From contig JBOHZL010000004.1 of assembly GCA_050738495.1 (NCBI GenBank), positions 21,202 to 85,201 of the forward strand: a stretch of DNA of 64,000 bases. Direction: 5' to 3'. This DNA is from Steroidobacteraceae bacterium. GTDB lineage: Bacteria > Pseudomonadota > Gammaproteobacteria > Steroidobacterales > Steroidobacteraceae. Shown here in pieces: positions 1-64,000 of the stretch (position 1 is the stretch's first letter; each line of letters starts with the position of its first letter). Under the pieces are notes generated by a model that was given only the letters and a program-made list of their open reading frames with translations, was not told where the DNA came from and did no database searches. A program made the translations under genes and the position numbers.

Positions 1-750
1 CCGGTGATGGGTGCCGCGCTGCAGCGGCGCGGCGGCACCGCGCGACACGACGCCGTCGCCTGGGGCTATGCGCGCGCGGCCGATGCGCTCGGCGTGGACA
101 TCATCGAGAACTGCGAGGTCACGGGCATCCGCCGCGGCGCGAACGGCGAGGTCGCGGGAATCGAGACCACGCGCGGCCCGATCCGCAGCCGCCGCATCGG
201 CGTCGTGGCGGCCGGCAATTCCAGCGTCGTGATGGGCCTCGCCGGCGTCGAGCTGCCGCTCGAGAGCTTTCCGCTGCAGGCGCTCGTGTCCGAGCCGGTG
301 AAGGCCGTGTTCCCCTGCGTCGTGATGTCGAACAGCATCCACGCGTACATCAGCCAGTCGGACAAGGGCGAGCTCGTGATCGGCGCGGGCACCGACGCCT
401 ACACCTCTTATACGCAGCGCGGCGCGCTGCACGTGAACCTGCACACGCTGGAAGCGATCTGCGAGCTGTTTCCCTGCTTCCGCCGCCTGCGGATGCTCAG
501 GAACTGGGGCGGCATCGTGGATGTGACGCCCGACCGCTCGCCGATCATCGGCAAGACGCCGGTGCCGGGTCTGTACCTGAACTGCGGCTGGGGCACGGGC
601 GGCTTCAAGGCGACGCCGGGTTCCGCGCAGGTGTTCGCCTGGACCATGGCGAAGGACGAGCCGCATCCGATCAATGCGCCGTTCACGCTCGAGCGCTTCC
701 GCGACGGCGCGCTGATCGACGAAGCCGCGGCCGCGGCCGTCGCGCACTGA
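1..750 (+). CDS. soxB: sarcosine oxidase beta subunit, C-terminal part (5' end outside window)
   Basis: ORF open to the window edge. The tail ...[21 protein letters not shown]...[11 protein letters not shown] is typical of heterotetrameric SoxB. Followed by soxD-soxA-soxG in canonical order. Confidence 0.9.
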
Positions 751-756
751 ACCCCG

Positions 757-1014
757 ATGCTGCTGATCGACTGTCCGTATTGCGGCAAGCGGCCCGAGCT
801 CGAGTTCGCCTATGGCGGACAGGCGCACATCGCGCGGCCCGCGGAGCTCTCCGACCAGCAGTGGGCGGACTACCTGTACTTGCGCAGCAACCCGCGCGGT
901 CCGCACGCCGAGCGCTGGCGTCATGTGCACGGCTGCGGCCGCTTCTTCAATGCGGTGCGCGACACGACGACCGACCAGTTTTCAGTCACCTACCGCATCG
1001 GTGAGAGACCGTGA
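757..1014 (+). CDS. soxD: sarcosine oxidase delta subunit
   Basis: 85 aa, MLLIDCPYCGKRPELEFAYGG... zinc-ribbon N-terminus characteristic of SoxD. Lies between soxB and soxA. Confidence 0.9.
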   Translation: MLLIDCPYCGKRPELEFAYGGQAHIARPAELSDQQWADYLYLRSNPRGPHAERWRHVHGCGRFFNAVRDTTTDQFSVTYRIGERP

Positions 1015-4007
1015 ACGCATTCCGCACGGTGGGCGGCGGCCGCATCGACCGGTCACGGCCACTGCGATTCACCTTCGATGGCAAAACCTACGAAGGCGTA
1101 CACGGCGATACGCTGGCGTCCGCGCTACTGGCGAATGGCGTGCACCTTGTGGCGAGGTCGTTCAAATACCATCGCCCGCGAGGAATTCTCTCCGCCGGCG
1201 CCGAGGAACCGAGCGCGCTCGTCACGGTGCGCCGCGACGCGGCGCGCAGTACGCCGAACCTGCGCGCGACGCAGGTCGAGCTGCACGATGGCCTGTGTGC
1301 CGAATCGCAGAACCGCTGGCCGAGCCTCGGCTTCGACCTGGGGCGCGCGAACGACCTGCTGTCGCCGCTGTTCCCCGCCGGCTTCTACTACAAGACCTTC
1401 ATGTGGCCGCGCTCGTTCTGGGCGTCCGTCTATGAACCGCTGATCCGCGGCGCGTCGGGTCTGGGCCGGGCGCCCGCGCTGCCGGATCCGGACCGCTATG
1501 CGCAGCGCTACGCGCACTGCGACGTGCTGGTGGTCGGCAGCGGTCCCGCCGGGCTCGCGGCGGCGCTTGCCGCCACGGGGAGCGGCGCGCGCGTGATCCT
1601 GTGCGACGAGCAGGCGGAATTCGGCGGATCGCTGCTCGCGGAAACTACCGTACAAATTGACGGCTTGACGGCCGCAGCCTGGCTCGAGCGGACGAAGGCG
1701 ACGCTGCGCCAGCATTCGCGCGTCCGGCTGCTTCCGCGCACGACCGCGTTCGGCTACTTCCCGCACAACCTGATCGGCCTCGACGAACGGCTCACCGACC
1801 ACCTTGCAAGTCCTGGTCCGGTTCAGGCGCGGGAGAGACTGTGGCAGGTGCGGGCGCGTGAGGTCGTGCTCGCGACCGGCGCGATCGAGCAGCCGCTGGT
1901 GTTCCCTGGCAACGACCGGCCGGGAATCATGCTGGCCGGCGCCGTGCGCACCTATCTGCATCGATACGGCGTGCGCGCCGGATCCCGCGCCATCGTCGTC
2001 ACGACGAACGACAGCGCCTATCAGGCCGCGCTCGATCTGAAGGCCGCAGGTGTCGAGATCGCCGCGATCGCGGACCTGCGCGAGTTCGCCGACGGCGAGC
2101 TGGCGAAGGCCGCCCGCCGCGCGGGCATCGAAATCGGGCACTGCGCTTCAGTCGCGGGCACGCGCGGGCATCTCCGGGTCAGCGGCATCGAGATCGGGAT
2201 GACGGATGGCAGTGGCGCGAGCGCTCGCCGCACATGGCCCTGCGATCTCATATTGATGTCGGGCGGATTCACGCCCTGCGTGCACCTCTTCTCCCAATCC
2301 CGCGGCACGCTGAAGTGGAACACCTCGGCGCGGGGATTCCTGCCGGGAGTCTCGGCGGAGCGCGAGCGTTCAGCCGGCGCCTGCCGTGGCGTGTTCGGGC
2401 TCGCCGAAGCCCTGGAGGATGGCACAGCCGCCGGCAACGCCGCCGCGAAGGCCGGCGGCCACGGCGCCTCGACGCGCCGATTCGCGGTGACCGGTGGTGA
2501 GAACGGCAGCGATGCGGGGCCGCTCGCGGGCACGCTCCCGCGCGCGGGAATCGGATCGAAGGCATTCGTGGACTGGCAGCACGACGTGACCGCAAATGAC
2601 CTCGCACTTGCGGCGCGCGAGGGTTTCCGCTCGATCGAGCACGTCAAGCGCTACACCACGACCGGCATGGCGACCGACCAGGGCAAGACCTCGAACCTCA
2701 ATGCGCTCGATATCGTCTCGCAGCATCTCGGCAAGTCCATCACCGCGGTCGGGCTCACGACGTTTCGCATGCCGTACACTCCGGTCACCTTCGGCAGCTT
2801 CGCGGGCGTAGCGCGCGGCGACCTGTTCGATCCGGTGCGCAGGACGCCGATGCACGCCTGGGCCGCGGAACGCGGCGCGGTGTTCGAGGACGTCGGCCTG
2901 TGGAAACGGGCGCGCTATTTCCCGCGCGCGCGCGAGGGCATGCATGCCGCGGTTGCACGCGAATGCCTCGCCGTCCGCAGGGGCTGCGGCATCTTCGACG
3001 CCTCGACGCTCGGCAAGATCGCGGTCATCGGACCCGATGCGGCTGAGTTCCTGAACCGGCTCTACATCAACAACTGGACGAATCTCGCGGCCGGCCGCGC
3101 GCGCTACGGCATCCTGCTGCGCGACGACGGCTTCATCTACGACGACGGTGTGGTCACGCGCCTGTCAGCGGACCGTTTTTACGTGACGACGACAACCGGC
3201 GGCGCGGCGCGCGTCCTGGCGATGATGGAGGACTATCGCCAGACCGAATGGCCGGATCTCGACGTGTGGCTGACCTCCACGACGGAACAATACGCGGTCA
3301 TCGCCGTGCAGGGACCGCTCGCGCGCCAGGTGCTCGCGCCGCTCGTCGCCGACTGCGACATCTCACACGGCGCGTTGCCGCACATGGGCTCGGCGTATGG
3401 CCGCATTGCCGGCATGCCGATGATGCTGGCTCGCGTGAGCTTCAGCGGCGAGCTGGGCTACGAAGTCATCGTGCCCGCCGACCAGGGGCTCGCGGTGTGG
3501 GAGGCGATTCACGCCGCGGGCGCGGTACATGGCATCACGCCCTACGGCACCGAGACCATGCACGTGCTGCGCGCGGAAAAAGGCTACGTCATCGTCGGCC
3601 AGGACACCGACGGCACCGTGACGCCCGACGATGCCGGGCTTGCCTGGGCGATCGGCCACAGCAAGCCGGATTTCGTCGGCAAGCGCGCGCTCGAACGCGC
3701 GGCGATGAAGAACCCGAACCGGAAACAGCTCGTGGGACTTCGCACCGCGGATCCCGCGACCGTGCTGGAGGAAGGCGCGCAGGTCGCGGCCACTGCCGGG
3801 CAGAAGCCGCCGATGAAGCTCTGCGGTCACGTGACCTCGTCCTACCCGAGCGCGGCGCTCGGCCATTCGGTTGCGCTCGCGATGGTGGAGGGCGGCCGGG
3901 CTCGGCATGGCCAGACGCTGCACGTGCCCATGCCGGGCGGCGACATCGCCGTGCAGGTGACCTCGCCCGTGTTCTACGACCCGGACGGAGCGCGGCTCAA
4001 TGGCTGA
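1011..4007 (+). CDS. soxA: sarcosine oxidase alpha subunit
   Basis: 998 aa with an N-terminal 2Fe-2S-like region, a dinucleotide fold (VLVVGSGPAGLAAA) and a C-terminal GcvT-like folate domain. 4-nt overlap with soxD. Confidence 0.92.
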   Translation: MNAFRTVGGGRIDRSRPLRFTFDGKTYEGVHGDTLASALLANGVHLVARSFKYHRPRGILSAGAEEPSALVTVRRDAARSTPNLRATQVELHDGLCAESQNRWPSLGFDLGRANDLLSPLFPAGFYYKTFMWPRSFWASVYEPLIRGASGLGRAPALPDPDRYAQRYAHCDVLVVGSGPAGLAAALAATGSGARVILCDEQAEFGGSLLAETTVQIDGLTAAAWLERTKATLRQHSRVRLLPRTTAFGYFPHNLIGLDERLTDHLASPGPVQARERLWQVRAREVVLATGAIEQPLVFPGNDRPGIMLAGAVRTYLHRYGVRAGSRAIVVTTNDSAYQAALDLKAAGVEIAAIADLREFADGELAKAARRAGIEIGHCASVAGTRGHLRVSGIEIGMTDGSGASARRTWPCDLILMSGGFTPCVHLFSQSRGTLKWNTSARGFLPGVSAERERSAGACRGVFGLAEALEDGTAAGNAAAKAGGHGASTRRFAVTGGENGSDAGPLAGTLPRAGIGSKAFVDWQHDVTANDLALAAREGFRSIEHVKRYTTTGMATDQGKTSNLNALDIVSQHLGKSITAVGLTTFRMPYTPVTFGSFAGVARGDLFDPVRRTPMHAWAAERGAVFEDVGLWKRARYFPRAREGMHAAVARECLAVRRGCGIFDASTLGKIAVIGPDAAEFLNRLYINNWTNLAAGRARYGILLRDDGFIYDDGVVTRLSADRFYVTTTTGGAARVLAMMEDYRQTEWPDLDVWLTSTTEQYAVIAVQGPLARQVLAPLVADCDISHGALPHMGSAYGRIAGMPMMLARVSFSGELGYEVIVPADQGLAVWEAIHAAGAVHGITPYGTETMHVLRAEKGYVIVGQDTDGTVTPDDAGLAWAIGHSKPDFVGKRALERAAMKNPNRKQLVGLRTADPATVLEEGAQVAATAGQKPPMKLCGHVTSSYPSAALGHSVALAMVEGGRARHGQTLHVPMPGGDIAVQVTSPVFYDPDGARLNG

Positions 4008-4548
4008 ACTGACGCTCCTGCCACCCACCTCGCGATTCATCTTTCAGGGTGGACAGGTCGCGTGCAAGACCGCGAGCGGCGCATTCAGGCAAGTCCTGTC
4101 GGAACAACCCTGCCGCGCGAACGCAGCGGATGGGCGGGCTGCGCTGTGGCTCGGACCCGATGAATACCTGTTGCTCGCGCCGCTCGGCGACGCGCGAACG
4201 ATCGCCACGGAACTGACCACCGCGCTCGCCGGCATCCCGCATTCGCTGGTGGACATCAGTCAGCGCCAGGTCGCATGGCGGTTGGGCGGACCCGATGCCG
4301 ATGCGATCCTGAATTCCGGCTGTCCGCTCGACCTCGATCCGGCGGAATTTCCACCGGGCATGTGCACGCGCACGCTGTTCGGCAAGGCGCAAATCGTTCT
4401 TTGGCGAAAAGCACCCGAGGAGTACCATCTGGACGTCTGGCGCTCCTACTCGGACTATGTTCGGGAATTGTTGCTGGACGCAGCCCGGTCGGAATTCGCG
4501 GACAGAATAAGCGGGGGGGACGATCATGCGCAACGTTCAGGCGTTTGA
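4000..4548 (+). CDS. soxG: sarcosine oxidase gamma subunit
   Basis: 182 aa, overlaps the soxA stop by 8 nt. Position and size match SoxG. Confidence 0.85.
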   Translation: MAELTLLPPTSRFIFQGGQVACKTASGAFRQVLSEQPCRANAADGRAALWLGPDEYLLLAPLGDARTIATELTTALAGIPHSLVDISQRQVAWRLGGPDADAILNSGCPLDLDPAEFPPGMCTRTLFGKAQIVLWRKAPEEYHLDVWRSYSDYVRELLLDAARSEFADRISGGDDHAQRSGV

Positions 4549-6838
4549 CGTACGGGTCGCAGTCCGGCGGGTGCTGTGCGCCGCCCTGCTATGTGGCGGG
4601 GCGCCATCCGCGATCGCGGACCAGGCGGAACCGACGCCCTTCGGCGAAGTCGTCGTAACGGCGCAGAAGCGCGAACAGAACATCCAGGATGTCGGCATCG
4701 CGGTGACGCCGCTCGGCGAAGAGACGCTGAAGGATCTCAACATCACGACTGCGACCGACATCGTGCGCGCGGTGCCGAGCCTCAAGATGAATGCGTATTC
4801 GTCGGCGCAGGTGGTATTCAACATCCGCGGCGTCTCGCAGAACGATTACGGCGACCAGCAGGAACCGCCGGTCGCGGTCTACCAGGACGACAGCTACTCG
4901 AGCTCGATCAACCTCGCGAGCTTCCCGGTGTTCGACCTCGCTCGCATCGAGACGCTGCGCGGACCGCAGGGCACGCTGTTCGGACGCAACGCCACGGGCG
5001 GCGCGATCCAGTTCATCTCGCGCAAGCCCACCAGGGAATTCGAGGGCTACTCCGACCTGACGGTCGGGTCCTTCAACCAGACAATCTTGAACGGCGCCAT
5101 TTCCGGTCCCTTCAGCGATACCGTGCAGGGCCGCCTCGCCTTCATCTACAACAAGGACGACGGCTGGATGGAATCCATCGTCCCCGGCGTCGACGACCGT
5201 GGCGGCAACGATCATTACGCGGTGCGCAGCACGTTTGCCTTGCAGCCGGGCGACGCCACCGACGTGAACGTGATCCTGCGCTACATGGAAGCGGACGGCG
5301 AGACCCAGGCCGGCCTGTATTCCCATGAACCTGCCTGCCCGAACGACCAGTTCCAGGGTGAGTTCACACCCGCCGACTTTGCCTGCCCGTTCTGGGGCAC
5401 CGGCCCGGGCGAGAGCGGCACCGGCTTCCGCGACGACAGCATCATCCCGAGCCGCGGCGGCGACCCGTTCAAGACCGCGGAGATCGAGCCCTCGTTCGTG
5501 GATCGCGAGATCTTCGGCGCGACGGTCCGGGTGGATTCCGAGATCGGGGAGTGGGGCTTCGTCTCGATCACGGATTTCCAGAGCTCGGAGAAGTTCTACA
5601 CCGAGGGCGGCGATTCCTCGCCGGACGAGGGCGTGTTCTTTTTCCAGGGCAGCGATCTCGACCAGATGTCGCAGGAGTTCCGCCTGTCGCGGTCGTTCGG
5701 CGCGAACGAATTCGTCGGCGGCGTCTACGGGATGACGGTGGATGGCGACTACATCGGCAAGTTCGCCGATCCGTTCTACGGCTACGACCCGGACGTGGCG
5801 TTCTCGCAGGAGACGACGTCCTACGCGATCTTCGCGCAGAACGAATGGAGCGTCGGCGAGCGCTGGAAGCTGATCACCGGATTGCGCTGGTGGCACGACA
5901 CGCGCGAAGGAGCGTACTTCGGCAGCGCGCCGGAAGTGCCCGGCCTGACGCCGGCCGTCACCATCATCTTCAACCAGAACGAGATCTTCCCTGGCGGCAG
6001 TTCCATCACGCCCGGCGATGCAAAGACCTCGTTCGACGACGTCGCCGGGCGGCTGGAGCTCGATTACCGGGTCAGCGACGACGTGCTCGTGTACGGAAGC
6101 TTCAACCGCGGCAGCAAGAGCGGCGGCTACACGTTCTCGACCGGCACGCCGTATTCGCCGAACGAGGCCGCCTTCCTCGAGGGCATCCCGTTCGAGCCGG
6201 AAATGCTCGACGCATTCGAAATCGGCATGAAGTCGACGATTGGCGGCAACACGACGTTGAACCTCACGGCGTTCTACTACGACTACCAGGACTACCAGGC
6301 CTTTGCGCAGGTCGGTCCGGTGCAGTCGGTCATCAATCTCGATGCGGAGGCGAGCGGCCTCGAGGTCGAGGTCAACTCGCGGCCGATGGAAGGTCTGACG
6401 CTCCAGTTCGGCACGTCGTTCATGGATAGCAAGGTGAAGGACATCCTGCTGCCCGATCTCGCGACCGTCGTGGACCACGACTTGCCGCAGGCGCCGAGCT
6501 TCTCGGGCAACGCACTCGCGCGTTACGAGTTTCCGCTGGGCGGCGGCGTCGCGTCCATCCAAGGTGACGTGCTGTACTCGGACGATTTCTGCTTCACGGT
6601 GCTGTGCGCGCCGGTCGAAGAGGAAAGTTCGTACTACGTCGCCAATGCCCGCATCGGCTTTGCGGCGCCGGACGGACGCTGGGAAGTGGCGGCCTTCGTC
6701 AACAACCTGACGGAAGAGGAATACCGCGTCTACGCCTTCGACAGCTCGCTGTTCTCGGGCGTGGTCGCGGGCGTATATGCGAGGCCGCGGACGTACGGGT
6801 TGACGGCGTCGTTTCGCTTCGGAGCCGGCTACGACTGA
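4526..6838 (+). CDS. TonB-dependent receptor
   Basis: 770 aa. Signal peptide ...CGGAPSAIA/DQ, plug motif VVVTAQKREQNIQDVGIAV, C-terminal ...TYGLTASFRF beta-barrel ending in F-x-x residues. GGGGGGA RBS upstream. Start overlaps soxG by 23 nt. Confidence 0.85.
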   Translation: MRNVQAFDVRVAVRRVLCAALLCGGAPSAIADQAEPTPFGEVVVTAQKREQNIQDVGIAVTPLGEETLKDLNITTATDIVRAVPSLKMNAYSSAQVVFNIRGVSQNDYGDQQEPPVAVYQDDSYSSSINLASFPVFDLARIETLRGPQGTLFGRNATGGAIQFISRKPTREFEGYSDLTVGSFNQTILNGAISGPFSDTVQGRLAFIYNKDDGWMESIVPGVDDRGGNDHYAVRSTFALQPGDATDVNVILRYMEADGETQAGLYSHEPACPNDQFQGEFTPADFACPFWGTGPGESGTGFRDDSIIPSRGGDPFKTAEIEPSFVDREIFGATVRVDSEIGEWGFVSITDFQSSEKFYTEGGDSSPDEGVFFFQGSDLDQMSQEFRLSRSFGANEFVGGVYGMTVDGDYIGKFADPFYGYDPDVAFSQETTSYAIFAQNEWSVGERWKLITGLRWWHDTREGAYFGSAPEVPGLTPAVTIIFNQNEIFPGGSSITPGDAKTSFDDVAGRLELDYRVSDDVLVYGSFNRGSKSGGYTFSTGTPYSPNEAAFLEGIPFEPEMLDAFEIGMKSTIGGNTTLNLTAFYYDYQDYQAFAQVGPVQSVINLDAEASGLEVEVNSRPMEGLTLQFGTSFMDSKVKDILLPDLATVVDHDLPQAPSFSGNALARYEFPLGGGVASIQGDVLYSDDFCFTVLCAPVEEESSYYVANARIGFAAPDGRWEVAAFVNNLTEEEYRVYAFDSSLFSGVVAGVYARPRTYGLTASFRFGAGYD

Positions 6839-6847
6839 CCGAAGCTT

Positions 6848-7396
6848 CTAGGGCGCCGCTTCGGGAACGGCGCAGCTCTTGCTGTAAAACCCGGACCGAT
6901 CAAAGCAGCAGACGCGCCGTTTTCCGCCGGCGAGCATCTTGCGGGCATTGGCGATCCGTCGCGTGCGAGTCTCCGCCTGCCTGGCGGAGTCGATCCAGAA
7001 GATCCAGTCCCTGCGCGCATTGGGCGTGATGTCCGACCACACCGCCCGTGCCTTCGGGGCGGCCGCGAGCGCCTTTCGCAGGTCCGCCGGTACCCGGGCT
7101 TCCAGTATCTTGACCGCCGGCGCGATCTCGAGCGTGACGATGTCGCCGACCTCGGCGCCCGCGGCTTCGCGGAGTCTCCCGGTCACCTTGAGCCAGTGGC
7201 TCTTCTTGCCGTCCGGCTCGAGCGCCGCTCGAAACGGGACGCCATTGAGAGTGCCTTCCACCGTCGTCATGCCTCGCGATGGCAGCCTCGCGCTCGCGCT
7301 TCTGGGCAGTGCGAGGAATGTCCATGTGGCGGACTTCGGGGTCGCCGGGCGGAGGAGCTTCTTCTTGAAGCGAATCGTGGATGCCGTGTTGGTCAT
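6848..7396 (-). CDS. YdeI/OmpD-associated family protein (DUF1905-type N-terminus)
   Basis: The family resemblance starts at MTNTASTIRFKKKLLRPA...TWTFLALP...VEGTLNGVPF. I prefer the internal ATG at 7396 (AGGAG 6 nt upstream) over the ORF-track start at 7597. Confidence 0.7.
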   Translation of the reverse strand: MTNTASTIRFKKKLLRPATPKSATWTFLALPRSASARLPSRGMTTVEGTLNGVPFRAALEPDGKKSHWLKVTGRLREAAGAEVGDIVTLEIAPAVKILEARVPADLRKALAAAPKARAVWSDITPNARRDWIFWIDSARQAETRTRRIANARKMLAGGKRRVCCFDRSGFYSKSCAVPEAAP

Positions 7397-7644
7397 GCCC
7401 ATCTCCTGCGCATCCTGGCGCCAAGGAACGCCGCGCTGACACCGGGGAGAGACACGATACCGAAAACGATCAGCCCGAGCTGAAACAGACTGCCGATCTC
7501 GCCGGTCCTGATTCCCAACGCGAGGCATTGGCACAGGAACAGCGCGAGCGCCCACCGCCATGGCCGTTCCGCGCTCTGGTAGTCCATCCACCCGCACACG
7601 ACGATGGCGAATGCGTATGGAACGCCAGGGATTGGCTTGTTCAC
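7393..7644 (-). CDS. small hypothetical membrane protein (2-3 predicted TM helices)
   Basis: 83 aa, hydrophobic. Its stop overlaps the ydeI-like start as ATGA, suggesting translational coupling. No family recognised. Confidence 0.5.
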   Translation of the reverse strand: MNKPIPGVPYAFAIVVCGWMDYQSAERPWRWALALFLCQCLALGIRTGEIGSLFQLGLIVFGIVSLPGVSAAFLGARMRRRWA

Positions 7645-7687
7645 CGGTACTCTGCGCCTCTGCGTGCTTGCGGCTTGATCATCGTGA

Positions 7688-8236
7688 TCAAAAACTCGAT
7701 CCCGGGGTCTTCAGGAACTCCGCTTCCTCCGGCGTCGTGCGACGGCCCAAGAGCGCGTTCCTATGTGGATAGCGCCCGAAGCGATCGACGATCGCCTTGT
7801 GGCGGAGTTCGGAGTCGAAGTTCCCAGGCGGCGCGAACTCGCGGAAAAGCACCTCGGCCTGCACGTGGATCAGCCTGGATTCGCTGTGCATGTAGGGCAG
7901 GAGCAGAAATGCCCGCTCGACTGCCGCCAGCACCCGATGCGCGCCCGAAGCGACGGCTTCCTGCGCCAGGGCGAGTGCCATGGCGTCCTGCGCAAAAGCC
8001 TGCGCCGTGTTCCGGCAAACATTTCGTGAGAACTGATCGAGGACGATGATCTCCGCGAGGCGTCCGCGCGCGTCGCTGCGCCAGGCGTACAGCTCCGCGG
8101 CGGCCGCCCGGCGAAGCAGATCGCCGAAGCGTTCGGTCAGTAGCCGGTCAAATTCCGGATCGACTGTCCACCAGGCTACTGGCGCGATTTCCGTGAACCA
8201 GAAGTGGATGATGTTGTCAGGCGTCATTCTGTGCAT
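7688..8236 (-). CDS. DUF924 family protein
   Basis: 182 aa. ...IIHFWF...WW..DPEFD..L..RFG....A..GEL..W....RGRLAEIIVLDQFSRN... and ...RFGRYPHRNALLGR.TTPEE..FL are DUF924 hallmarks. Confidence 0.8.
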   Translation of the reverse strand: MHRMTPDNIIHFWFTEIAPVAWWTVDPEFDRLLTERFGDLLRRAAAAELYAWRSDARGRLAEIIVLDQFSRNVCRNTAQAFAQDAMALALAQEAVASGAHRVLAAVERAFLLLPYMHSESRLIHVQAEVLFREFAPPGNFDSELRHKAIVDRFGRYPHRNALLGRRTTPEEAEFLKTPGSSF

Positions 8237-8330
8237 GCGCGGTTGTCGCGCTTCGCCGCGGTGGCGGTCTGATGCTCCAGTGCCCCTGGTTGTAAGAGCG
8301 AAAGAAGGTGAGTCGCTGCTCGCTGAAACC

Positions 8331-8361
8331 GTTCACGGACTGCTCCAACGCATAGTTGGAT
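8331..8361 (-). repeat. partial attC (R''/L'' half only) closing the BrnTA cassette
   Basis: + strand ccgttcacggactgctccaacg-cata-GTTGGAT, nearly identical to the right halves of the sites at 9424 and 10257. I could not find a matching RYYYAAC/L' half in 8237-8330. Confidence 0.5.
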
Positions 8362-8362
8362 G

Positions 8363-8575
8363 TCACGAAGCCCAATCGAGCTTGAGCTGCTTCTTTTCGG
8401 CCGCGCAATCCCGCAAATACAGGTTAATGAGGTTTTGATAAGGAATGCCGCACTGCTGAGAAAGACTCTTGAAGTACTGGACCGTATCGCTATCAAGTCG
8501 AATCGTGATCTGGCGCTTGGGCTTGCTCAGATACGGATTCGGTACGGACTTGGAAAAATCGTAGCGCTTTCTCAT
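8363..8575 (-). CDS. brnA: BrnA-family antitoxin
   Basis: MRKRYDFSKSVPNPY...ITIRLDSDTVQYFK...GIPYQNLINLYLRDC is the BrnA/CopG-like pattern. The ATG at 8575 forms an ATGA overlap with the brnT stop. The ORF-track start at 8584 is a GTG 3 codons upstream. Confidence 0.85.
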   Translation of the reverse strand: MRKRYDFSKSVPNPYLSKPKRQITIRLDSDTVQYFKSLSQQCGIPYQNLINLYLRDCAAEKKQLKLDWAS

Positions 8576-8781
8576 GGTAGCCACCTGGAGTAATCACGTC
8601 GTTCCGAAGGATCTGCTTTGCGAGCGGAAATGATTCTGATGATGCGCTCCGACTCTCGAAAACTGTGGCAAACCACCAGTAATCGCAGCCGAATGCTCAG
8701 ACCAACAAGAATGTAGCGGTCTTCGCCGATTGAGTCGTCCCGATTCTTACGCTTATCCCACGCGTAGCGTAGGCCATCCAT
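8572..8781 (-). CDS. brnT: BrnT-family (DUF497) toxin, internally shortened (69 aa)
   Basis: Has the N-terminal WDxxKNR and the C-terminal GLSxxLRLLVVCHxxRExxxIRIISARKAxxxERRxY blocks of DUF497. It lacks about 25 residues (the KHGxxFEEA..F.D segment) between them. Confidence 0.75.
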   Translation of the reverse strand: MDGLRYAWDKRKNRDDSIGEDRYILVGLSIRLRLLVVCHSFRESERIIRIISARKADPSERRDYSRWLP

Positions 8782-8815
8782 ACCTACAGTGTAACTACAC
8801 TGTAGTGCATGTCAA
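8782..8815 (-). promoter_or_regulatory. sigma70-like promoter with palindromic operator for brnTA (predicted leaderless)
   Basis: Minus strand reads TTGACA-N16-TACACT-gtaggt-ATG. A perfect 9-bp inverted repeat TACAGTGTA-gt-TACACTGTA (8785-8804) covers the spacer and the -10. Confidence 0.55.
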
Positions 8816-8822
8816 GAGTGAA

Positions 8823-8900
8823 GTCTAACGTTTGACATGAGCGGCGGGCCAAAGGGCGCGAAGCCGCCTTTGGAACGTCCGCTCGATGGAAGGGTTAGGC
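8823..8900 (-). repeat. attC site of the GFA cassette (78 bp)
   Basis: + strand GTCTAAC-gtttg-acatgagcggcg...cgTccgctcGatgg-aagg-GTTAGGC. Inner stem CCAAAGG/CCTTTGG. Unpaired T8878 and G8885 sit in the 3' half of the + strand, as in canonical attC bottom strands. Confidence 0.7.
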
Positions 8901-8908
8901 GTCATCGT

Positions 8909-9268
8909 TCAATCCAAGAACTTCCAAGTATCCGCGCCGTCGAAGCGGCGCACCAGAACGGACTCAAGAAGCTTTGGATCAAAGTTTCTCAAGTTCACGC
9001 CATGGCGGGCCCCTGGTTCCGGCGGCAATGGTTCCCAGTGGGTAACGCATCCGCAAGTGGCGCAGCGAATTGTTCGCAAGGTCTTGTCGCCTTGGATGTA
9101 CTCCTGCGTGTGTTCTGGGTGCCCGGTAACCCGCACTGTGCCAAATTCATAGTAGGCCCAGATTCCGCCAAGGCGTCTGCACATGGAGCAGTTGCAGCTT
9201 GTGGCGTTCTCTGGCGCGGAAGGCAACTCGATCGTGACGGCACCGCAGTGACAGGTCCCTACAGGCAT
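8909..9268 (-). CDS. GFA (glutathione-dependent formaldehyde-activating / CENP-V-like) family protein
   Basis: 119 aa from MPVGTCHCGAV... Cys pattern CHCG...CNCSMC...CATCG is typical of the GFA Zn-binding fold. GAGG sits 8 nt upstream of the ATG at 9268. The ORF-track N-terminal extension runs into the attC site. Confidence 0.8.
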   Translation of the reverse strand: MPVGTCHCGAVTIELPSAPENATSCNCSMCRRLGGIWAYYEFGTVRVTGHPEHTQEYIQGDKTLRTIRCATCGCVTHWEPLPPEPGARHGVNLRNFDPKLLESVLVRRFDGADTWKFLD

Positions 9269-9324
9269 GGAAATGGCCTCGCTGGCTTCTTGATTGGCGC
9301 CGAGCCGCGCTCCGCGATTGTGAC

Positions 9325-9424
9325 GCCTAACGGACGCGTTGAGCGGGCCGCGGTACGCCGTTACTAGGCGCCCGCGGAGCCCACCGCCCAAGCTGTCACG
9401 GACCGCTCCAACGCATAGGTAGGC
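9325..9424 (-). repeat. attC site of the HigBA cassette (100 bp)
   Basis: + strand GCCTAAC-ggacg-cgttgagcgggccgcgg...cacggaccgctccaacg-cata-GGTAGGC. The L boxes pair (cgtt/aacg, gagcgg/ccgctc) with one unpaired C. Confidence 0.7.
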
Positions 9425-9427
9425 AAC

Positions 9428-9727
9428 TCAGGCCGCACGCTTGTCAAAAGCGAGCTCGACTTTCAGGCGACCGCCCAATGCTTGGACTGCGCTTTGAAGC
9501 GTCTGCAATGTGACGGAAGAATTATCCGGATCCAGGAGTCGGTCCAAAGCGGAGCGACTTGTTTCCATGCGCTTCGCCATATCCGACTTGCTCAGCTTGG
9601 CCTGAGCCATCTTTTCGATAAGCCGATATGCGATATAGCGCTTTACGGCAACCGCCGTGGTTTCTTCAAGCAAACCTTCCTCCTTGAGGAAGGAATCAAA
9701 GTCACTACCGATATTTTTCTTACCCAT
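9428..9727 (-). CDS. higA: XRE-family HTH antitoxin (HigA-like)
   Basis: 99 aa with the HTH segment LSKSDMAKRMETSRSALDRLLDP. Lies 2 nt downstream of a RelE/HigB-type toxin gene. Confidence 0.8.
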   Translation of the reverse strand: MGKKNIGSDFDSFLKEEGLLEETTAVAVKRYIAYRLIEKMAQAKLSKSDMAKRMETSRSALDRLLDPDNSSVTLQTLQSAVQALGGRLKVELAFDKRAA

Positions 9728-9729
9728 AT

Positions 9730-10074
9730 TCAGGACCTCAACTTGGCTAATCTACGCCTCGCCAGGGCGAGTTCTCTTGGTGGCGTATTCCAGGACTTCT
9801 TCACGAAACCGTGCAGGAGCACGATCTGATCGTCAAAAATCGTAAAGAACGTACGGGCGATTCCCGTCGAAATATGGGACCGCAGTTCCCACAAGTTCTC
9901 ACTCATTTTCCTAACCAGCGGCATTCCGATAGGCCAACCGAACTGTAATGTCTTTACATCCTCCCCAATTGCTTTGCGCTGCTCCTTTGGGAGATCCTTG
10001 AGCCAATCTCTGACCGGTTCGCCGCCTGAGTCGAGTCGAAAGAAAGCGACTCTGATGGGACGGCTGATGGCCAT
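9730..10074 (-). CDS. higB: RelE/ParE-superfamily toxin (HigB / phage Gp49-like)
   Basis: MAISRPIRVAFF...EPVRDWLKDLP...LWELRSHISTGIARTFFTIFDDQIVLLHGFVKKS is the Gp49/HigB pattern. I use the ATG at 10074, because the ORF-track start at 10101 is a TTG inside the operator. Confidence 0.8.
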   Translation of the reverse strand: MAISRPIRVAFFRLDSGGEPVRDWLKDLPKEQRKAIGEDVKTLQFGWPIGMPLVRKMSENLWELRSHISTGIARTFFTIFDDQIVLLHGFVKKSWNTPPRELALARRRLAKLRS

Positions 10075-10108
10075 TGATGAAGTGTACCATAAATGGTACA
10101 AGCGTCAA
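10075..10108 (-). promoter_or_regulatory. sigma70-like promoter with palindromic operator for higBA (predicted leaderless)
   Basis: Minus strand reads TTGACG-N16-TACACT-tcatca-ATG. A 7-bp inverted repeat TGTACCA-ttta-TGGTACA (10083-10100) overlaps the spacer and -10. Confidence 0.55.
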
Positions 10109-10131
10109 GCGGATTGTGTAAGTCGAGAGTT

Positions 10132-10257
10132 GTCCAACGTTCGCGTTGAGCGGGCCGCGCAGTGCGCGGCCGGCGCGCCGCAGGCGCGAAAATCGTCCGC
10201 GCGCCTGCGGCGCGCTCGCTCGAACTTCTCACGGACCGCTCCAACGCATAGTTAGGC
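10132..10257 (-). repeat. attC site of the DUF5076-like cassette (126 bp)
   Basis: + strand GTCCAAC-gttcg-cgttgagcgggccg...cggaccgctcCaacg-cata-GTTAGGC. Perfect 14-bp inner stem GCGCCGCAGGCGCG/CGCGCCTGCGGCGC. The ORF stop (10261) is 3 nt from the R box. Confidence 0.7.
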
Positions 10258-10260
10258 ATC

Positions 10261-10560
10261 TTAGTGCTCGACCGGCAATCCCCCCTCTATTGAGTCATTG
10301 GGTGAGGCCATCCGACGATTGAACTCCTCAAGCATTGCGCGTTTGCATTCATTCAATGGACGTTCATCGCGTTCTGCGTACATGCGAGACGCGTGCTCGA
10401 AAAAATCGGCCAGGAGCTCGCCAAAGTCCTTGGCTCCGCCCTGCATGTCGCTCGAGATGATCGTGTGCAAGTAACCGTGAGCAACCCACAATCGCATGAT
10501 CTCAAACGCGTCTTCGTCAGTTAAAGCATCGGGAGGGATTTGCAGCGCATTCTTGTGCAT
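10261..10560 (-). CDS. hypothetical cassette protein, possibly DUF5076 family
   Basis: 99 aa, acidic. The pattern ...IPPDALTDEDAFEIMRLWVAHG.LH... resembles DUF5076 from memory. Not verified. Confidence 0.55.
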   Translation of the reverse strand: MHKNALQIPPDALTDEDAFEIMRLWVAHGYLHTIISSDMQGGAKDFGELLADFFEHASRMYAERDERPLNECKRAMLEEFNRRMASPNDSIEGGLPVEH

Positions 10561-10576
10561 GAGATGCTTAATTAGT

Positions 10577-10626
10577 ATTGAACGTCACCAATGACGTGAT
10601 GTTTTACGTCATTCATGCCGCTCAAT
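10577..10626 (-). repeat. candidate short, degenerate attC (or plain hairpin) upstream of the first cassette
   Basis: + strand ATTGAAC-gtcacc-AATGACGT-gatgtttt-ACGTCATT-catgcc-GCTCAAT. The layout is symmetric, but there are no unpaired bases and one box has GCT instead of GTT. Confidence 0.3.
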
Positions 10627-10666
10627 CACCCACCAAGCGCATAAGCGATTGAGTGTGCTGAAAACA

Positions 10667-12334
10667 TTATCGCTGCGACGTCTGCCAGTCGGGCGCCACG
10701 CAATAGCGCACATCGGCCGCTGGCAGGAGCCGCCCACCGCGGATGTGGTCCGCCATTCTCTCGGCCAGCATGATCGTTGGCGCGTTGAGGTTGCCAGTCG
10801 TGATCGACGGCATTACGGACGAATCGACGACGCACAAACTCTCGACGCCGTGAATGCGACCCTCGGAATCCACCACGGCCATCGGGTCGTCCCGGCGTCC
10901 CATCTTGCAGCTGCACGACGGGTGATACGCGCTTTCGACCTTCGTGCGCACGAACGCGTCGATCTGTTCGTCGGTTACAGCGTCCGCACCTGGCTGGATC
11001 TCGCGGCCGCGATAGGGATCGAAGGCGGGCTGCGCGAAGATCTCGCGCGTCAGGCGCACGCAGGCACGCATCTCCGCCATGTCGTCCGGGTGGGTCAGGT
11101 AGTTGAAGAGGGTCTTCGGATGCGCGAGCGGGTCCGGCGAGCCCAGCCGGACGCGGCCGCGGCTCTTCGGGCGCATCGGGCCGACGTGCGCCTGGAAGCC
11201 GTGCTCCTGCGCCAGCGAGGAGCCGTCGTAGGCCACCGCAAGCGGCAGGAAATGAAACTGGATATCCGGATACGGCACTCCCGCGCCGCTTCGGATGAAT
11301 GCGCCGGTCTCGAAATGATTGGTCACGCCGAGGCCATCCTTGAAAAGCAGCCAGCGCGCGCCGATCAACCCACGCGCGAACAGGCCCATCGATGAATAGA
11401 GCGTGACGGGTTGCGTGCAGGCCACCTGGAAATAGAACTCGAGGTGATCCTGCAGATTCTCGCCGACGCCCGGGAGTTCGTGCACGACCGCGATGCCGTG
11501 CTCACGAAGCTCGGCCGCCGGCCCGACGCCGGAGAGCTTCAGGAGCTTCGGCGAATTGATGGATCCGGCGCTGACGATCACCTCGCGTCGCACGCTTGCG
11601 ATCTGCACGGCGTCGCCTCGCCGGTACTCGACGCCGACAGCTCGCCTGCCCTCGAAGAGGATACGCGTCACGAGCGCGCCGGTGCGCACGGCGAGATTCA
11701 GGCGCCGCGCCGCCGGCCGCAGGTAGGCGTTCGCTGCGCTGCAGCGCCGCCCGTCGGGGCTCACCGTCATGTCGAGCCGCCCGAAGCCTTCCTGCTCGCG
11801 GCCATTGAGGTCAGGGTTGTACGGATAGCCCGCCTGACGCCCGGCCTCCAGCCAGGCCGCGTGCAGCGGGTTGGCCAGCGTTCCGTAACGCGTGTGCAAC
11901 GGGCCGGAGTCGCCGCGATACTCGTCGCCGCCCTCGGCGCGCGTCTCCGCGCGGCGGAAGTACGGCAATACGGACGCGTAGTTCCACCCGGCCGCGCCTT
12001 CGGACTCCCAGCGATTGAAGTCCTCGGCGTTGCCGCGCATGTAGACGAGGCCGTTGATCGAGGACGATCCGCCGAGCACCTTGCCGCGTGGCGTGTGCAG
12101 GCGGCGACCGCCGAGTCCGGGTTCTGGCTCGGTGTAGTAGCGCCAGTCGTATTTCTCCATGCCCATCGGGATGGAGAGCGCCGAGGGCATCTGCACGAAA
12201 ATCGAGCGGTCGGAACCGCCGTACTCCAGGAGCAGCACCGTGTGCCGCCCGTCCTCGGTCAGGCGGTCCGCGAGCACGCAGCCCGCGGACCCGGCGCCGA
12301 CGATGACGTAGTCGAATTCCTCAGTAGGGGGCAT
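10667..12334 (-). CDS. betA: choline dehydrogenase (GMC oxidoreductase)
   Basis: 555 aa. [19 protein letters not shown] fold, GMC signatures ([14 protein letters not shown]), 14-nt overlap with betB. Confidence 0.9.
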
Positions 12335-13739
12335 CGATGTCGCCTTTCGCCACGTACACGCTTTTCAACTGTGTGTAGTGTTCCATCGCGGCGCGTCCGT
12401 TCTCTCGCCCGAGGCCGGAGAGCTTGACGCCGCCGAAAGGCAGTTCGATCGGGGTCACATTGTAGTGGTTGATCCAGCAGGTACCGGCCTCGAGATGCGC
12501 AATCACGCGATGCGCGCGGTTGAGGTCGTTGGTGAAGACGCCGGCCGACAGGCCGAACTCGGTCGCATTCGCGCGCGCGACGACTTCGTCCTCGTTCGCG
12601 AATTCGAGCACCGACATCACCGGGCCGAAGATCTCCTCCTGCACGATTCCCATGTCGTCGCGGCAGCCGTCGAAGACGGTGGGCTCGACGAAGAAACCGC
12701 GCGCGAGCGCGCCCCCGGTTCGGCGATTGCCGCCCACCACCACCTGCGCGCCCTCCTTTCGGCCGCGCTCGATGTAGCCGAGGACCATCTGCATGTGCTG
12801 CTCCGAAATGAGCGAGCCGACCTGCGTCGCCGGGTCCATCGGGTCGCCGATGCGCATCGCCTCCACGCGCTCGGCGAGCCGACGCAGGAACTCTGCCCGG
12901 ATGGACCGGTGCACGAAGACCCGCGTGCCGTTGGAGCAGACTTCGCCGGCGGAATAGAAATTGCCGAGCAGCGCGCCGGAGACGGCCTGGTCGAGTTTCG
13001 CATCCTCGAACACGAGGATCGGCGACTTGCCGCCGAGTTCGAGCGTCACGGCCTTGATCGTGCCCGATGCGTCGTTCATCACGGCCTTGCCGGTTCCGAC
13101 GGAGCCCGTGAGCGAGACCTTGCGTATCGCCGGGTGGCGCGTCAGCAGCCGTCCGGTCTCCGAGCGGCCCTGAATCACCTGGAAGATGCCGGGCGGCAGG
13201 CCGGCCTCGAGGTAGATTGCCTCGAGCTTCGGCGCGCTGAGGGGCGTCAGGCTCGCCGGCTTGAAGATCATCGCATTGCCGAATGCAAGCGCGGGCGCGG
13301 ACTTCCAGCAGGCGATCTGCAGCGGGTAGTTCCAAGCGCCGATTCCGACCGTGACGCCGAGCGGCTCGCGGCGCGTGTAGCCGAAGGCCTGCGGGCCGAG
13401 GTCGATGTGTTCGCCTGCCGCGCTCTGGGCAAGCGCGGCGAAGTACTCCAGGCACTCGGCACCCGAGATCACGTCGACGGCGCGCGTCTCCTGGATCGGC
13501 TTGCCGGTGTCCCGTGTCTCGAGCTCCGCGAGCGCATCGTTGCGCTCGCGAAGGATGCCTGCGGCCCGGCGCAGGATGCGGGCACGCTCGGCCCCGGCGA
13601 GTGCGGCCCAGTCCCGCTGCGCGGCGCGCGCGGCACGGACTGCCGCTTCGACCTCGGCGGGACCGGCCACGGGCAGCTCGGCCAGCATGTCGCCGGTCGC
13701 GGGATTGATGGTAACCAGGCGGTCGTTCGCCACGGTCAA
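12321..13739 (-). CDS. betB: betaine-aldehyde dehydrogenase
   Basis: 472 aa ALDH with catalytic LELGGKSP and ...[10 protein letters not shown] motifs. Directly upstream of betA. Confidence 0.88.
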
Positions 13740-13776
13740 CCCTGTTCTGCGAGACTATCGAAGGTCGACACGAAAT

Positions 13777-13792
13777 TCTTTGCCTGCAAAGA
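13777..13792. promoter_or_regulatory. perfect palindrome in the betB / ABC-importer divergent promoter region (candidate operator)
   Basis: TCTTTGC-ct-GCAAAGA within the 130-bp intergenic region between divergent operons. Confidence 0.3.
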
Positions 13793-13869
13793 GTTACGGG
13801 AGCACGAACGTGCCGAACAAATCCCCTGCCGGACGATCATTCGTTAGCCGATGGGGCAGGTCAAGGGCG

Positions 13870-15666
13870 ATGCGGTCCCTGGGTTTCGGGCTCTGCGCAT
13901 GCCTGCCCTTGCTGGCCGGCGCAGCGACGCCCGATCCGGTGTCCTGCCGGACGGTGCGCTTCTCGGACATCGGCTGGACTGATGTCACCGCGACCACCGG
14001 TCTCGCAAGCCACCTTCTGCGCATGCTCGGCTACCAGCCCGAAGTGACGGTGCTGTCGGTGCCGGTCACCTTCGCATCGCTCAAGAACCGCGACATCGAT
14101 GTCTTCCTCGGCAACTGGATGCCGGCGATGGCCGCCGATCTCCGGCCCTACCAGGTCGAGGGCTCGGTCGAGGTCGTGGGCGCGAACCTGGACGGCGCCA
14201 AGTACACGCTCGCGGTGCCGGCTTACCTGCACGACGCCGGCCTCAAGGACTTCGCCGACATCCGGCGCTTCGCGGCAGAGCTCGATCGCGAAATCTACGG
14301 CATCGAGCCCGGCAACGACGGCAATCGCCTCGTGCTCACGCTCATCGAGGAGAACGAATTCGGACTCGGCGATTTCGAGCTGGTGGAGTCGAGCGAGCAG
14401 GGCATGCTGGCGCAGGTCGAGCGCGCCATCGCCGCCAAGCAGCCGATCGTGTTCTTCGGCTGGGAGCCCCACCCGATGAACACGCGCTTCGCCATGCGCT
14501 ACCTCACCGGCGGCGACTCGAGTTTCGGGCCCGATTACGGCGGCGCGACCGTCTACACCAACGTCCGCGCCGGCTACCTCGAGGAGTGCCCGAACGTCGG
14601 GCGCCTCCTCGGGAACCTGAAGTTCTCGCTGCGCGGCGAGAGCGAGATCATGGCCGGCATCCTCGAGCGCAAGCTCGCCCCTGAAGCGGCGGCCGCGGAA
14701 TGGCTGAAGGCGAATCCCGATGCGCTCGCCGGCTGGTTTGACGGTGTCACGGCCTTCGGCGGCAAGCCGGCGCCGCTTGCGTCGGCAGAGACACCCGCGG
14801 CGAGCCGCGCGCGCGGCTTCGAGGCCTGGGTAACGCAGCACAAGATTCCACTGGGACCCGCCGTCGAGACCTCGATCGACTACATCAAGGCGCACGGCAA
14901 GGCATTCTTCGCCGGCGTCTCGACCGTCATCCAGGGCTCGGTGGATGGCGTGAACGCGGCGCTGGGGGGGATGCCCGGCGCGCTGCTGATCCTGCTGGTG
15001 GCGGGCATTGCCTGGCTGCTGCACCGCTCGATACCGCTGGTCGTGTTCGTGATCGCCGCGCTCCTTTTCATCATGAACCAGGGCTACTGGGCGGCGACCC
15101 TCGAAACGCTCGCGCTCGTGTTCGTCTCCGCGGCTTTTTCCACGCTGATCGGCGTGCCGGTCGGGATCGCGGCCGCGCACCGCCCGCGTCTGTATGCGGC
15201 GCTCCGTCCGGTGCTGGACCTGATGCAGACACTGCCGACCTTCGTCTACCTCATCCCGACACTGGTGCTGTTCGGCCTCGGTGTCGTCCCGGGACTCATC
15301 TCGACGGTCATTTTCGCGCTGCCGGCGCCGATTCGCCTGACGCACCTCGGCATTTCCTCCGTGCCGCGGACGCTCCTCGAGGCCGGCGATGCCTTCGGCG
15401 CGACGCCGATGCAGCGCCTCCTCAAGATCGAGCTGCCGAGCGCCCGGCCGACGATCCTCGCGGGCATCACACAGTGCATCATGCTGTCCCTGTCGATGGT
15501 GGTGATCGCGGCCCTCGTCGGCGCCGGCGGACTCGGCGTGCCGGTCGTGCGCGCGCTCAACAGCGTGCAGGTGGACGTCGGCTTCGAGGCCGGCATTGCC
15601 ATCGTGCTGCTCGCAATCATCCTCGACCGCATCAGCCGTCCGGGTCACGCCGGGCACACCAAGTGA
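13870..15666 (+). CDS. glycine betaine/choline ABC transporter, fused substrate-binding domain + permease
   Basis: From MRSLGFGLCACLPLLAGAATP (signal). An N-terminal OpuAC/ProX-like domain of ~300 aa is followed by a ProW-like permease (…LPTFVYLIPTLVLFGLG.VPG…). First in-frame ATG of the conserved part. The ORF-track start at 13405 is antisense to betB. Confidence 0.85.
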   Translation: MRSLGFGLCACLPLLAGAATPDPVSCRTVRFSDIGWTDVTATTGLASHLLRMLGYQPEVTVLSVPVTFASLKNRDIDVFLGNWMPAMAADLRPYQVEGSVEVVGANLDGAKYTLAVPAYLHDAGLKDFADIRRFAAELDREIYGIEPGNDGNRLVLTLIEENEFGLGDFELVESSEQGMLAQVERAIAAKQPIVFFGWEPHPMNTRFAMRYLTGGDSSFGPDYGGATVYTNVRAGYLEECPNVGRLLGNLKFSLRGESEIMAGILERKLAPEAAAAEWLKANPDALAGWFDGVTAFGGKPAPLASAETPAASRARGFEAWVTQHKIPLGPAVETSIDYIKAHGKAFFAGVSTVIQGSVDGVNAALGGMPGALLILLVAGIAWLLHRSIPLVVFVIAALLFIMNQGYWAATLETLALVFVSAAFSTLIGVPVGIAAAHRPRLYAALRPVLDLMQTLPTFVYLIPTLVLFGLGVVPGLISTVIFALPAPIRLTHLGISSVPRTLLEAGDAFGATPMQRLLKIELPSARPTILAGITQCIMLSLSMVVIAALVGAGGLGVPVVRALNSVQVDVGFEAGIAIVLLAIILDRISRPGHAGHTK

Positions 15667-16874
15667 ACGCGGTCGAGTTCGGGAACGTCGACATCCTGTT
15701 TCCCCGCGAGCGCGGGAAGAAGGGTGCGCGCGCGGTTCGCGAGTCACTCGCGAAGCTGGACGCCGGCGGCAGCCGCGAGGAGATCGCCGAGGCCTGCGGC
15801 GTGACCGTGGGTGTCGCCGGTGCGAGCCTTGCGGTCGCGCCGGGCGAGATCTGCGTGATGATGGGACTGTCGGGCTCCGGGAAATCGACGCTGATGCGGG
15901 CTGCGAACGGCCTGACGGCCGTCACCCGCGGCAAGGTGCTGATCGGCGATGCGAACGGCCCGATCGACGTGGGGCACTGCGGCACGGAGAGTCTTCGGCG
16001 CCTGCGGCGCGAACGCGTCACGATGGTCTTCCAGCAGTTCGCGCTGCTCCCCTGGCGCACGGTTGCAGAAAACGTCGGCCTCGGTCTCGAACTGCGCGGT
16101 GAGACCGTAGCCACGCGGAAGAGGATCGTCACGGAACAGCTGGAACTGGTCGGCCTGTCGCAATGGGCGGACCGGGATGTCGGCGAGCTCTCCGGCGGCA
16201 TGCAGCAGCGCGTGGGCCTGGCGCGCGCTTTCGCAACGAAGGCGGACATCCTGCTGATGGACGAACCCTTCTCGGCCCTCGATCCGCTGATCCGCGACAA
16301 GCTGCAGGACGAGCTATTGGCGCTGCAGGAGCGCGTCAGGAAGACGATCCTGTTCGTGAGCCACGATCTCGACGAGGCCCTTCGCCTCGGCGACCGGATT
16401 TCGATCATGCATCACGGCCGCATCGTGCAGTCCGGCACGGCGCAGGACATCGTGCTTCGCCCTGCGAACGATTACGTCGCGGAGTTCGTGCAGCATATGA
16501 ATCCGCTGACGGTGCTGACGGGCGCGATGGTCATGCGCCGGTGCGAGCGGATGGACCGGACAGGGGGCGCCGTCTGCCTGGACGGTGCGCGACGCTATCA
16601 GCTGACGCTCGACTCCCGCCTCGCGCCGGTCGAGCTCAAGCTGAACGGACAGCCGCATCCCCTGCTGATCGTCGGGGAGGATGCGGCCTGCGATCAGGAT
16701 GAGCGCGCAGTGGTTGTGGCGCCCGCGTCGCTGTCGCTCCAGGCCCTGATCCTGCTGTGCCGGAAGACCGGCCATCCAGTATTGCTGGCGGAGGCGGGGC
16801 AGGTGCTTGGCGTCTGCGGCGAGACCGAGATCATCGGCGCCCTTGCCACGCGCGCTTTTGGCGCGAACGGGTAG
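15663..16874 (+). CDS. glycine betaine/proline ABC transporter ATP-binding protein with C-terminal CBS region
   Basis: Walker A GLSGSGKST, signature LSGGMQQRVGLARA, Walker B ILLMDEPFSALD. GTG start overlaps the permease stop (GTGA). Confidence 0.88.
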   Translation: MNAVEFGNVDILFPRERGKKGARAVRESLAKLDAGGSREEIAEACGVTVGVAGASLAVAPGEICVMMGLSGSGKSTLMRAANGLTAVTRGKVLIGDANGPIDVGHCGTESLRRLRRERVTMVFQQFALLPWRTVAENVGLGLELRGETVATRKRIVTEQLELVGLSQWADRDVGELSGGMQQRVGLARAFATKADILLMDEPFSALDPLIRDKLQDELLALQERVRKTILFVSHDLDEALRLGDRISIMHHGRIVQSGTAQDIVLRPANDYVAEFVQHMNPLTVLTGAMVMRRCERMDRTGGAVCLDGARRYQLTLDSRLAPVELKLNGQPHPLLIVGEDAACDQDERAVVVAPASLSLQALILLCRKTGHPVLLAEAGQVLGVCGETEIIGALATRAFGANG

Positions 16875-16888
16875 GCGAGGACGGCCCC

Positions 16889-17878
16889 ATGATCAGGTCG
16901 AGAACGGGATTGGCGGCCTGCGCGCTCGTGCTCGCCTGCGGCTGCAGCACCACCGGTTTCGATCTGCAGGGCCATCGCGGCGCACGCGGGCTGTGGCCGG
17001 AGAACACGCTGGCCGGCTTCCGGCGGGCGCTCGAAGTCGGCGTCGTGACGCTCGAGCTCGATTGCGGCCTGACGAAGGACGGTATCGTGGTCGTGAGCCA
17101 CGACCCGGTGCTCAATCCCGATTTCACGCGCGGTGTCGGCGGCAGATTCCTCGAGTCCGCCGGCCCGGCGCTCGCCACGCTCACCTACGACGAGCTTCGG
17201 CAGTACGACGTCGGGCGCATCAGGCCCGGCAGCGACTACGCCGCCCGGTTTCCGGAACAGCAGCCGGTGGACGGCGAACGCATCCCGCGCCTCGCCGACG
17301 TCTATGCGCTCGTAGCGAACAGCGACAACCACAATGTGCGCTTCAACGTGGAAACCAAGATCGATCCGCTGCAACCGGAGGTCTCGGCACAGCCCGAACC
17401 TCTCGTGAAAGCGCTGATCGCGGTCATCCGCGACTCAGGAATGGAATCGCGAACCACGATCCAGTCCTTCGACTGGCGGACGCTCGCCCTCGTGCGGGAG
17501 CTCGCGCCTGCGATCGCAACGGTCGCCCTGACCGACCAGCAACCGGGCGAGGACACCATGGAAATCGGCAAGCCTGGCGCCTCGCCCTGGCTCGGGGGCC
17601 TCGACGTCGACGACTACGGGGGCTCGGTGCCGAGGATGGTCCAGGCAATCGGAGCCCGGGTCTGGTCGCCGCATGCGCGGGATCTCGACCCGCGCCTGGT
17701 CGCGGAGGCTCACGCGCTCGGCCTCGCCGTCATACCGTGGACCGTCAACGATCCGAGGGACATGGCGCTCGTCCTCGCCATGGGGGTCGACGGGATCATC
17801 AGCGACCGGCCGGACCTGCTGCGCAGCCTGCTCCAGTCGAGGGGAATCGCGGTGCCGCCGAAGCCGCTGATACGATGA
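16889..17878 (+). CDS. glycerophosphodiester phosphodiesterase, predicted lipoprotein
   Basis: MIRSRTGLAACALVLACGC lipobox, then the HRGARGLWPENT catalytic motif of the GDPD family. Confidence 0.85.
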   Translation: MIRSRTGLAACALVLACGCSTTGFDLQGHRGARGLWPENTLAGFRRALEVGVVTLELDCGLTKDGIVVVSHDPVLNPDFTRGVGGRFLESAGPALATLTYDELRQYDVGRIRPGSDYAARFPEQQPVDGERIPRLADVYALVANSDNHNVRFNVETKIDPLQPEVSAQPEPLVKALIAVIRDSGMESRTTIQSFDWRTLALVRELAPAIATVALTDQQPGEDTMEIGKPGASPWLGGLDVDDYGGSVPRMVQAIGARVWSPHARDLDPRLVAEAHALGLAVIPWTVNDPRDMALVLAMGVDGIISDRPDLLRSLLQSRGIAVPPKPLIR

Positions 17879-19224
17879 TCGGCTGGCTCAAGCCGGCCGC
17901 ATTCGGTGAAGCCCTGCCCGCGGACCGGGTGGATGCGGAGTACAGGCGCCTGCGCCGGCGCGTGTATGCCGGCATCTTCGTCGGCTATGCGGGCTATTAC
18001 CTCGTCCGCAACAACCTGGCGCTCGCCATCCCCGATCTGCTGGCGGAATACCCGCAATACAGCAAGGCGCAACTCGGCACCGCGCTGACCGGGCTGTCCG
18101 TCGCCTACGGCCTGTCGAAGTTCCTGATGGGCTCGATCTCCGACCGCAGCAACCCGAAATATTTCCTTCCGCTTGGCCTGCTCGTCTCGAGCGGGATCAT
18201 GGCTGCATTCGGCCTGGTCGATGCCCTCTATACGTCGCTCGCCGCGATCATCACGATCATGACGCTGAACGGCTGGGTGCAGGGGATGGGCTGGCCGCCC
18301 TGCGGCAAGATCATGGTGCACTGGTTCAGCACCAGGGAGCGCGGGATGACCGTGTCGACCTGGAACACCGCGCATAACATCGGCGGCGCGCTGGTCGCCA
18401 ATCTTGCGCTGGTCGGCGTGATGCTGTTCCAAGACTGGGGCGCGAAGTTCTATTTCAACGCACTGGTTGCCGCGCTCATCGCCATCGGCGTCTGGTTCCT
18501 GCTGGAGGACACGCCGCAATCGCGCGGTCTGCCCGCCGTGGAACGGCACCGGAACGACTTCCCGCCGGATTACAGCGACGCGCACGAGCGGACCTTCGCG
18601 TTCCGCGAGATCTTCCTCCAGTACGTGTTGCCGAACCGGTACCTGTGGGCGATCGCGATCGCGAACGCCTTCTGCTATTTCGTGCGCTATGGCGTGGTGA
18701 ACTGGATACCGACCTATCTGGAGACCGCCAAGGGATTCTCGTTCCGGGAGTCGAGCATCGCGTGGTCGCTCTACGAATACGCGGCCATCCCAGGAACGAT
18801 CGTCTGCGGCCTGCTGTCCGACCGCTGGTTCAAGGGCAGGCGCGCGCCGGCGACCCTGTTGTTCATGGCGCTGACGCTCATCGCGGTGGTCGTTTACTGG
18901 CTCAACATGGAAGGGCCGCTCTGGATCGACTACGCGGCCCTGGTCGCGATCGGATTTCTCATCTACGGGCCGATCATGATGATCGGGCTGCATTCGCTCG
19001 ATCTCGTGCCCAAGAAAGCGGCCGGGACCGCCGCGGGCTTCACCGGTTTCTTCGGCTACGTTTTCGGGTCGGCGGTTGCGGGGACCGGCGTCGGGTGGAT
19101 CGCCGATCGCTGGGACTGGGACGGGGTGTTCTCGACGATGGTCGCCTGCTGCCTGCTGACGATCTTCTTCGTCTCGCTGACGCTCGGGCACGGGACGCGG
19201 AGCGAGAACCGGCAGGCGGGTTGA
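17875..19224 (+). CDS. glpT: sn-glycerol-3-phosphate transporter (MFS, organophosphate:Pi antiporter family)
   Basis: 449 aa. ...YAGYYLVRNNLALA..., ...LSKFLMGSISDRSNPK..., ...WNTAHNIGGA... are GlpT/UhpC family blocks. ATGA overlap with the phosphodiesterase gene. Confidence 0.85.
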   Translation: MIGWLKPAAFGEALPADRVDAEYRRLRRRVYAGIFVGYAGYYLVRNNLALAIPDLLAEYPQYSKAQLGTALTGLSVAYGLSKFLMGSISDRSNPKYFLPLGLLVSSGIMAAFGLVDALYTSLAAIITIMTLNGWVQGMGWPPCGKIMVHWFSTRERGMTVSTWNTAHNIGGALVANLALVGVMLFQDWGAKFYFNALVAALIAIGVWFLLEDTPQSRGLPAVERHRNDFPPDYSDAHERTFAFREIFLQYVLPNRYLWAIAIANAFCYFVRYGVVNWIPTYLETAKGFSFRESSIAWSLYEYAAIPGTIVCGLLSDRWFKGRRAPATLLFMALTLIAVVVYWLNMEGPLWIDYAALVAIGFLIYGPIMMIGLHSLDLVPKKAAGTAAGFTGFFGYVFGSAVAGTGVGWIADRWDWDGVFSTMVACCLLTIFFVSLTLGHGTRSENRQAG

Positions 19225-19226
19225 CG

Positions 19227-20507
19227 CTAGACGCCGCGGCGCCGCTCGAATCGGGCGAGCAGGCCGGTGGCCACGGTCGTCAGGAACACGACGCCGACCA
19301 GCAGCAGGAAGACTGCGTCGAGACCCTGGGTGTGCTTCAGCCAGCCGATCGCCGGTTCCTGGAGTATCGGCCCGATCGAGCCAAAGCCGTTGATGACACC
19401 GGCGGCAAGCGCGGCCTGGCGCCGGCATCCGACGTCCATCGCGCAGGCGCCGGACAACAGCGAGTCCGGCCCCATCGCCATGAATCCGATCATGCCGAGC
19501 AGCGCCACGAACAGCACCGGCGACCTCAGGCCGATCGCCCACATCAGGGACGTGGCGACCAGGCAGCCGGCGGTCATCCAGAAGATCACGGGGGTCCGGC
19601 GCGAGCCCGGGATGCGGTCCGACCAGATGCCGGCCACGATCACGCCGAGAAAGCCGATCCAGTCGAAGGCGGTGGACCAGTAGGCAGCAACCGGAGTCGT
19701 CATCCCGAAGTGCTCGCCGAGGATCAGCGCGGACCAGCTGTCCAGCGCGTAGCGCAGGAACTTGAAGCCGAAATAAATGAGGCCCATCGCCACGATCGAC
19801 GCGATGAATGCGCGCGGTAGCGCCGGCTCACGCGCCGCCGCCTCGCGCGGACCGGGCTCGGCGACGTCGGGCTCCGCATCGTCCTCGAGCGTCAGGCCGA
19901 CCGATTGCGGCCGCTCGCGGGCGCGCAGCACGAAATACGCGGTGAATGCCAGCAGCACGATGCTGGAGCCATGGAACGACCACGCGAGCCCGAGCCAGCC
20001 CAGCAGGAACCCGGCGAGTCCCTTGCCGAAGACGGCCCCGAACTGGTAGCAGGTGCCCCAGATGCCGAACAGCGTTCCGCGCTCGGAACGGCGCGTCCAG
20101 TTCGCGAACAGGGCGACGTTGTGCGGCCAGCCGGTCGCCTGGGCGAAGCCATGGATCCCCATGGTCACGCACATCCACAGGAGCACGTTCGCCTGCCCCG
20201 CATCGACCAGCAAGCCCAGCACGATGTTGCATGCGGCCGCGATGCACATGCCCCAGGCGAGCACGCGCCGGCTTTCCATGCGACGGCCGAGCCACGCGGC
20301 AAGGAACTGGCCCAGCATGTACGTGACGAGATAGACGGTCCACGGATAGGCCACCTGGATGTCGTCGAGGCCGAACTGTTCCTTGAGCGGGTGCTTGACG
20401 ACCGCGTAGACCTTGCGGACCAGGTAGAAGCCGCAATAGGACAGCCAGGTCGCGACGAAGAGCTGCGCGCGATAGCGACGCAGCAAGCCCGCATCGGTCT
20501 CGTTCAT
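19227..20507 (-). CDS. MFS transporter, organophosphate:Pi antiporter-like
   Basis: 426 aa from MNETDAG. ...YCGFYLVRKVY... and ...ATGWPHNVALFANWT..ERGT.FGIW... resemble the GlpT/UhpC family. ATGA overlap with the upstream HAD gene. Confidence 0.7.
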   Translation of the reverse strand: MNETDAGLLRRYRAQLFVATWLSYCGFYLVRKVYAVVKHPLKEQFGLDDIQVAYPWTVYLVTYMLGQFLAAWLGRRMESRRVLAWGMCIAAACNIVLGLLVDAGQANVLLWMCVTMGIHGFAQATGWPHNVALFANWTRRSERGTLFGIWGTCYQFGAVFGKGLAGFLLGWLGLAWSFHGSSIVLLAFTAYFVLRARERPQSVGLTLEDDAEPDVAEPGPREAAAREPALPRAFIASIVAMGLIYFGFKFLRYALDSWSALILGEHFGMTTPVAAYWSTAFDWIGFLGVIVAGIWSDRIPGSRRTPVIFWMTAGCLVATSLMWAIGLRSPVLFVALLGMIGFMAMGPDSLLSGACAMDVGCRRQAALAAGVINGFGSIGPILQEPAIGWLKHTQGLDAVFLLLVGVVFLTTVATGLLARFERRRGV

Positions 20508-21250
20508 GAGTACGACTTGCCGGCGAGGTCGAGGCTGCCGTCCGCGAGCCCGTCCCAGAAACCCGGCGGCAGGGTCCGGTAATGCGTGCAGCTGGCCGTG
20601 GCAAGCGGAATATTTGCCGGGATGTCCGACGCGCAACAGGTGACGAACATCGAGCGCATCCCGGCGGCTCTTGCCGCCAGCAGGCCGGCCCGGCTGTCCT
20701 CGAATACCACCGCCTCGCCCGTGTCGATGTCGAACGCACGCGCTGCGAGCAGGAATCCCTCCGGGTCGGGCTTGCCATTTCCCACGTCGCCGCCGCCGAT
20801 GCGCGCGCCCCGGTCGACACAGTCGGAGACCCCGAGCTTGTCGAGGAAGGCGTCGATCACGGCGCGCGGGCTCGATGACACGACGCCGACTTTCATCCTG
20901 CGCGCGGCGGCGCGCACGGCATCGGGCGCGCCGGGAACCGGCGTGACATCTGCAGTGGCGTCGGTCCAGTACGCCAGCAGCTCAGCCGCGATAGCCGGTG
21001 CTTCGCGACCGATTTTCGTCCGCGCCCGGATGACGTCGGCGACATGGGCCCAGGTGCGCCCGCGGGTCTCGGCGTGGGGCAGCGCGAAATCGGGGATCCC
21101 GTGTCGCGCGACGACCGCCCTGATCGCTTCATCCGTCTGTGGCTCGCTGTCGACCAGCGTTCCGTCCAGGTCGAAAAGCGCGGCGCGCACGGGACGGATG
21201 CCGGTCTCGTGTACGGCATCGCCGGAGCTCGCTGCAGCGCGCCGGCCCAT
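20504..21250 (-). CDS. HAD-IA family hydrolase (beta-phosphoglucomutase/sugar-phosphatase type)
   Basis: 248 aa. LFDLDGTLVDS (motif I), SSS (motif II), GKPDPEGF and VFEDSRAG (motifs III/IV). The start shares 1 nt with the EamA stop (TGATG). Confidence 0.8.
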   Translation of the reverse strand: MGRRAAASSGDAVHETGIRPVRAALFDLDGTLVDSEPQTDEAIRAVVARHGIPDFALPHAETRGRTWAHVADVIRARTKIGREAPAIAAELLAYWTDATADVTPVPGAPDAVRAAARRMKVGVVSSSPRAVIDAFLDKLGVSDCVDRGARIGGGDVGNGKPDPEGFLLAARAFDIDTGEAVVFEDSRAGLLAARAAGMRSMFVTCCASDIPANIPLATASCTHYRTLPPGFWDGLADGSLDLAGKSYS

Positions 21251-22191
21251 CAGCTTGCCTCGACCCTCGCGGGGCCCTTCGGCAACGGCCTCAGGTAACC
21301 CGTCACCAGGGCGACCCCGAGCAGGATGACCGCCATTCCAGCGAGCTGACTCCAGGCGAGCGTCTCGCCGAGCGCGAGCCACCCGATCAGCGCTGCCACG
21401 GCAGGGCACACATAGCCGTAGGAACCGACGACGACCGGCGAGGTGTGGACCGTGAGCCAGGCGTAGGCGGAGTAGGCGAGGCAGGAGCTCACGAGCGTCA
21501 GGAACAGGAAGGCCGCGAGCGCGCGTGGCGTCCATTGGATCGCAAGGGTCTCGCCCGAGGCAGCGGCGGCCAGGAGCAGTCCGAGTCCGCCGGCCAGCAT
21601 CTGCATCGCGACGAACATCAGCGGTGGATTCCTGGCGTCGGAGTTGCGGTGATAGATGGTTCCGAGCGACCAGCTCAGGCATCCCAGCAGGATCAGGAGC
21701 TGCCAGCCAAGACCGGCGAGATGGAATCCGCCTTTCGGCGCGAGCACCAGCAGGACGCCGCCGAGCCCGACGAGAAGCCCGACTTTCGCCGGGCCGGAAA
21801 CCGGCTTGCTGCGGCGTCCAAATGTGCCGAGCCAGGCGATCCAGAGCGATGGTGTCGCATTGAGCAAGGCCGCCGTATTCGACTGCACGTGCTGCATCGC
21901 GATCACGTAGCAGGCATTGCTGAAGAGCACCGACAGGATGGCCATCGCGAGCACGTGCCGCAACTCGATGCGCGACAGCACCGGCGGTCCGCTGCGCCAC
22001 CAGGCGAATGCCATCAGCAGGATGCCGGCGACGGAAAAGCGCAGGCCCGCGGCGACCAGCGGCGGCTCGTCCGTCACCATGATCTTGGTCGCGAAGTAGC
22101 TCGATCCCCAGACGAGGTAGGTGATCGCAAGAGCGATCGCGATGCGGGGCCGCAGTGAGTCACTCGTCAGGGCGAAACCCGGTCTCGCCAT
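21250..22191 (-). CDS. EamA/DMT family transporter
   Basis: 313 aa, ~10 TM segments, duplicated EamA pattern (…WGSSYFATK… / …LAYSAYAWL…). Confidence 0.8.
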   Translation of the reverse strand: MARPGFALTSDSLRPRIAIALAITYLVWGSSYFATKIMVTDEPPLVAAGLRFSVAGILLMAFAWWRSGPPVLSRIELRHVLAMAILSVLFSNACYVIAMQHVQSNTAALLNATPSLWIAWLGTFGRRSKPVSGPAKVGLLVGLGGVLLVLAPKGGFHLAGLGWQLLILLGCLSWSLGTIYHRNSDARNPPLMFVAMQMLAGGLGLLLAAAASGETLAIQWTPRALAAFLFLTLVSSCLAYSAYAWLTVHTSPVVVGSYGYVCPAVAALIGWLALGETLAWSQLAGMAVILLGVALVTGYLRPLPKGPARVEAS

Positions 22192-22279
22192 GGCCGCCGG
22201 CGAGCAGCACGACGATGAATTTCAACTCAGCCCGCATCGTTGTCCACGTCGCCGCCGAGAGCCGCCAGAGAACCGCAGC

Positions 22280-24217
22280 CTACGCTTGCGCCTGCCCGCG
22301 CACGCGCCGGATGGAGATCGAGTAGAGCCACCAGGCGACCGCTGCAAGCGCCGCGAGTCCGACCCACTTGCCTGGCCGCATCGATGCGGCGACGGCGAGC
22401 ACATCGGCATCGCCGCTCGCGACGATCGGGATCGCGATCAGCACGCCGATGATGGCCTCGCCCGCGATCAGCCCGGCGGAGAACAGGAGCCCGGTCTGCT
22501 TCAACAGCTCGGGGTCGCGCCCGGGATTGCGCCGCCGGTGCCAGCGGGTCGCGAGCTCCGCGACCAGGCCGCCCGCGAAGATCGGTGTCGTCAGCTCGAG
22601 CGGCAGGTAGATCCCGACAGCCACTGCGAGCACGGGCGCCCGCCAGCTCGCGCCGCGGGCCTTGAGCCACTCGTCCAGCACGATGACGACCGCGCCGATC
22701 GCGGCGCCGATCGCGACCATGTTCCAGGGCAGGCCGTTGCCGAAGATGCCGCTTGCGACCGAGGCCATCAGCGTCGCCTGCGGCGCGGCGAGCGCGTTCA
22801 CGCCCTCGCGCGCGGGCGTGCCGATGCCGTAGGCCTCCAGCAGCAGGTTCAGCACCGGCGCCATGACGGCGGCGCTCGCCAGCGCGCCGATGCCGAGCAT
22901 CACCTGCTGCCGCCACGGCGTCGCGCCGACGAGCTGGCCGGCCTTGAGGTCCTGGAGATTGTCGCCGGCGACCGCCGCGGAGTTGCAGATCACCGCGCCG
23001 ATCATGATCGCGGCTACGGGCCCGACGGTGGAGCCCGTGCCCATGAGCGCGAGCAGGATCAGCGACGCGAACAGGATGGTCGAGATGGTGATGCCGGAGA
23101 CGGGGTTGTTGGAGGATCCGACCAGGCCCGCCATGTAGCCGCTGACCGAGGAGAACACGAATCCCGCCACGACCATGATCACGGCCATCGTGAACGCGAT
23201 GCCGAGCGAATCCACGACCGCGTAATAGAGCGCGAACAGCGGCAGCACGAACAGCACGATACCGGCCAGGATCGCGGTCATCGGCAGGTCGCGCTCGGTG
23301 TGCGGTACGTTCGCGGCGGAGCCGCCCTTGAGCGCCATGCCGGTCCTGACGCCGGACAGCAGCGACCTGCGCAGCGACCACAACGACCAGAGGCCGCCGA
23401 TCAGCATGGCGCCGACGCCGATGTAGCGCACCTGCCGGCCCCAGATCAGGTTGGCCGCGGCCTCGGCCTCGAGGCCGACGAGCTGCGCGGCCAGTGCCGG
23501 ATTGCTGTCATGGAAAAACGTGTTGTACAGCGGGATGAACACCCACCACGACAGTGCGCCGCCGGAAAGCATCAGGGTGCCGATGTTGAACCCGACGATG
23601 AACCCGACGCCCAGCAGTGCCGGGGACAGATTGATGCCGAAGAAGCCGATGGTGCGCTCACCGAAGAAGCGCGCCGCCGTGAAGGATTCGGGAGAGAAGC
23701 GCATGCCAGCCAGTGCGAGCTTGAACAGCGCGCCCGTGGCCGCCGCGAGCGACAGCGCCTTGAGTCCGTGCCCCGGGTCCTGCCCGACCTTCAGCACTTC
23801 GGCGGTCGCCACGCCTTCCGGGAACTGCAATTTCTGGTCGAGGATCAGCGTGCGGCGCAGCGGCACGGAGAACAGCACGCCGAGCAGGCCGCCGAGGCCG
23901 GCGATGCAGAGCACCCACCAGTACTGGAAGTTCGACCAGTGACCCATGATCACGAGCGCCGGGATCGTGAAGATGGTGCCGGCGGCGATCGAGGACGCCG
24001 CGGAGGCGCCGGTCGCGACGATGTTGTTCTCGAGGATGCTCGATCGTCCGAGCAGGCGCAGCACGCCCATCGAGACGACGGCAGCGGGGATCGCCGTCGC
24101 GACCGTCAGGCCGGCAAAGAGCCCGAGGTAGGCGTTGGCCGCGGCGAGCAGCACCGCGAGGATCAGCGACAGGACGATCGCGCGTAAGGTCAATTGCGCC
24201 GGATCGTGGGCGTTCAT
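22280..24217 (-). CDS. OPT family oligopeptide transporter
   Basis: 645 aa polytopic membrane protein. N-terminal ...LTLRAIVLS..LAAANAYLGL.AGLTV.ATIPAAV.SMG... is typical of bacterial OPT. Confidence 0.85.
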   Translation of the reverse strand: MNAHDPAQLTLRAIVLSLILAVLLAAANAYLGLFAGLTVATAIPAAVVSMGVLRLLGRSSILENNIVATGASAASSIAAGTIFTIPALVIMGHWSNFQYWWVLCIAGLGGLLGVLFSVPLRRTLILDQKLQFPEGVATAEVLKVGQDPGHGLKALSLAAATGALFKLALAGMRFSPESFTAARFFGERTIGFFGINLSPALLGVGFIVGFNIGTLMLSGGALSWWVFIPLYNTFFHDSNPALAAQLVGLEAEAAANLIWGRQVRYIGVGAMLIGGLWSLWSLRRSLLSGVRTGMALKGGSAANVPHTERDLPMTAILAGIVLFVLPLFALYYAVVDSLGIAFTMAVIMVVAGFVFSSVSGYMAGLVGSSNNPVSGITISTILFASLILLALMGTGSTVGPVAAIMIGAVICNSAAVAGDNLQDLKAGQLVGATPWRQQVMLGIGALASAAVMAPVLNLLLEAYGIGTPAREGVNALAAPQATLMASVASGIFGNGLPWNMVAIGAAIGAVVIVLDEWLKARGASWRAPVLAVAVGIYLPLELTTPIFAGGLVAELATRWHRRRNPGRDPELLKQTGLLFSAGLIAGEAIIGVLIAIPIVASGDADVLAVAASMRPGKWVGLAALAAVAWWLYSISIRRVRGQAQA

Positions 24218-24248
24218 GCGGATTCCCCCTCGGATTCCCTGACGGTTA

Positions 24249-26051
24249 CTACCAGCCGCACTGGCGACCGCGATTCTGTTCCTCGAGCCAGCCCATCAAC
24301 GGCTGGAAATATTCGACGATGGCGCTCGCGTCCATCTGCCGCGTGCCGGCGAGCTTTTCGAGCGCATCCTGCCAGGGCTTGCTCTGGCCGAGTGCCAGCA
24401 TCTCGTGGTACGCGCGGCCGGCTTCCGCGCTGCCGAAAATCGAGCACTCGTGCAGCGGGCCCTTGAATCCCGCCTGCTCGCAGAGCGCGCGGTGGAACTG
24501 GAACTGGAGCACGAAAGAGAGGAAATAGCGCGTGTAGGGCGTGTTGCCCGGCACGTGATACTTGGCGCCCGGATCGAAGTCCGCCTCGGTTCGCGCAGCC
24601 GGCGCATCGACTCCCTGGTACTTGCGGCGCATTTCCCACCAGGCTGCGTTGTATTTCTCCGGCGGAATCGCGCCCGAAAACACGCTCCAGCGCCACTGGT
24701 CGACGAGCTTGCCGAATGGCAGGAAGGCGATCTTCTCGCTCGCCACCTTCATCTGCCGGTTGATCACGGCCTCGCGGCTCGACTTCGTCCCCTTGGGCAG
24801 GAGCCCGATGCCCGCGAGGTAACCCTCGGTCATCGAGAGATTGATGGTGTCGCCGATCGCCTCGTGGAAGCCGTCGTGGGCGCTCGACTGGTACAGGTAC
24901 GGCTGCTTGATGTAGGCGAGGTCGTAATAGATGTGCCCGAGCTCGTGATAGATCGTGTAGAGGTCTTCCTCGGTCGTGTAGATGCACTGCTTGATGCGCA
25001 CGTCGCCCTTCGCGTCCATGTTCCAGGCGCTGGCGTAGCAATCCACCTCGCGGTCGCGCGGCCGCGTCAGCATCGAGCGGTCCCAGAAGCTCTGCGGAAG
25101 CTCCTGGAAGCCGAGCGACTTGTAGAAGGACTCCGCGGAGCGCGTCATGCGCACCGCGTCGTAACCCTGCTTCTTGAGCGCCGAGGTCACGTTCAGGTTC
25201 GAGACGCCGGGATAGGGCTCGAGCAGGTCGTAGATGTTGTTCCACTGCTGCGCCCACATGTTCCCGAACAGGTGCGCCGGCACCGGCTTGCCGTCCGGCA
25301 CGAGCTCCTTGCCGTACTTTTCCTGCAATTGCGCCCGCGCGTAGCAGTGCATGCCGTCATAGAGCGGCTTCACCTGCTTCCAGAGCCTTTCGGTCTCGGC
25401 CTCGAACTCGACCGGGCTCATGTCGTAGCCGGACCGCCACAGCTCGCCCAGGTCCTTGAAGCCGAGCCCCTTCGCCCCTTCGTTCGACAGCTCGACGAAG
25501 CGCTGATAGTCCTTGCGGATCGGCTTCGCGATCGCGTGCCAGCCGGTCCAGGTGTCGAGCAATTCGTCGGGTTTCCGGCTTTTCGCCAGGATGTCCGACA
25601 ACTGCTCGAAATTGAGGCAGCTTTCCGAGCCCTTCGGGCAGTATTTTCCGGCGCTGTAGACCGAAACCATGCGCGCTTCCAGCTCGGAAAGCTCAGCACG
25701 CTTTGCCGGATCATCCGGCGCCGGCGCCGAGAGGCCGAGCTTCAGGAGCTCGATCGTGCGCGCCGCGTTGTCCGAGATGTCCTTGCCCTCGTAGACTTCG
25801 GATTCCTTGATCAGGCGCGAATAATCCTCCTGCACGCGTTCGCTGGCCTTGGCCGCGAGCGCCTCGGTATCCGGCGTGATGTAGGTGAGCTGCACCCAGG
25901 TGGCCATCGCGCCCTCGTGGCCGCTCTCGGCGAGCTCGGCATTCGCGCGCGCGGCGAACTCGTCGGCCGATTCTTCCTTCTTCGACTCGCCGGTGCCGCC
26001 GCAGGCGGCAAGAATTCCGGCCAGGCCGAGGAGTACTGCGATGCGCTGCAT
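24249..26051 (-). CDS. M2 family (angiotensin-converting-enzyme-like) peptidyl-dipeptidase, predicted lipoprotein
   Basis: From MQRIAVLLGLAGILAACGG (lipobox). Gluzincin site HELGHIYY...HEAIGD. ~600 aa, the size of single-domain bacterial ACE homologues. Confidence 0.85.
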   Translation of the reverse strand: MQRIAVLLGLAGILAACGGTGESKKEESADEFAARANAELAESGHEGAMATWVQLTYITPDTEALAAKASERVQEDYSRLIKESEVYEGKDISDNAARTIELLKLGLSAPAPDDPAKRAELSELEARMVSVYSAGKYCPKGSESCLNFEQLSDILAKSRKPDELLDTWTGWHAIAKPIRKDYQRFVELSNEGAKGLGFKDLGELWRSGYDMSPVEFEAETERLWKQVKPLYDGMHCYARAQLQEKYGKELVPDGKPVPAHLFGNMWAQQWNNIYDLLEPYPGVSNLNVTSALKKQGYDAVRMTRSAESFYKSLGFQELPQSFWDRSMLTRPRDREVDCYASAWNMDAKGDVRIKQCIYTTEEDLYTIYHELGHIYYDLAYIKQPYLYQSSAHDGFHEAIGDTINLSMTEGYLAGIGLLPKGTKSSREAVINRQMKVASEKIAFLPFGKLVDQWRWSVFSGAIPPEKYNAAWWEMRRKYQGVDAPAARTEADFDPGAKYHVPGNTPYTRYFLSFVLQFQFHRALCEQAGFKGPLHECSIFGSAEAGRAYHEMLALGQSKPWQDALEKLAGTRQMDASAIVEYFQPLMGWLEEQNRGRQCGW

Positions 26052-26059
26052 GGAATGCC

Positions 26060-27541
<1,482 letters not shown>

Positions 27542-27592
27542 TCGACATTTACTCCGGAGTCGGGCGAGTCTCCGCCATGTTGCGGTGCAACA

Positions 27593-28363
27593 TCAAGCCG
27601 GATTGTCCTGGGGATCGGGCGGTTCCCCGCGGACCAGCACGCGCGACATCAGCACGCCGGCCTCGTAGAGCGCGTACATCGGCAGCGCCATCAGCGTCTG
27701 CGAGACGGGATCCGGCGGCGTCAGGAAGGCCGCGATGATGAAGATCCCGAGGATGACGTAGCCGCGATTCTTCGAAAGCGTCTCGCGCTTCACCAGGCCG
27801 GTCCGCACCAGCAGCACCGTCGCCACGGGAATCTCGAACGCGAGGCCGAATGCGAAGAACAGCAGCACCGCGAAGTCCATGTACTGCGTGATGTCCGTCA
27901 TCATCTCGACGCCCGCCGGTGTCGTCATGACGAAGAACTGGAAAATCACGGGAAACACCACGAAATACGCGAACGCGGCGCCTCCATAGAAGAGGATCAC
28001 GCTGGAGACGAACAGCGGCAGCGCGAAGCGCCGCTCGTGCTTGTAGAGCCCGGGCGCGACGAAGGCCCAGACCTGGTAGAGGATCACCGGCATCGCCAGG
28101 AAGATCGCGGCGAGCAGCGCGAGCTTGAACGGCGTCATGAATGGCGCCACCACCGAGGTCGCGATCAGCGATGCGCCTTTGGGGAGCTGGCTTCGCAGCG
28201 GCGCGGAGAGCCAGGTGAAGATGTCGTTCGCAAAGTAGAGGCAGGGCAGCGCGATCACCAGGGTCGCGATCAGCGCGCGCAGCAGCCGGTCACGCAGCTC
28301 CAGCAGATGCGACAGCAGGCTGCTCTCGGCGAGCTTCTCCTGCTCGGCGTCGGCGGCGCTCAT
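27593..28363 (-). CDS. tatC: twin-arginine translocase subunit TatC
   Basis: 256 aa, 6 TM, ...LSHLLELRDRL... N-terminus. Sits downstream of tatA-tatB. Confidence 0.92.
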   Translation of the reverse strand: MSAADAEQEKLAESSLLSHLLELRDRLLRALIATLVIALPCLYFANDIFTWLSAPLRSQLPKGASLIATSVVAPFMTPFKLALLAAIFLAMPVILYQVWAFVAPGLYKHERRFALPLFVSSVILFYGGAAFAYFVVFPVIFQFFVMTTPAGVEMMTDITQYMDFAVLLFFAFGLAFEIPVATVLLVRTGLVKRETLSKNRGYVILGIFIIAAFLTPPDPVSQTLMALPMYALYEAGVLMSRVLVRGEPPDPQDNPA

Positions 28364-28656
28364 GGCGACGGCGGCGGCCCGCCGCTCGTGTCGGGCGGAT
28401 CGACCGGCGGTGTCTGCGGTGACGGCGGCGAAGGCGGCGGCGTGCCGGGTGGGCGGCGCTCGGTCAGGTCAAAGTCGGATTTCGAGACGACGGTGACTTC
28501 CTCGTCGAGCTGCTGGCGCAACTGGCGCGCCATTGAGCGCGCGCGCCCGGCCCAGCGCCCGACCTTGCGCGCGAGACCCGGCAGCTTCTCGGGGCCCAGC
28601 ACCAACAGCGCGATGCCGAGGATCAGGATGATCTCGGTGAAACCGACCTCGAACAT
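28360..28656 (-). CDS. tatB: twin-arginine translocase subunit TatB
   Basis: MFEVGFTEIILILGIALLVLGPEKLP... is the TatA/B family N-terminus. 4-nt overlap with tatC. Confidence 0.88.
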   Translation of the reverse strand: MFEVGFTEIILILGIALLVLGPEKLPGLARKVGRWAGRARSMARQLRQQLDEEVTVVSKSDFDLTERRPPGTPPPSPPSPQTPPVDPPDTSGGPPPSP

Positions 28657-28669
28657 CGGCCAGAAGGCT

Positions 28670-28912
28670 CTAGGCGTTCTTCGAGTTGTCCGCGTTCTCG
28701 CGGTCGCGCTTGCCCGAGCTGAAATCGGCGTCCGGGCGTCCGTCCTGGACGAGCGTCTTGCCGGACTCCTCCGCCTCGCCGTCGTTCATTGATTTCTTGA
28801 AGCCGCGCACCGCGGCGCCGAGGTCCGAGCCGATGTTGCGCAGCTTCTTCGCCCCGAAGATCAGGAGCGCGATCGCGAGGATGATCAGCAGTTCGCGAAA
28901 TCCAATACCCAT
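28670..28912 (-). CDS. tatA: twin-arginine translocase subunit TatA
   Basis: From [33 protein letters not shown] use the internal ATG at 28912. The ORF-track extension adds 17 non-conserved residues. Confidence 0.88.
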
Positions 28913-28949
28913 GTCGATGACTCCGGCCCGCGCACCTGGCGCTGGTTTC

Positions 28950-29390
28950 TCATGATACGCCAAGCCAGAACGTCACCGGACCGTCGTTGGTCAGCGACAC
29001 CTGCATATGGGCGCCAAAACGGCCGGATTGCGTGCCCGGCAGGCGCTCGCGGGCGCGGTTTGCCATATGCACGAACAGGCGCTCGGCCTCCGCCGGTTCC
29101 GCCGCGCGGCTGAATCCGGGGCGGAGCCCGCTCGAGGTGTCGGCGGCGAGCGTGAACTGGGGCACCAGCAGCAGCGTGCCGCCGGCGTCGATCACCGAGC
29201 GGTTCATGCGCCCGCTCGCGTCGGCGAAGACGCGGTAGTTCACCAGCCGTTCGACCAGCACGTCTGCGGTCGCCGCGCTGTCGCCGCGCTCGACCGCGAC
29301 CAGGACCAGGAGCCCGTGACCGATCCTCGCGATTTCGCGCCCGTCGACTTCGACCGACGCGCCCGTCACGCGCTGCAGCAGGCCGATCAT
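28950..29390 (-). CDS. dtd: D-aminoacyl-tRNA deacylase
   Basis: 146 aa. MIGLLQRV...GLLVLV...VSQFTL-like ([10 protein letters not shown]) and the C-terminal ...NDGPVTF... motif. Confidence 0.9.
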
Positions 29391-29719
29391 GCCGGCTTGT
29401 CGCGCGAGGCCTTCCGCAGCCGCTTCAGGAAGACCTCCATCTCGCGCGCTGCCTGGATGTCGCCGGCCTCGCGCGCGGCGGCGATGCCGCGCTCGTAAAC
29501 GCCGGCGGCGCGGTCCGGCGAGCCGGCGCGCACGTGCGCCTCGCCGAGCGCCTTCCAGGCCGCGGAGTAGCGCGGGTTCTGGTCCACGGCCTGGCGCAGG
29601 TGATCGATCGCGGTCACCAGGTCGCCGGCCTTCAGGCATTCCTGGCCGAGCGCGAAGCGCAGCAGCGGCGAATCCTGGCCGCGCTCGAGCATCAACTGGA
29701 GGTTTTCGCGCAGCCCCAT
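29387..29719 (-). CDS. small TPR-repeat protein
   Basis: 110 aa from MGLRENLQ with two or three TPR-like helices (...[27 protein letters not shown]...). Coupled at both ends (the start shares 1 nt with the trkH stop, the stop overlaps the dtd start). Confidence 0.6.
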
Positions 29720-31170
29720 CAGCGCTGCCAGAAAGCAGGCGTCAGCAGGAGCAGGAGCGCGAAGATCTCGAGGCGGCCGATCAGCATCGCGATGGCGCAG
29801 ACCCACTTGGCCGAGTCGGACACGTCGCGGAAGGTCATCGTCACCTCTGCGAGCCCGGGCCCGACATTGTTGAGCGAGGCGGCGACCGCCGACCAGGCGG
29901 TGACCTGGTCCATGTCGAACATCAGCAGCAGCAGCATCAGCACCGCGAACACGATCAGGTACATCGCGAAGTACCCGCCGACGCCGATGATCACGCGCTC
30001 CGGCACCGGCCGACCGGCGAGCTTCACTGGGATCTCGGCATTCGGATGCACCAGTCGCTTCATCTCGGCCAAGCCTTGCCGGAACACGAGAATCCAGCGG
30101 ATCACCTTCATGCCGCCGGTGGTCGAGCCGGCGCAGCCGCCGACGAAGGACAGCAGCACGAGCAGCGCCGGCAGCGCGCCCGGCCAGTGCGCGAATCCCT
30201 CGGTCAGGAGACCGGTCGTGGTCTGCATCGACACGACCTGGAAGGCCGCATGACGGAGCGAACTCAGGAACGTCGGGAACTCGGCCATGGCCCAGAGATA
30301 GACGGTCGCAAACACGGTGACGGACGCCGTCAGCATCAGGTAGGCCTTGAACTCGGTGTCGTGCCAGTAGGTGCCCGGATCACGCCGCCTGAGCGCGGTG
30401 AAGTGCAGGGCGAAGCTCGCGCCGCCGAGGAACATGAAGACCGTCGCGACGTTTTCGATCACCGGGCTGTCGAAATGCGCGAGGCTCGCGTCGTAGGGCG
30501 AGAATCCCGCGGTCGCCACCGTGCTGAATGCATGCGAGATCGCGTCGAACCAGCCCATGCCGGCCGCCCAGTAGGCGACCACGCAGGCGACGGTCAGGCC
30601 GACATAGATGATCCACAGCGCCCGCGCCGTCTCGGTGATGCGCGGCGTCAGCTTCTGGTCCTTCATCGGTCCGGGCGTCTCGGCCTTGTAGAGCGACATG
30701 CCGCCGATCCCGAGCACCGGCAGGATCGCGACCGCCAGCACGATGATGCCCATGCCGCCCAGCCACTGGATCTGCTGGCGGTAATAGAGGATCGATTTCG
30801 GCAGCTCGTCGAGTCCGACGATCACGGTCGCGCCGGTGGTGGTGAACCCGGACACCGACTCGAATACGGCGTCGGTGAAGCTCATCCTCGGCACGTCGCT
30901 GAGGAACAGCGGCGTTGCGCCGGCGAGCCCGAGGAAAACCCAGAACACGGAGACGATCAGGAAGCCGTCCCGCAGCCGCAACTCGCGCTGCGCGCGCCGC
31001 GCCGGCAGCCACAGGAGCGTCCCGACCATGGCGATGATCACGAAGGACGCGAGGAACGGGGTCGAGTGCCCGTCGCCGTAGCCGAGCGAGACCCCGACCG
31101 GGGGCAGCATCGAGAGGCTGAACATCATCAGCATCAGCCCGAGGATCCGCTGCACCATCAGCAGGTTCAT
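29719..31170 (-). CDS. trkH: Trk system potassium uptake protein TrkH
   Basis: 483 aa polytopic protein with TrkH family blocks (…[14 protein letters not shown]…, …[13 protein letters not shown]…). Confidence 0.9.
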
Positions 31171-32552
31171 GCGCGAGTTCCGGACTGGAACAGCCGGCCG
31201 ACCTCCTCCACGTGGCGGCGGTCGGTGAGGAACAGGATCACGTGATCCTCCGCCTCGATGACCGAGTCGTGATGCGCCATGATGACGTCGTTGCCGCGGA
31301 CGATCGCGCCGATGGTCGTGCCTTCCGGCAGCTTGATCTGCTCGATGCGCTTGCCGGCAACCGCGGAGTCGCGACTGTCGGCGTGGACAATCGCTTCCAT
31401 CGCCTCGGCCGCGCCGCGCCGGAGCGAGTGTACCCGCACGACGTCGCCGCGGCGGACGTGCGCAAGCAGCGCGCCGATCGTCACCGTCTGTGGCGAGATC
31501 GCGATGTCGATCGGACCGTTTTCCATCAGCTCCGCGTAGGACGGCTTGTTGATCAGCGCCATGACGCGGCGCGCGCCGAGCTTCTTCGCGAGCATCGCCG
31601 AGAGGATGTTCGCTTCTTCGGCATTGGTGACGGCGACGAAGGCATCGGCGTCGTCGATGTTCTCCTCGAGCAGCAGGTCCTCGTCGGCCGCATTGCCGGT
31701 CAGCACCAGCGTGTTGCGGAGCGTCTCGGCCGCGCGGCGGGCGCGCTCGGCGCTCCGCTCGATCAGTTTCACCTGCACGCGGTCCTCGAGCGCACGCGCG
31801 AGGCGGAAGCCGATGTTGCCGGCGCCGGCGATGACGACCCTGCGGACCCGCGCCTCCTCGGTGCTGAGCTCCTTCATCATGGCGCGCATGTCGTCGCGCG
31901 CGGCGACGAAGAACACCTCGTCGTGCTCCTCGATCGTGGTGTCGCCCTCGGGCTTGATGCTGCGCCCGGCGCGATAGATCGCGGCGACGCGCACCTCGCG
32001 GTCCGGGATGTGGGCCCGCAGCTCCTTCAGTTGATGACCGACCAGCTTGCCGCCGTGCAGCGCCCGCATGCCGACCAGGCGCACCCGGCCCTCGGCGAAC
32101 TCGAGCACCTGCAGGGCGCGCGGGTACTTGATCAGGCGCTCGACGTACTCCGTCACGAGCTGCTCCGGGCTGATCGCGAGATCGACCGGGATGGCGTTGT
32201 CGCCGAACAGCTCGGGCCGCTGGTGGTAGTCGGCCGAGCGGATGCGGGCGATCTTGGTCGGCGTCTTGAACAGCGTCCAGGCGATCTGGCAGGCGATCAT
32301 GTTGACTTCGTCGCTGCTGGTCAGCGCGACGATCAGGTCGGCGCCATTGCTGCCGGCAGCTTCCATGACCGCCGGGTGCGCGGCGTTGCCGGAGACGGTG
32401 CGGATGTCGAGCCGGTCCTGCAGGTCGCGCAGCGCCTCGTCGCGCGTGTCCACGACCGTGACGTCGTTGGCCTGTTCGCGTGCGAGCTGCTGCGCGGCGG
32501 AGCTTCCGACCTGGCCGGCGCCGAGAATGATGATCTTCAAGTCCGCTCCCAT
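31167..32552 (-). CDS. trkA: Trk system potassium uptake protein TrkA
   Basis: 461 aa, two Rossmann NAD folds (IIILGAGQVG; VVIAGAGNIG). 4-nt overlap with trkH. Confidence 0.9.
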   Translation of the reverse strand: MGADLKIIILGAGQVGSSAAQQLAREQANDVTVVDTRDEALRDLQDRLDIRTVSGNAAHPAVMEAAGSNGADLIVALTSSDEVNMIACQIAWTLFKTPTKIARIRSADYHQRPELFGDNAIPVDLAISPEQLVTEYVERLIKYPRALQVLEFAEGRVRLVGMRALHGGKLVGHQLKELRAHIPDREVRVAAIYRAGRSIKPEGDTTIEEHDEVFFVAARDDMRAMMKELSTEEARVRRVVIAGAGNIGFRLARALEDRVQVKLIERSAERARRAAETLRNTLVLTGNAADEDLLLEENIDDADAFVAVTNAEEANILSAMLAKKLGARRVMALINKPSYAELMENGPIDIAISPQTVTIGALLAHVRRGDVVRVHSLRRGAAEAMEAIVHADSRDSAVAGKRIEQIKLPEGTTIGAIVRGNDVIMAHHDSVIEAEDHVILFLTDRRHVEEVGRLFQSGTRA

Positions 32553-32630
32553 ACTAGCGCTGCGGCCAGCAATTCGTGCCGGATTCTAGCGCACGATCGG
32601 TGCAGCAGAGCCGGTCGCGCTGACAAGCCA

Positions 32631-32690
32631 GCCGGAACCTCGCGAGCGAGCGCGTAAGTTCCGGCGGCGCGAGCGAGCGAGGGTTCCGGC
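32631..32690. repeat. GC-rich repeat/hairpin element between uvrD and trkA
   Basis: gCCGGAACCtcgcGAGCGAGCGcgtaaGTTCCGGcggcgcGAGCGAGCGaGGGTTCCGGc, with nested inverted CCGGAAC(C)/GGTTCCGG arms and a direct GAGCGAGCG repeat. No T-run follows it. Confidence 0.4.
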
Positions 32691-32712
32691 AAGCGCAGTC
32701 CGGACGACCGGC

Positions 32713-34920
<2,208 letters not shown>

Positions 34921-34966
34921 GGGGCGCGCATTCTACAACTGTGCGCCGCCCGTCACGACCAGTCCG

Positions 34967-36034
34967 CTATCGGGATCGGCGCTCCGATTCCTGCGCGAAA
35001 CTGACCAGTTCGAGGGCCAGCGCGATCAGCACCGGCCCGAGGAACAGGCCGATCATTCCGAATGCCGCAAGACCGCCGATGACGCCGATGAAAATACCGA
35101 TCGTCGGCACGTAGGCGCGCCCCGCGATCAGGTGCGGCTTCAGGAAATTGTCCACGCTGCTGACGATCGCGCCCACCACGATGAGTCCGATGGCCGAGCC
35201 GTAGTGGCCCTGGACCAGCAGCACGATGACGGCCGGCACCCAGACCAGCGCCGTGCCGCCGAATGGGACGACGGACAGCAGCGCGCCCAGCACGCCGAAC
35301 ACGACCGGCGCCGGCAGCCCCACGATCGCGAAACCGACGCCGAGCAGCAGGCCCTGGATCATCGAGGTCAGTACGGTGCCGCGCACCACGGCGCGCGTGA
35401 CCGATGCCAGCTGCGCGGCGAGCTCGTTGCGCCGCTCGGGCTCGAGCGGCACCAGGCTCGCGACGCCACCCGCCATCGCGCGCCCGTCGCGGATGACGAA
35501 AAACAGGATGAAGAGCATCGCGGTAAAGGACAGCACCGTGCCGACCGCGCCGAGGAAGGCCGTGCCGCCGAGCGAGGCCAGGCGCTGGAGCAGGCGCTTG
35601 CCGCCCTCGAGCAACCAGGATTGCACCTCGAAGGCGCTGACCTGGGCATATTGGTCCAGCCAGGCGAGCACCGGCCCGACCAGCGGCAGATGACCGAGGT
35701 CGGCGAGGCTCCGCGCTTCCTGCTGCACGACCCATTGCTGGAGCATCGTTGCGAGCTCCGTGGCCTGCTGCGCGAACGTGACCGCAAGACCCGTCAGTGG
35801 GCCCACGAACAGGAGCAGCACCAGCATCGTCAGGATGAATGCAGCGATCGACGCCCGGCCGCGCAGTCTTCTGACCAGGCCCGCCTGCGTCGGCTGCAAC
35901 AGGAAACCGATGAACACGGCCCAGGCGATCGGCGCGAGGAAGGGCTCGAGAATGCGGTAGAGGAGATGGACGAGAAGCGCCAGGCAGGCAATCGCGAGGA
36001 TGCGCTCGTAGAACAGGGTGTCGGGCTTGCTCAT
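34967..36034 (-). CDS. AI-2E family transporter (PerM/UPF0118)
   Basis: 355 aa, ~8 TM, family-typical length and hydrophobic profile. Confidence 0.75.
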   Translation of the reverse strand: MSKPDTLFYERILAIACLALLVHLLYRILEPFLAPIAWAVFIGFLLQPTQAGLVRRLRGRASIAAFILTMLVLLLFVGPLTGLAVTFAQQATELATMLQQWVVQQEARSLADLGHLPLVGPVLAWLDQYAQVSAFEVQSWLLEGGKRLLQRLASLGGTAFLGAVGTVLSFTAMLFILFFVIRDGRAMAGGVASLVPLEPERRNELAAQLASVTRAVVRGTVLTSMIQGLLLGVGFAIVGLPAPVVFGVLGALLSVVPFGGTALVWVPAVIVLLVQGHYGSAIGLIVVGAIVSSVDNFLKPHLIAGRAYVPTIGIFIGVIGGLAAFGMIGLFLGPVLIALALELVSFAQESERRSR

Positions 36035-36462
36035 GCGGGCAATTTCTCGATGGCGGCGCGCAGCCGCGCGGCCTGCTCGGCCAGCGCCGCGTCGTCCGCC
36101 TTCGCGGCGGCATGGATGCGAAGTTCCTTGCCGGCATAGCGCGGGATCACGTGGAAGTGCAGATGAAACACGCTCTGTCCCGCCGCGGGGCCGTTCAACT
36201 GGGCGATCATGACGCCGGGCGGCGCGAAGACCTGCTGCACGGCTTTCGCGACCTTCTGCGCGGTGCGCACCGCCGCGGCCACCGACTCTGGCGGCGTGGT
36301 AAAGACGTCTTCGCCCGCGCTTTTCGGAATGACCAGGGCGTGGCCCTCGGCCTGCGGCATGATGTCCATGAATGCGATCGTGTCGGCGTCCTCGTAGATC
36401 CGGTGGCAGGGAATCTCGCCGCGGACGATGCGCGCGAAGATGTTGTCCTGGTCATAGGCCAT
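36031..36462 (-). CDS. HIT family protein
   Basis: 143 aa from [19 protein letters not shown]... with histidine triad HLHFHVIP. ATGA overlap with the AI-2E gene. Confidence 0.88.
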   Translation of the reverse strand: MAYDQDNIFARIVRGEIPCHRIYEDADTIAFMDIMPQAEGHALVIPKSAGEDVFTTPPESVAAAVRTAQKVAKAVQQVFAPPGVMIAQLNGPAAGQSVFHLHFHVIPRYAGKELRIHAAAKADDAALAEQAARLRAAIEKLPA

Positions 36463-37423
36463 GACGGGCCTCCAGCTCGAGTTCGATCGAGACCAGGCAA
36501 TGATCGGGCCAACGCTTGCCTGACGGATAGTCCCAGACGCGAAACGACCCGGCCACGAGCTGCCTGGCGAGCCGGCGGCCGAGCACGAAGTGGTCGATGG
36601 GCACGCGCTTGCCATGCCCGTTGGCGCAGCCGACCGGGCCGTAGTCTGAGCCGGCATTGACCAGATCGGCATCGGCCGGGTCGCCATCGTCGATCTCGGG
36701 CCACATCGCGGCGATCCGCCCCGACGCATCGCGCGGCTGCTTCGATTCGCGGTCGAAGCGCCGGTTGAAATCGCCGATCACCGCGAATGCGCTGCCGGCC
36801 CGCGCGCGCCGGTCGATCCATTGCTCGAGCACCGGCACCTGCTGCCGCAGCACCTGGCAGTCCGGCCGGTCGGCCGTCAGCGGGTCGCGGTTGCAGCCCG
36901 ATTTCAAGTGCACCGACAGGAGCCGGAGCTCGCGCCTGGTGCCGGGAAAGAGCGTCAGGTCCGCGCCCCAACGCACGTCGTCGTCTTCGAGCCCGAGCGC
37001 CCGATAGTCGTCGTTGCAGCGAAACGGGATGCCGCGGCGGATCGCGAAGCCGACATTCTGCACGTGCTTGCGGCGCGTGAAGCAGAATGCGCGGCCCGGA
37101 AAAAGCTGCGCAGCCGCCTCGGGACCGTCGGTTTCCTGGAGCGCGATCACGTCGAGCGGGAGCGTGGCCGCGAAGGCCCGCAGCCGCGCCAGCTCCTCCG
37201 CGCTCCAGCGCCCATGCGGCGCGAGGTTGCAGGGAATCGCCCGCTCGCGGCCGCCCGCGCGATGGCCGGAACCGAGGCAGTTCGCGGCCAGCGCATCGAA
37301 GGTGGCCGGCGTCATCATCCATTCGAGATTCCAGGTCGCGATCGAAAGCCGCTCCGCGTCGGCGGCGGTCGCGGTGGGCGCGGCGAGCGCGAGCAGGACG
37401 AGCGCCAGGCCGGCGCGGGTCAT
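36452..37423 (-). CDS. secreted endonuclease/exonuclease/phosphatase (EEP) family protein
   Basis: Signal peptide [20 protein letters not shown]. Also ...IATWNLEW..., ...DVIALQE..., ...IGDFN..., ...DH... EEP catalytic blocks. Confidence 0.75.
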
Positions 37424-39366
37424 TTTTTGCCCTGGCGCCGGTTGGCGACCAGATCGTCGACGTCCGCGGGATCGGCGAGCGTCGAGGTGTCGCCGAGCTG
37501 GTCATGCTCGCCGGCCGCGATCTTGCGCAGTATCCGGCGCATGATCTTGCCGGAGCGCGTCTTGGGGAGACCCGGCGCCCACTGGATGTGATCCGGCTGC
37601 GCGATCGGGCCGATTTCCTTGCGTACCCATTGCGCGAGCTCGGTGCGAAGCGGCTCGGTCGGCGTCTCGCCGGACACGAGCGTCACGTAGGCGTAGATGC
37701 CCTGGCCCTTGATGTCGTGCGGGAAGCCGACCACGGCGGCCTCGGCCACTTTGGCATGCGCGACCAGCGCGCTCTCGACCTCGGCCGTGCCGATGCGGTG
37801 CCCGGAGATGTTCATCACGTCGTCCACGCGGCCCGTGATCCACCAATAGCCGTCCTCGTCGCGGCGCGCGCCGTCGCCGGTGAAGTACTTGCCGCGGAAC
37901 GTCGTGAAATAGGTGCTGATGAAGCGCTCGTGATCGCCGTAGACGGTGCGCATCTGCCCCGGCCAGCTGTCGAGGATGACGAGGTTGCCGTCGGCGGCGC
38001 CTTCCAGCACCCGACCCTCGCCGTCGACCAACGCCGGCTGCACGCCGGGCAGCGGCAGGGTCGCCGAGCCGGCCTTCAGGTCGGTCGCGCCCGGCAAGGG
38101 CGAAATCAGGATCCCGCCGGTTTCGGTCTGCCACCAGGTGTCGACGATCGGGCAGCGGCCGTCGCCGACCACGCGGTGATACCACTCCCAGGCCTCGGGA
38201 TTGATCGGCTCGCCGACCGTGCCCAGGAGCCTGAGCGATGCGCGCGACGCGGCCTTGACCGGCGCGTCGCCGTCGCGCATCAGCGCGCGGATCGCGGTCG
38301 GCGCGGTATAGAAGACCGTGACCAGGTGCTTGTCCACGACGCGCCAGAAGCGCGACGTGTCCGGGTAGTTCGGCACGCCCTCGAACATGAGGCTGGTGGC
38401 GCCATTCGATAGCGGTCCGTAAACGATGTAACTGTGCCCCGTGACCCAGCCGACGTCGGCCGTGCACCAGTAGATGTCCTCCTCGCGGTGGTCGAAGACG
38501 GCCGCGAAGGTGAAGTTCACGTACACCAGGTACCCGCCGCTGGTGTGCAGCACGCCCTTCGGCTTGCCGGTGGAGCCGGAGGTGTAGAGGATGAACAGCG
38601 GATCCTCCGCGTTCATGCGCTCGGGCTCGCAGCTGGCCGGTTGCGCCGCCACCAGCTCCTCGTAGCGCTGGTCGCGCCCTTCCACCCAGGCGAGCTTTGC
38701 GCCCGTGTTCCGCACCACCACGACGTTCCTGACGGGGAGTTTCCATGACGCGATCGCCGCGTCCACGTTCGTCTTCAGCGGGATCTTCCGGCCGCCGCGC
38801 AAGCCCTCGTCGGCGGTGATGACGAGCGTGGACTCGCAGTCCTCGATGCGCCCGGCCAATGACTCGGGCGAAAAGCCGCCGAACACCACGGAGTGCACCG
38901 CGCCGATCCGCGCGCAGGCGAGCATCGCGACCGCCGCCTCCGGGATCATCGGCATGTAGATCGTGACGCGGTCGCCTTTCCTGACGCCGAGCGCGCGCAA
39001 GGCATTGCCGAGGAGGCAGACCTGCTCGTGGAGCTCCCGATAGCTGACCCGCCGCGATACCGAGGGGTCGTCGCCTTCGAACAGGAGCGCTGTCTTGTCG
39101 CCGCGCCTGGCGAGCTGGCGATCGAGGCAGTTGACGGAGACGTTGAGCTCGCCGTCCTCGTACCAGCGCAGGCGGAAGTCCGCCGGGTCGAAGCTGGTGT
39201 CCTTGATGCGGGTCGGGAAGCGCATCCAGTCGACGCGCCTTGCGATGCCCGCCCAGAACGCCGCCGGGTCGCGCTGGGACTCCTCGACCATCCGGCGGTA
39301 GTCCGCGCCCTTGATGACGGCCTTGGCCGCGAAGGCCTGCGGCACCGGGTGCTTGTGGACGTCCAT
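37420..39366 (-). CDS. acs: acetyl-coenzyme A synthetase
   Basis: 648 aa. ...[15 protein letters not shown]..., AMP-binding motif [12 protein letters not shown]-terminal ...[17 protein letters not shown]. Confidence 0.93.
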
Positions 39367-39369
39367 GTC

Positions 39370-40224
39370 CTAGAGGTCCGCGGCCTTGAATGTGTCGCAG
39401 CCCTCGAAGGAGCCGCCTTCGAAGCCTTTGAGGAACCAGCGCAGCCGCTGCTCCGAGCTGCCATGCGTGAAGGAGTCCGGCACGACCGCGCGGCCGGCGC
39501 CCTGCTGCAGTCGATCGTCGCCGATCGCGCTCGCGGTGTTCATCGCCTCCTCGATATCGCCCGGCTCGAGCACGCCCGCGCGGCTTTCCGCGCGCTGCAC
39601 CGAGAGGCCGGCATAGCAATCGGCCTGCAACTCGAGCCGCACCGAGAGCTGGTTGGCCTCGACTTCGCCGACGCGCTGCTGCAGTTCATGAACCTGCCCG
39701 GATTTGCCGACCAGGTTCTGGACGTGATGCCCGACTTCGTGGGCCACGACATAGGAACGGCCGGCGTCGCCCTTGGCGCCGAGCTGCGCCTGCATCTGGC
39801 CCAGGAATGTCAGGTCGATGAACAGGCGCTGGTCGGCCGGGCAATAGAACGGACCCATCGCCGCCTGCGCGGAGCCGCAGGCGGATTCGACCGCGTCGCT
39901 GAACAGCACCAGCGTCGGCGTCTGGTAGGCACCGCCGAGCTTCGAGAATTCCGCGCTCCAGGCGTCCTCGGTGTCCGCGAGCGCGACCGCGATCTGCTGG
40001 CGCCATTCCGCCTCCTGCTGCGACTCGACGTAGGACTCCTGGGTCGCGGGGTCGGCCGGGCCGGTGCTGACGCCCTGCATCACGACCGAGGGATCGACGC
40101 CGAAATACATCGCGACCAGCACCAGCACCACCGTGCCGATGCCGCCGCCGACCACGCCGCGGCCGACCCGCATGCCGCGGCGGTCCTCGATGTTCTCGCT
40201 CTGCCTGCGTCCACGCCATTTCAT
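39370..40224 (-). CDS. YpfJ-family neutral zinc metallopeptidase
   Basis: MKWRGRRQSENIEDRRG..., an N-terminal TM segment, and the HEVGHHVQ zinc site. Confidence 0.85.
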   Translation of the reverse strand: MKWRGRRQSENIEDRRGMRVGRGVVGGGIGTVVLVLVAMYFGVDPSVVMQGVSTGPADPATQESYVESQQEAEWRQQIAVALADTEDAWSAEFSKLGGAYQTPTLVLFSDAVESACGSAQAAMGPFYCPADQRLFIDLTFLGQMQAQLGAKGDAGRSYVVAHEVGHHVQNLVGKSGQVHELQQRVGEVEANQLSVRLELQADCYAGLSVQRAESRAGVLEPGDIEEAMNTASAIGDDRLQQGAGRAVVPDSFTHGSSEQRLRWFLKGFEGGSFEGCDTFKAADL

Positions 40225-40251
40225 GTCGCTTGCCTCCCGCGCGCGCCTGAT

Positions 40252-41175
40252 TCAGCCGAACGGGCTCGGCAGGTAATGGTCGACCAGCAGCGCGGCGAAC
40301 AGCAGCGCGAGGTAGTTGATCGAGAAGCGGAAGACCCGCATCGGCAGATCGGGACGGTCGGAATTCCGCAGGAGCCAGGCTTGTCGCAGGAATTGTCCGT
40401 CCAGCACCAGCGCGGCGGCCAGGTAGAAGAATCCGGCCATGCCGGTGAGGAAAGGCATCATCGTCACGACCGAGAGCAGCACCGTGTAGTACCAGATGAA
40501 CTGCTTGGTGTAGGCGACGCCGTGCGTCACCGGCAGCATCGGGATGCCGACGCGCGCGTACTCGTCGCGGCGCGCGATCGCGAGCGCCCAGAAATGCGGG
40601 GGCGTCCAGGCGAAGATGATCAGGAACAGCAGCAGCGCGTCGGCATTGACGGCACCCGTCACCGCGGCCCAGCCGAGCACCGGCGGGGCGGCGCCCGCCG
40701 CGCCGCCGATCACGATGTTCTGGGGCGTCGCGCGCTTGAGCCAGACGGTGTAGATGATCGCGTAGCCGATGATGGAGAAGAAGGTCAGGATCGCGGTCAG
40801 TGCGTTGACCAGGAGCGCGAGCACGAGCATCGAGCCTGCGCCCAGCACGAAGGCGAACGACAGCGCGTAGGCCTCGGACACCGTGCCGCGCGGCAGGGGG
40901 CGGAAACGGGTGCGCGCCATCTCCGCGTCGATGCGCGCATCCAGCACATGATTGATCGCGGCCGCGGACGAGGCGGCGAGCGCGATGCCGATCGTGCCCC
41001 AGACCAGCGCGGCGGCGGGCGGGAAACCCGGCACTGCGAGGAACATGCCGACGATCGCGGTGAACATGATGAGCGACACGACCTTCGGCTTGGTCAGCTC
41101 GAAGTAGGCGCGCGCCCGGCTCCGGCCAGGGGCGGCGGCGCCGGCGCTCTGTTCCCGTGTCGTCATGAGGCTCAC
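40252..41175 (-). CDS. cyoE: protoheme IX farnesyltransferase (heme O synthase)
   Basis: 307 aa UbiA-family prenyltransferase (…[10 protein letters not shown]…, …NHVLDARID…[10 protein letters not shown]…). Confidence 0.9.
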
Positions 41176-41193
41176 GATGCTAGCACGGCGGAA

Positions 41194-42126
41194 TCAGGGT
41201 TCCGGCGGCAGCCCGGTCGCCGCCGAGGCGCGCCGCACGACCGACCCGATGAGCTCGCGCAGGAAGCCCGAAAAGACCCGCACCCGCGCCAGGCGCTGGG
41301 CTGCCGGCGTGTGGACGATGGAAAGCGGCGGGCCGCTTTGCGTGTGCTCGGGCAGGAGCACGACCAGGCTGCCCTCGGCCAGCGCGCGAGCCGCCAGCAG
41401 GTCCATCGTCTGGGTGATGCCGGCGCCGTTCGCGGCCGCCAGCATCACGGCTTCCGCCTCGTTGACGGTCAGGCGGAATTGCGGCTCGAATGGTCTTGCA
41501 GGCTCGCCGGAAAAGACCCAGGGCCGGGCCTGGGCGGCGTCGGCCGGTATCGAGCCGATCAGGATGTGATCCGCGAGATCCTCGAGGCGTTGCGGCCGCC
41601 CGTGCTCGGCCAGATAGACGGGCGATGCGCAGGTGATCCAGCGCGAGCCGCAGGCCCGGATCGCCACCAGATTCGGGTCCGTGACGGTGCCGGCGCGCAC
41701 CGCGAGATCGACGCCCTCGCGCACGATGTCCACGACCCGCTCGTTGAAACGGAGGTCCAGGTCGATGCCAGGATAGCGCGCCAGGAACTCAGGCAGTGCC
41801 GGCAGCAGGATGTGCCGGCCGAAGGAGCCGGGCACATCCACGCGCAGCCGCCCGGCCGGTTGTTCCTGCGCGCGGCGCAGCGTTTCCTCGGCGGAAACCA
41901 GCTCCGCGAAGATCCGGCGGCAATGCGCCTGGTACTCGATGCCGGCGGGCGTGAGCGCGACTTTTCGGGTGGTGCGGTTCAGGAGGCGCAGCCCGAAGCG
42001 GCGCTCGAGCCGGCGCACGTGCGTGCTCACCATGGCCCGCGACAGCCCGAGCTCTTCGGCCGCGCGTGTAAATGAGCCGAGCTCCGCTACGCGGCTGAAT
42101 GCCTGCATGGCATGGAGGAGTTCCAT
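41194..42126 (-). CDS. LysR family transcriptional regulator
   Basis: 310 aa. N-terminal HTH ...FSRVAELGSFTRAAEELGLSRAMVSTHVRRLE... Its stop is 18 nt upstream of the cyoE start. Confidence 0.88.
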   Translation of the reverse strand: MELLHAMQAFSRVAELGSFTRAAEELGLSRAMVSTHVRRLERRFGLRLLNRTTRKVALTPAGIEYQAHCRRIFAELVSAEETLRRAQEQPAGRLRVDVPGSFGRHILLPALPEFLARYPGIDLDLRFNERVVDIVREGVDLAVRAGTVTDPNLVAIRACGSRWITCASPVYLAEHGRPQRLEDLADHILIGSIPADAAQARPWVFSGEPARPFEPQFRLTVNEAEAVMLAAANGAGITQTMDLLAARALAEGSLVVLLPEHTQSGPPLSIVHTPAAQRLARVRVFSGFLRELIGSVVRRASAATGLPPEP

Positions 42127-42228
42127 GCCCGTATTGGATAATAAAAATGAACAATAAAGTCAATATTGAGTGATTTATCGGAACAACGGTCGCCGGTACC
42201 GTCATCCCACGGCTTGCGAGGTGATGAC

Positions 42229-42312
42229 ATGTTTTCCTTCCATCGTTCGGCATTGGCAGTCTGCGCGGCACTGCTGATCGCTGCGTTGCCCTTGCTGTTG
42301 CAGTACCTCTGA
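42229..42312 (+). CDS. candidate 27-aa hydrophobic small ORF divergent from the LysR gene (speculative)
   Basis: MFSFHRSALAVCAALLIAALPLLLQYL, with AGGTGA 4 nt upstream of the ATG. Not in the ORF track. No homology evidence available. Confidence 0.2.
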   Translation: MFSFHRSALAVCAALLIAALPLLLQYL

Positions 42313-42316
42313 GCGC

Positions 42317-43345
42317 TCAGCGAAGCGACGGCCGGTAGCGGCCGACTTGCGATCGCGGACTCAGGTACCTGAGCAGCGCAGTCATCGCGAGCACCAGCAG
42401 TGCGGCACCCGCGTTGTGCGCGGTGCCGAGCCACAGCGGCCATCCCTTCCAGATCAGGTTCATGCCGATCGCGAATTGCAGGGCGAGCGCGATCGCGACC
42501 GCGGTCGCGGCGATGCGCGCGGGCGCCGTCTGGGCGCGCCGCCAGGCACCGAGCACGACCAGCGCCAATATCAGCGCGGTCAGATAGGCGCCGAGACGAT
42601 GGGTGTAGTGGATCGCCACGCGCGCCGGGGCGTCGAGCACGCCTCCTTCGTAGTCGATGCCGAGGCCGCGCCACAGCACGAAAGCGTCGGGGAAATCCAT
42701 TTCCGGCCACCAGCTTCCCTGGCAGGCCGGAAAATCCGGGCAGGCCGCGGCCGCGTAATTGCTGCTGGTCCAGCCGCCGAGGGAGATCTGCAGGAGGAGC
42801 ATCAGCATGCCGGCGATGGCGAGCCGGCGAACCGGCCGCTCGGCAGCTTTCAGCTCGCGGCGCTCGGGCGACAGCGCGAGCCACCAGAGCAGCGCGAGTG
42901 TCGCGAGCCCGCCAAGCAGGTGCAGGGTCACGATCAGCGGCTTCAGCAGGAGCGTCACGGTCCACATGCCGAGCAGGGCCTGCAGCACCAGCAGCACCAC
43001 GATCACCCAGGGCAGCACCCGCGGCTGCGCGGGGTCGCGCCGGTTCCAGACCGAGAGGGTGGCGAGCCCGAGCACGAGCAGTCCGAGCGCGCCGACGATG
43101 TAGCGGTGCAGCATTTCGTTGAGCGCTTTCTGGTAGTCGAAGGGCCGCGCCGGGCTTTCGGCGCTGATCGCCGCGGCGCGTTCCACGGCCTGCGCAGGAT
43201 GCAGCTGGCCGTAGCACCCGGGCCAGTCCGGGCAGCCGAGGCCGGCATGGGTCAGGCGCACCCAGGCGCCGACCACGACGACGATCGCGCACAGCAGCGC
43301 GGCGATGAGCGCTGCCCGGCGAAACCAGCCCAATCGCCGCGTCAT
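42317..43345 (-). CDS. ctaA: heme A synthase (COX15/CtaA)
   Basis: 342 aa, 8 TM, conserved His pairs (…HR..G…, …IHYTHR…). Lies in the cox assembly cluster. Confidence 0.88.
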   Translation of the reverse strand: MTRRLGWFRRAALIAALLCAIVVVVGAWVRLTHAGLGCPDWPGCYGQLHPAQAVERAAAISAESPARPFDYQKALNEMLHRYIVGALGLLVLGLATLSVWNRRDPAQPRVLPWVIVVLLVLQALLGMWTVTLLLKPLIVTLHLLGGLATLALLWWLALSPERRELKAAERPVRRLAIAGMLMLLLQISLGGWTSSNYAAAACPDFPACQGSWWPEMDFPDAFVLWRGLGIDYEGGVLDAPARVAIHYTHRLGAYLTALILALVVLGAWRRAQTAPARIAATAVAIALALQFAIGMNLIWKGWPLWLGTAHNAGAALLVLAMTALLRYLSPRSQVGRYRPSLR

Positions 43346-43355
43346 CCCGATTCCC

Positions 43356-43955
43356 TCAGCCGATGTTCGACAGGCGGAGCAGGCGCTCGAGATCCTCGAG
43401 CAGTCCGCGCGACCGGCCGGTCGCAGGGTAACTCAGGATCAGGCTGCCACGCGGGTCCACTATATATAGGCCGGCGCCGCCACCCGGGGCGGGCGGGAAG
43501 AGATTCCGCAATGCCGCGCCCTCGGGGCCCGGCGCACCGAGCACCAGGAGATCGCGTCCCGGTCCCGCCTGGACATCCGTGCTGCAACAGCCGCCCGAGT
43601 GCAGGAGCACGCGCGTCACGCGCGACATGTTCCGGCCGAGCGCAAGCCGCAGGCGCCGCGACTCGGCGAGCGCGTCCAGGCAGCGGTCGTCGCACTCGCC
43701 CTCGACCAGGTGCACCAGGAACCAGCTTCCGCGCAGCGCGTCCGAGGCGATGACGCCGCCATCGGGCATGAGCAGCGGCGTGAGCGGCAGCGGGCGCGGC
43801 GGCTCGACCAGTTCGCCGTGCTGGACGCTGCCGCCCGGACGCCAGCCCGAGCCGAAATAGATCCAGGCAGCGAAGGCGAGCGGCGCGAAGAAAAGCAGCG
43901 CGACCAGCAGCAAGTGCCGGCGGCCTGCACGCTGTTCGGGGGTCGGCGTCGTCAT
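43356..43955 (-). CDS. cox-cluster membrane-anchored hypothetical protein with CxxxC motif (SCO-like?)
   Basis: From MTTPTPEQRAGRRHLLLVALLFFAPLAFAAW (one TM), then ...WFLVHLVEGECDDRC..., reminiscent of the SCO1/SenC thioredoxin fold. ATGA overlap with SURF1. Confidence 0.5.
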   Translation of the reverse strand: MTTPTPEQRAGRRHLLLVALLFFAPLAFAAWIYFGSGWRPGGSVQHGELVEPPRPLPLTPLLMPDGGVIASDALRGSWFLVHLVEGECDDRCLDALAESRRLRLALGRNMSRVTRVLLHSGGCCSTDVQAGPGRDLLVLGAPGPEGAALRNLFPPAPGGGAGLYIVDPRGSLILSYPATGRSRGLLEDLERLLRLSNIG

Positions 43956-44683
43956 GACGGCTGCGCCTGGCGCCGCCGGCTGGTTGCGAACCAGATGGCG
44001 ATCGCAAGCGCCGCGAAGGCGAACCACTGCACCGCATAGCCCAGGTGGCGGTCGGCTGCGGTGCCGGGAATGGTCCAGGCGCGGACATAGCCATCCGGCT
44101 GGTCGGCGTCGAGCAGGATCACGCGCGGTTTCAGATCCCGATCGAGGGCGGAAGACAGTTCCTCGATACGCGGGAACTGAACCAGCCGCGGCCAGCCCTT
44201 CGCCGGCGGCGATTCCAGCTCGACCGGTGGCCGCGGCAATTCGTCGAGCCGACCGGTAACCCTGCGCGGCCAGTCCGTCACCGCGACATCGGGCAGATCC
44301 TGGCGCGTGGCGCCATAGGGGAGCCAGCCGCGATTCACCAGCACCGCTTCGCCATCGTCGAGCAGCAACGGCGTCAACACCTGCACCCCCGGTCTGCCCG
44401 CATGACTCATGTTGTCGAGCAGGAACTGGCGCTCGTGGTCGTAGTTGCCGCGCACGGTCACCCGCTGATAGCGCGGGAGCGTGGCGCCGCCGGCATTCAG
44501 TACGAGCGCCGGTCCGGAAGCGGCGAAATCGGCGGCCAGCGCCCGCTTCCCGGCCGCCCGGCCGAGCTGCCAGTTGCCGAGGGCGACGAACAGCAGGACC
44601 GCGGCCAGGGCCGCGAGGCTGGGCACGAGCCGCGGCGCGAATCGCGATCGGACCCGATTCAGCACCGGGCTATACTCGCGCAT
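43952..44683 (-). CDS. SURF1 family cytochrome oxidase assembly protein
   Basis: 243 aa from MREYSPV. ...LGNWQL.R...K..., ...VLVNRGW.P... and C-terminal ...HLGYA.QWF.FA... motifs. The ORF-track start at 45028 lies far upstream in non-conserved sequence. Confidence 0.85.
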   Translation of the reverse strand: MREYSPVLNRVRSRFAPRLVPSLAALAAVLLFVALGNWQLGRAAGKRALAADFAASGPALVLNAGGATLPRYQRVTVRGNYDHERQFLLDNMSHAGRPGVQVLTPLLLDDGEAVLVNRGWLPYGATRQDLPDVAVTDWPRRVTGRLDELPRPPVELESPPAKGWPRLVQFPRIEELSSALDRDLKPRVILLDADQPDGYVRAWTIPGTAADRHLGYAVQWFAFAALAIAIWFATSRRRQAQPS

Positions 44684-44704
44684 CCGGGCAAGCGGGGCGG
44701 ACAC

Positions 44705-44920
44705 ATGACGGGCGTCAAGTGGCTGGTGCTGGCCATCTTCTTCGCGATCATCCTGAGCCTGGTATCGGCCATGGTGCACCTGGTGCACGACTACAAGGGC
44801 GAATCGCGGCGCATGGTGCGCGCGCTCACGGTCCGCATCGGCCTGTCCATCGTACTGTTCATCGTGCTGTGGATGACCTGGAAGTTGGGCCTGATCGAGC
44901 CGCACGGCGTCGGCGGCTGA
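44705..44920 (+). CDS. twin-transmembrane-helix small protein (DUF2909)
   Basis: 71 aa, MTGVKWLVLAIFFAIILSL...RMVRALT.RIGLSIVLFI. Divergent from SURF1, as is usual in cox clusters. Confidence 0.75.
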   Translation: MTGVKWLVLAIFFAIILSLVSAMVHLVHDYKGESRRMVRALTVRIGLSIVLFIVLWMTWKLGLIEPHGVGG

Positions 44921-44924
44921 GGGC

Positions 44925-45455
44925 TCACCCGGCCGCGCCGCGGAGCGCGCGGATCGACGGCAGGTTGCGCCAGGCGCCTGCGACATCCATCCCGAACCCG
45001 AACACGAAGCGGTCCGGCACCGCGACACCGGTGAAGTCCGCCGCGATCGCAGCGGGCGTCCCGCGTTCCTTGACCGCGAAGGCGGCGATCAGCACCTCGA
45101 GCGCGCCCTGTTCGATGAGTCGCGCGCGGATGGTCGCGAGCGTGCGACCCTCGTCCAGGATGTCGTCGAGCAGCAGCACGACGCGGCCGCGCACCGGTTC
45201 GTGCGGACCCGCGATCCATACCAGTTCTCCGCCGGTCGTGTTCTCGCCGTAGCGGCGCACGTGCACATAGCTGCAGTCGAGCTCGAAGCCGAGCCGCGGC
45301 AGCAACTGGCCCGCGAACACCTGGCCGCCGTTCATCACGGTGATCGCGACCGGCCGCCGCCCCGCGAGCCGGGCATCGATCGACGCCGCCATGCGATCGA
45401 GTGCGGCCTGCACCTCGGCGGCACTCACGACTTCGTCCGATGGGGGCATGCTCAT
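44925..45455 (-). CDS. hpt: hypoxanthine-guanine phosphoribosyltransferase
   Basis: 176 aa. PRPP-binding motif VVLLLDDILDEGRTL and ...PDRFVFGFGMD... Only the last 176 codons of the 575-aa track ORF are used. Confidence 0.85.
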   Translation of the reverse strand: MSMPPSDEVVSAAEVQAALDRMAASIDARLAGRRPVAITVMNGGQVFAGQLLPRLGFELDCSYVHVRRYGENTTGGELVWIAGPHEPVRGRVVLLLDDILDEGRTLATIRARLIEQGALEVLIAAFAVKERGTPAAIAADFTGVAVPDRFVFGFGMDVAGAWRNLPSIRALRGAAG

Positions 45456-46504
45456 GGCTTGATGACACTGCGGACAGCGTCGCGGAATGCCTCCAGGTCG
45501 TCCAGCACGCCATTGATCGCCGCGGCCTCGAGCGGCACGACGCGGCTGACCACGCCTGACAGGTCGAGCTCGCCCCGCACGACGAGGTCCAGCAGCTCCT
45601 GAAGCTCGGTCGCCAGGTGATCGGAGACGCCGATGATCTCCGCTTCCTTGTTCAGGATGTCGCGATAGGGCGAGACGGCGATGCGCTGATCCGTCAGCCC
45701 GGCGAGTGCCGCCCGCCCGCCGATGGCCAGGACCTCGATGGCCTGTTCCATGGTGCGCGGAAGTCCGATCAGCTCGAGCGAGGCATCGACACCCCGCCCG
45801 CCGGTCAGCCGCCGGATTTCCCGGACAGGATCCGCGCTGCGCGCGTCCACGGCGACGGCGCCCAGGCCTGCCGCGAGCACGAGCTTCGCAGCATTGAGGT
45901 CCACGGCAAACACTTCGGCGGCGCCGAGCGACCTCGCGAGCTGGATCGCAGAGACGCCGAGTCCGCCGGCGCCGAACACTGCAACGGTATCGCCATGACC
46001 GACCCGGGCTTTCCGCAGGGCATGCAGCGCGGTCGCGGAGGAACACATCAGGATGGCGCCGTGCTCGAACGGAATGGCGGCCGGCAACGGCAGCGCATTG
46101 CGCGCCGGAACGCAGACCAGCTCCGCAAAGCCGCCGTCCCGATGCTTGCCGATCATCTGGCCGGTGGCGCAGAACTGTTCCGCGTCGGCGCGGCAATGCA
46201 CGCATTCGCCGCAGCTGACGAGATAGTGCAGGCAGACGCGATCGCCCGCGCCGAGATGCGAGACGCCGGCGCCGACGCGGTCGATGACGCCCGCCACCTC
46301 GTGGCCGAGCGTGCAGGGATGGCGGGTCGACCCGACACCCGAGCGGTAATGCGCATCGGAGTGGCAGATGCCCGCCGCCCGGACGCGCACGACGACCTCG
46401 TCGCTGCCCGGTTCCGGGGCTTCGAGGGTCGCCTCGACCAGGCGCTCGCCGGGCGCGCGCAGGCGGATGGCCCGGTACTTGGTCTGCCGCATGCCGTTGT
46501 TCAA
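45452..46504 (-). CDS. zinc-dependent alcohol dehydrogenase family protein
   Basis: GICHSD, GHEVAGV, a C..C..C structural Zn cluster (CGECVHCRADAEQFC) and an NAD fold VFGAGGLG. The start could also be M5 (46492). Confidence 0.85.
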   Translation of the reverse strand: MNNGMRQTKYRAIRLRAPGERLVEATLEAPEPGSDEVVVRVRAAGICHSDAHYRSGVGSTRHPCTLGHEVAGVIDRVGAGVSHLGAGDRVCLHYLVSCGECVHCRADAEQFCATGQMIGKHRDGGFAELVCVPARNALPLPAAIPFEHGAILMCSSATALHALRKARVGHGDTVAVFGAGGLGVSAIQLARSLGAAEVFAVDLNAAKLVLAAGLGAVAVDARSADPVREIRRLTGGRGVDASLELIGLPRTMEQAIEVLAIGGRAALAGLTDQRIAVSPYRDILNKEAEIIGVSDHLATELQELLDLVVRGELDLSGVVSRVVPLEAAAINGVLDDLEAFRDAVRSVIKP

Positions 46505-46619
46505 GCAGCGATTCTAGCGGCACCGATGAGGCTGCGACGAAGCGGATGCCGCCCGCGCCGGGGCGTTGCGCGGTTTCCGCCGCCGGCCGGTCCCTGTTCA
46601 TAGAATCACCGTGCAAGGA

Positions 46620-46650
46620 GGGGAAAAGGCCGCAACCCTTTCCCCTTTTC
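46620..46650 (+). terminator. intrinsic-terminator-like hairpin inside the RND operon leader (possible attenuator)
   Basis: GGGGAAAAGG-ccgcaa-CCCTTTCCCC followed by TTTTC. Lies between a TAGAAT -10-like hexamer (46601-46606) and the GTG start at 46686. Confidence 0.35.
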
Positions 46651-46685
46651 ACGCATCAGTGCAAGTACGGCAGGGAGAAGCCCGC

Positions 46686-49600
46686 GTGAACCTGACGGCA
46701 AGATCGCTGAAGAGCCCGATCGGCGTGGCGGTCGGAGTGGGGCTCATCCTGGTGCTCGGCATCGTCAGCCTGATCCGGCTGCCAGTGCAGCTATTCCCGG
46801 ACATCGACGAGCCGGTCGTCACGATCTTCACCAACTGGCGCGCCGCCGCGCCGGCCGAGATCGAGTCCGAGCTGATCGAGCCGCAGGAGCAGGCGCTCCG
46901 CGGGCTGGCCGGCCTGCAGGAAATCCAGTCCTTCGCCAACGCGGGCGGCGCTTTCATCAATCTCGAGTTCGCGATCGGCACCGACATGGGCCGCACGCTG
47001 ATCGACGTGATCGCGCGCATGAACCAGCTCCCGCCGCTGCCGCGGGATGCCGATGCGCCGCGCATCTCGCTCGGCGAGAATGGCGGCAACGGGCCGAACG
47101 AGACCCTGTCCTGGTTCTTCGTGCAGCTGAAACCCGGGACACCAGGCCCGGTCGAGAACTACCGGCGCGACATCGAGGACCTGTTCCGCTCGCGGATCGA
47201 GTCGATCCCGGGCGTCGGCACGGTCAATGTCAATGCCGGCGCGCCCGACGAGCTGCGCATCGAATTCGATCCCTACCGCGCCGCCGAGCTCGGCATCCCG
47301 ATACCGTCCATCGTCGGAGTCGCCGGCAGCGCCGACGACGTTTCGGGCGGTTTCGCGGAGCTCGGCCGGCGGCAATACACGCTGCGCTTCGCCGGGCGCT
47401 ACCGGCCGGCGGACCTGGGCGAGCTGGTGCTCGACTGGCGCGACGGGCGCCCGGTCAGGCTCGCCGACGTCGCGACCATCTCGGTCGAGCGCGGTGACCG
47501 CAACTCGCTGGCGGTGCAGAACAACAACCCGGCGATCGCGATCCAGATCATCAAGGAATCCGGCGCGGACGTGCTCGCGACCCTGGAGGCCGTGAAGACC
47601 GAGATCGGCGAGCTGCGCGAGGGACCGCTCGCCGAGATGGGGCTCGCGATCGAGCAGTCCTTCGACCCGTCGGTGTTCATCAATCAGGCGCTCGGCCTGG
47701 TCGGCGGCAACCTGCTGGCCGGCATCATCCTGGCGATCGGCGTGCTGTGGCTGTTCCTGCGCCAGTTCCGCTCGACGCTGCTGGTGGCCGTCGCGATCCC
47801 GGTGTCGGTGCTGGCGACGGTGCTCATCATGCTGGTCACCGGCCACTCGCTGAACGTGATCTCGATCGCCGGCATCGCGTTCGCGGTCGGCATGACGCTC
47901 GACGCCGCGACCATCGTGCTGGAAAGCATCCTCTCGCGGCGCGAGCAAGGGCTCTCCGCCGCGCAGGCTGCGCTCGAGGGGGCGACCCGCGTGTGGCCGG
48001 CGCTGTTCGCCTCGACCCTGACGACGGTCATCGTGTTCCTGCCCGTGATCTTCATGGACAACGTCGAGGGCCAGCTCTTCGCGGACCTTGCGCTCACGAT
48101 TTCGGTGGCCATCGCGATGTCGCTGGTCGTGGCGATGACGGTGCTGCCGGTCGCGGCCGCGCGCTGGCTGAAGACCTCGGAAGCCACGCGCCGGGCGAGC
48201 GAATGGCCGCGCCGCCTCGGCGAGCGCATGGCCGCCCTGACCGACAGCCCGCGCCAGCGGCAGGTCACCATCGGCCTGTGCCTGGTCGCGCCCGCGGTGC
48301 TCACCTGGCTCCTGCTGCCGCCGATCGACTACCTGCCGCCGGTCAAGCGCGACGCGATCGACGGCTTCTTCCAGTTTCCGCCCGGCATGAACGTGGATGC
48401 GATCGAGAGCGAGGTCGTGGAGCCGATGGTGAGGCGTCTCGAGCCCTACATGGCCGGCGAGAAGGAACCGAGGCTCAAGAACTACTACATCCTGATCTTC
48501 CCCGGCGGCGGCACGATCGGCGCGCGCCCGCTCGATCCCTCGAAGATCGACGAGCTCGGCAAGATCGTGAAAGAGGAGATCACCAGCGGATTCCCCGACC
48601 TGGAGGTATTCGCGCAGCAGGGCAACCTGTTCGGCGGCTTCGGCGACGGGCGCAACATCGAAGTGCGCCTGCAATCCTCGGACTACGACGCGTTGCTGGC
48701 CACCGCGCGGAAGGCGCAGGACATCATCACCGAGAAGATGCCGGGCGCGGAGGTGCGCTCGTTCCAGGACCTGGAGCTCGCCGAGCCGGAGCTGCGCCTG
48801 GTGCCGGACGACCGGCGGATCAGCGAGTCGGGCTGGAACCGCGCGAATGTCGCGACGGTGGTGCGCGCGCTCGGCGACGGCATCTGGGTCGGCGAGCATT
48901 TCGACGGCGAGCGCCGGCTCGACATGATCCTGCGGGCGCAGGGCTGGGAAAGCCCGGACGCGCTCGCGGCGGTGCCGGTCGCGACCCCCACGGGTGGCGT
49001 CGTGCGCCTGGGCGAGCTGGTATCGATCGAGCCGACCGTCACCAGCACCGGGCTTCGCCGGGTGGACGGCCGGCGCACCATCGGCATCAATGTCATCGCG
49101 CCACCGGGCATGTCCCTGCAGCAGGCGATGCAGAAGCTCGAGACGGACGTGGATCCCGCGATCCGGCCGCTGTTGCCGCCCGACGGCGGTATCCGCTATG
49201 CCGGCGATGCGGGCAGCCTGGAGACCGCGCTCGCGGACATGCGCGTCAACATCGGCCTCGCGCTGCTCGTGCTGTTCCTGTTGATGGCGGCGCTGTTCCG
49301 CTCGGCCAGGGACAGCCTGCTCGTCATGCTGACCGTGCCGCTCGCGAGCCTGGGCGGCGTGCTCGGCATCCGGCTTCTGAACCTGTTCACGCCGCAGACC
49401 CTCGACATGCTGACGATGGTCGGCTTCATCATCCTGCTGGGCGCCGCCGTCAACAACGCGATCCTGCTGGTCGACAGCACGCGCTCGGCGGAGCGCGCGG
49501 GCATGGACCGCCGCGACGCCGTGCGGAGCGCGCTCGAGCAGCGCACGCGGCCGATCTTCGCGACTTCGCTCGGCCAGCTCGCCGGCCTCCTGCCGATGAT

Positions 49601-49781
49601 CCTCGTGCCCGGGCCGGGCGCGGCGCTCTATCGCGGCCTCGGCACGGTCATCGCCGGCGGCATGCTGCTCAACACGTTATTCATGCTGGTGCTGCTGCCG
49701 GCCCTGTTGCGCCTCGGCGAGCCCGCTGCCAGCGCCGCAGCCGAAGCCGCGCCCCGCGGCGCTGTCGAGGAAGGTGCCTGA
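46686..49781 (+). CDS. RND efflux transporter permease (AcrB/AcrD/AcrF family)
   Basis: ~1031 aa from a GTG with GGGAGAAG RBS. N-terminal ...IRLPVQLFPDIDEPVVTI..., 12 TM in a 1+5/1+5 layout with two large periplasmic loops. Confidence 0.88.
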   Translation: MNLTARSLKSPIGVAVGVGLILVLGIVSLIRLPVQLFPDIDEPVVTIFTNWRAAAPAEIESELIEPQEQALRGLAGLQEIQSFANAGGAFINLEFAIGTDMGRTLIDVIARMNQLPPLPRDADAPRISLGENGGNGPNETLSWFFVQLKPGTPGPVENYRRDIEDLFRSRIESIPGVGTVNVNAGAPDELRIEFDPYRAAELGIPIPSIVGVAGSADDVSGGFAELGRRQYTLRFAGRYRPADLGELVLDWRDGRPVRLADVATISVERGDRNSLAVQNNNPAIAIQIIKESGADVLATLEAVKTEIGELREGPLAEMGLAIEQSFDPSVFINQALGLVGGNLLAGIILAIGVLWLFLRQFRSTLLVAVAIPVSVLATVLIMLVTGHSLNVISIAGIAFAVGMTLDAATIVLESILSRREQGLSAAQAALEGATRVWPALFASTLTTVIVFLPVIFMDNVEGQLFADLALTISVAIAMSLVVAMTVLPVAAARWLKTSEATRRASEWPRRLGERMAALTDSPRQRQVTIGLCLVAPAVLTWLLLPPIDYLPPVKRDAIDGFFQFPPGMNVDAIESEVVEPMVRRLEPYMAGEKEPRLKNYYILIFPGGGTIGARPLDPSKIDELGKIVKEEITSGFPDLEVFAQQGNLFGGFGDGRNIEVRLQSSDYDALLATARKAQDIITEKMPGAEVRSFQDLELAEPELRLVPDDRRISESGWNRANVATVVRALGDGIWVGEHFDGERRLDMILRAQGWESPDALAAVPVATPTGGVVRLGELVSIEPTVTSTGLRRVDGRRTIGINVIAPPGMSLQQAMQKLETDVDPAIRPLLPPDGGIRYAGDAGSLETALADMRVNIGLALLVLFLLMAALFRSARDSLLVMLTVPLASLGGVLGIRLLNLFTPQTLDMLTMVGFIILLGAAVNNAILLVDSTRSAERAGMDRRDAVRSALEQRTRPIFATSLGQLAGLLPMILVPGPGAALYRGLGTVIAGGMLLNTLFMLVLLPALLRLGEPAASAAAEAAPRGAVEEGA

Positions 49782-50899
49782 TGAACAGTCTGCAGACCCG
49801 CCGTTCCGTTGCATGGAGCGCGGCGCTGGCCGCGCTGGCCGTGTCCTCCCTCGCGGCGAGCGCGGCCGGGGCGCAGCAGGCCGAGCAGCCGCCTGCCCCG
49901 GTCACGGTCGCAGCGGTCGTCAACGGCCGTCTCGCCGCGATGGTCACGGCGACCGGCACCGTCATCAGCCGCAACGACGCCCGGCTCGCGGCGGAAGTGA
50001 CGGGCCGCCTCGACTGGGTCGCGGAGCCCGGCACCAAGGTGGCGAAGGGCGCGGCGCTTGCGCGCGTGGATGCCCGGGCACTGGAGCTGACGCTGCGCGA
50101 GAACGACGCCGCGATCGCGCGGCTCGCCGCGAACGCCGAGCTCCTCGGCACCCAGCTCGCGCGGCTCAATGCACTGCCGGCCGGGATCGCGTCGAAGAGC
50201 CAGATCGACGAGGCCGCGGCGCGGCTGGCCATGGCGAGGCACGAGCTCGAGCAGTCGCGCGCGACGCGCGACAACACGCGCCACCTGATCGAGCGCGCGG
50301 TGATCCGCGCGCCATTCCCCGGCCACGTGGTCGAGCGCATCCGCCAGCTCGGCGAGTTCGTGTCGGCCGGCACCGAGGTGCTGCGCCTGACCGACACCGG
50401 CAACGTCGAGGTGGTCGCGCGCGCGCCGGTCTCAGAAGCCGGTCACCTGGCGGTCGGCCAGGCGGTCACCGTGCGCGGCACTGCGCGCGAGGCCGAGAGC
50501 AGAATCCGCGCCATCGTGCCGGTCGGCGACGAGCGCTCGCGGATGATCGAGGTGCGGGTCGCGATGAACGGCGCCGGCTGGCCGATCGGGTCGGCAGTGC
50601 GCGTGGACCTGCCGGCGGCCCGGCAGGGTGCCGGTCTGCTGGTGCCGCGCGACGCCGTCATCGTGCGCGCCGACGGTGCGCACGTTTACCGCGTCGGCAA
50701 GGGCGATGTCGCCGAACGCATCGCAGTGCGGGTCGGCAACGGCGATTCGAATCGCGTCGAGATCACGGGCCGTCTGGCGGCCGGCGACCGGGTGGTCGTG
50801 CGCGGCGGGGAACGCCTGCGGCCCGGACAGGCGGTGAAGATCGCCGCGAATCCGACCTCGGCGCTCGCCATCTCGCGAACTCCGAAGCCGAGGACATGA
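49781..50899 (+). CDS. RND efflux periplasmic adaptor (membrane fusion protein)
   Basis: 372 aa from MNSLQTRRS with a signal sequence. Lipoyl/hairpin/beta-barrel pattern (…AEVTGRL.WV.EPG..V.KGA.LARVD…IRAPF.G.V…). The ATG shares 1 nt with the permease stop. Confidence 0.85.
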   Translation: MNSLQTRRSVAWSAALAALAVSSLAASAAGAQQAEQPPAPVTVAAVVNGRLAAMVTATGTVISRNDARLAAEVTGRLDWVAEPGTKVAKGAALARVDARALELTLRENDAAIARLAANAELLGTQLARLNALPAGIASKSQIDEAAARLAMARHELEQSRATRDNTRHLIERAVIRAPFPGHVVERIRQLGEFVSAGTEVLRLTDTGNVEVVARAPVSEAGHLAVGQAVTVRGTAREAESRIRAIVPVGDERSRMIEVRVAMNGAGWPIGSAVRVDLPAARQGAGLLVPRDAVIVRADGAHVYRVGKGDVAERIAVRVGNGDSNRVEITGRLAAGDRVVVRGGERLRPGQAVKIAANPTSALAISRTPKPRT

Positions 50900-50903
50900 C
50901 AGC

Positions 50904-51806
50904 TTGAGGTTCCCCGCTCTTGCGATGAGTGCCCTAGGCGCACTCGCCGCCCTGCCGATTCATGCGGCGCAGACCATCGACGATGCGCCTCCGACTCCGA
51001 GGCCGGTTCTGCCGGTGCAGGATGCGTATCCGCACGTGTCTCGGCTGGGTCTGGTCGTTTTTCAGAGCAATCGTGTCGGCGGCTCGAAGCTGTTCGTCTC
51101 TCGACTCGATGGCAGCGAACTACGGCAGTTGACCAGCGGCCCTGGCTCCGACGCGACGCCGATCTGGTCGCCGGACGGATCGAGCATCGTATTCGCCGCC
51201 GATCGGGGCGGCAATGAAGACCTGTGGTTGATCCGTGCCGATGGCTCCGAACTGCGCAAGCTGACGGACCATCCGGGAAGCGACAGCCATCCGAGCTGGT
51301 CGCCGGACGGCCGCCAGGTCGTTTTCTGCTCGACGCGCGGGGACGGCGAGAACGACGACATCTATGTCATCGATGTGGACGGATCCGGGCTCCGGCGGCT
51401 CACGGACAACGGGTTGCACTGGGACACATTCCCATCCTTTTCACCGGATGGGCGCTCGATCCTGTTCCGGCGGCTGCTCCGCGAACGCCGACCCGAAGGG
51501 ACATTGGCCAACTCGGAAGTCATGGTGATGAGCGCCGACGGTACTGGCGTCGTCAACCTGTCGCGGCATCCCTGGTTCGACGGCTGGCCGAGCTGGTCTC
51601 CGGATGGACGGCGGATTGCGTTCAGCTCCAACCGGTCGGACGCATACCAGATCTACGTCATGAACGCCGACGGATCCGGGATGATCCGGGTCGTCGACAG
51701 CCCCTACACCGACAATCGGCCGCAGTGGCTGCCGGACGGAAGCGGGCTCATTTTCAATCGCGAGCGCGAGGGTCGGATCGAAATACTGCAGGTCCGGACG
51801 CCCTGA
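50904..51806 (+). CDS. periplasmic PD40/TolB-like beta-propeller repeat protein
   Basis: Signal peptide, then repeated ...P.WSPDG..I.F...R.G..D.... blades (at least five WSPDG/FSPDG units). TTG start at 50904, or ATG at 50925. Confidence 0.8.
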   Translation: MRFPALAMSALGALAALPIHAAQTIDDAPPTPRPVLPVQDAYPHVSRLGLVVFQSNRVGGSKLFVSRLDGSELRQLTSGPGSDATPIWSPDGSSIVFAADRGGNEDLWLIRADGSELRKLTDHPGSDSHPSWSPDGRQVVFCSTRGDGENDDIYVIDVDGSGLRRLTDNGLHWDTFPSFSPDGRSILFRRLLRERRPEGTLANSEVMVMSADGTGVVNLSRHPWFDGWPSWSPDGRRIAFSSNRSDAYQIYVMNADGSGMIRVVDSPYTDNRPQWLPDGSGLIFNREREGRIEILQVRTP

Positions 51807-51840
51807 TTCAGTCAAGTCCGCGCCGGGCGTGGCGCTGCGC

Positions 51841-53646
51841 TCAGTCGTCGTCGACGACGTCGATGCGCATGCCGGACAGCGGCTCGGAACCGCTGCCCGC
51901 ATAGCCGCTGCCCAGATAGACGTTGAAGCTCTTGGTCGGCTCCTGTTCCGTGTCATTGGCGAGCGGCACGAACACGGTGCGTTGGCGCTCGCCCGGGGCG
52001 AACTCCTCGACCCGCCGGCCGAGATCGGCGTAATCCCGCTCGGCGATCGCCGAGCCTTCGTCGGTCCACCAGGCGATCGCAGCGCGGCCGCTCGCATTCC
52101 CGGTGCGGCGGATGACGATGCGCGCGGCGACCTCGCTTTCGCGGACCGTCGCGACCGGCTGCAGGAAGCTGAACCGCGCCGGTCCTGACGACGCCTCGGC
52201 GGGCGCCGGCTCCGTCGTTTCGACCCCGACCGGCGCGGCTTCGGCGCCGGCAGGCGGGGATTCGGGCGATGCTGCCGCGAGCGCTGGAACGGGCGCATTC
52301 GCAGCGGCCGCTGCAGGCGGCCCGGCACTCGTGGCCGCTTCATCGGCGGGCGCCGGCGCGGCACCGGGCGTCGCGTCGACGATCGGCGCATCCTCGACCG
52401 GCGCGGCCGCCACGACCGGTTCTTCGGCCGCCGGTTCCGCGGCGGGCGCCGCTGCGCGTTCATTGAGCCTGGCGTCGATGTCCGCCATCAGTCCGGTGGC
52501 CTGGTCGCGCACCTGATCCTGGTAGATGAAGGCGACCGCGCCGATCCCGACCAGCAGGATCAGCAACATCAGCATGCCGGCGATGCCGGAGCGGCGCGGC
52601 TCGCCGTAACCCATGGCGCGCTCCGCGGTCAGCGTCGCGGCACTCATGCGCGGCGGCGGAGGTGCCGGCGCCGGCGCGATCGGTGCCGGTGCCGGGGTGC
52701 GGCTCGGCTCGGGCGCGCCCGAGACGACAGTGCGAAGCTTCTCGATGCCGGTGACGCCGAACTCGTCGAGAAACTGCGCCACGGTCGGCGTGCGGTGCTC
52801 GCGCTGCAATTCGAGCGCGCCGACCAGCGCGCGCCACTGTCTTGCCGGCAGGCGCGCGATCGGCGCGAGCTCCAGCTCGGCGCGATAAGCCTCTTCCGGC
52901 GAGTTGGCATTGAACGGATGCCGGCCGGAGAGCATCTCGTAGGCGAGGCAGGCGAGTCCGTACACGTCGTCGCGGCTGTCGGGCCGCGGCGGCGCCATGT
53001 AATCCACGTCGTCGATGTCACCCTGAGCGGCGGCCGGCCATTCCGGCGGCACGATGTCGAGCAGCTTGACCTCGTAGCCGAAAGTCACGAGGGCGTTCTC
53101 CGGCTTCAGGTTGCCGTGCACGATCCGCTTGGCGTGCAGGTATTGCAGCGCGTCGCCGACTGCGCGGATGACGGGAGCCGCCTCGTCGAGCGGAAGCTGC
53201 GCCACGTCGTTGAGCACGAAGCGCAGCGATGCGCTCTCCAGCAATTCCAGCACCAGGAAATAGCGACTGCCGTCGTGGCCGTGCTCGAGCAGGCGCACGA
53301 TGTTCGGATGCGAGATCGCGTGCAGCGTCGCCGCGCCACGCGTGAACTCTTCGGCGAAGCCGGGGCCCGCGACGAGGTCTTCGTCGAGGAGCTGGACCGC
53401 GACACGGCGCTCGATGCCCGAATTCCGGTTCAGCTCGTCCTGCGCTTCGTAGACGATGCCCAGCCGTCCGCGGCCGAGCCGCGCGCTCAGGCGATAACGC
53501 TCGTCGACCAGCCGATCGAACGGCGCCGACTCGTTTGTGGCGTCCTTTCTCTTGACGGGTTCCACTATGAATTTGTCCCGTGGCTCGCCCGGAATCCTGT
53601 GCACGCGCAGCGGCTGCGTCTGGATATGACTCTGATCGTTCAGCAT
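51841..53646 (-). CDS. transmembrane Hanks-type pseudokinase with C-terminal Calx-beta domain
   Basis: From MLNDQSH (GGGAG RBS). Kinase fold with VAVQ instead of VAIK, HGNLKPEN instead of H(R/G)DxKPxN, and DIV instead of DFG. One TM (GIAGMLMLLILLVGIGAVAFI), an Ala/Pro-rich linker and a Calx-beta pattern ...IAWWTDEGSAIAERDYADLGRRVEFAPGERQRTVFVPLANDTEQEPTKSFNVYL. Confidence 0.75.
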   Translation of the reverse strand: MLNDQSHIQTQPLRVHRIPGEPRDKFIVEPVKRKDATNESAPFDRLVDERYRLSARLGRGRLGIVYEAQDELNRNSGIERRVAVQLLDEDLVAGPGFAEEFTRGAATLHAISHPNIVRLLEHGHDGSRYFLVLELLESASLRFVLNDVAQLPLDEAAPVIRAVGDALQYLHAKRIVHGNLKPENALVTFGYEVKLLDIVPPEWPAAAQGDIDDVDYMAPPRPDSRDDVYGLACLAYEMLSGRHPFNANSPEEAYRAELELAPIARLPARQWRALVGALELQREHRTPTVAQFLDEFGVTGIEKLRTVVSGAPEPSRTPAPAPIAPAPAPPPPRMSAATLTAERAMGYGEPRRSGIAGMLMLLILLVGIGAVAFIYQDQVRDQATGLMADIDARLNERAAAPAAEPAAEEPVVAAAPVEDAPIVDATPGAAPAPADEAATSAGPPAAAAANAPVPALAAASPESPPAGAEAAPVGVETTEPAPAEASSGPARFSFLQPVATVRESEVAARIVIRRTGNASGRAAIAWWTDEGSAIAERDYADLGRRVEEFAPGERQRTVFVPLANDTEQEPTKSFNVYLGSGYAGSGSEPLSGMRIDVVDDD

Positions 53647-53758
53647 ACCGGCTCCCAATATGCCACCCGACGCAAGGGAAATCCTGTCGGACGATGCTGG
53701 CATCGGCGAGCGTCCGCGGTGTCCCGGCAACGTCGCTTTTTGGCGACGCGCCGACGCG

Positions 53759-55459
53759 CTAGCGCAGCTGCACCGTGATGCGGTCCACGTCCCCGATACG
53801 AGCCTGGCCGGCCACCCTTTCGATCGTGACGGCGAACTCTCGTTCACCGGATTCGGCCTGGCCCGGGACGATGGGTATGAAGATCGTGCTGGCGAGCTGG
53901 CCTTCGGTGAACGGCACCACGCCGCTCAGGGGGCCGGAGAAATGCCGGCCGGCCACGGCCGTCCTTTCATGGATCCGCCAGGCCAGCTGGGTAATGCCGG
54001 CCGCCGGTCCCGAGCGCCTGACTGGCAGCGCCGCCAGGTTGGCTGCGCTGCTGACCGCCATCCGGGAGGTCGAGAACGACAGGTACTGGCGCTCCGCGAG
54101 GGTCGCATCGGCCACCGGCGGCTGCGCAATCGCCGCGATCGACGCAGCCAGGCCCCGCATGGCATCCACCTGATTCCCCGCCAGGCCCGCCGGGGCCGAG
54201 GCGAATTGCGCCGGCTGGTCCACCGACTGGGTTACGGCCGGCGTCGCCGCCAGGGCGGGCGGCACGGGCGCCTCATAAAGGATGAATCCCGCCACCGACA
54301 GCACGGTCGCAAGCACTGGCAGCACGGCCAGTGCGAGCGGTACCCGGAGTGCGCGCACCCGCGCGCGGGCAGGAGCTGCAAGCGGCGCCATCGCCTTCGC
54401 CGCCGTCTCAGCGGCAAGCGGTGCCGGGGCCGCCCGCGGTTCCTGCAGCGCGTCGATCAGCTCGTGGACGCTGGCCGGCCGGTCCGCGCGCCGCGCGGCG
54501 AGGCCGCGTGCCAGGGCTGCCGTGCGTGCGCTGGCCAGGCTGCTGCCGACCGACGGTTTCGCACCGCGGGCGATGGCGGTGCGTGCATCGACCCGTCCGA
54601 AGGGATGCTTGCCGGTCAGGAGCTCGCAGGCGACGCAAGCCAGGCTGAAGACATCGTCGCGCGGTTCCGGCGTCATGCCCGCGAGCAGCTCGGGACTCGC
54701 GTAGGCCGGGGTCGCCAGGATCGGGCCACGCAGGCCGGTGCCGCTGTCGCCGCCGAAGTCGAGAAGCCGCAGCTCGCCCGACCGCAGCAGGAAGAAATTG
54801 CCGGGCTTGATGTCGCCGTGCACGACGCCGTGACCGTGTGCGGTCGCGAGCGCATCGGCGGCGGCGGACAGGATGGCGAGCGCGGTCCGTTCCGGAATCT
54901 GTGTTCCGAGCCGGCGATGCAGGTAGCGGGCGAGCGTCTCGCCCTCCAGCAGCTCCATCACTTCGAACCAGTGGCCGTCGTGGCAATCGAGATCGAAGAC
55001 GCGCACCACGTTCGCATGCGTGAACAGCCGCAGTCCGCGAAAGCCGCGCTTGAGTCTCTCGACGGCGGGTCCCGATCCGCGCAGCTCCGGTCGCAGCACC
55101 TTGATGGCGACGTGCGCGAGCTCGCTCGCCGTATCCTCGACGCGCAGGTCGCGGGCGCGATAGATGATCGCGCAGCCGCCGCGCCCGAGCACGGACTCGA
55201 TCCGGTAGCGATCGCGAAGTGTCGCGCCGACGTGGAATGGATCGACTTCCTGGCGTGCGGCGTCGGCCAGCAGCATCCGCTGGACGGTCAGCTCCGGCAG
55301 CCGCGGCGCTGACGCGTTGTCGATCGCCATCGTGTCCGGAAACGACTCGACCTCGATCTGCATCGTGTCCGGGTACAATTCGACGGTGGCGTCGTCGTCG
55401 CGCGACGTGGCGACGCCGCGCGCATATCTGAAAGTGCCGAAATTGGACTCGACCGCCAT
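53759..55459 (-). CDS. transmembrane Ser/Thr protein kinase with C-terminal Calx-beta-like domain
   Basis: LGRGGCAIIY G-loop, VAIKVL, HGDIKPGN, LLDFGG, PAYASPE. One TM (LALAVLPVLATVLSVAGFILY). The C-terminal ~100 aa have Calx-beta-like strand periodicity (...FTEGQLASTIFIPIV...EREFAVTI). Confidence 0.8.
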   Translation of the reverse strand: MAVESNFGTFRYARGVATSRDDDATVELYPDTMQIEVESFPDTMAIDNASAPRLPELTVQRMLLADAARQEVDPFHVGATLRDRYRIESVLGRGGCAIIYRARDLRVEDTASELAHVAIKVLRPELRGSGPAVERLKRGFRGLRLFTHANVVRVFDLDCHDGHWFEVMELLEGETLARYLHRRLGTQIPERTALAILSAAADALATAHGHGVVHGDIKPGNFFLLRSGELRLLDFGGDSGTGLRGPILATPAYASPELLAGMTPEPRDDVFSLACVACELLTGKHPFGRVDARTAIARGAKPSVGSSLASARTAALARGLAARRADRPASVHELIDALQEPRAAPAPLAAETAAKAMAPLAAPARARVRALRVPLALAVLPVLATVLSVAGFILYEAPVPPALAATPAVTQSVDQPAQFASAPAGLAGNQVDAMRGLAASIAAIAQPPVADATLAERQYLSFSTSRMAVSSAANLAALPVRRSGPAAGITQLAWRIHERTAVAGRHFSGPLSGVVPFTEGQLASTIFIPIVPGQAESGEREFAVTIERVAGQARIGDVDRITVQLR

Positions 55460-55559
55460 GCGTGAACCTCGATCCCGATCATGCGCGTTCGATCGACGGA
55501 GAGAAAGTCGGACATCGCCTCATGTGAGGCCTATATGTCAAATGAGACGATCGCGTCGG

Positions 55560-56180
55560 TCAGTCGAGATAGCGCTCGATCTTGCGGAACAGGTCGGCGC
55601 GGTCGACGAGGTCGGTGAGCCAGTCGAGCCGGTCGGTCTCGAGCTTGAGCGCCGGCGACAGGTCGTAGCGCCTGAACCAGTCTTCGTAGAGCCGGTTGAG
55701 CCGGCTCAGGTAGTTCACCGGGATGTCCCGCTCCATCGCGCGCCCGCGCAGATGGATGCGCTTCCTGAGCGTGCGCACCGGGCAGGAGAGCTGGATCATC
55801 AGGTCAGGCGGGCGCAGTGTCGCGCTGATCGAGCGGTATAGCTGCCAGTAGACCTTGAAGTCGCGCGCGTCGATGGTGCGCTGGCGATGCAGGTTCTTCG
55901 CGAAGATTTCGGCATCCTCGTAGATCGTGCGGTCCTGCACCACCGTGCCGGGCTCGTCCTGCAGCTCGAGCTGCAGCCGGAACTTGTGGGTGAGGAAGAA
56001 GAGCTGCGACCTGTAGGCCCAGGCCTTCATGTCGCGGTAGAAGTCGGCGAGGTAGGGATTCTGCTCGTTCGGCTCGAAGAACGGCTTGATGCCGTAGCGC
56101 CGGCACAGGAACTTCGTCAGCTCGGTCTTGCCGGCGCCGATGTTGCCGGCAATCGCGATGAAGCGCTTGCCGGCAGCCAC
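55560..56180 (-). CDS. deoxynucleoside kinase
   Basis: 206 aa. P-loop IAIAGNIGAGKT, ...FEPNEQNPYLADFY..., ...DRTIYED..FA... dNK family blocks. Lies 7 nt downstream of coxC. Confidence 0.85.
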   Translation of the reverse strand: MAAGKRFIAIAGNIGAGKTELTKFLCRRYGIKPFFEPNEQNPYLADFYRDMKAWAYRSQLFFLTHKFRLQLELQDEPGTVVQDRTIYEDAEIFAKNLHRQRTIDARDFKVYWQLYRSISATLRPPDLMIQLSCPVRTLRKRIHLRGRAMERDIPVNYLSRLNRLYEDWFRRYDLSPALKLETDRLDWLTDLVDRADLFRKIERYLD

Positions 56181-56187
56181 GCCGGCT

Positions 56188-57072
56188 CTAGAGCCAGTAG
56201 ACGAAGATGAACAGTCCCAGCCAGACCACGTCGACGAAGTGCCAGTACCAGGCGACCGCCTCGAAGGCGAAGTGGCGCTGCGGCGTGAAGTGGCCCTTCA
56301 TCGTGCGCAGCCAGATCACCAGCAGCATGATCGCGCCGACCAGCACGTGCAGGCCGTGGAAGCCTGTCAGCATGAAGAAAGTGGAGCCGTAGATACCGGT
56401 GCCGAGCTGCAGCCCGAGTTCGTGGTACGCGTGGCCGTATTCCCAGATCTGCACCCCGAGGAAGGTGAAGCCGAGCAGCCAGGTCACCGCCAGGAACACT
56501 TTCAGGATGCCGCGATGGGCGCTCTTCAATGCGTGGTGCGCGATCGTCAGCGTGAGGCCGGAAGTCAGAAGGAGCGCCGTATTGAGCGCGGGCACGCCGA
56601 AGGCGGGAATGATCTCGTAGCTCCCGTCGTCGCGCGGACTCAATACGGCCGGACCATTGCTCGGCCAGCCCGCCTCGAATTCGGGCCAGAGCAGGCCGGT
56701 GACCGCCTTGCTGCCCTCGCCGCCGAGCCAGGGGATCGACAGCTGACGCGCGTAGAAAAGCGCGCCGAAGAACGCGGCGAAGAACATCACCTCGGAAAAG
56801 ATGAACCACATCATTCCCATGCGGAACGAGCGGTCGACCTGCTCGTTGTAGAGCCCGGCCTGGCTTTCGCCGATCACCTGGCCGAACCAGAGGAAGAAGA
56901 GCGTGAACAGCAGCGCGAATCCGATCCCGAGCACCCAGCCGCCGCTTGCGGCGCCATTCAGCGTCGCGGCCGCGCCGGCCATCAGCACGAAGAGCGAAAC
57001 CGAGCCGAAGAATGGCAGCCGGCTGCCGTGCGGGAAGTAGTACTGTTCCGTCGACTGCTCGAGCTGCGCCAT
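56188..57072 (-). CDS. coxC: cytochrome c oxidase subunit III
   Basis: 294 aa, 7 TM, ...GFHGLHVLVG... and ...VAWYWHFVDVVWL.LF... motifs. Confidence 0.92.
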   Translation of the reverse strand: MAQLEQSTEQYYFPHGSRLPFFGSVSLFVLMAGAAATLNGAASGGWVLGIGFALLFTLFFLWFGQVIGESQAGLYNEQVDRSFRMGMMWFIFSEVMFFAAFFGALFYARQLSIPWLGGEGSKAVTGLLWPEFEAGWPSNGPAVLSPRDDGSYEIIPAFGVPALNTALLLTSGLTLTIAHHALKSAHRGILKVFLAVTWLLGFTFLGVQIWEYGHAYHELGLQLGTGIYGSTFFMLTGFHGLHVLVGAIMLLVIWLRTMKGHFTPQRHFAFEAVAWYWHFVDVVWLGLFIFVYWL

Positions 57073-57084
57073 CGATGTCCTCCG

Positions 57085-57630
57085 TCAAGTCCTGCCGCCG
57101 GCGACGCGCTCGACATCATAGAAGGCGTAGGACAGCGTCAGGCGGTCGATCTCGGCCGGCAGCTCACGGTCGACCACGAAGCGCACCGCCAGTTCGCGCT
57201 CTTCGCCGCTCTCGAAATGCTGTGGCGTGAAGCAGAAGCACTCGGTCTTCAGGAAATAGCGGGTCGCGCGCATCGGCGCGACGCTCGGCACGGCCTGGCC
57301 GGTGATCTTCCGCCCGGAGAGGTTGCGGGCGCGGTAGTGCGCTTCGTACAGCCGCCCGGGGTGCACGTCCATGGTCGCGGCCACCGGGGCAAACTCCCAG
57401 TCGCCGCCCGGCACCGACGAGGTGAACTCGACCGTGACCGTGCGTGCGATCCCGGGCTGCGTCGTGTCGACGCTAGCGGCGCGGCTCAGGCGGTCGCGTG
57501 ATCCGACGCCGGTCACTTCGCAGAACACGTCGTAGAGCGGCACCAGCGCGAAGCCGAATGCGAAGCTGCCGGCCGCCATCAGCAGGAGCCGGGCGGTGAG
57601 CCCGTGATTGGAACCGCGCGGCGGGTTCAA
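57085..57630 (-). CDS. ctaG: cytochrome c oxidase assembly protein Cox11/CtaG
   Basis: ...FGFALVPLYDVFCEVTG... and ...FLKTECFCFTPQ... copper-site motifs. Proposed TTG start at 57630 overlaps the stop of the small upstream ORF (TTGA). The start is uncertain. Confidence 0.8.
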   Translation of the reverse strand: MNPPRGSNHGLTARLLLMAAGSFAFGFALVPLYDVFCEVTGVGSRDRLSRAASVDTTQPGIARTVTVEFTSSVPGGDWEFAPVAATMDVHPGRLYEAHYRARNLSGRKITGQAVPSVAPMRATRYFLKTECFCFTPQHFESGEERELAVRFVVDRELPAEIDRLTLSYAFYDVERVAGGRT

Positions 57631-57734
57631 GCGCCGCGCTCCAGGACCCGCAGCAGCAGGTACAGCAGGTAGACGGAGATTGCGAGCGCGCCGAGCGCGA
57701 TCGCCATGCGCAGGTTGCCGGAACGCTGGCTCAC
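57627..57734 (-). CDS. cytochrome oxidase small assembly protein (35 aa, single TM)
   Basis: VSQRSGNLRMAIALGALAISVYLLYLLLRVLERGA. GTG preceded by GGAGG and overlapping the coxA stop (GTGA). Sits in the coxA-cox11 gap, where RefSeq annotates such mini-proteins. Hidden inside a spurious 221-aa track ORF. Confidence 0.55.
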   Translation of the reverse strand: MSQRSGNLRMAIALGALAISVYLLYLLLRVLERGA

Positions 57735-59314
57735 CGGACCTCCGGCGGCTTTTCGAAGGTGTGATACGGCGCCGGCGACGGCACCGTCCACTCGAGGCCG
57801 TGCGGCCAGTCCCAGACCCCGGCTGTGGCACGCTCGCCGCCCCGCACGCACTTGACGATCACCCAGACGAACAGGAGCTGCGAGAGTCCGAAGCCGAAGC
57901 CGCCGACCGAGGAGACCATGTTCCAGTCGGCGAACTGGGTCGCGTAGTCCGGAATGCGGCGCGGCATGCCGGCCAGCCCGAGGAAATGCTGCGGGAAGAA
58001 CAGCACGTTGATGAAGACAGCCGACAGCCAGAAGTGCCACTTGGCGAGCACCATGTCGTACATGTGGCCGGTCCACTTCGGCAGCCAATAGTAGACGGCT
58101 GCCATCAGCGCGAACACCGAGCCCGGCACCAGCACGTAGTGGAAGTGCGCCACCACGAAATAGGTGTCGTGGTACTGGTAGTCGGCCGGCACCATCGCGA
58201 GCATCAGCCCGGAGAAGCCGCCGATCGTGAACAGGAACAGGAACGCGAGCGCGAACAGCATCGGCGGCTCGAAAGAGAGCGAGCCGCGCCACATCGTGGC
58301 GGTCCAGTTGAAGATCTTCACGCCGGTCGGCACCGCGATCAGCATCGTGGACAGCATGAAGAAGAGCTGCCCAGCGAGCGGCATGCCGACCGTGAACATG
58401 TGGTGCGACCAGACGATGAACGACAGGAAAGCAATCGAGGCGATCGCGTAGACCATCGCCTCGTAGCCGAAGATCGGCTTGCGCGAGAAGGTCGCGATGA
58501 CCTCCGACACGATGCCGAACGCCGGCAGGATCATGATGTAGACCTCGGGATGCCCGAAGAACCAGAACACGTGCTGGTACAGCACCGGGTCGCCGCCGCC
58601 GGCCGCGTTGAAGAAGCTGGTATGGAAGTAGTAGTCGGTCAGCAGCATCGTGACGCCGCCGGCGAACACCGGCATCACCGCGATCAGGAGATACGCCGTG
58701 ATCAGCCAGGACCAGGAGAAGAGCGGCATCTTCAGGAGCGTCATGCCGGGTGCGCGCATGTTGACGATGGTCACGATGACGTTGATGGCGCCCATTATCG
58801 AGGAGGCGCCCATCAGGTGGATCGCGAAGATCGCCATCGGGAATGCCTGCCCGGTCTGCAGCACCAGCGGCGGATAGAACGTCCAGCCGGCGGCCGGCGC
58901 GCCCCCGGGCATGAAGAACGTCGACAGCAGCAGCAGGAAGGCGAAGGCCAGCAGCCAGAAGCTGAACAGATTCATGCGCGGCAGCGCCATGTCGGCCGCG
59001 CCGATCTGCATCGGGATCATCCAGTTCGCGAGCCCGACGGTCGCCGGCATCACCGCGCCGAACACCATGACCAGCGCGTGCATGGTGGTCATCTGGTTGA
59101 AGCGGATCGGGTCGAGCAGCTGCAGTCCCGGCTCGAACAGCTCGGCGCGGACCATCATCGCGAAAGCGCCGCCCACCAGGAACATCGCGAGCGAAAACAC
59201 CAGGTACATCGTGCCGATGTCCTTGTGGTTCGTCGTCGTCAGCCAGCGCGCGATTCCCTTCGGCGGCCCGTGCGCATGATCGTCGTGACCCGCGGCCGAT
59301 TTACCGTGCGCCAT
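57731..59314 (-). CDS. coxA: cytochrome c oxidase subunit I
   Basis: 527 aa from MAHGKSAAGHDDHAHGPPKGIARWLTTTNHKDIGTMYL. Has the heme/CuB His ligands (…WFFGHPEVYI…, …HHMF…). Confidence 0.93.
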   Translation of the reverse strand: MAHGKSAAGHDDHAHGPPKGIARWLTTTNHKDIGTMYLVFSLAMFLVGGAFAMMVRAELFEPGLQLLDPIRFNQMTTMHALVMVFGAVMPATVGLANWMIPMQIGAADMALPRMNLFSFWLLAFAFLLLLSTFFMPGGAPAAGWTFYPPLVLQTGQAFPMAIFAIHLMGASSIMGAINVIVTIVNMRAPGMTLLKMPLFSWSWLITAYLLIAVMPVFAGGVTMLLTDYYFHTSFFNAAGGGDPVLYQHVFWFFGHPEVYIMILPAFGIVSEVIATFSRKPIFGYEAMVYAIASIAFLSFIVWSHHMFTVGMPLAGQLFFMLSTMLIAVPTGVKIFNWTATMWRGSLSFEPPMLFALAFLFLFTIGGFSGLMLAMVPADYQYHDTYFVVAHFHYVLVPGSVFALMAAVYYWLPKWTGHMYDMVLAKWHFWLSAVFINVLFFPQHFLGLAGMPRRIPDYATQFADWNMVSSVGGFGFGLSQLLFVWVIVKCVRGGERATAGVWDWPHGLEWTVPSPAPYHTFEKPPEVR

Positions 59315-60179
59315 GGGTCTGCTCCGTCGTGATCGCGAGCGCCCTGCCGGACGCCGCCGTCTTCTGCTGCTGCAGCCAGGCATCGAACTCCGCCGGGGGC
59401 TTGGCGACGACGACGATCGGCATGAAGCCGTGATCGGCGCCGCACAGTTCCGCGCACTGGCCGCGATACGTGCCGGGCTTGTCCGCATCGACCGAGATCC
59501 ACATCTCGTTGATGAAGCCGGGGACAGCGTCGCGCTTCATGCCGAAGTCCGGCACCCACCAGGCGTGGATCACGTCGTTCGCCGTCAGCAGGATCCGGAT
59601 CTTGACGCCGGTCGGCACGACCAGCGGGTGGTCGACGTCGAGCAGGTAGTTCGGGACCGTCCCGGGGTCGATGCCGGATCCGCGTTGCCGCGCAAGGCCG
59701 CTCTCGCGTGTGAGCCGGCTGAAGAAAGCCACTTCATGGCCCAGGTACTCGTAATGCCATTGCCACTGGTATCCGGTGACCTTGACGGTGAGTCCGGAAC
59801 CGGAAGTGTCTTCGATCTTGATGACCTTGGCGACGGCGGGGATCGCCATGCCGACCAGGATCAGCACCGGGATGATGGTCCAGGTCGCCTCGAGCCGCGC
59901 GTTGTGCAGGAATTTCTGGTCGGGCACCGCGCCGCGCGATTTCCGGAACCGGACCATCGCGACGATCATGGCGCCGAAGGTGACGACGGCGATGGCCGTG
60001 CAGATCCAGAACATGACCATGTGCATGTCGTAGATCTCGCGCGACAGCTCGCTGACGCCCTCGGGCATGTTGATCCCGCCCCAGTCCGCGCGGGCCGGGA
60101 CGGCGACGAGCGCCGCGAGGGCGCTGCCGACGATCGACCAGCTCGATTTTTCGATCGCGCTCTTCACCGGATCTCCCAT
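59301..60179 (-). CDS. coxB: cytochrome c oxidase subunit II
   Basis: 292 aa, two TM, CuA site ...DVIHAWWVPDFG...GQCAELCGADHGFMP... 14-nt overlap with coxA. Confidence 0.92.
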   Translation of the reverse strand: MGDPVKSAIEKSSWSIVGSALAALVAVPARADWGGINMPEGVSELSREIYDMHMVMFWICTAIAVVTFGAMIVAMVRFRKSRGAVPDQKFLHNARLEATWTIIPVLILVGMAIPAVAKVIKIEDTSGSGLTVKVTGYQWQWHYEYLGHEVAFFSRLTRESGLARQRGSGIDPGTVPNYLLDVDHPLVVPTGVKIRILLTANDVIHAWWVPDFGMKRDAVPGFINEMWISVDADKPGTYRGQCAELCGADHGFMPIVVVAKPPAEFDAWLQQQKTAASGRALAITTEQTHGAR

Positions 60180-60295
60180 GACAGGCAGCCCGCCGGAAGC
60201 GGGCTCATGGCCCGCGCATCGTAAGGGACGCGCGAACCCGCCGCAATCCGATTTTCTCCTTGCTTTCCAGCGGGATATGGCGATTCCGCGGGACC

Positions 60296-60982
60296 TCAGG
60301 CGGGTCTCAACCGGAGCGCTCCGGAAAGCGCGGCAGCGGCCTGCGCGATCTCCGGTTCAGGCATCCACGGCACGCGCCCGAGACAGGGCGCAGGCAGCCG
60401 CGCTTCGAGGGTCGCGCAGTTGGCCGAGGCACGGTCGAAGGCGGGGTCGATGGCATTGCCGATCCATCCCGCGAGCGTGAGCCCGCGCGCGGCGATCGCC
60501 TCCGCCGTCAGCAGGGCGTGGTTCAGGCAGCCGAGGCGAATCCCGACGACCAGCACGACCTCCATTCCCAGGAGGCCAGGCAATTCGGCGCAAGAGCGGC
60601 GCGCATCGAGCGGCACCAGCAAGCCGCCTGCGCCTTCGGCCAGCACGACTTCGGCCGATTCCGAGAGGCGCTCATGCGCCGCGACGATCGGCGCGGTGTC
60701 GATCGTGATGCCGGCCTCGGCCGCCGCGATGTGCGGCGCGATCGCCGGTTCGAACAGCCAGGGATTCACGATCGCATAGGGATGGCGGACGCTCGATTCG
60801 GCCTGCAGCAGCAGCGCATCTTCATTGGCGCGGCCTTCCGGCCCGTCGACCGCGCCGGCCGCGACCGGCTTCATGCCGGCAACCCTGATACCCGCCTCGC
60901 GCAGGCGCCGCAGGAGCGCGGCCGTCACCAACGTCTTGCCGACGCCGGTGTCGGTGCCGGTGACGAAGTAGCTGCGCCGCAC
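60296..60982 (-). CDS. bioD: dethiobiotin synthase
   Basis: 228 aa. YFVTGTDTGVGKT P-loop, ...EGAGG..VP... motif. Confidence 0.88.
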   Translation of the reverse strand: MRRSYFVTGTDTGVGKTLVTAALLRRLREAGIRVAGMKPVAAGAVDGPEGRANEDALLLQAESSVRHPYAIVNPWLFEPAIAPHIAAAEAGITIDTAPIVAAHERLSESAEVVLAEGAGGLLVPLDARRSCAELPGLLGMEVVLVVGIRLGCLNHALLTAEAIAARGLTLAGWIGNAIDPAFDRASANCATLEARLPAPCLGRVPWMPEPEIAQAAAALSGALRLRPA

Positions 60983-60989
60983 GGCGGCG

Positions 60990-61313
60990 CTATTTCATCT
61001 CGGCCAGCGCGAGCGCCGAGTGGGCGAAGGCCGCGCCGGCACGCATCTCGGCCGCCACCCAGATCGCTTCCATGAGCTCCTCGGGTGTCGCGCCGGCCCG
61101 CTCGGCAGAACGGGTGTGGCCGCGGATGCAATACGGGCATTGCGTCACGTGCGCGACGGCGACCGCGATGATCTCCTTGGTCTTCGTGGAGAGCGCGCCT
61201 TCCGCGAACACCTGCTTGCCGAATTCGCGGAACGCACGCTCGGTGTCCGGGGCGAGGGCGGTGCGCCGTGCGGCCAGGGACTGGGACGGCGGCATTGCTG
61301 TGGAATCGGTCAT
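60990..61313 (-). CDS. carboxymuconolactone decarboxylase / AhpD-like family protein
   Basis: 107 aa from MTDSTAM (AGGAG 6 nt upstream). ...KTKEIIAVAVAHVTQCPYCI.GH... CxxC motif of the CMD family. Confidence 0.8.
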   Translation of the reverse strand: MTDSTAMPPSQSLAARRTALAPDTERAFREFGKQVFAEGALSTKTKEIIAVAVAHVTQCPYCIRGHTRSAERAGATPEELMEAIWVAAEMRAGAAFAHSALALAEMK

Positions 61314-61448
61314 GGCGAGGCTCCTGTGACAGACGGAATGGTACGCGTGTTTCCGGAGCACAGCGGGAGGCCCGTGCCGGCAGCGAAATGGGCGTAGGGT
61401 ATTCTAGTCCTGCTTTACGGCATCCATCCGCGAAGCAAGGTGCGCAGC

Positions 61449-64000
<2,552 letters not shown>

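What the first reader, a model, noticed from the sequence alone, without database searches (positions are those of the whole stretch)
8331..10626. Integron-type cassette array with attC sites but no integrase (CALIN), butted against the 3' end of betA
Between the DUF924 gene and betA the sequence turns visibly AT-richer. Every minus-strand ORF or ORF pair there is followed by an imperfect palindrome with attC architecture. Read on the + strand, the full sites are:
- 8823 GTCTAAC-gtttg-acatgagcggcg...cgTccgctcGatgg-aagg-GTTAGGC 8900
- 9325 GCCTAAC-ggacg-cgttgagcgggccg...cggaccgctcCaacg-cata-GGTAGGC 9424
- 10132 GTCCAAC-gttcg-cgttgagcgggccg...cggaccgctcCaacg-cata-GTTAGGC 10257, which also has a perfect 14-bp inner stem
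A half site ...cggactgctccaacg-cata-GTTGGAT ends at 8361. These are RYYYAAC/GTTRRRY R boxes, each 4-5 nt from a pairing L-box. The unpaired bases are T8878 and G8885, plus the extra C in ctcCaacg. All of them lie in the 3' half of the + strand, in the same order as the extrahelical T and G of canonical attC bottom strands. The + strand is therefore the recombinogenic bottom strand, and cassettes read on the minus strand, matching all six ORFs. The contents are typical of sedentary chromosomal integrons: DUF5076-like, HigB/HigA, GFA, BrnT/BrnA. Three sites share a 22-nt block. Where attI, Pc and intI should be, there is the stop codon of betA. I see no tyrosine-recombinase-like ORF anywhere in the 64 kb.
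Basis: partly seen in the sequence, partly recalled or inferred. Interest (0 to 1): 0.75.

Follow-up and report, generated by a model that had tools for sequence, protein, structure and literature searches.

The report
Integrase-less integron array keeping its attI
It is an ordinary kind of element, made more interesting because related soil bacteria carry many such integrase-less attI-headed arrays.

Summary
Window 8318-10666 is AT-richer than its flanks. It carries four minus-strand cassettes: DUF5076, HigB/HigA, GFA and BrnT/BrnA. Each ends in an attC site at the stated coordinates, and the fourth site is truncated.

Two sites (9325-9424 and 10132-10257) belong to a very uniform 126-nt attC family. 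In Steroidobacteraceae MAGs this family forms cassette arrays next to genuine integron integrases (TIGR02249, about 460 bits). A covariance model built only from those integrase-linked copies hits the two sites at E 2e-16 and 2e-30, plus strand only, and nothing else in the 64 kb.

Site 8823-8900 is a different attC type. It has exactly the geometry of class 1/3 attC bottom strands.

There is no integrase in the window, so it meets the CALIN definition.

The 93 nt between the betA stop and the first cassette are homologous to the attI region of the family's complete integrons, though the crossover GTT is mutated to ATT. The element is therefore an integron that lost intI, not cassettes inserted at a random site. 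It is decaying: mutated attI, a damaged attC, a truncated attC and an internally deleted toxin gene.

Verdict: new member of a known kind. Related genomes hold at least 24 integrase-less attI-headed arrays at several conserved loci, each with a different first cassette. That pattern deserves follow-up.

The parts
10574..10666 (-). Relic attI region (the attI-left side), lying between the betA stop (10667-10669) and the cassette boundary at 10573|10574. It contains the family's conserved blocks CACTTA-like, GTGATT and AATGACGTAAAACATCACGTCATT. Its core reads CAATACTA A|TTAAGC where the family consensus is CAATTGTA G|TTAGGC.
   Evidence: Aligns with the intI-attI spacer of complete integrons (L028, L071, L049, L029, L084, L035) and with other betA-linked copies. 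It is 54-67% identical to the intI-linked copies and 61-73% to the other integrase-less copies over the last 70 nt, with the core AATGACGTAA invariant in all 15 sequences and the longer AATGACGTAAAA block nearly so. In complete integrons the IntI ORF starts 122-143 nt upstream of the crossover. Here the betA stop sits at about -98.
10261..10560 (-). Cassette 1 ORF: DUF5076 protein, 99 aa. The cassette spans 10138-10573.
   Evidence: Pfam PF16826, E 5e-24. The start codon lies 7 nt after the TTAAGC cassette boundary.
10132..10257 (+). attC of cassette 1 ('site C'). It is a typical 126-nt family member, and the + strand is the bottom strand.
   Evidence: Model R1 scores 134.7 bits, E 2e-30, on + against 64 bits on -. 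It passes the strict canonical geometry: spacers 6/5 and a 1-nt bulge in the 3' arm. DNA fold -49 kcal/mol, z -5.4.
9730..10101 (-). Cassette 2, gene 1: HigB-like toxin (Gp49/DUF891). The likely start is at 10074. It has its own promoter-like site at 10108-10081, overlapping the palindrome GTACCAT-TT-ATGGTAC.
   Evidence: Pfam PF05973, E 6e-22. Promoter scan. The MAG gene call gives 114 aa. 90% aa homologues occur in arrays L062 and L079, and a 72% homologue in the intI-linked array L098.
9428..9727 (-). Cassette 2, gene 2: HigA-like HTH antitoxin.
   Evidence: Pfam HTH_37 and HTH_26. Homologues travel with HigB in the same loci.
9325..9424 (+). attC of cassette 2 ('site B'). It is a damaged family member: 100 nt long, with a 26-nt deletion of the inner hairpin, and R'' reads GGTAGGC (GTT changed to GGT).
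   Evidence: Model R1 scores 76.9 bits, E 2e-16, on + against 15.9 bits on -. The alignment shows the internal gap. It fails the strict scan only because of GGT.
8909..9268 (-). Cassette 3 ORF: GFA-family protein. The mechanical ORF runs to 9391, but homologues and the Pfam match begin near the ATG at 9268.
   Evidence: Pfam PF04828, E 1e-10. 55-58% aa homologues occur in many arrays, including the first cassette next to intI in L047. The cassette's first 6 nt (TTAGGC) are perfectly complementary to its own R'' (GCCTAA), read directly from the sequence.
8823..8900 (+). attC of cassette 3 ('site D'). It is a different, 78-nt attC type with extrahelical T8878 and G8885.
   Evidence: Not hit by the family model R1, and no homologue in the fetched loci. 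It has exactly the geometry of the canonical class 1/3 attC bottom strands arr-3, aadA2, gcuF, dfrA12, catB3 and blaGES: spacers 6/5 and a bulge in the 3' arm after 2-3 bp. It is one of only two sites in 128 kb of both strands that pass the strict scan, where 0.35 are expected. DNA fold z -3.7.
8572..8781 (-). Cassette 4, gene 1: BrnT toxin remnant, 69 aa. It has an in-frame 84-nt internal deletion, and its own promoter-like site at 8815-8788 with a palindromic operator.
   Evidence: Pfam PF04365 matches only profile positions 32-77. Alignment with the largely conserved BrnTA cassette of the intI-linked array L029 (BrnA 99% aa identical) shows the 28-codon gap. Promoter scan.
8363..8584 (-). 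Cassette 4, gene 2: BrnA antitoxin, intact.
   Evidence: Pfam PF14384. 96-99% aa identical copies occur in L029, L095, L097, L045 and L010.
8318..8361 (+). Truncated attC of cassette 4 ('site A'). Only R'' (GTTGGAT), L'' and about 20 nt of the loop remain. The R' end that carries the cleavage point is deleted. This is the distal end of the array.
   Evidence: 85% identical to the matching part of site C. Model R1 gives only 18.9 bits, and only the 3' arm aligns. Homology to the L029 attC stops at about 8318.

Best explanation
Window 8318-10666 is the remnant of a sedentary chromosomal integron of a Steroidobacteraceae-like gammaproteobacterium.

**What remains.** The recombination platform has lost its integrase gene. 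The attI region and a four-cassette array survive. They lie in the variable spot between the convergent genes betA and a TonB-dependent receptor, together with a DUF924/YdeI gene block.

**How it was built (inferred from the family).** An IntI recombinase inserted circular cassettes at the attI G|TT crossover. It used the folded bottom (+) strand of each attC. That is why every ORF reads on the minus strand and is followed by its attC.

**How it works now.**
- The locus cannot recombine by itself.
- The two toxin-antitoxin cassettes carry their own promoters and probably stabilise the array.
- The promoterless DUF5076 and GFA cassettes could only be expressed by transcription coming from betA or the attI region. 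This is inferred, not shown.
- An IntI supplied in trans could still use the two intact attC sites (10132-10257 and 8823-8900), for instance to excise HigBA+GFA as one circle.
- The mutated attI core (ATT for GTT), the GGT mutation and deletion in attC 9325-9424, the truncated last attC and the deleted BrnT all show that this copy is decaying.

**Shown:** attC identity and strand, attI homology, absence of intI, and the decay lesions. **Inferred:** the history (loss of intI), the expression route, and any residual mobility in trans.
For: **The attC family belongs to real integrons**
1. A 19-nt core of the window's attC block finds more than 115 tiles in GTDB genomes. Most are Steroidobacteraceae or uncultured Gammaproteobacteria MAGs, with arrays spaced at a median of 753 nt.
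2. Eighteen tiles carry an IntI-type recombinase. It always lies on the side and strand predicted if + is the bottom strand.
3. Three of these proteins score 458-463 bits on TIGR02249 'integron integrase' (cut-off 265). One tested by tblastn (L049) is 55% identical to IntI1.

**The window's sites are attCs**
4. Model R1, built from 59 integrase-linked attCs and none from the window, hits 10132-10257 (E 2e-30) and 9325-9424 (E 2e-16). Both hits are on + only, and nothing else in the 64 kb is hit.
5. Canonical attCs of class 1/3 integrons share one geometry when read on the strand opposite their ORFs. Sites C and D have that geometry on +, and they are the only two such sites in the window.
6. 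Across the family, an attC's R'' matches the R' half at the far end of the same cassette in 42 of 72 cases. It matches its own R' in 17 of 72, and 18% is expected at random. This is the footprint of G|TT recombination.

**The attI remnant and its context**
7. Window 10574-10666 aligns with the intI-attI spacer of complete integrons, and the cassette boundary coincides with their crossover.
8. At least ten other genomes or contigs have the same betA-attI-array arrangement without intI. More distant relatives have betA followed directly by the receptor gene, which is the empty site.
9. BrnTA and HigBA cassettes recur in integrase-linked arrays: BrnA is 99% aa identical and the cassette DNA is largely conserved in L029, and HigB/HigA are 72% and 82% aa identical in L098.
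Against: - IntegronFinder's own attC model and IntI HMMs could not be run. The family model R1 does not detect site D, whose status rests on geometry alone.
- No relative with intI actually sitting next to betA was found in 80 metagenomic betA loci or in the GTDB tiles. 'Loss of intI in situ' therefore cannot be told apart from a rearrangement that moved attI plus array away from intI.
- Continuity of the window across attC 10132-10257 is not supported by the MAG or the Logan contigs. The true array could be longer, or arranged differently.
- Whether the source genome encodes an IntI elsewhere is unknown.
- The promoter and read-through statements rest on consensus scans only.
Confidence: 0.85

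Rival explanations
1. The cassettes were inserted by a trans-acting IntI at a secondary, non-attI genomic site (attG-type) downstream of betA. More cassettes were then added there.
For: Insertion at secondary sites is one of the origins proposed for CALINs (PMC4889954, read; bioRxiv 10.1101/2022.09.11.507474, listed). There is no intI in the 64 kb.
Against: The 93 nt upstream of the first cassette are homologous to the attI-left region of complete integrons, not to betA-flanking DNA. Empty-site relatives show no such sequence between betA and the receptor gene.
Confidence: 0.04
2. A chromosomal rearrangement split a complete integron between intI and attI. An inversion or translocation with a breakpoint near the intI start would place attI plus array next to betA and leave an integrase-only In0 element elsewhere.
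For: Cury et al. list rearrangement as a CALIN origin. No betA-intI adjacency was found in any relative. Homology to the platform stops at or before the intI start in every integrase-less copy.
Against: At least five different host loci show the same kind of junction: betA, an fhs-like gene (read by eye), a soxG-like gene, a trpG-like gene and others. Their end points are scattered over 26-162 nt. One 815-kb contig has a complete integron with its own attI as well as the betA-linked copy (L071 and L112). L102 keeps the position of the intI start codon, now mutated, which looks like erosion in place.
Confidence: 0.1
3. The palindromes are a genome-wide REP/MITE-like repeat unrelated to integrons. 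Their position after ORFs is coincidental.
For: The 126-nt repeat is highly uniform and multi-copy, with several separate loci per genome.
Against: - Copies occur in one orientation, in arrays with cassette-like spacing.
- Arrays are headed by attI and, in at least 15 loci, by an integron integrase.
- R'/R'' boxes show the cassette-hybrid pattern.
- There are no copies elsewhere in the 64-kb window.
Confidence: 0.01

Closest known systems
[quoted passage not shown] 2016, PMC4889954)
   Same: [quoted passage not shown] The cassettes are of unknown or accessory function, with no resistance genes. The size (four cassettes) is typical.
   Different: This one still has a recognisable attI-homologous head, so its origin can be assigned to loss or separation of intI. 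attI is normally not searchable for chromosomal integrons, and CALINs are defined without it.
Sedentary chromosomal integrons with uniform attC repeats (Vibrio cholerae VCRs; the Xanthomonas ilvD-linked integron, PMC12444791)
   Same: The attC family is species- or family-specific and highly homogeneous, about 126 nt long. Arrays are long and TA cassettes carry their own promoters. Integrase inactivation is frequent. CALINs sit at conserved chromosomal loci across species.
   Different: The host lineage is Steroidobacteraceae, for which the paper library holds no integron description. The extrahelical L-box base is C. The integrase-less arrays here start with their own attI copies, and several occur per genome.
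Class 1 integron platform (intI1-attI1-cassettes)
   Same: The family IntI is 55% identical to IntI1. The layout is the same: intI divergent from the cassettes and a G|TTRRRY crossover. The attC bottom-strand geometry is also the same.
   Different: The window has no intI, no resistance cassettes, no Tn402 or 3'-CS context, and an unrelated attI sequence.

Membership tests
attC recombination site | Terminal inverted core sites R'' (RYYYAAC) and R' (GTTRRRY) | tested here: met
   Read as bottom strand on +: site D is GTCTAAC...GTTAGGC and site C is GTCCAAC...GTTAGGC. Site B is GCCTAAC...GGTAGGC, with one mutation in the R'' triplet. Site A keeps only GTTGGAT.
attC recombination site | Imperfect L'/L'' pairing, with the extrahelical base(s) on the '' arm of the bottom strand and asymmetric spacers | tested here: met
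   Sites C and D have spacers 6/5 and a 1-nt bulge in the 3' arm on +. This matches the geometry extracted here from arr-3, aadA2, gcuF, dfrA12, catB3 and blaGES. The bulged base is G in D and C in B and C; dfrA17 also has C.
attC recombination site | Length about 57-141 nt, located at the 3' end of a co-oriented ORF or ORF pair | tested here: met
   Lengths are 78, 100 and 126 nt. Each site begins 3-8 nt after a minus-strand stop codon.
attC recombination site | Significant hit to an attC covariance model | tested here: inconclusive
   IntegronFinder's attC_4.cm was not available, and Rfam 15 gave no attC match. The home-made model from integrase-linked attCs hits B and C strongly, hits A weakly, and misses D.
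attC recombination site | Recombined by an integron integrase as a folded bottom strand | not testable with these tools
   Only indirect support is available: the cassette-hybrid R'/R'' pattern across the family.
CALIN | At least two attC sites clustered (4 kb or less apart), with no intI within the neighbourhood | tested here: met
   Three full sites and one truncated site lie within 2 kb. No IntI-like ORF or fragment occurs in the 64 kb.
Complete integron | An intI gene adjacent to attI and the array | tested here: not met
   betA's stop codon lies about 98 nt from the crossover, where intI would start at about 125 nt.
attI site of this integron family | Homology to the intI-proximal side of the crossover in complete integrons, with the cassette boundary at G|TTRRRY | tested here: inconclusive
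   Homology and position are met. The conserved core is altered: ACTA A|TTAAGC in place of TGTA G|TTAGGC. Function is doubtful and cannot be tested here.
REP / MITE-type dispersed repeat | Copies scattered singly in ordinary intergenic regions, in both orientations, unrelated to cassette boundaries | tested here: not met
   There are no copies outside the array in the window. In relatives, copies are arrayed, co-oriented and linked to attI or intI.

The most novel reading that the evidence does not exclude
Steroidobacteraceae genomes may run a 'one integrase, many attI' architecture. Besides one complete integron at a conserved locus, they carry several satellite arrays at other conserved loci: downstream of betA, a soxG-like gene and a trpG-like gene, upstream of an fhs-like gene (function read by eye from the sequence), and others. 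Each satellite is headed by its own copy of the roughly 80-160 nt attI module and has no intI.

Three observations fit attI sites that are kept functional and serviced in trans, rather than dead relics:
- The first cassette differs in every genome at the same locus.
- The attI module is better conserved (61-73% identity among the integrase-less copies) than betA four-fold degenerate sites (54-57%).
- Homology ends cluster just outside the presumed functional attI.

The window's copy would be one such satellite that has since begun to decay.
Probability: 0.35. Interest if true: 0.65.

Novelty: new member of a known kind. Interest (0 to 1): 0.42.

Why it matters
CALINs are abundant and their origin is debated. 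Proposals include loss of intI, rearrangement, secondary-site insertion and de novo cassette genesis.

Here the origin of one CALIN can be read directly, because the family's attI sequence could be defined from complete integrons in relatives. This array is an integron head without its integrase.

The same approach uncovers dozens of integrase-less attI-headed arrays at conserved loci in an abundant, mostly uncultured soil and freshwater family. If these sites still capture cassettes in trans, the functional unit of a chromosomal integron would be larger than the intI-linked array. Cassette inventories that count only complete integrons would then be underestimates.

For genome annotation, the practical points are these. 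The six small ORFs are integron cassettes, two of them TA modules and one with a disabled toxin. MAG contigs break at these attC repeats.

Tried and rejected
- **Rfam scan of 7500-11500 at E 10 or less.** Only chance microRNA-type matches appeared, and no attC family matched.
- **Homologues of site D in 119 fetched loci.** None were found, so site D could be validated only by geometry.
- **Integrase search.** A regex and tblastn search of the window and of 80 metagenomic betA loci found no integrase. The search for a relative with intI next to betA therefore failed.
- **Flanks of intI in complete integrons.** These flanks are conserved among themselves, but none of those genes is in the window. 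The complete integron therefore sits at another locus.
- **DUF924-ORF-YdeI as old cassettes.** Intergenic gaps of 0-43 nt leave no room for attCs and the GC content is host-like. They are not treated as cassettes, although YdeI and GFA homologues do occur inside array tiles L067 and L083.
- **A canonical attC covariance model from class 1/3 sites.** This was considered. Too few distinct sites (about 10) were retrieved, and the tool cannot take a hand-made alignment. A rule-based geometric scan with a shuffle control was used instead.
- **An IntI in the source MAG.** This was not looked for, because the tools give no way to query one genome.

Full report
**1. The observation**

The region is as described. 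GC drops to 0.49-0.58 between about 8150 and 10700, against 0.63-0.72 on both sides.

Six minus-strand ORFs lie there:
- BrnA and BrnT
- a GFA-family protein
- an HTH_37 (HigA-like) and Gp49 (HigB-like) pair
- a DUF5076 protein

They are flanked by DUF924/YdeI and a TonB-dependent receptor on one side and by betA/betB on the other.

The 22-nt block CACGGACCGCTCCAACGCATAG occurs three times, all on the + strand and only in this region, with none expected by chance. The three full palindromes fold as hairpins with DNA parameters (z -3.7, -2.3 and -5.4). The fourth site does not fold, because half of it is missing. Rfam 15 contains nothing that matches.

**2. Are they attC sites?**

I scanned GTDB genomes with a 19-nt core of the block and retrieved more than 115 tiles. 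Almost all are Steroidobacteraceae or 'uncultured Gammaproteobacteria' MAGs. Many contain runs of 3-9 co-oriented copies.

Of 184 copies extracted, 150 are exactly 126 nt long. The median start-to-start spacing is 753 nt.

Eighteen tiles encode a tyrosine recombinase with the IntI-type motif [24 protein letters not shown]. Three representatives score 458-463 bits on TIGR02249 'integron integrase' (cut-off 265). One of them, tested by tblastn, is 55% identical to IntI1. In every case the integrase lies on the side and strand predicted if the pattern strand is the attC bottom strand.

I built a covariance model from 59 attCs in integrase-linked tiles, none from the window, and searched the window with it:

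| Site | Strand | Bits | E-value | Opposite strand |
|---|---|---|---|---|
| 10132-10257 | + | 134.7 | 2e-30 | 64 bits |
| 9325-9424 | + | 76.9 | 2e-16 | 16 bits |
| 8250-8361 (3' arm only) | + | 18.9 | 0.014 | no match |

Nothing else in the 64 kb reaches significance. Site 8823-8900 is missed by this model and has no homologue in the fetched loci.

To judge that site independently, I extracted canonical attCs from class 1 and class 3 integrons on plasmids: arr-3, aadA2, gcuF, dfrA12, dfrA17, aadA5, catB3 and blaGES. Read on the strand opposite their genes, they share one geometry:
- R box
- 5-6 nt spacer
- L box with a single bulged base on the 3' arm after 2-3 bp
- 5-nt spacer
- R box

Site 8823-8900 has exactly this geometry (6/5, bulged G). 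Site 10132-10257 does too (6/5, bulged C, as in dfrA17). A strict scan for this geometry over both strands of the window finds only these two sites, both on +, where shuffles give 0.35. Site 9325-9424 fails only because its R'' reads GGT instead of GTT. It also lacks 26 nt of the inner hairpin.

Across the family, the R'' box of an attC matches the R' half at the far end of the same cassette in 42 of 72 cases. It matches its own R' in 17 of 72, and 18% is expected at random. This is the classical footprint of recombination at G|TT. In the window, the GFA cassette shows a perfect match.

**3.

Four GTDB genomes (L112 with L093, L110, L102 and L073) and six metagenomic contigs (L127, L131, L137, L138, L139 and L141) also have co-oriented arrays starting about 90-170 nt after the betA stop.

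In all of them, and in the window, the spacer carries a conserved module ending in ...AATGACGTAAAACAnnACGTCA...CAATTGTA G|TTAGGC. The same module lies between intI and the first cassette in the complete integrons. There the IntI ORF starts 122-143 nt from the crossover.

The window reads GAATGACGTAAAACATCACGTCATTGGTGACGTTCAATACTA A|TTAAGC, followed 5 nt later by the DUF5076 start codon. Window 10574-10666 is therefore a relic attI, and betA's stop sits at about -98, where the intI leader would be.

Locus L102 keeps homology out to about -175, including the (mutated) position of the intI start codon. This looks like erosion of intI in place.

More distant relatives (L135/L136, L142 and L202) have betA followed within 17-70 nt by the convergent receptor gene. 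That is the empty site.

No relative has intI next to betA. The complete integrons sit at a different conserved locus whose flanking genes are absent from the window.

**4. State of this copy**

Several lesions indicate decay:
- The attI core is mutated (GTT to ATT, TGTA to ACTA).
- attC 9325-9424 has a mutated R'' and an internal deletion.
- The last attC is cut after about 44 nt and lacks the R' box where cleavage occurs.
- BrnT has an in-frame 84-nt deletion relative to the BrnTA cassette of the integrase-linked array L029, whose DNA is otherwise largely conserved and whose BrnA is 99% aa identical. BrnA itself is intact.

Only the two TA cassettes have promoter-like sites, each overlapping a palindrome. 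DUF5076 and GFA would depend on transcription entering from betA or the attI region. That is inference.

With an IntI supplied in trans, the two intact attCs could still recombine. The BrnTA cassette is fixed.

**5. Caveat on assembly**

The NCBI MAG that contains this sequence (GCA_975305635.1) has one contig ending at window 10214 and another starting at 10230. Logan contigs break at 10231 and 8393.

Both halves are independently anchored. One holds betA-attI-DUF5076. The other holds HigBA through to the receptor gene. betA and the receptor are neighbours in relatives. Even so, the number and order of cassettes across attC 10132-10257 depend on the assembler.

**6. Beyond the window**

The attI module occurs in at least 40 fetched loci, and at least 24 of them have no IntI within 1.5 kb. 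These integrase-less copies fall at several distinct conserved loci; the gene functions below are my reading of the translated ORFs, not database hits:
- downstream of betA
- upstream of an fhs-like gene (eight genomes)
- downstream of a soxG-like gene
- downstream of a trpG-like gene
- others

Several occur per genome. One 815-kb contig carries both an intI-linked attI (L071) and the betA-linked one (L112).

Three further points stand out:
- Homology to the platform always stops 26-162 nt from the crossover, most often at about 80-90 nt.
- First cassettes differ in every genome at the same locus.
- The module is better conserved (61-73% among the integrase-less copies) than betA four-fold degenerate sites (54-57%, against a composition baseline of about 39%).

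This pattern suggests the satellite attI sites are, or long were, used in trans. It is recorded as the novel case, not as a conclusion.

**7. Comparison with what is known**

The element meets the operational definition of a CALIN (Cury et al. 2016, PMC4889954). It resembles the conserved-locus CALINs and decaying integron platforms described in Xanthomonas (PMC12444791).

It is not a complete integron. I found no paper on integrons of Steroidobacteraceae in the library.

Verdict: a new member of a known kind.

Noticed in passing
L007, L016, L017, L020, L021, L024, L027, L031, L051, L076, L078, L099, L103, L106, L119 and others (attI crossover coordinates are): Copies of the integron attI module without any adjacent integrase occur at several different conserved host loci. 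Examples are upstream of an fhs-like gene and downstream of soxG-like and trpG-like genes (functions read by eye from the translated ORFs). Several occur per genome, and each has a different first cassette.
   Followed up: partly
window 10214-10230 and 8393; L001-L004: The public MAG (GCA_975305635.1) and a Logan assembly of SRR27067760 both break their contigs inside or next to the attC repeats. These arrays fragment short-read assemblies, and cassette order across them is uncertain.
   Followed up: yes
L009, L014, L023 and others ('Nitrospira' bin JBJACV01); L006, L010 and L079-L081 ('Hyphomicrobiaceae' bin JANNRP01); L028 and L062 ('Burkholderiaceae'); L083 ('Gemmatimonadaceae'); L048 ('Dehalococcoidia'); L097 ('Rhizobiaceae'): Short contigs (1.4-11 kb) carrying the same 126-nt attC family, and even its integrase, are binned into unrelated phyla. 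They are most likely mis-binned integron fragments. Cross-phylum spread of cassettes is the alternative.
   Followed up: no
window 6848-8236: The DUF924, small-ORF and YdeI (DUF1905+OmdA) block lies between the array and the receptor gene. It is absent from relatives in which betA and the receptor are adjacent. YdeI and GFA homologues also occur inside attC-array tiles L067 and L083. The block has host-like GC and no room for attCs.
   Followed up: partly
L131:4515-4760: In one metagenomic relative, the betA-linked type-2 attI is fused directly to the R'' end of a complete 126-nt attC (…CATTTAGTCCCC|GCGTAAC TATGCGTTGGAGCGG…). The normal GTAG|TTAG core is missing. This junction was not made by standard G|TT recombination.
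   Followed up: no
window 10074-10108 and 8782-8815: Both TA cassettes have a TTGAC(A/G)-16-TACACT promoter-like site overlapping a perfect or near-perfect palindrome: GTACCAT-TT-ATGGTAC, and CACTACAGTGTAGTTACACTGTAG. The HigB start codon lies only about 7 nt after the -10 element, which suggests a leaderless or very short-leader mRNA.
   Followed up: no
L018: 164-1097 nt upstream of its attI crossover (rc coordinate 5337): The IntI match next to this attI is split into three overlapping tblastn pieces at 36-78% identity. It also lacks the catalytic-region motif used. It may be an intI pseudogene, an intermediate stage between a complete integron and an integrase-less attI.
   Followed up: no

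Follow-up and report, generated by a model that had tools for sequence, protein, structure and literature searches.

A predicted receptor pseudokinase with a Calx-beta ectodomain, member of a large family in uncultured Gammaproteobacteria, encoded beside a Calx-beta kinase

The receptor kinases PknB of M. tuberculosis (PASTA sensor), PknS of X. citri, and PpkA of P. aeruginosa share one layout, in which a cytoplasmic Hanks-type kinase domain is connected through a juxtamembrane linker and a single transmembrane (TM) helix to an extracytoplasmic sensor. In the eukaryotic pairs of HER3 with HER2/EGFR and of JAK JH2 with JH1, a catalytically dead module allosterically regulates an active paralogue. 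The catalytic-loop Asp is replaced by Asn in both HER3 (HRN) and JAK JH2 (HGN), and the scaffolding of the ATP site is kept. Among bacteria, the published catalogue of pseudokinases comprises seven families, namely ActPs1-3, GLW, CP1, DYD, and DLHK, and Calx-beta domains are absent from both papers that describe them (PMC12599244; bioRxiv 10.1101/2025.01.12.632604). The pseudokinase domain of MviN (ActPs3) from M. tuberculosis is a membrane-anchored scaffold and substrate of the active Hanks-type kinase PknB, and recruits an FHA-domain protein through phospho-Thr (PMC12599244).

Two adjacent genes with the PknB-like layout, here referred to as A and B, are located in a Steroidobacteraceae metagenome contig (GCA_050738495.1, JBOHZL010000004.1:21202-85201). 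This whole stretch of 64,000 nucleotides is called the window in the following, and the features relevant to the two genes are:

53759..55459, minus strand, gene A: 566-aa single-pass membrane Hanks-type Ser/Thr kinase, non-RD (HGD)
55310..55399, minus strand, N-terminal acidic Thr motifs of A (DDDATVEL, YPDTMQIE, FPDTMAID; residues 21-50)
54440..55207, minus strand, kinase domain of A (PF00069; residues about 85-340)
54278..54334, minus strand, predicted TM helix of A (residues 376-394)
53762..54088, minus strand, predicted periplasmic Calx-beta-fold domain of A (residues 458-566)
51841..53646, minus strand, gene B: 601-aa single-pass membrane pseudokinase
53605..53637, minus strand, conserved N-terminal peptide of B (DQSHIQTQPLR; family consensus M[FI]DPTQTQPLR)
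52753..53502, minus strand, pseudokinase domain of B (residues 49-298)
52525..52581, minus strand, predicted TM helix of B (residues 356-374)
52186..52521, minus strand, predicted periplasmic spacer of B (112 aa; 35% Ala, 16% Pro, 10% Glu)
51844..52185, minus strand, Calx-beta domain of B (residues 488-601)
55560..56180, minus strand, deoxynucleoside kinase (dNK) gene, the conserved upstream neighbour, which directly precedes B in most relatives

Both open reading frames of the original prediction are present in the sequence. The start of B lies at 53646 (MLNDQSHIQTQPL) and agrees with the N-terminus of its orthologues; a GTG at 53847 does not match this conserved N-terminus and was rejected as start codon. 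Genes A and B are separated by 112 bp, and each has its own Shine-Dalgarno sequence. The host is an uncultured soil or water gammaproteobacterium. As had been proposed, the two proteins are built alike: a Hanks-type kinase domain is followed by a single TM helix, a spacer rich in Ala and Pro, and, at the C-terminus, a Calx-beta domain. No description of this architecture was found in the literature searched. According to BLASTP, A and B share 31% identity in the kinase domain (E 7e-29) and 26% in the C-terminal domain (E 4e-7). A recent tandem duplication was rejected as their origin; A nests in a separate clade of canonical Calx-beta kinases. The two are anciently diverged paralogues that share one receptor-like design, A being a non-RD kinase of the sister clade. 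The best NCBIfam match for both is the PknB/Stk1 model, which covers the kinase domain only, and their scores (158 and 131 bits) are far below the equivalog cut-off of 450 bits. Unlike in PknB-type receptors, a lone Calx-beta domain on a long Ala/Pro tether serves as sensor, in place of PASTA or any other described module; the catalytic loop is HGD (non-RD) and not HRD, and the N-terminus carries a DPT motif.

The TM segments are the only hydrophobic segments in the two proteins. Both have an Arg-rich N-terminal flank, which in A would place the kinase domain in the cytoplasm, and both proteins contain Ala/Pro-rich linkers. A and B would thus share a topology with the C-terminal domain in the periplasm. 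The periplasmic spacer of B is poorly conserved (30% identity). The 11-aa tandem repeat reported for A was located at 55310-55375, and the 12-mer CCGGACACGATG occurs twice in the DNA, 33 nt apart. The repeat lies within residues 21-50, where the family motif [DE]-P/A-T-x-x-[LIV] occurs three times. Such Thr motifs are enriched in the N-termini of the A family (83 observed versus 14.8 expected), and an N-terminal Thr motif is also conserved in B. These Asp-Pro-Thr motifs may be phosphoacceptor or docking sites.

The kinase domain of A scores 97.3 bits against PF00069 (cut-off 31.7 bits). It retains Lys120, Asp216, Asn221, Asp234-Phe-Gly (DFG, 234-236), and Ser-Pro-Glu257, in agreement with 119 homologues. 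The VAIK, HGDIKPGN, DFG, and SPE motifs are therefore present as predicted, but the set of catalytic signatures is incomplete because the alphaC Glu is lost. This position is Gly139 in A and Glu in 117 of the 119 homologues; the only relative with the same Gly is P0122, which is 72% identical. Judged by this residue, A may be a weak kinase.

The key positions of B are Arg61 in the glycine-rich loop (G-loop), Gln85 in beta3, Gly104 in alphaC, His-Gly-Asn179, Asn184, and Asp197-Ile-Val. The domain is recognized as Pkinase (PF00069) with 84.2 bits, and Aurora kinase C is matched at E = 6.8e-24. The motif strings VAVQ, HGNLKPEN, and LLDIV were all found, and in an HMM alignment to Aurora kinases the canonical Lys, Asp, and Asp positions are occupied by Gln85, Asn179, and Asp197, which bears out the predicted loss of the beta3 Lys and the catalytic Asp. 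The proposed change from DFG to DIV is also real, although the metal-binding Asp is kept. Among 120 orthologues of B, the beta3 residue is Gln, Leu, Thr, or Ile in all and never Lys; 117 have Asn in place of the HRD Asp, 119 have Gly in alphaC, and the DFG Asp and Arg61 are invariant. B also has a short activation segment and lacks the APE Glu as well as the alphaC Glu. At these key positions, a clean split separates the 34 genomic B loci from the canonical kinases of L035-L074. In an exhaustive search, the beta3 Lys and/or the catalytic Asp were missing in 97 of 99 classifiable representatives of the B family, whose more distant members have Gln, Glu, Lys, Ala, or Ser as catalytic-base residue; the G-loop Arg (invariant) and the DFG Asp are kept across the family, as is a cluster of acidic residues in the Calx-beta domain. 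By its sequence, B is a pseudokinase, with substitutions conserved family-wide, and is predicted to lack catalysis. The full-length AlphaFold model is of low confidence in the kinase domain (pLDDT 50-70, and <50 for residues 137-226), so that structure prediction does not confirm the integrity of the fold. Still, B probably keeps a kinase fold, considering that the glycine-rich loop with its invariant Arg is retained, as are the Asn of the catalytic loop and the Asp of the DFG motif, and it may bind nucleotide.

The B family comprises at least about 100 clusters at 50% identity, all from uncultured Gammaproteobacteria, and is a large, metagenome-only, and unstudied family of predicted inactive membrane kinases. 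Its pseudokinase character is conserved family-wide as in the published bacterial families, and the absence of the alphaC Glu together with the retention of parts of the ATP site resembles DYD. However, the motifs of B (HGN, VA[IV][QLT], D[IV]V) match none of the seven families and, going by the published descriptions, set it apart. GLW has GLW in place of HRD and poly-Leu at beta3, whereas B has HGN and Gln/Leu/Thr; DYD has a beta3 Arg, where B has Gln/Leu/Thr and retains the DFG Asp; CP1 and DLHK lack the TM helix found in B; and ActPs1-3 are actinobacterial, whereas B is gammaproteobacterial. The MviN pseudokinase also differs from B in that it forms part of a fusion with a lipid II flippase-like protein, retains none of the three catalytic residues, does not bind ATP, and has no Calx-beta domain.

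The C-terminal domain of B is a clear Calx-beta domain, with a Pfam profile score of 47.1 bits for PF03160 (cut-off 27 bits). The pattern originally quoted for it is present, but one Glu had been dropped (the sequence reads RRVEEFAP and not RRVEFAP). The counterpart in A stays below the same cut-off (19.7 bits, E = 9e-4), and its assignment as Calx-beta is confirmed only by the predicted fold, which is confident. The AlphaFold2 model of this domain has a pLDDT of 94.5, and its top 32 Foldseek matches in the PDB are Calx-beta domains of integrin beta4 and NCX CBD1/CBD2 (TM 0.78-0.88, E down to 2.7e-9), the best of them (integrin beta4, NCX CBD) at TM 0.87. In B, a near-invariant acidic cluster is formed by Glu503, Asp538, Asp541, Asn564-Asp565, Glu569, and the C-terminal Asp599-601. 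In an alignment with NCX1 CBD2, Glu503, Asp538, Asp565, and Lys572 correspond to the Ca2+-site positions E516, D552, D578, and K585, and the terminal triplet resembles D498-500 of CBD1. The acidic positions and the terminal DDD are conserved in 115-120 of the 120 orthologues; for Glu503, Asp538, Asp565, and Asp599-601 the count is 117-120. In NCX CBD2, the Ca2+ sites are influenced by D552 and position 578; when no Ca2+ is bound, K585 forms pairs with E516, D552, and D578, and in some NCX variants it can block Ca2+ binding (PMC9820601). The ectodomain of B is thus predicted to bind Ca2+ or another divalent cation in the periplasm. In A, the NCX ligand positions are occupied by Ser471, His506, and Gly533, and the terminal DDD is lacking; a His at the D552-equivalent position removes one Ca2+ site in NCX2 (PMC9820601). 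No Ca2+ site is therefore predicted in A. Compared to the domains of NCX1/CALX and integrin beta4, with which B shares PF03160 and the CBD2 positions, those of A and B would be periplasmic and not as in NCX cytosolic, occur singly and not in tandem, and are attached to a kinase or pseudokinase instead of a transporter.

The genomic context does not agree with the original view of A and B as a conserved co-encoded unit. Only the window, L075/L076, and L077 were found to have the two genes next to each other. Of the about 34 genomic B loci, about 30, from Steroidobacteraceae or Woeseiaceae, do not show this adjacency, and none of five distant B-family members has an adjacent kinase. Gene linkage therefore does not define the function of B. 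In the about 30 other genomes B resides without A in a conserved coxC-dNK-B-RND arrangement, with either B or a Zn-dependent alcohol dehydrogenase gene immediately after dNK. The locus-linked copies of A (window, P0122, P0124, and P0123, the last adjoining an RND remnant of the B locus) form one subclade. None of the ten flanking ORFs scanned encodes an FHA-domain protein or a PP2C phosphatase.

The most likely arrangement at this locus is that B, as the sensing and non-catalytic partner, modulates or recruits A in the way HER3 acts on HER2 or JAK JH2 on JH1, and that A supplies phosphotransfer; as a whole, we regard this reading of the diverged paralogues as about evenly poised between right and wrong. 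B would be the conserved element and signal without phosphotransfer, and a cation on its ectodomain could be the signal itself or hold the ligand-binding shape. Gene A would have been placed beside B in a minority of lineages, its Calx-beta domain having lost the Ca2+ site. An A-B heterodimer is suggested by the adjacency of the genes. In contrast to the HER3 and JAK pairs, A and B are separate bacterial polypeptides whose genes usually are unlinked, B also lacks the beta3 Lys, and the partnership is a putative one.

A serious, if somewhat less probable, alternative is that B works independently of A. The region separating dNK from B would be a variable slot into which a paralogous kinase gene was incidentally inserted. 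This slot is empty, or occupied by the alcohol dehydrogenase or by A, depending on the genome, and about 25 genomes without A at the locus maintain the order coxC-dNK-B-(PD40)-MFP-RND. The real partners of B would then be unlinked kinases or non-kinase proteins, possibly tied to the surrounding respiratory oxidase cluster. Several of the MAGs (L035, L041, L045, L051, L060, L071) do encode full-length A-like Calx-beta kinases on contigs other than that of B. The five distant family members without an adjacent kinase fit this scenario, as does the distant member P0268, which sits 13 bp upstream of a caa3-type oxidase operon, but oxidase genes are linked in only one of these five contexts. Moreover, A and B are still adjacent in at least two lineages in which both proteins are just 50-56% identical to those of the window and, together with the monophyly of the locus-linked A copies, this argues for retention rather than a recent accident. 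It is quite improbable that B is an atypical enzyme, which would bind ATP and carry out a non-canonical transfer by means of Arg61, Asn184, and Asp197, comparable to the relocated Lys of WNK/POMK or the other chemistry of SelO/SidJ. Arg61, the G-loop glycines, Asn184, and Asp197 are indeed invariant or nearly so, the pseudo-active site ranks with the most conserved regions of the protein, and compensatory basic residues in the G-loop have a precedent (PMC12599244). However, the catalytic-base Asp is replaced by Asn in almost all orthologues and by diverse residues in distant members, B lacks the alphaC and APE Glu and has a short activation segment, and Gln, Leu, Thr, Ile, and His all occur at the beta3 position, which indicates that no single chemistry is selected for at that position. 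Finally, sequencing or assembly errors, or the decay of a pseudogene, have practically no chance of explaining the substitutions in B and were refuted. Its ORF of 601 aa is intact, identical substitutions occur in more than 100 independent assemblies (about 120 orthologues), and orthologues share 61-65% identity and many invariant positions in the kinase and Calx-beta domains, as opposed to 30-43% identity in the linkers. This difference points to purifying selection on both domains.

Two unrelated arrangements link the B family to haem-copper oxidase gene clusters: in Steroidobacteraceae the gene lies within the aa3 cluster, and in L081 it precedes the caa3 operon by 13 bp. A joint reading, speculative and rather unlikely in its entirety, is that B-type proteins represent a large undescribed family of receptor pseudokinases that sense periplasmic Ca2+ or another divalent cation via the NCX-CBD-like Calx-beta domain on a periplasm-spanning tether, act as a non-catalytic conformational switch, and, given the oxidase linkage, control respiration or oxidase assembly.

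The evidence on A and B is computational throughout, and all sources are metagenomic. Very little experimental work has been done on bacterial pseudokinases, and the locus brings to light a further conserved family beyond the catalogue of seven. Its signature is unusual, as a G-loop Arg, HGN, D[IV]V, and the absence of the beta3 Lys are joined to an ectodomain with an intact-looking predicted metal site. The few genomes with a putatively active paralogue beside B offer a natural system for comparing bacterial with eukaryotic kinase/pseudokinase receptor pairs.

The original prediction described two adjacent minus-strand genes of one common architecture, and both open reading frames are present in the window, the G+C content of which is about 68%:

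53759-55459, minus strand, gene A, 566 aa, with Pfam matches to Pkinase (97.3 bits) and Calx-beta (19.7 bits)
51841-53646, minus strand, gene B, 601 aa, with Pfam matches to Pkinase (84.2 bits) and Calx-beta (47.1 bits)

The architecture is indeed shared, as judged from the Pfam and fold matches and from the single hydrophobic segment in each protein (residues 376-394 in A and 356-374 in B). The kinase domains of A and B are 31% identical (BLASTP, E 7e-29) and the C-terminal domains 26% (E 4e-7). PknB/Stk1 is the nearest NCBIfam model for both kinase domains, with scores far under the equivalog cut-off. Each hydrophobic segment is preceded by an Arg-rich stretch and followed by Ala/Pro-rich low-complexity sequence. 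Under the positive-inside rule, the Arg-rich stretch would place the kinase domain in the cytoplasm and the Calx-beta domain in the periplasm in both proteins. The start of B at 53646 agrees with the conserved N-terminus of its orthologues, and a longer reading frame from a GTG at 53847 is therefore unsupported. A promoter and terminator scan of 51500-56400 revealed no promoter-like sites, and the sole terminator-like hairpin lies on the plus strand and is irrelevant to A and B. No matches to Rfam families or tRNAs were obtained in the window.

The claim that B is catalytically dead is borne out at the level of its motifs. In an HMM alignment with Aurora kinases, Gln85 of B occupies the position of the beta3 Lys, Asn179 that of the catalytic Asp, and Asp197 that of the DFG Asp; neither a Lys nor a catalytic Asp is thus found at the canonical positions. 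Among the 120 best homologues, over which residue conservation was scored, Lys is absent from the beta3 position (0/120), which carries Gln, Leu, Thr, or Ile, the HRD position holds Asn in 117, and the alphaC Glu position holds Gly in 119, while the DFG triplet reads D[IV]V with an invariant Asp and the glycine-rich loop reads G-x-G-R-L-G with an invariant Arg61. At the key positions, the 34 genomic B loci split cleanly from the canonical kinases of the same scan. Arg61 occurs in all of these B orthologues and the alphaC Gly and HRD Asn in nearly all, the few variants including those of loci L015, L026, and L032, whereas the canonical kinases without exception carry Gly, Lys, Glu, Asp, and Asp-Phe at these sites. 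The orthologue in L015 (6001-7704) carries a catalytic-loop Asp (HGD) together with a beta3 Thr, not Lys, and an alphaC Val; distant members of the B family include sub-types with, for example, a beta3 His, the Asp kept, and Asn184 replaced by Lys. Mean identity across B orthologues is 65% in the kinase domain, 61% in the Calx-beta domain, and 30-43% in the linkers, where their divergence is concentrated. A sequencing error or a decaying gene behind the substitutions in B can be ruled out, because the same substitutions recur across the 120 homologues and the 34 genomic loci and the domains are better conserved than the linkers. B meets the definition of a pseudokinase by sequence. Its inactivity is still a prediction, since with the glycine-rich loop, Asn184, and Asp197 conserved, B may be able to bind nucleotide. 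A full-length AlphaFold2 model of B (25 sequences) had a mean pLDDT of 55 and was usable solely in the transmembrane helix and the Calx-beta domain.

Gene A had been credited with all catalytic signatures. This stands for Lys120, Asp216, Asn221, and the DFG and SPE motifs, but the alphaC Glu is replaced by Gly139. Glu is found at this position in 117 of 119 homologues, and the Gly is common only to A and P0122, a relative with 72% identity. The catalytic loop in the family of A reads HGD or HAD in place of HRD, and by this motif its members are non-RD kinases. The 11-aa repeat described in A is real, the 12-mer CCGGACACGATG occurring twice in the gene, 33 nt apart. It adds two extra copies of [DE]-P/A-T-x-x-[LIV], a motif in which the N-termini of the A family are rich (83 observed vs 14.8 expected from shuffling). 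The N-terminus of the B family starts with M[FI]DPTQTQPLR. For the N-terminal Thr motifs of A and B we infer a role as candidate phosphoacceptor or docking sites.

Both proteins were also expected to end in a Calx-beta domain, with that of A the more diverged. The difference in divergence is reflected in the scores (19.7 bits for A vs 47.1 for B), and at a gathering cut-off of 27 bits the domain is recognized by HMM in B and not in A. The predicted fold of A, however, recovers it: modelled with 40 homologues, the C-terminal 115 residues form a beta-sandwich (pLDDT 94.5), whose top 32 PDB matches are all Calx-beta domains (TM 0.78-0.88), among them those of integrin beta4 and both CBD1 and CBD2, the Ca2+-binding domains of the Na+/Ca2+ exchanger NCX1 and of CALX. 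Thus, the Calx-beta fold is present in A as well as in B. In an alignment with CBD2 of NCX1, Glu503, Asp538, Asp565, and Lys572 of B correspond to E516, D552, D578, and K585. The CBD2 positions aligned to B are tied to Ca2+ binding, the equivalent ligands in CBD1 being D498-D500, and in NCX2 a change of D552 to His abolishes a Ca2+ site (NCX structure review, PMC9820601). B terminates in Asp599-Asp600-Asp601, and its acidic Calx-beta positions are kept in 115-120 of 120 orthologues. In A, the corresponding residues are Ser471, His506, and Gly533, and the terminal DDD is absent. From these residues we infer that a divalent cation would be bound by the ectodomain of B and not by that of A. A literature search for Calx-beta combined with Hanks-type or eukaryotic-like kinases found nothing relevant.

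Searched exhaustively with HMMER, 1.84 billion cluster representatives yielded 926 proteins at E <= 1e-30. Motifs were classified in the best 150 of these 926 matches; 97 of the 99 classifiable kinase-plus-Calx proteins among them are without the beta3 Lys, the HRD Asp, or both, and these 97 mostly retain the Arg of the G-loop, the DFG Asp, and the acidic cluster of the Calx-beta domain. Ten family members that were looked up all derive from metagenomes or MAGs, with Gammaproteobacteria as the sole taxonomic label, and the close orthologues of B belong to Steroidobacteraceae and Woeseiaceae MAGs. Compared by published descriptions, the motif set of B fits none of the seven published families of bacterial pseudokinases (ActPs1-3, GLW, CP1, DYD, and DLHK; PMC12599244; bioRxiv 10.1101/2025.01.12.632604), and Calx-beta is mentioned in neither of the two papers.

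Genes A and B are part of a block nested in an aa3 cytochrome c oxidase cluster, which is split into two parts (window 40252-59488):

56188-59488, coxA, ctaG, and coxC, one flank of the inserted block
55560-56180, deoxynucleoside kinase gene (dNK; PF01712, 162 bits), starting 8 bp after coxC
40252-44911, DUF2909, SURF1, COX15, LysR regulator, and CyoE, the other flank

The inserted block contains dNK, A, B, the genes of a PD40 protein, MFP, and RND, a Zn-dependent alcohol dehydrogenase, and a phosphoribosyltransferase (PRT), and much of the oxidase and inserted-block gene order recurs in the examined Steroidobacteraceae MAG loci. The position of dNK after coxC is conserved across the family, and such a gene is unusual company for an oxidase operon. 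In L081 (8001-15550), 13 bp separate the gene of P0268, a distant pseudokinase of the B type (38% identical), from a caa3-type oxidase operon downstream of it, which comprises COX2, a COX1 fusion, Caa3_CtaG, and a gene for cytochrome c; genes of cytochrome bd oxidase are found just upstream. The link between the B family and terminal oxidases, seen in two independent arrangements, is a lead and no more, because the other four of five distant contexts are unrelated to oxidases; with one linked member in five, a general association was rejected. Elsewhere in the window, a low-GC islet (7688-10560; 0.56 vs about 0.68) carries GFA, DUF924, and DUF5076 genes as well as:

9730-10101, Gp49-like (HigB/RelE-type) toxin gene
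9428-9727, HTH_37 antitoxin gene

The suggestion that A and B form a conserved pair did not survive comparison with other loci. About 25 genomes show the gene order coxC, dNK, B, an optional PD40 beta-propeller protein, MFP, and RND, with B as a rule immediately after dNK. Only three places have A between dNK and B, namely the window, L075/L076 (A 72% and B 73% identical to the window copies), and L077 (50% and 56%), where the alphaC Glu of A is kept. The adjacency is absent from about 30 other B loci and from five distant family members, none of which has a neighbouring kinase, and no FHA or PP2C partner genes were detected among ten flanking ORFs scanned. The dNK-B slot appears to be a gene-insertion hotspot. 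No degenerate A-like gene was found in the larger dNK-B gaps: four of them (L007, L009, L011, and L029) contain an ORF similar to Zn-dependent alcohol dehydrogenases, and in the others no A-like ORF was detected. A fourth A relative, P0123 (L079, GCA_023265875.1), adjoins an RND remnant, PRT, DUF2909, SURF1, COX15, and CyoE. The remnant, a 130-aa ORF after P0123 (L079, 5085-5477), shares 84% identity with the window RND over residues about 140-268 of the latter. L079 lacks B, PD40, MFP, and the greater part of RND, which suggests either a deletion or misassembly of the MAG.

An origin of A and B by tandem duplication was rejected because A is closer to, and nested among, other Calx-beta kinases: it is 31% identical to B vs 38-72% to these kinases. 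A neighbour-joining tree recovers B as a monophyletic clade on a long branch and gathers the four locus-linked copies of A into one subclade within the canonical Calx-beta kinases. Thus, A is an old paralogue that was moved beside B and not a recent duplicate. At least six B-carrying MAGs also encode full-length A-like kinases on other contigs. Between the window and L075, A and B are 72-73% identical vs 89-91% for RND, CoxC, dNK, and MFP; the rate of evolution of A and B is about three times that of the neighbouring genes. The better-supported reading makes B a member of a large, uncharacterised family of membrane pseudokinases whose Calx-beta ectodomain bears a predicted Ca2+ site, with a non-RD paralogue predicted to be active, A, placed beside B in a few lineages. 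In those few lineages, a kinase/pseudokinase partnership of A and B is plausible.
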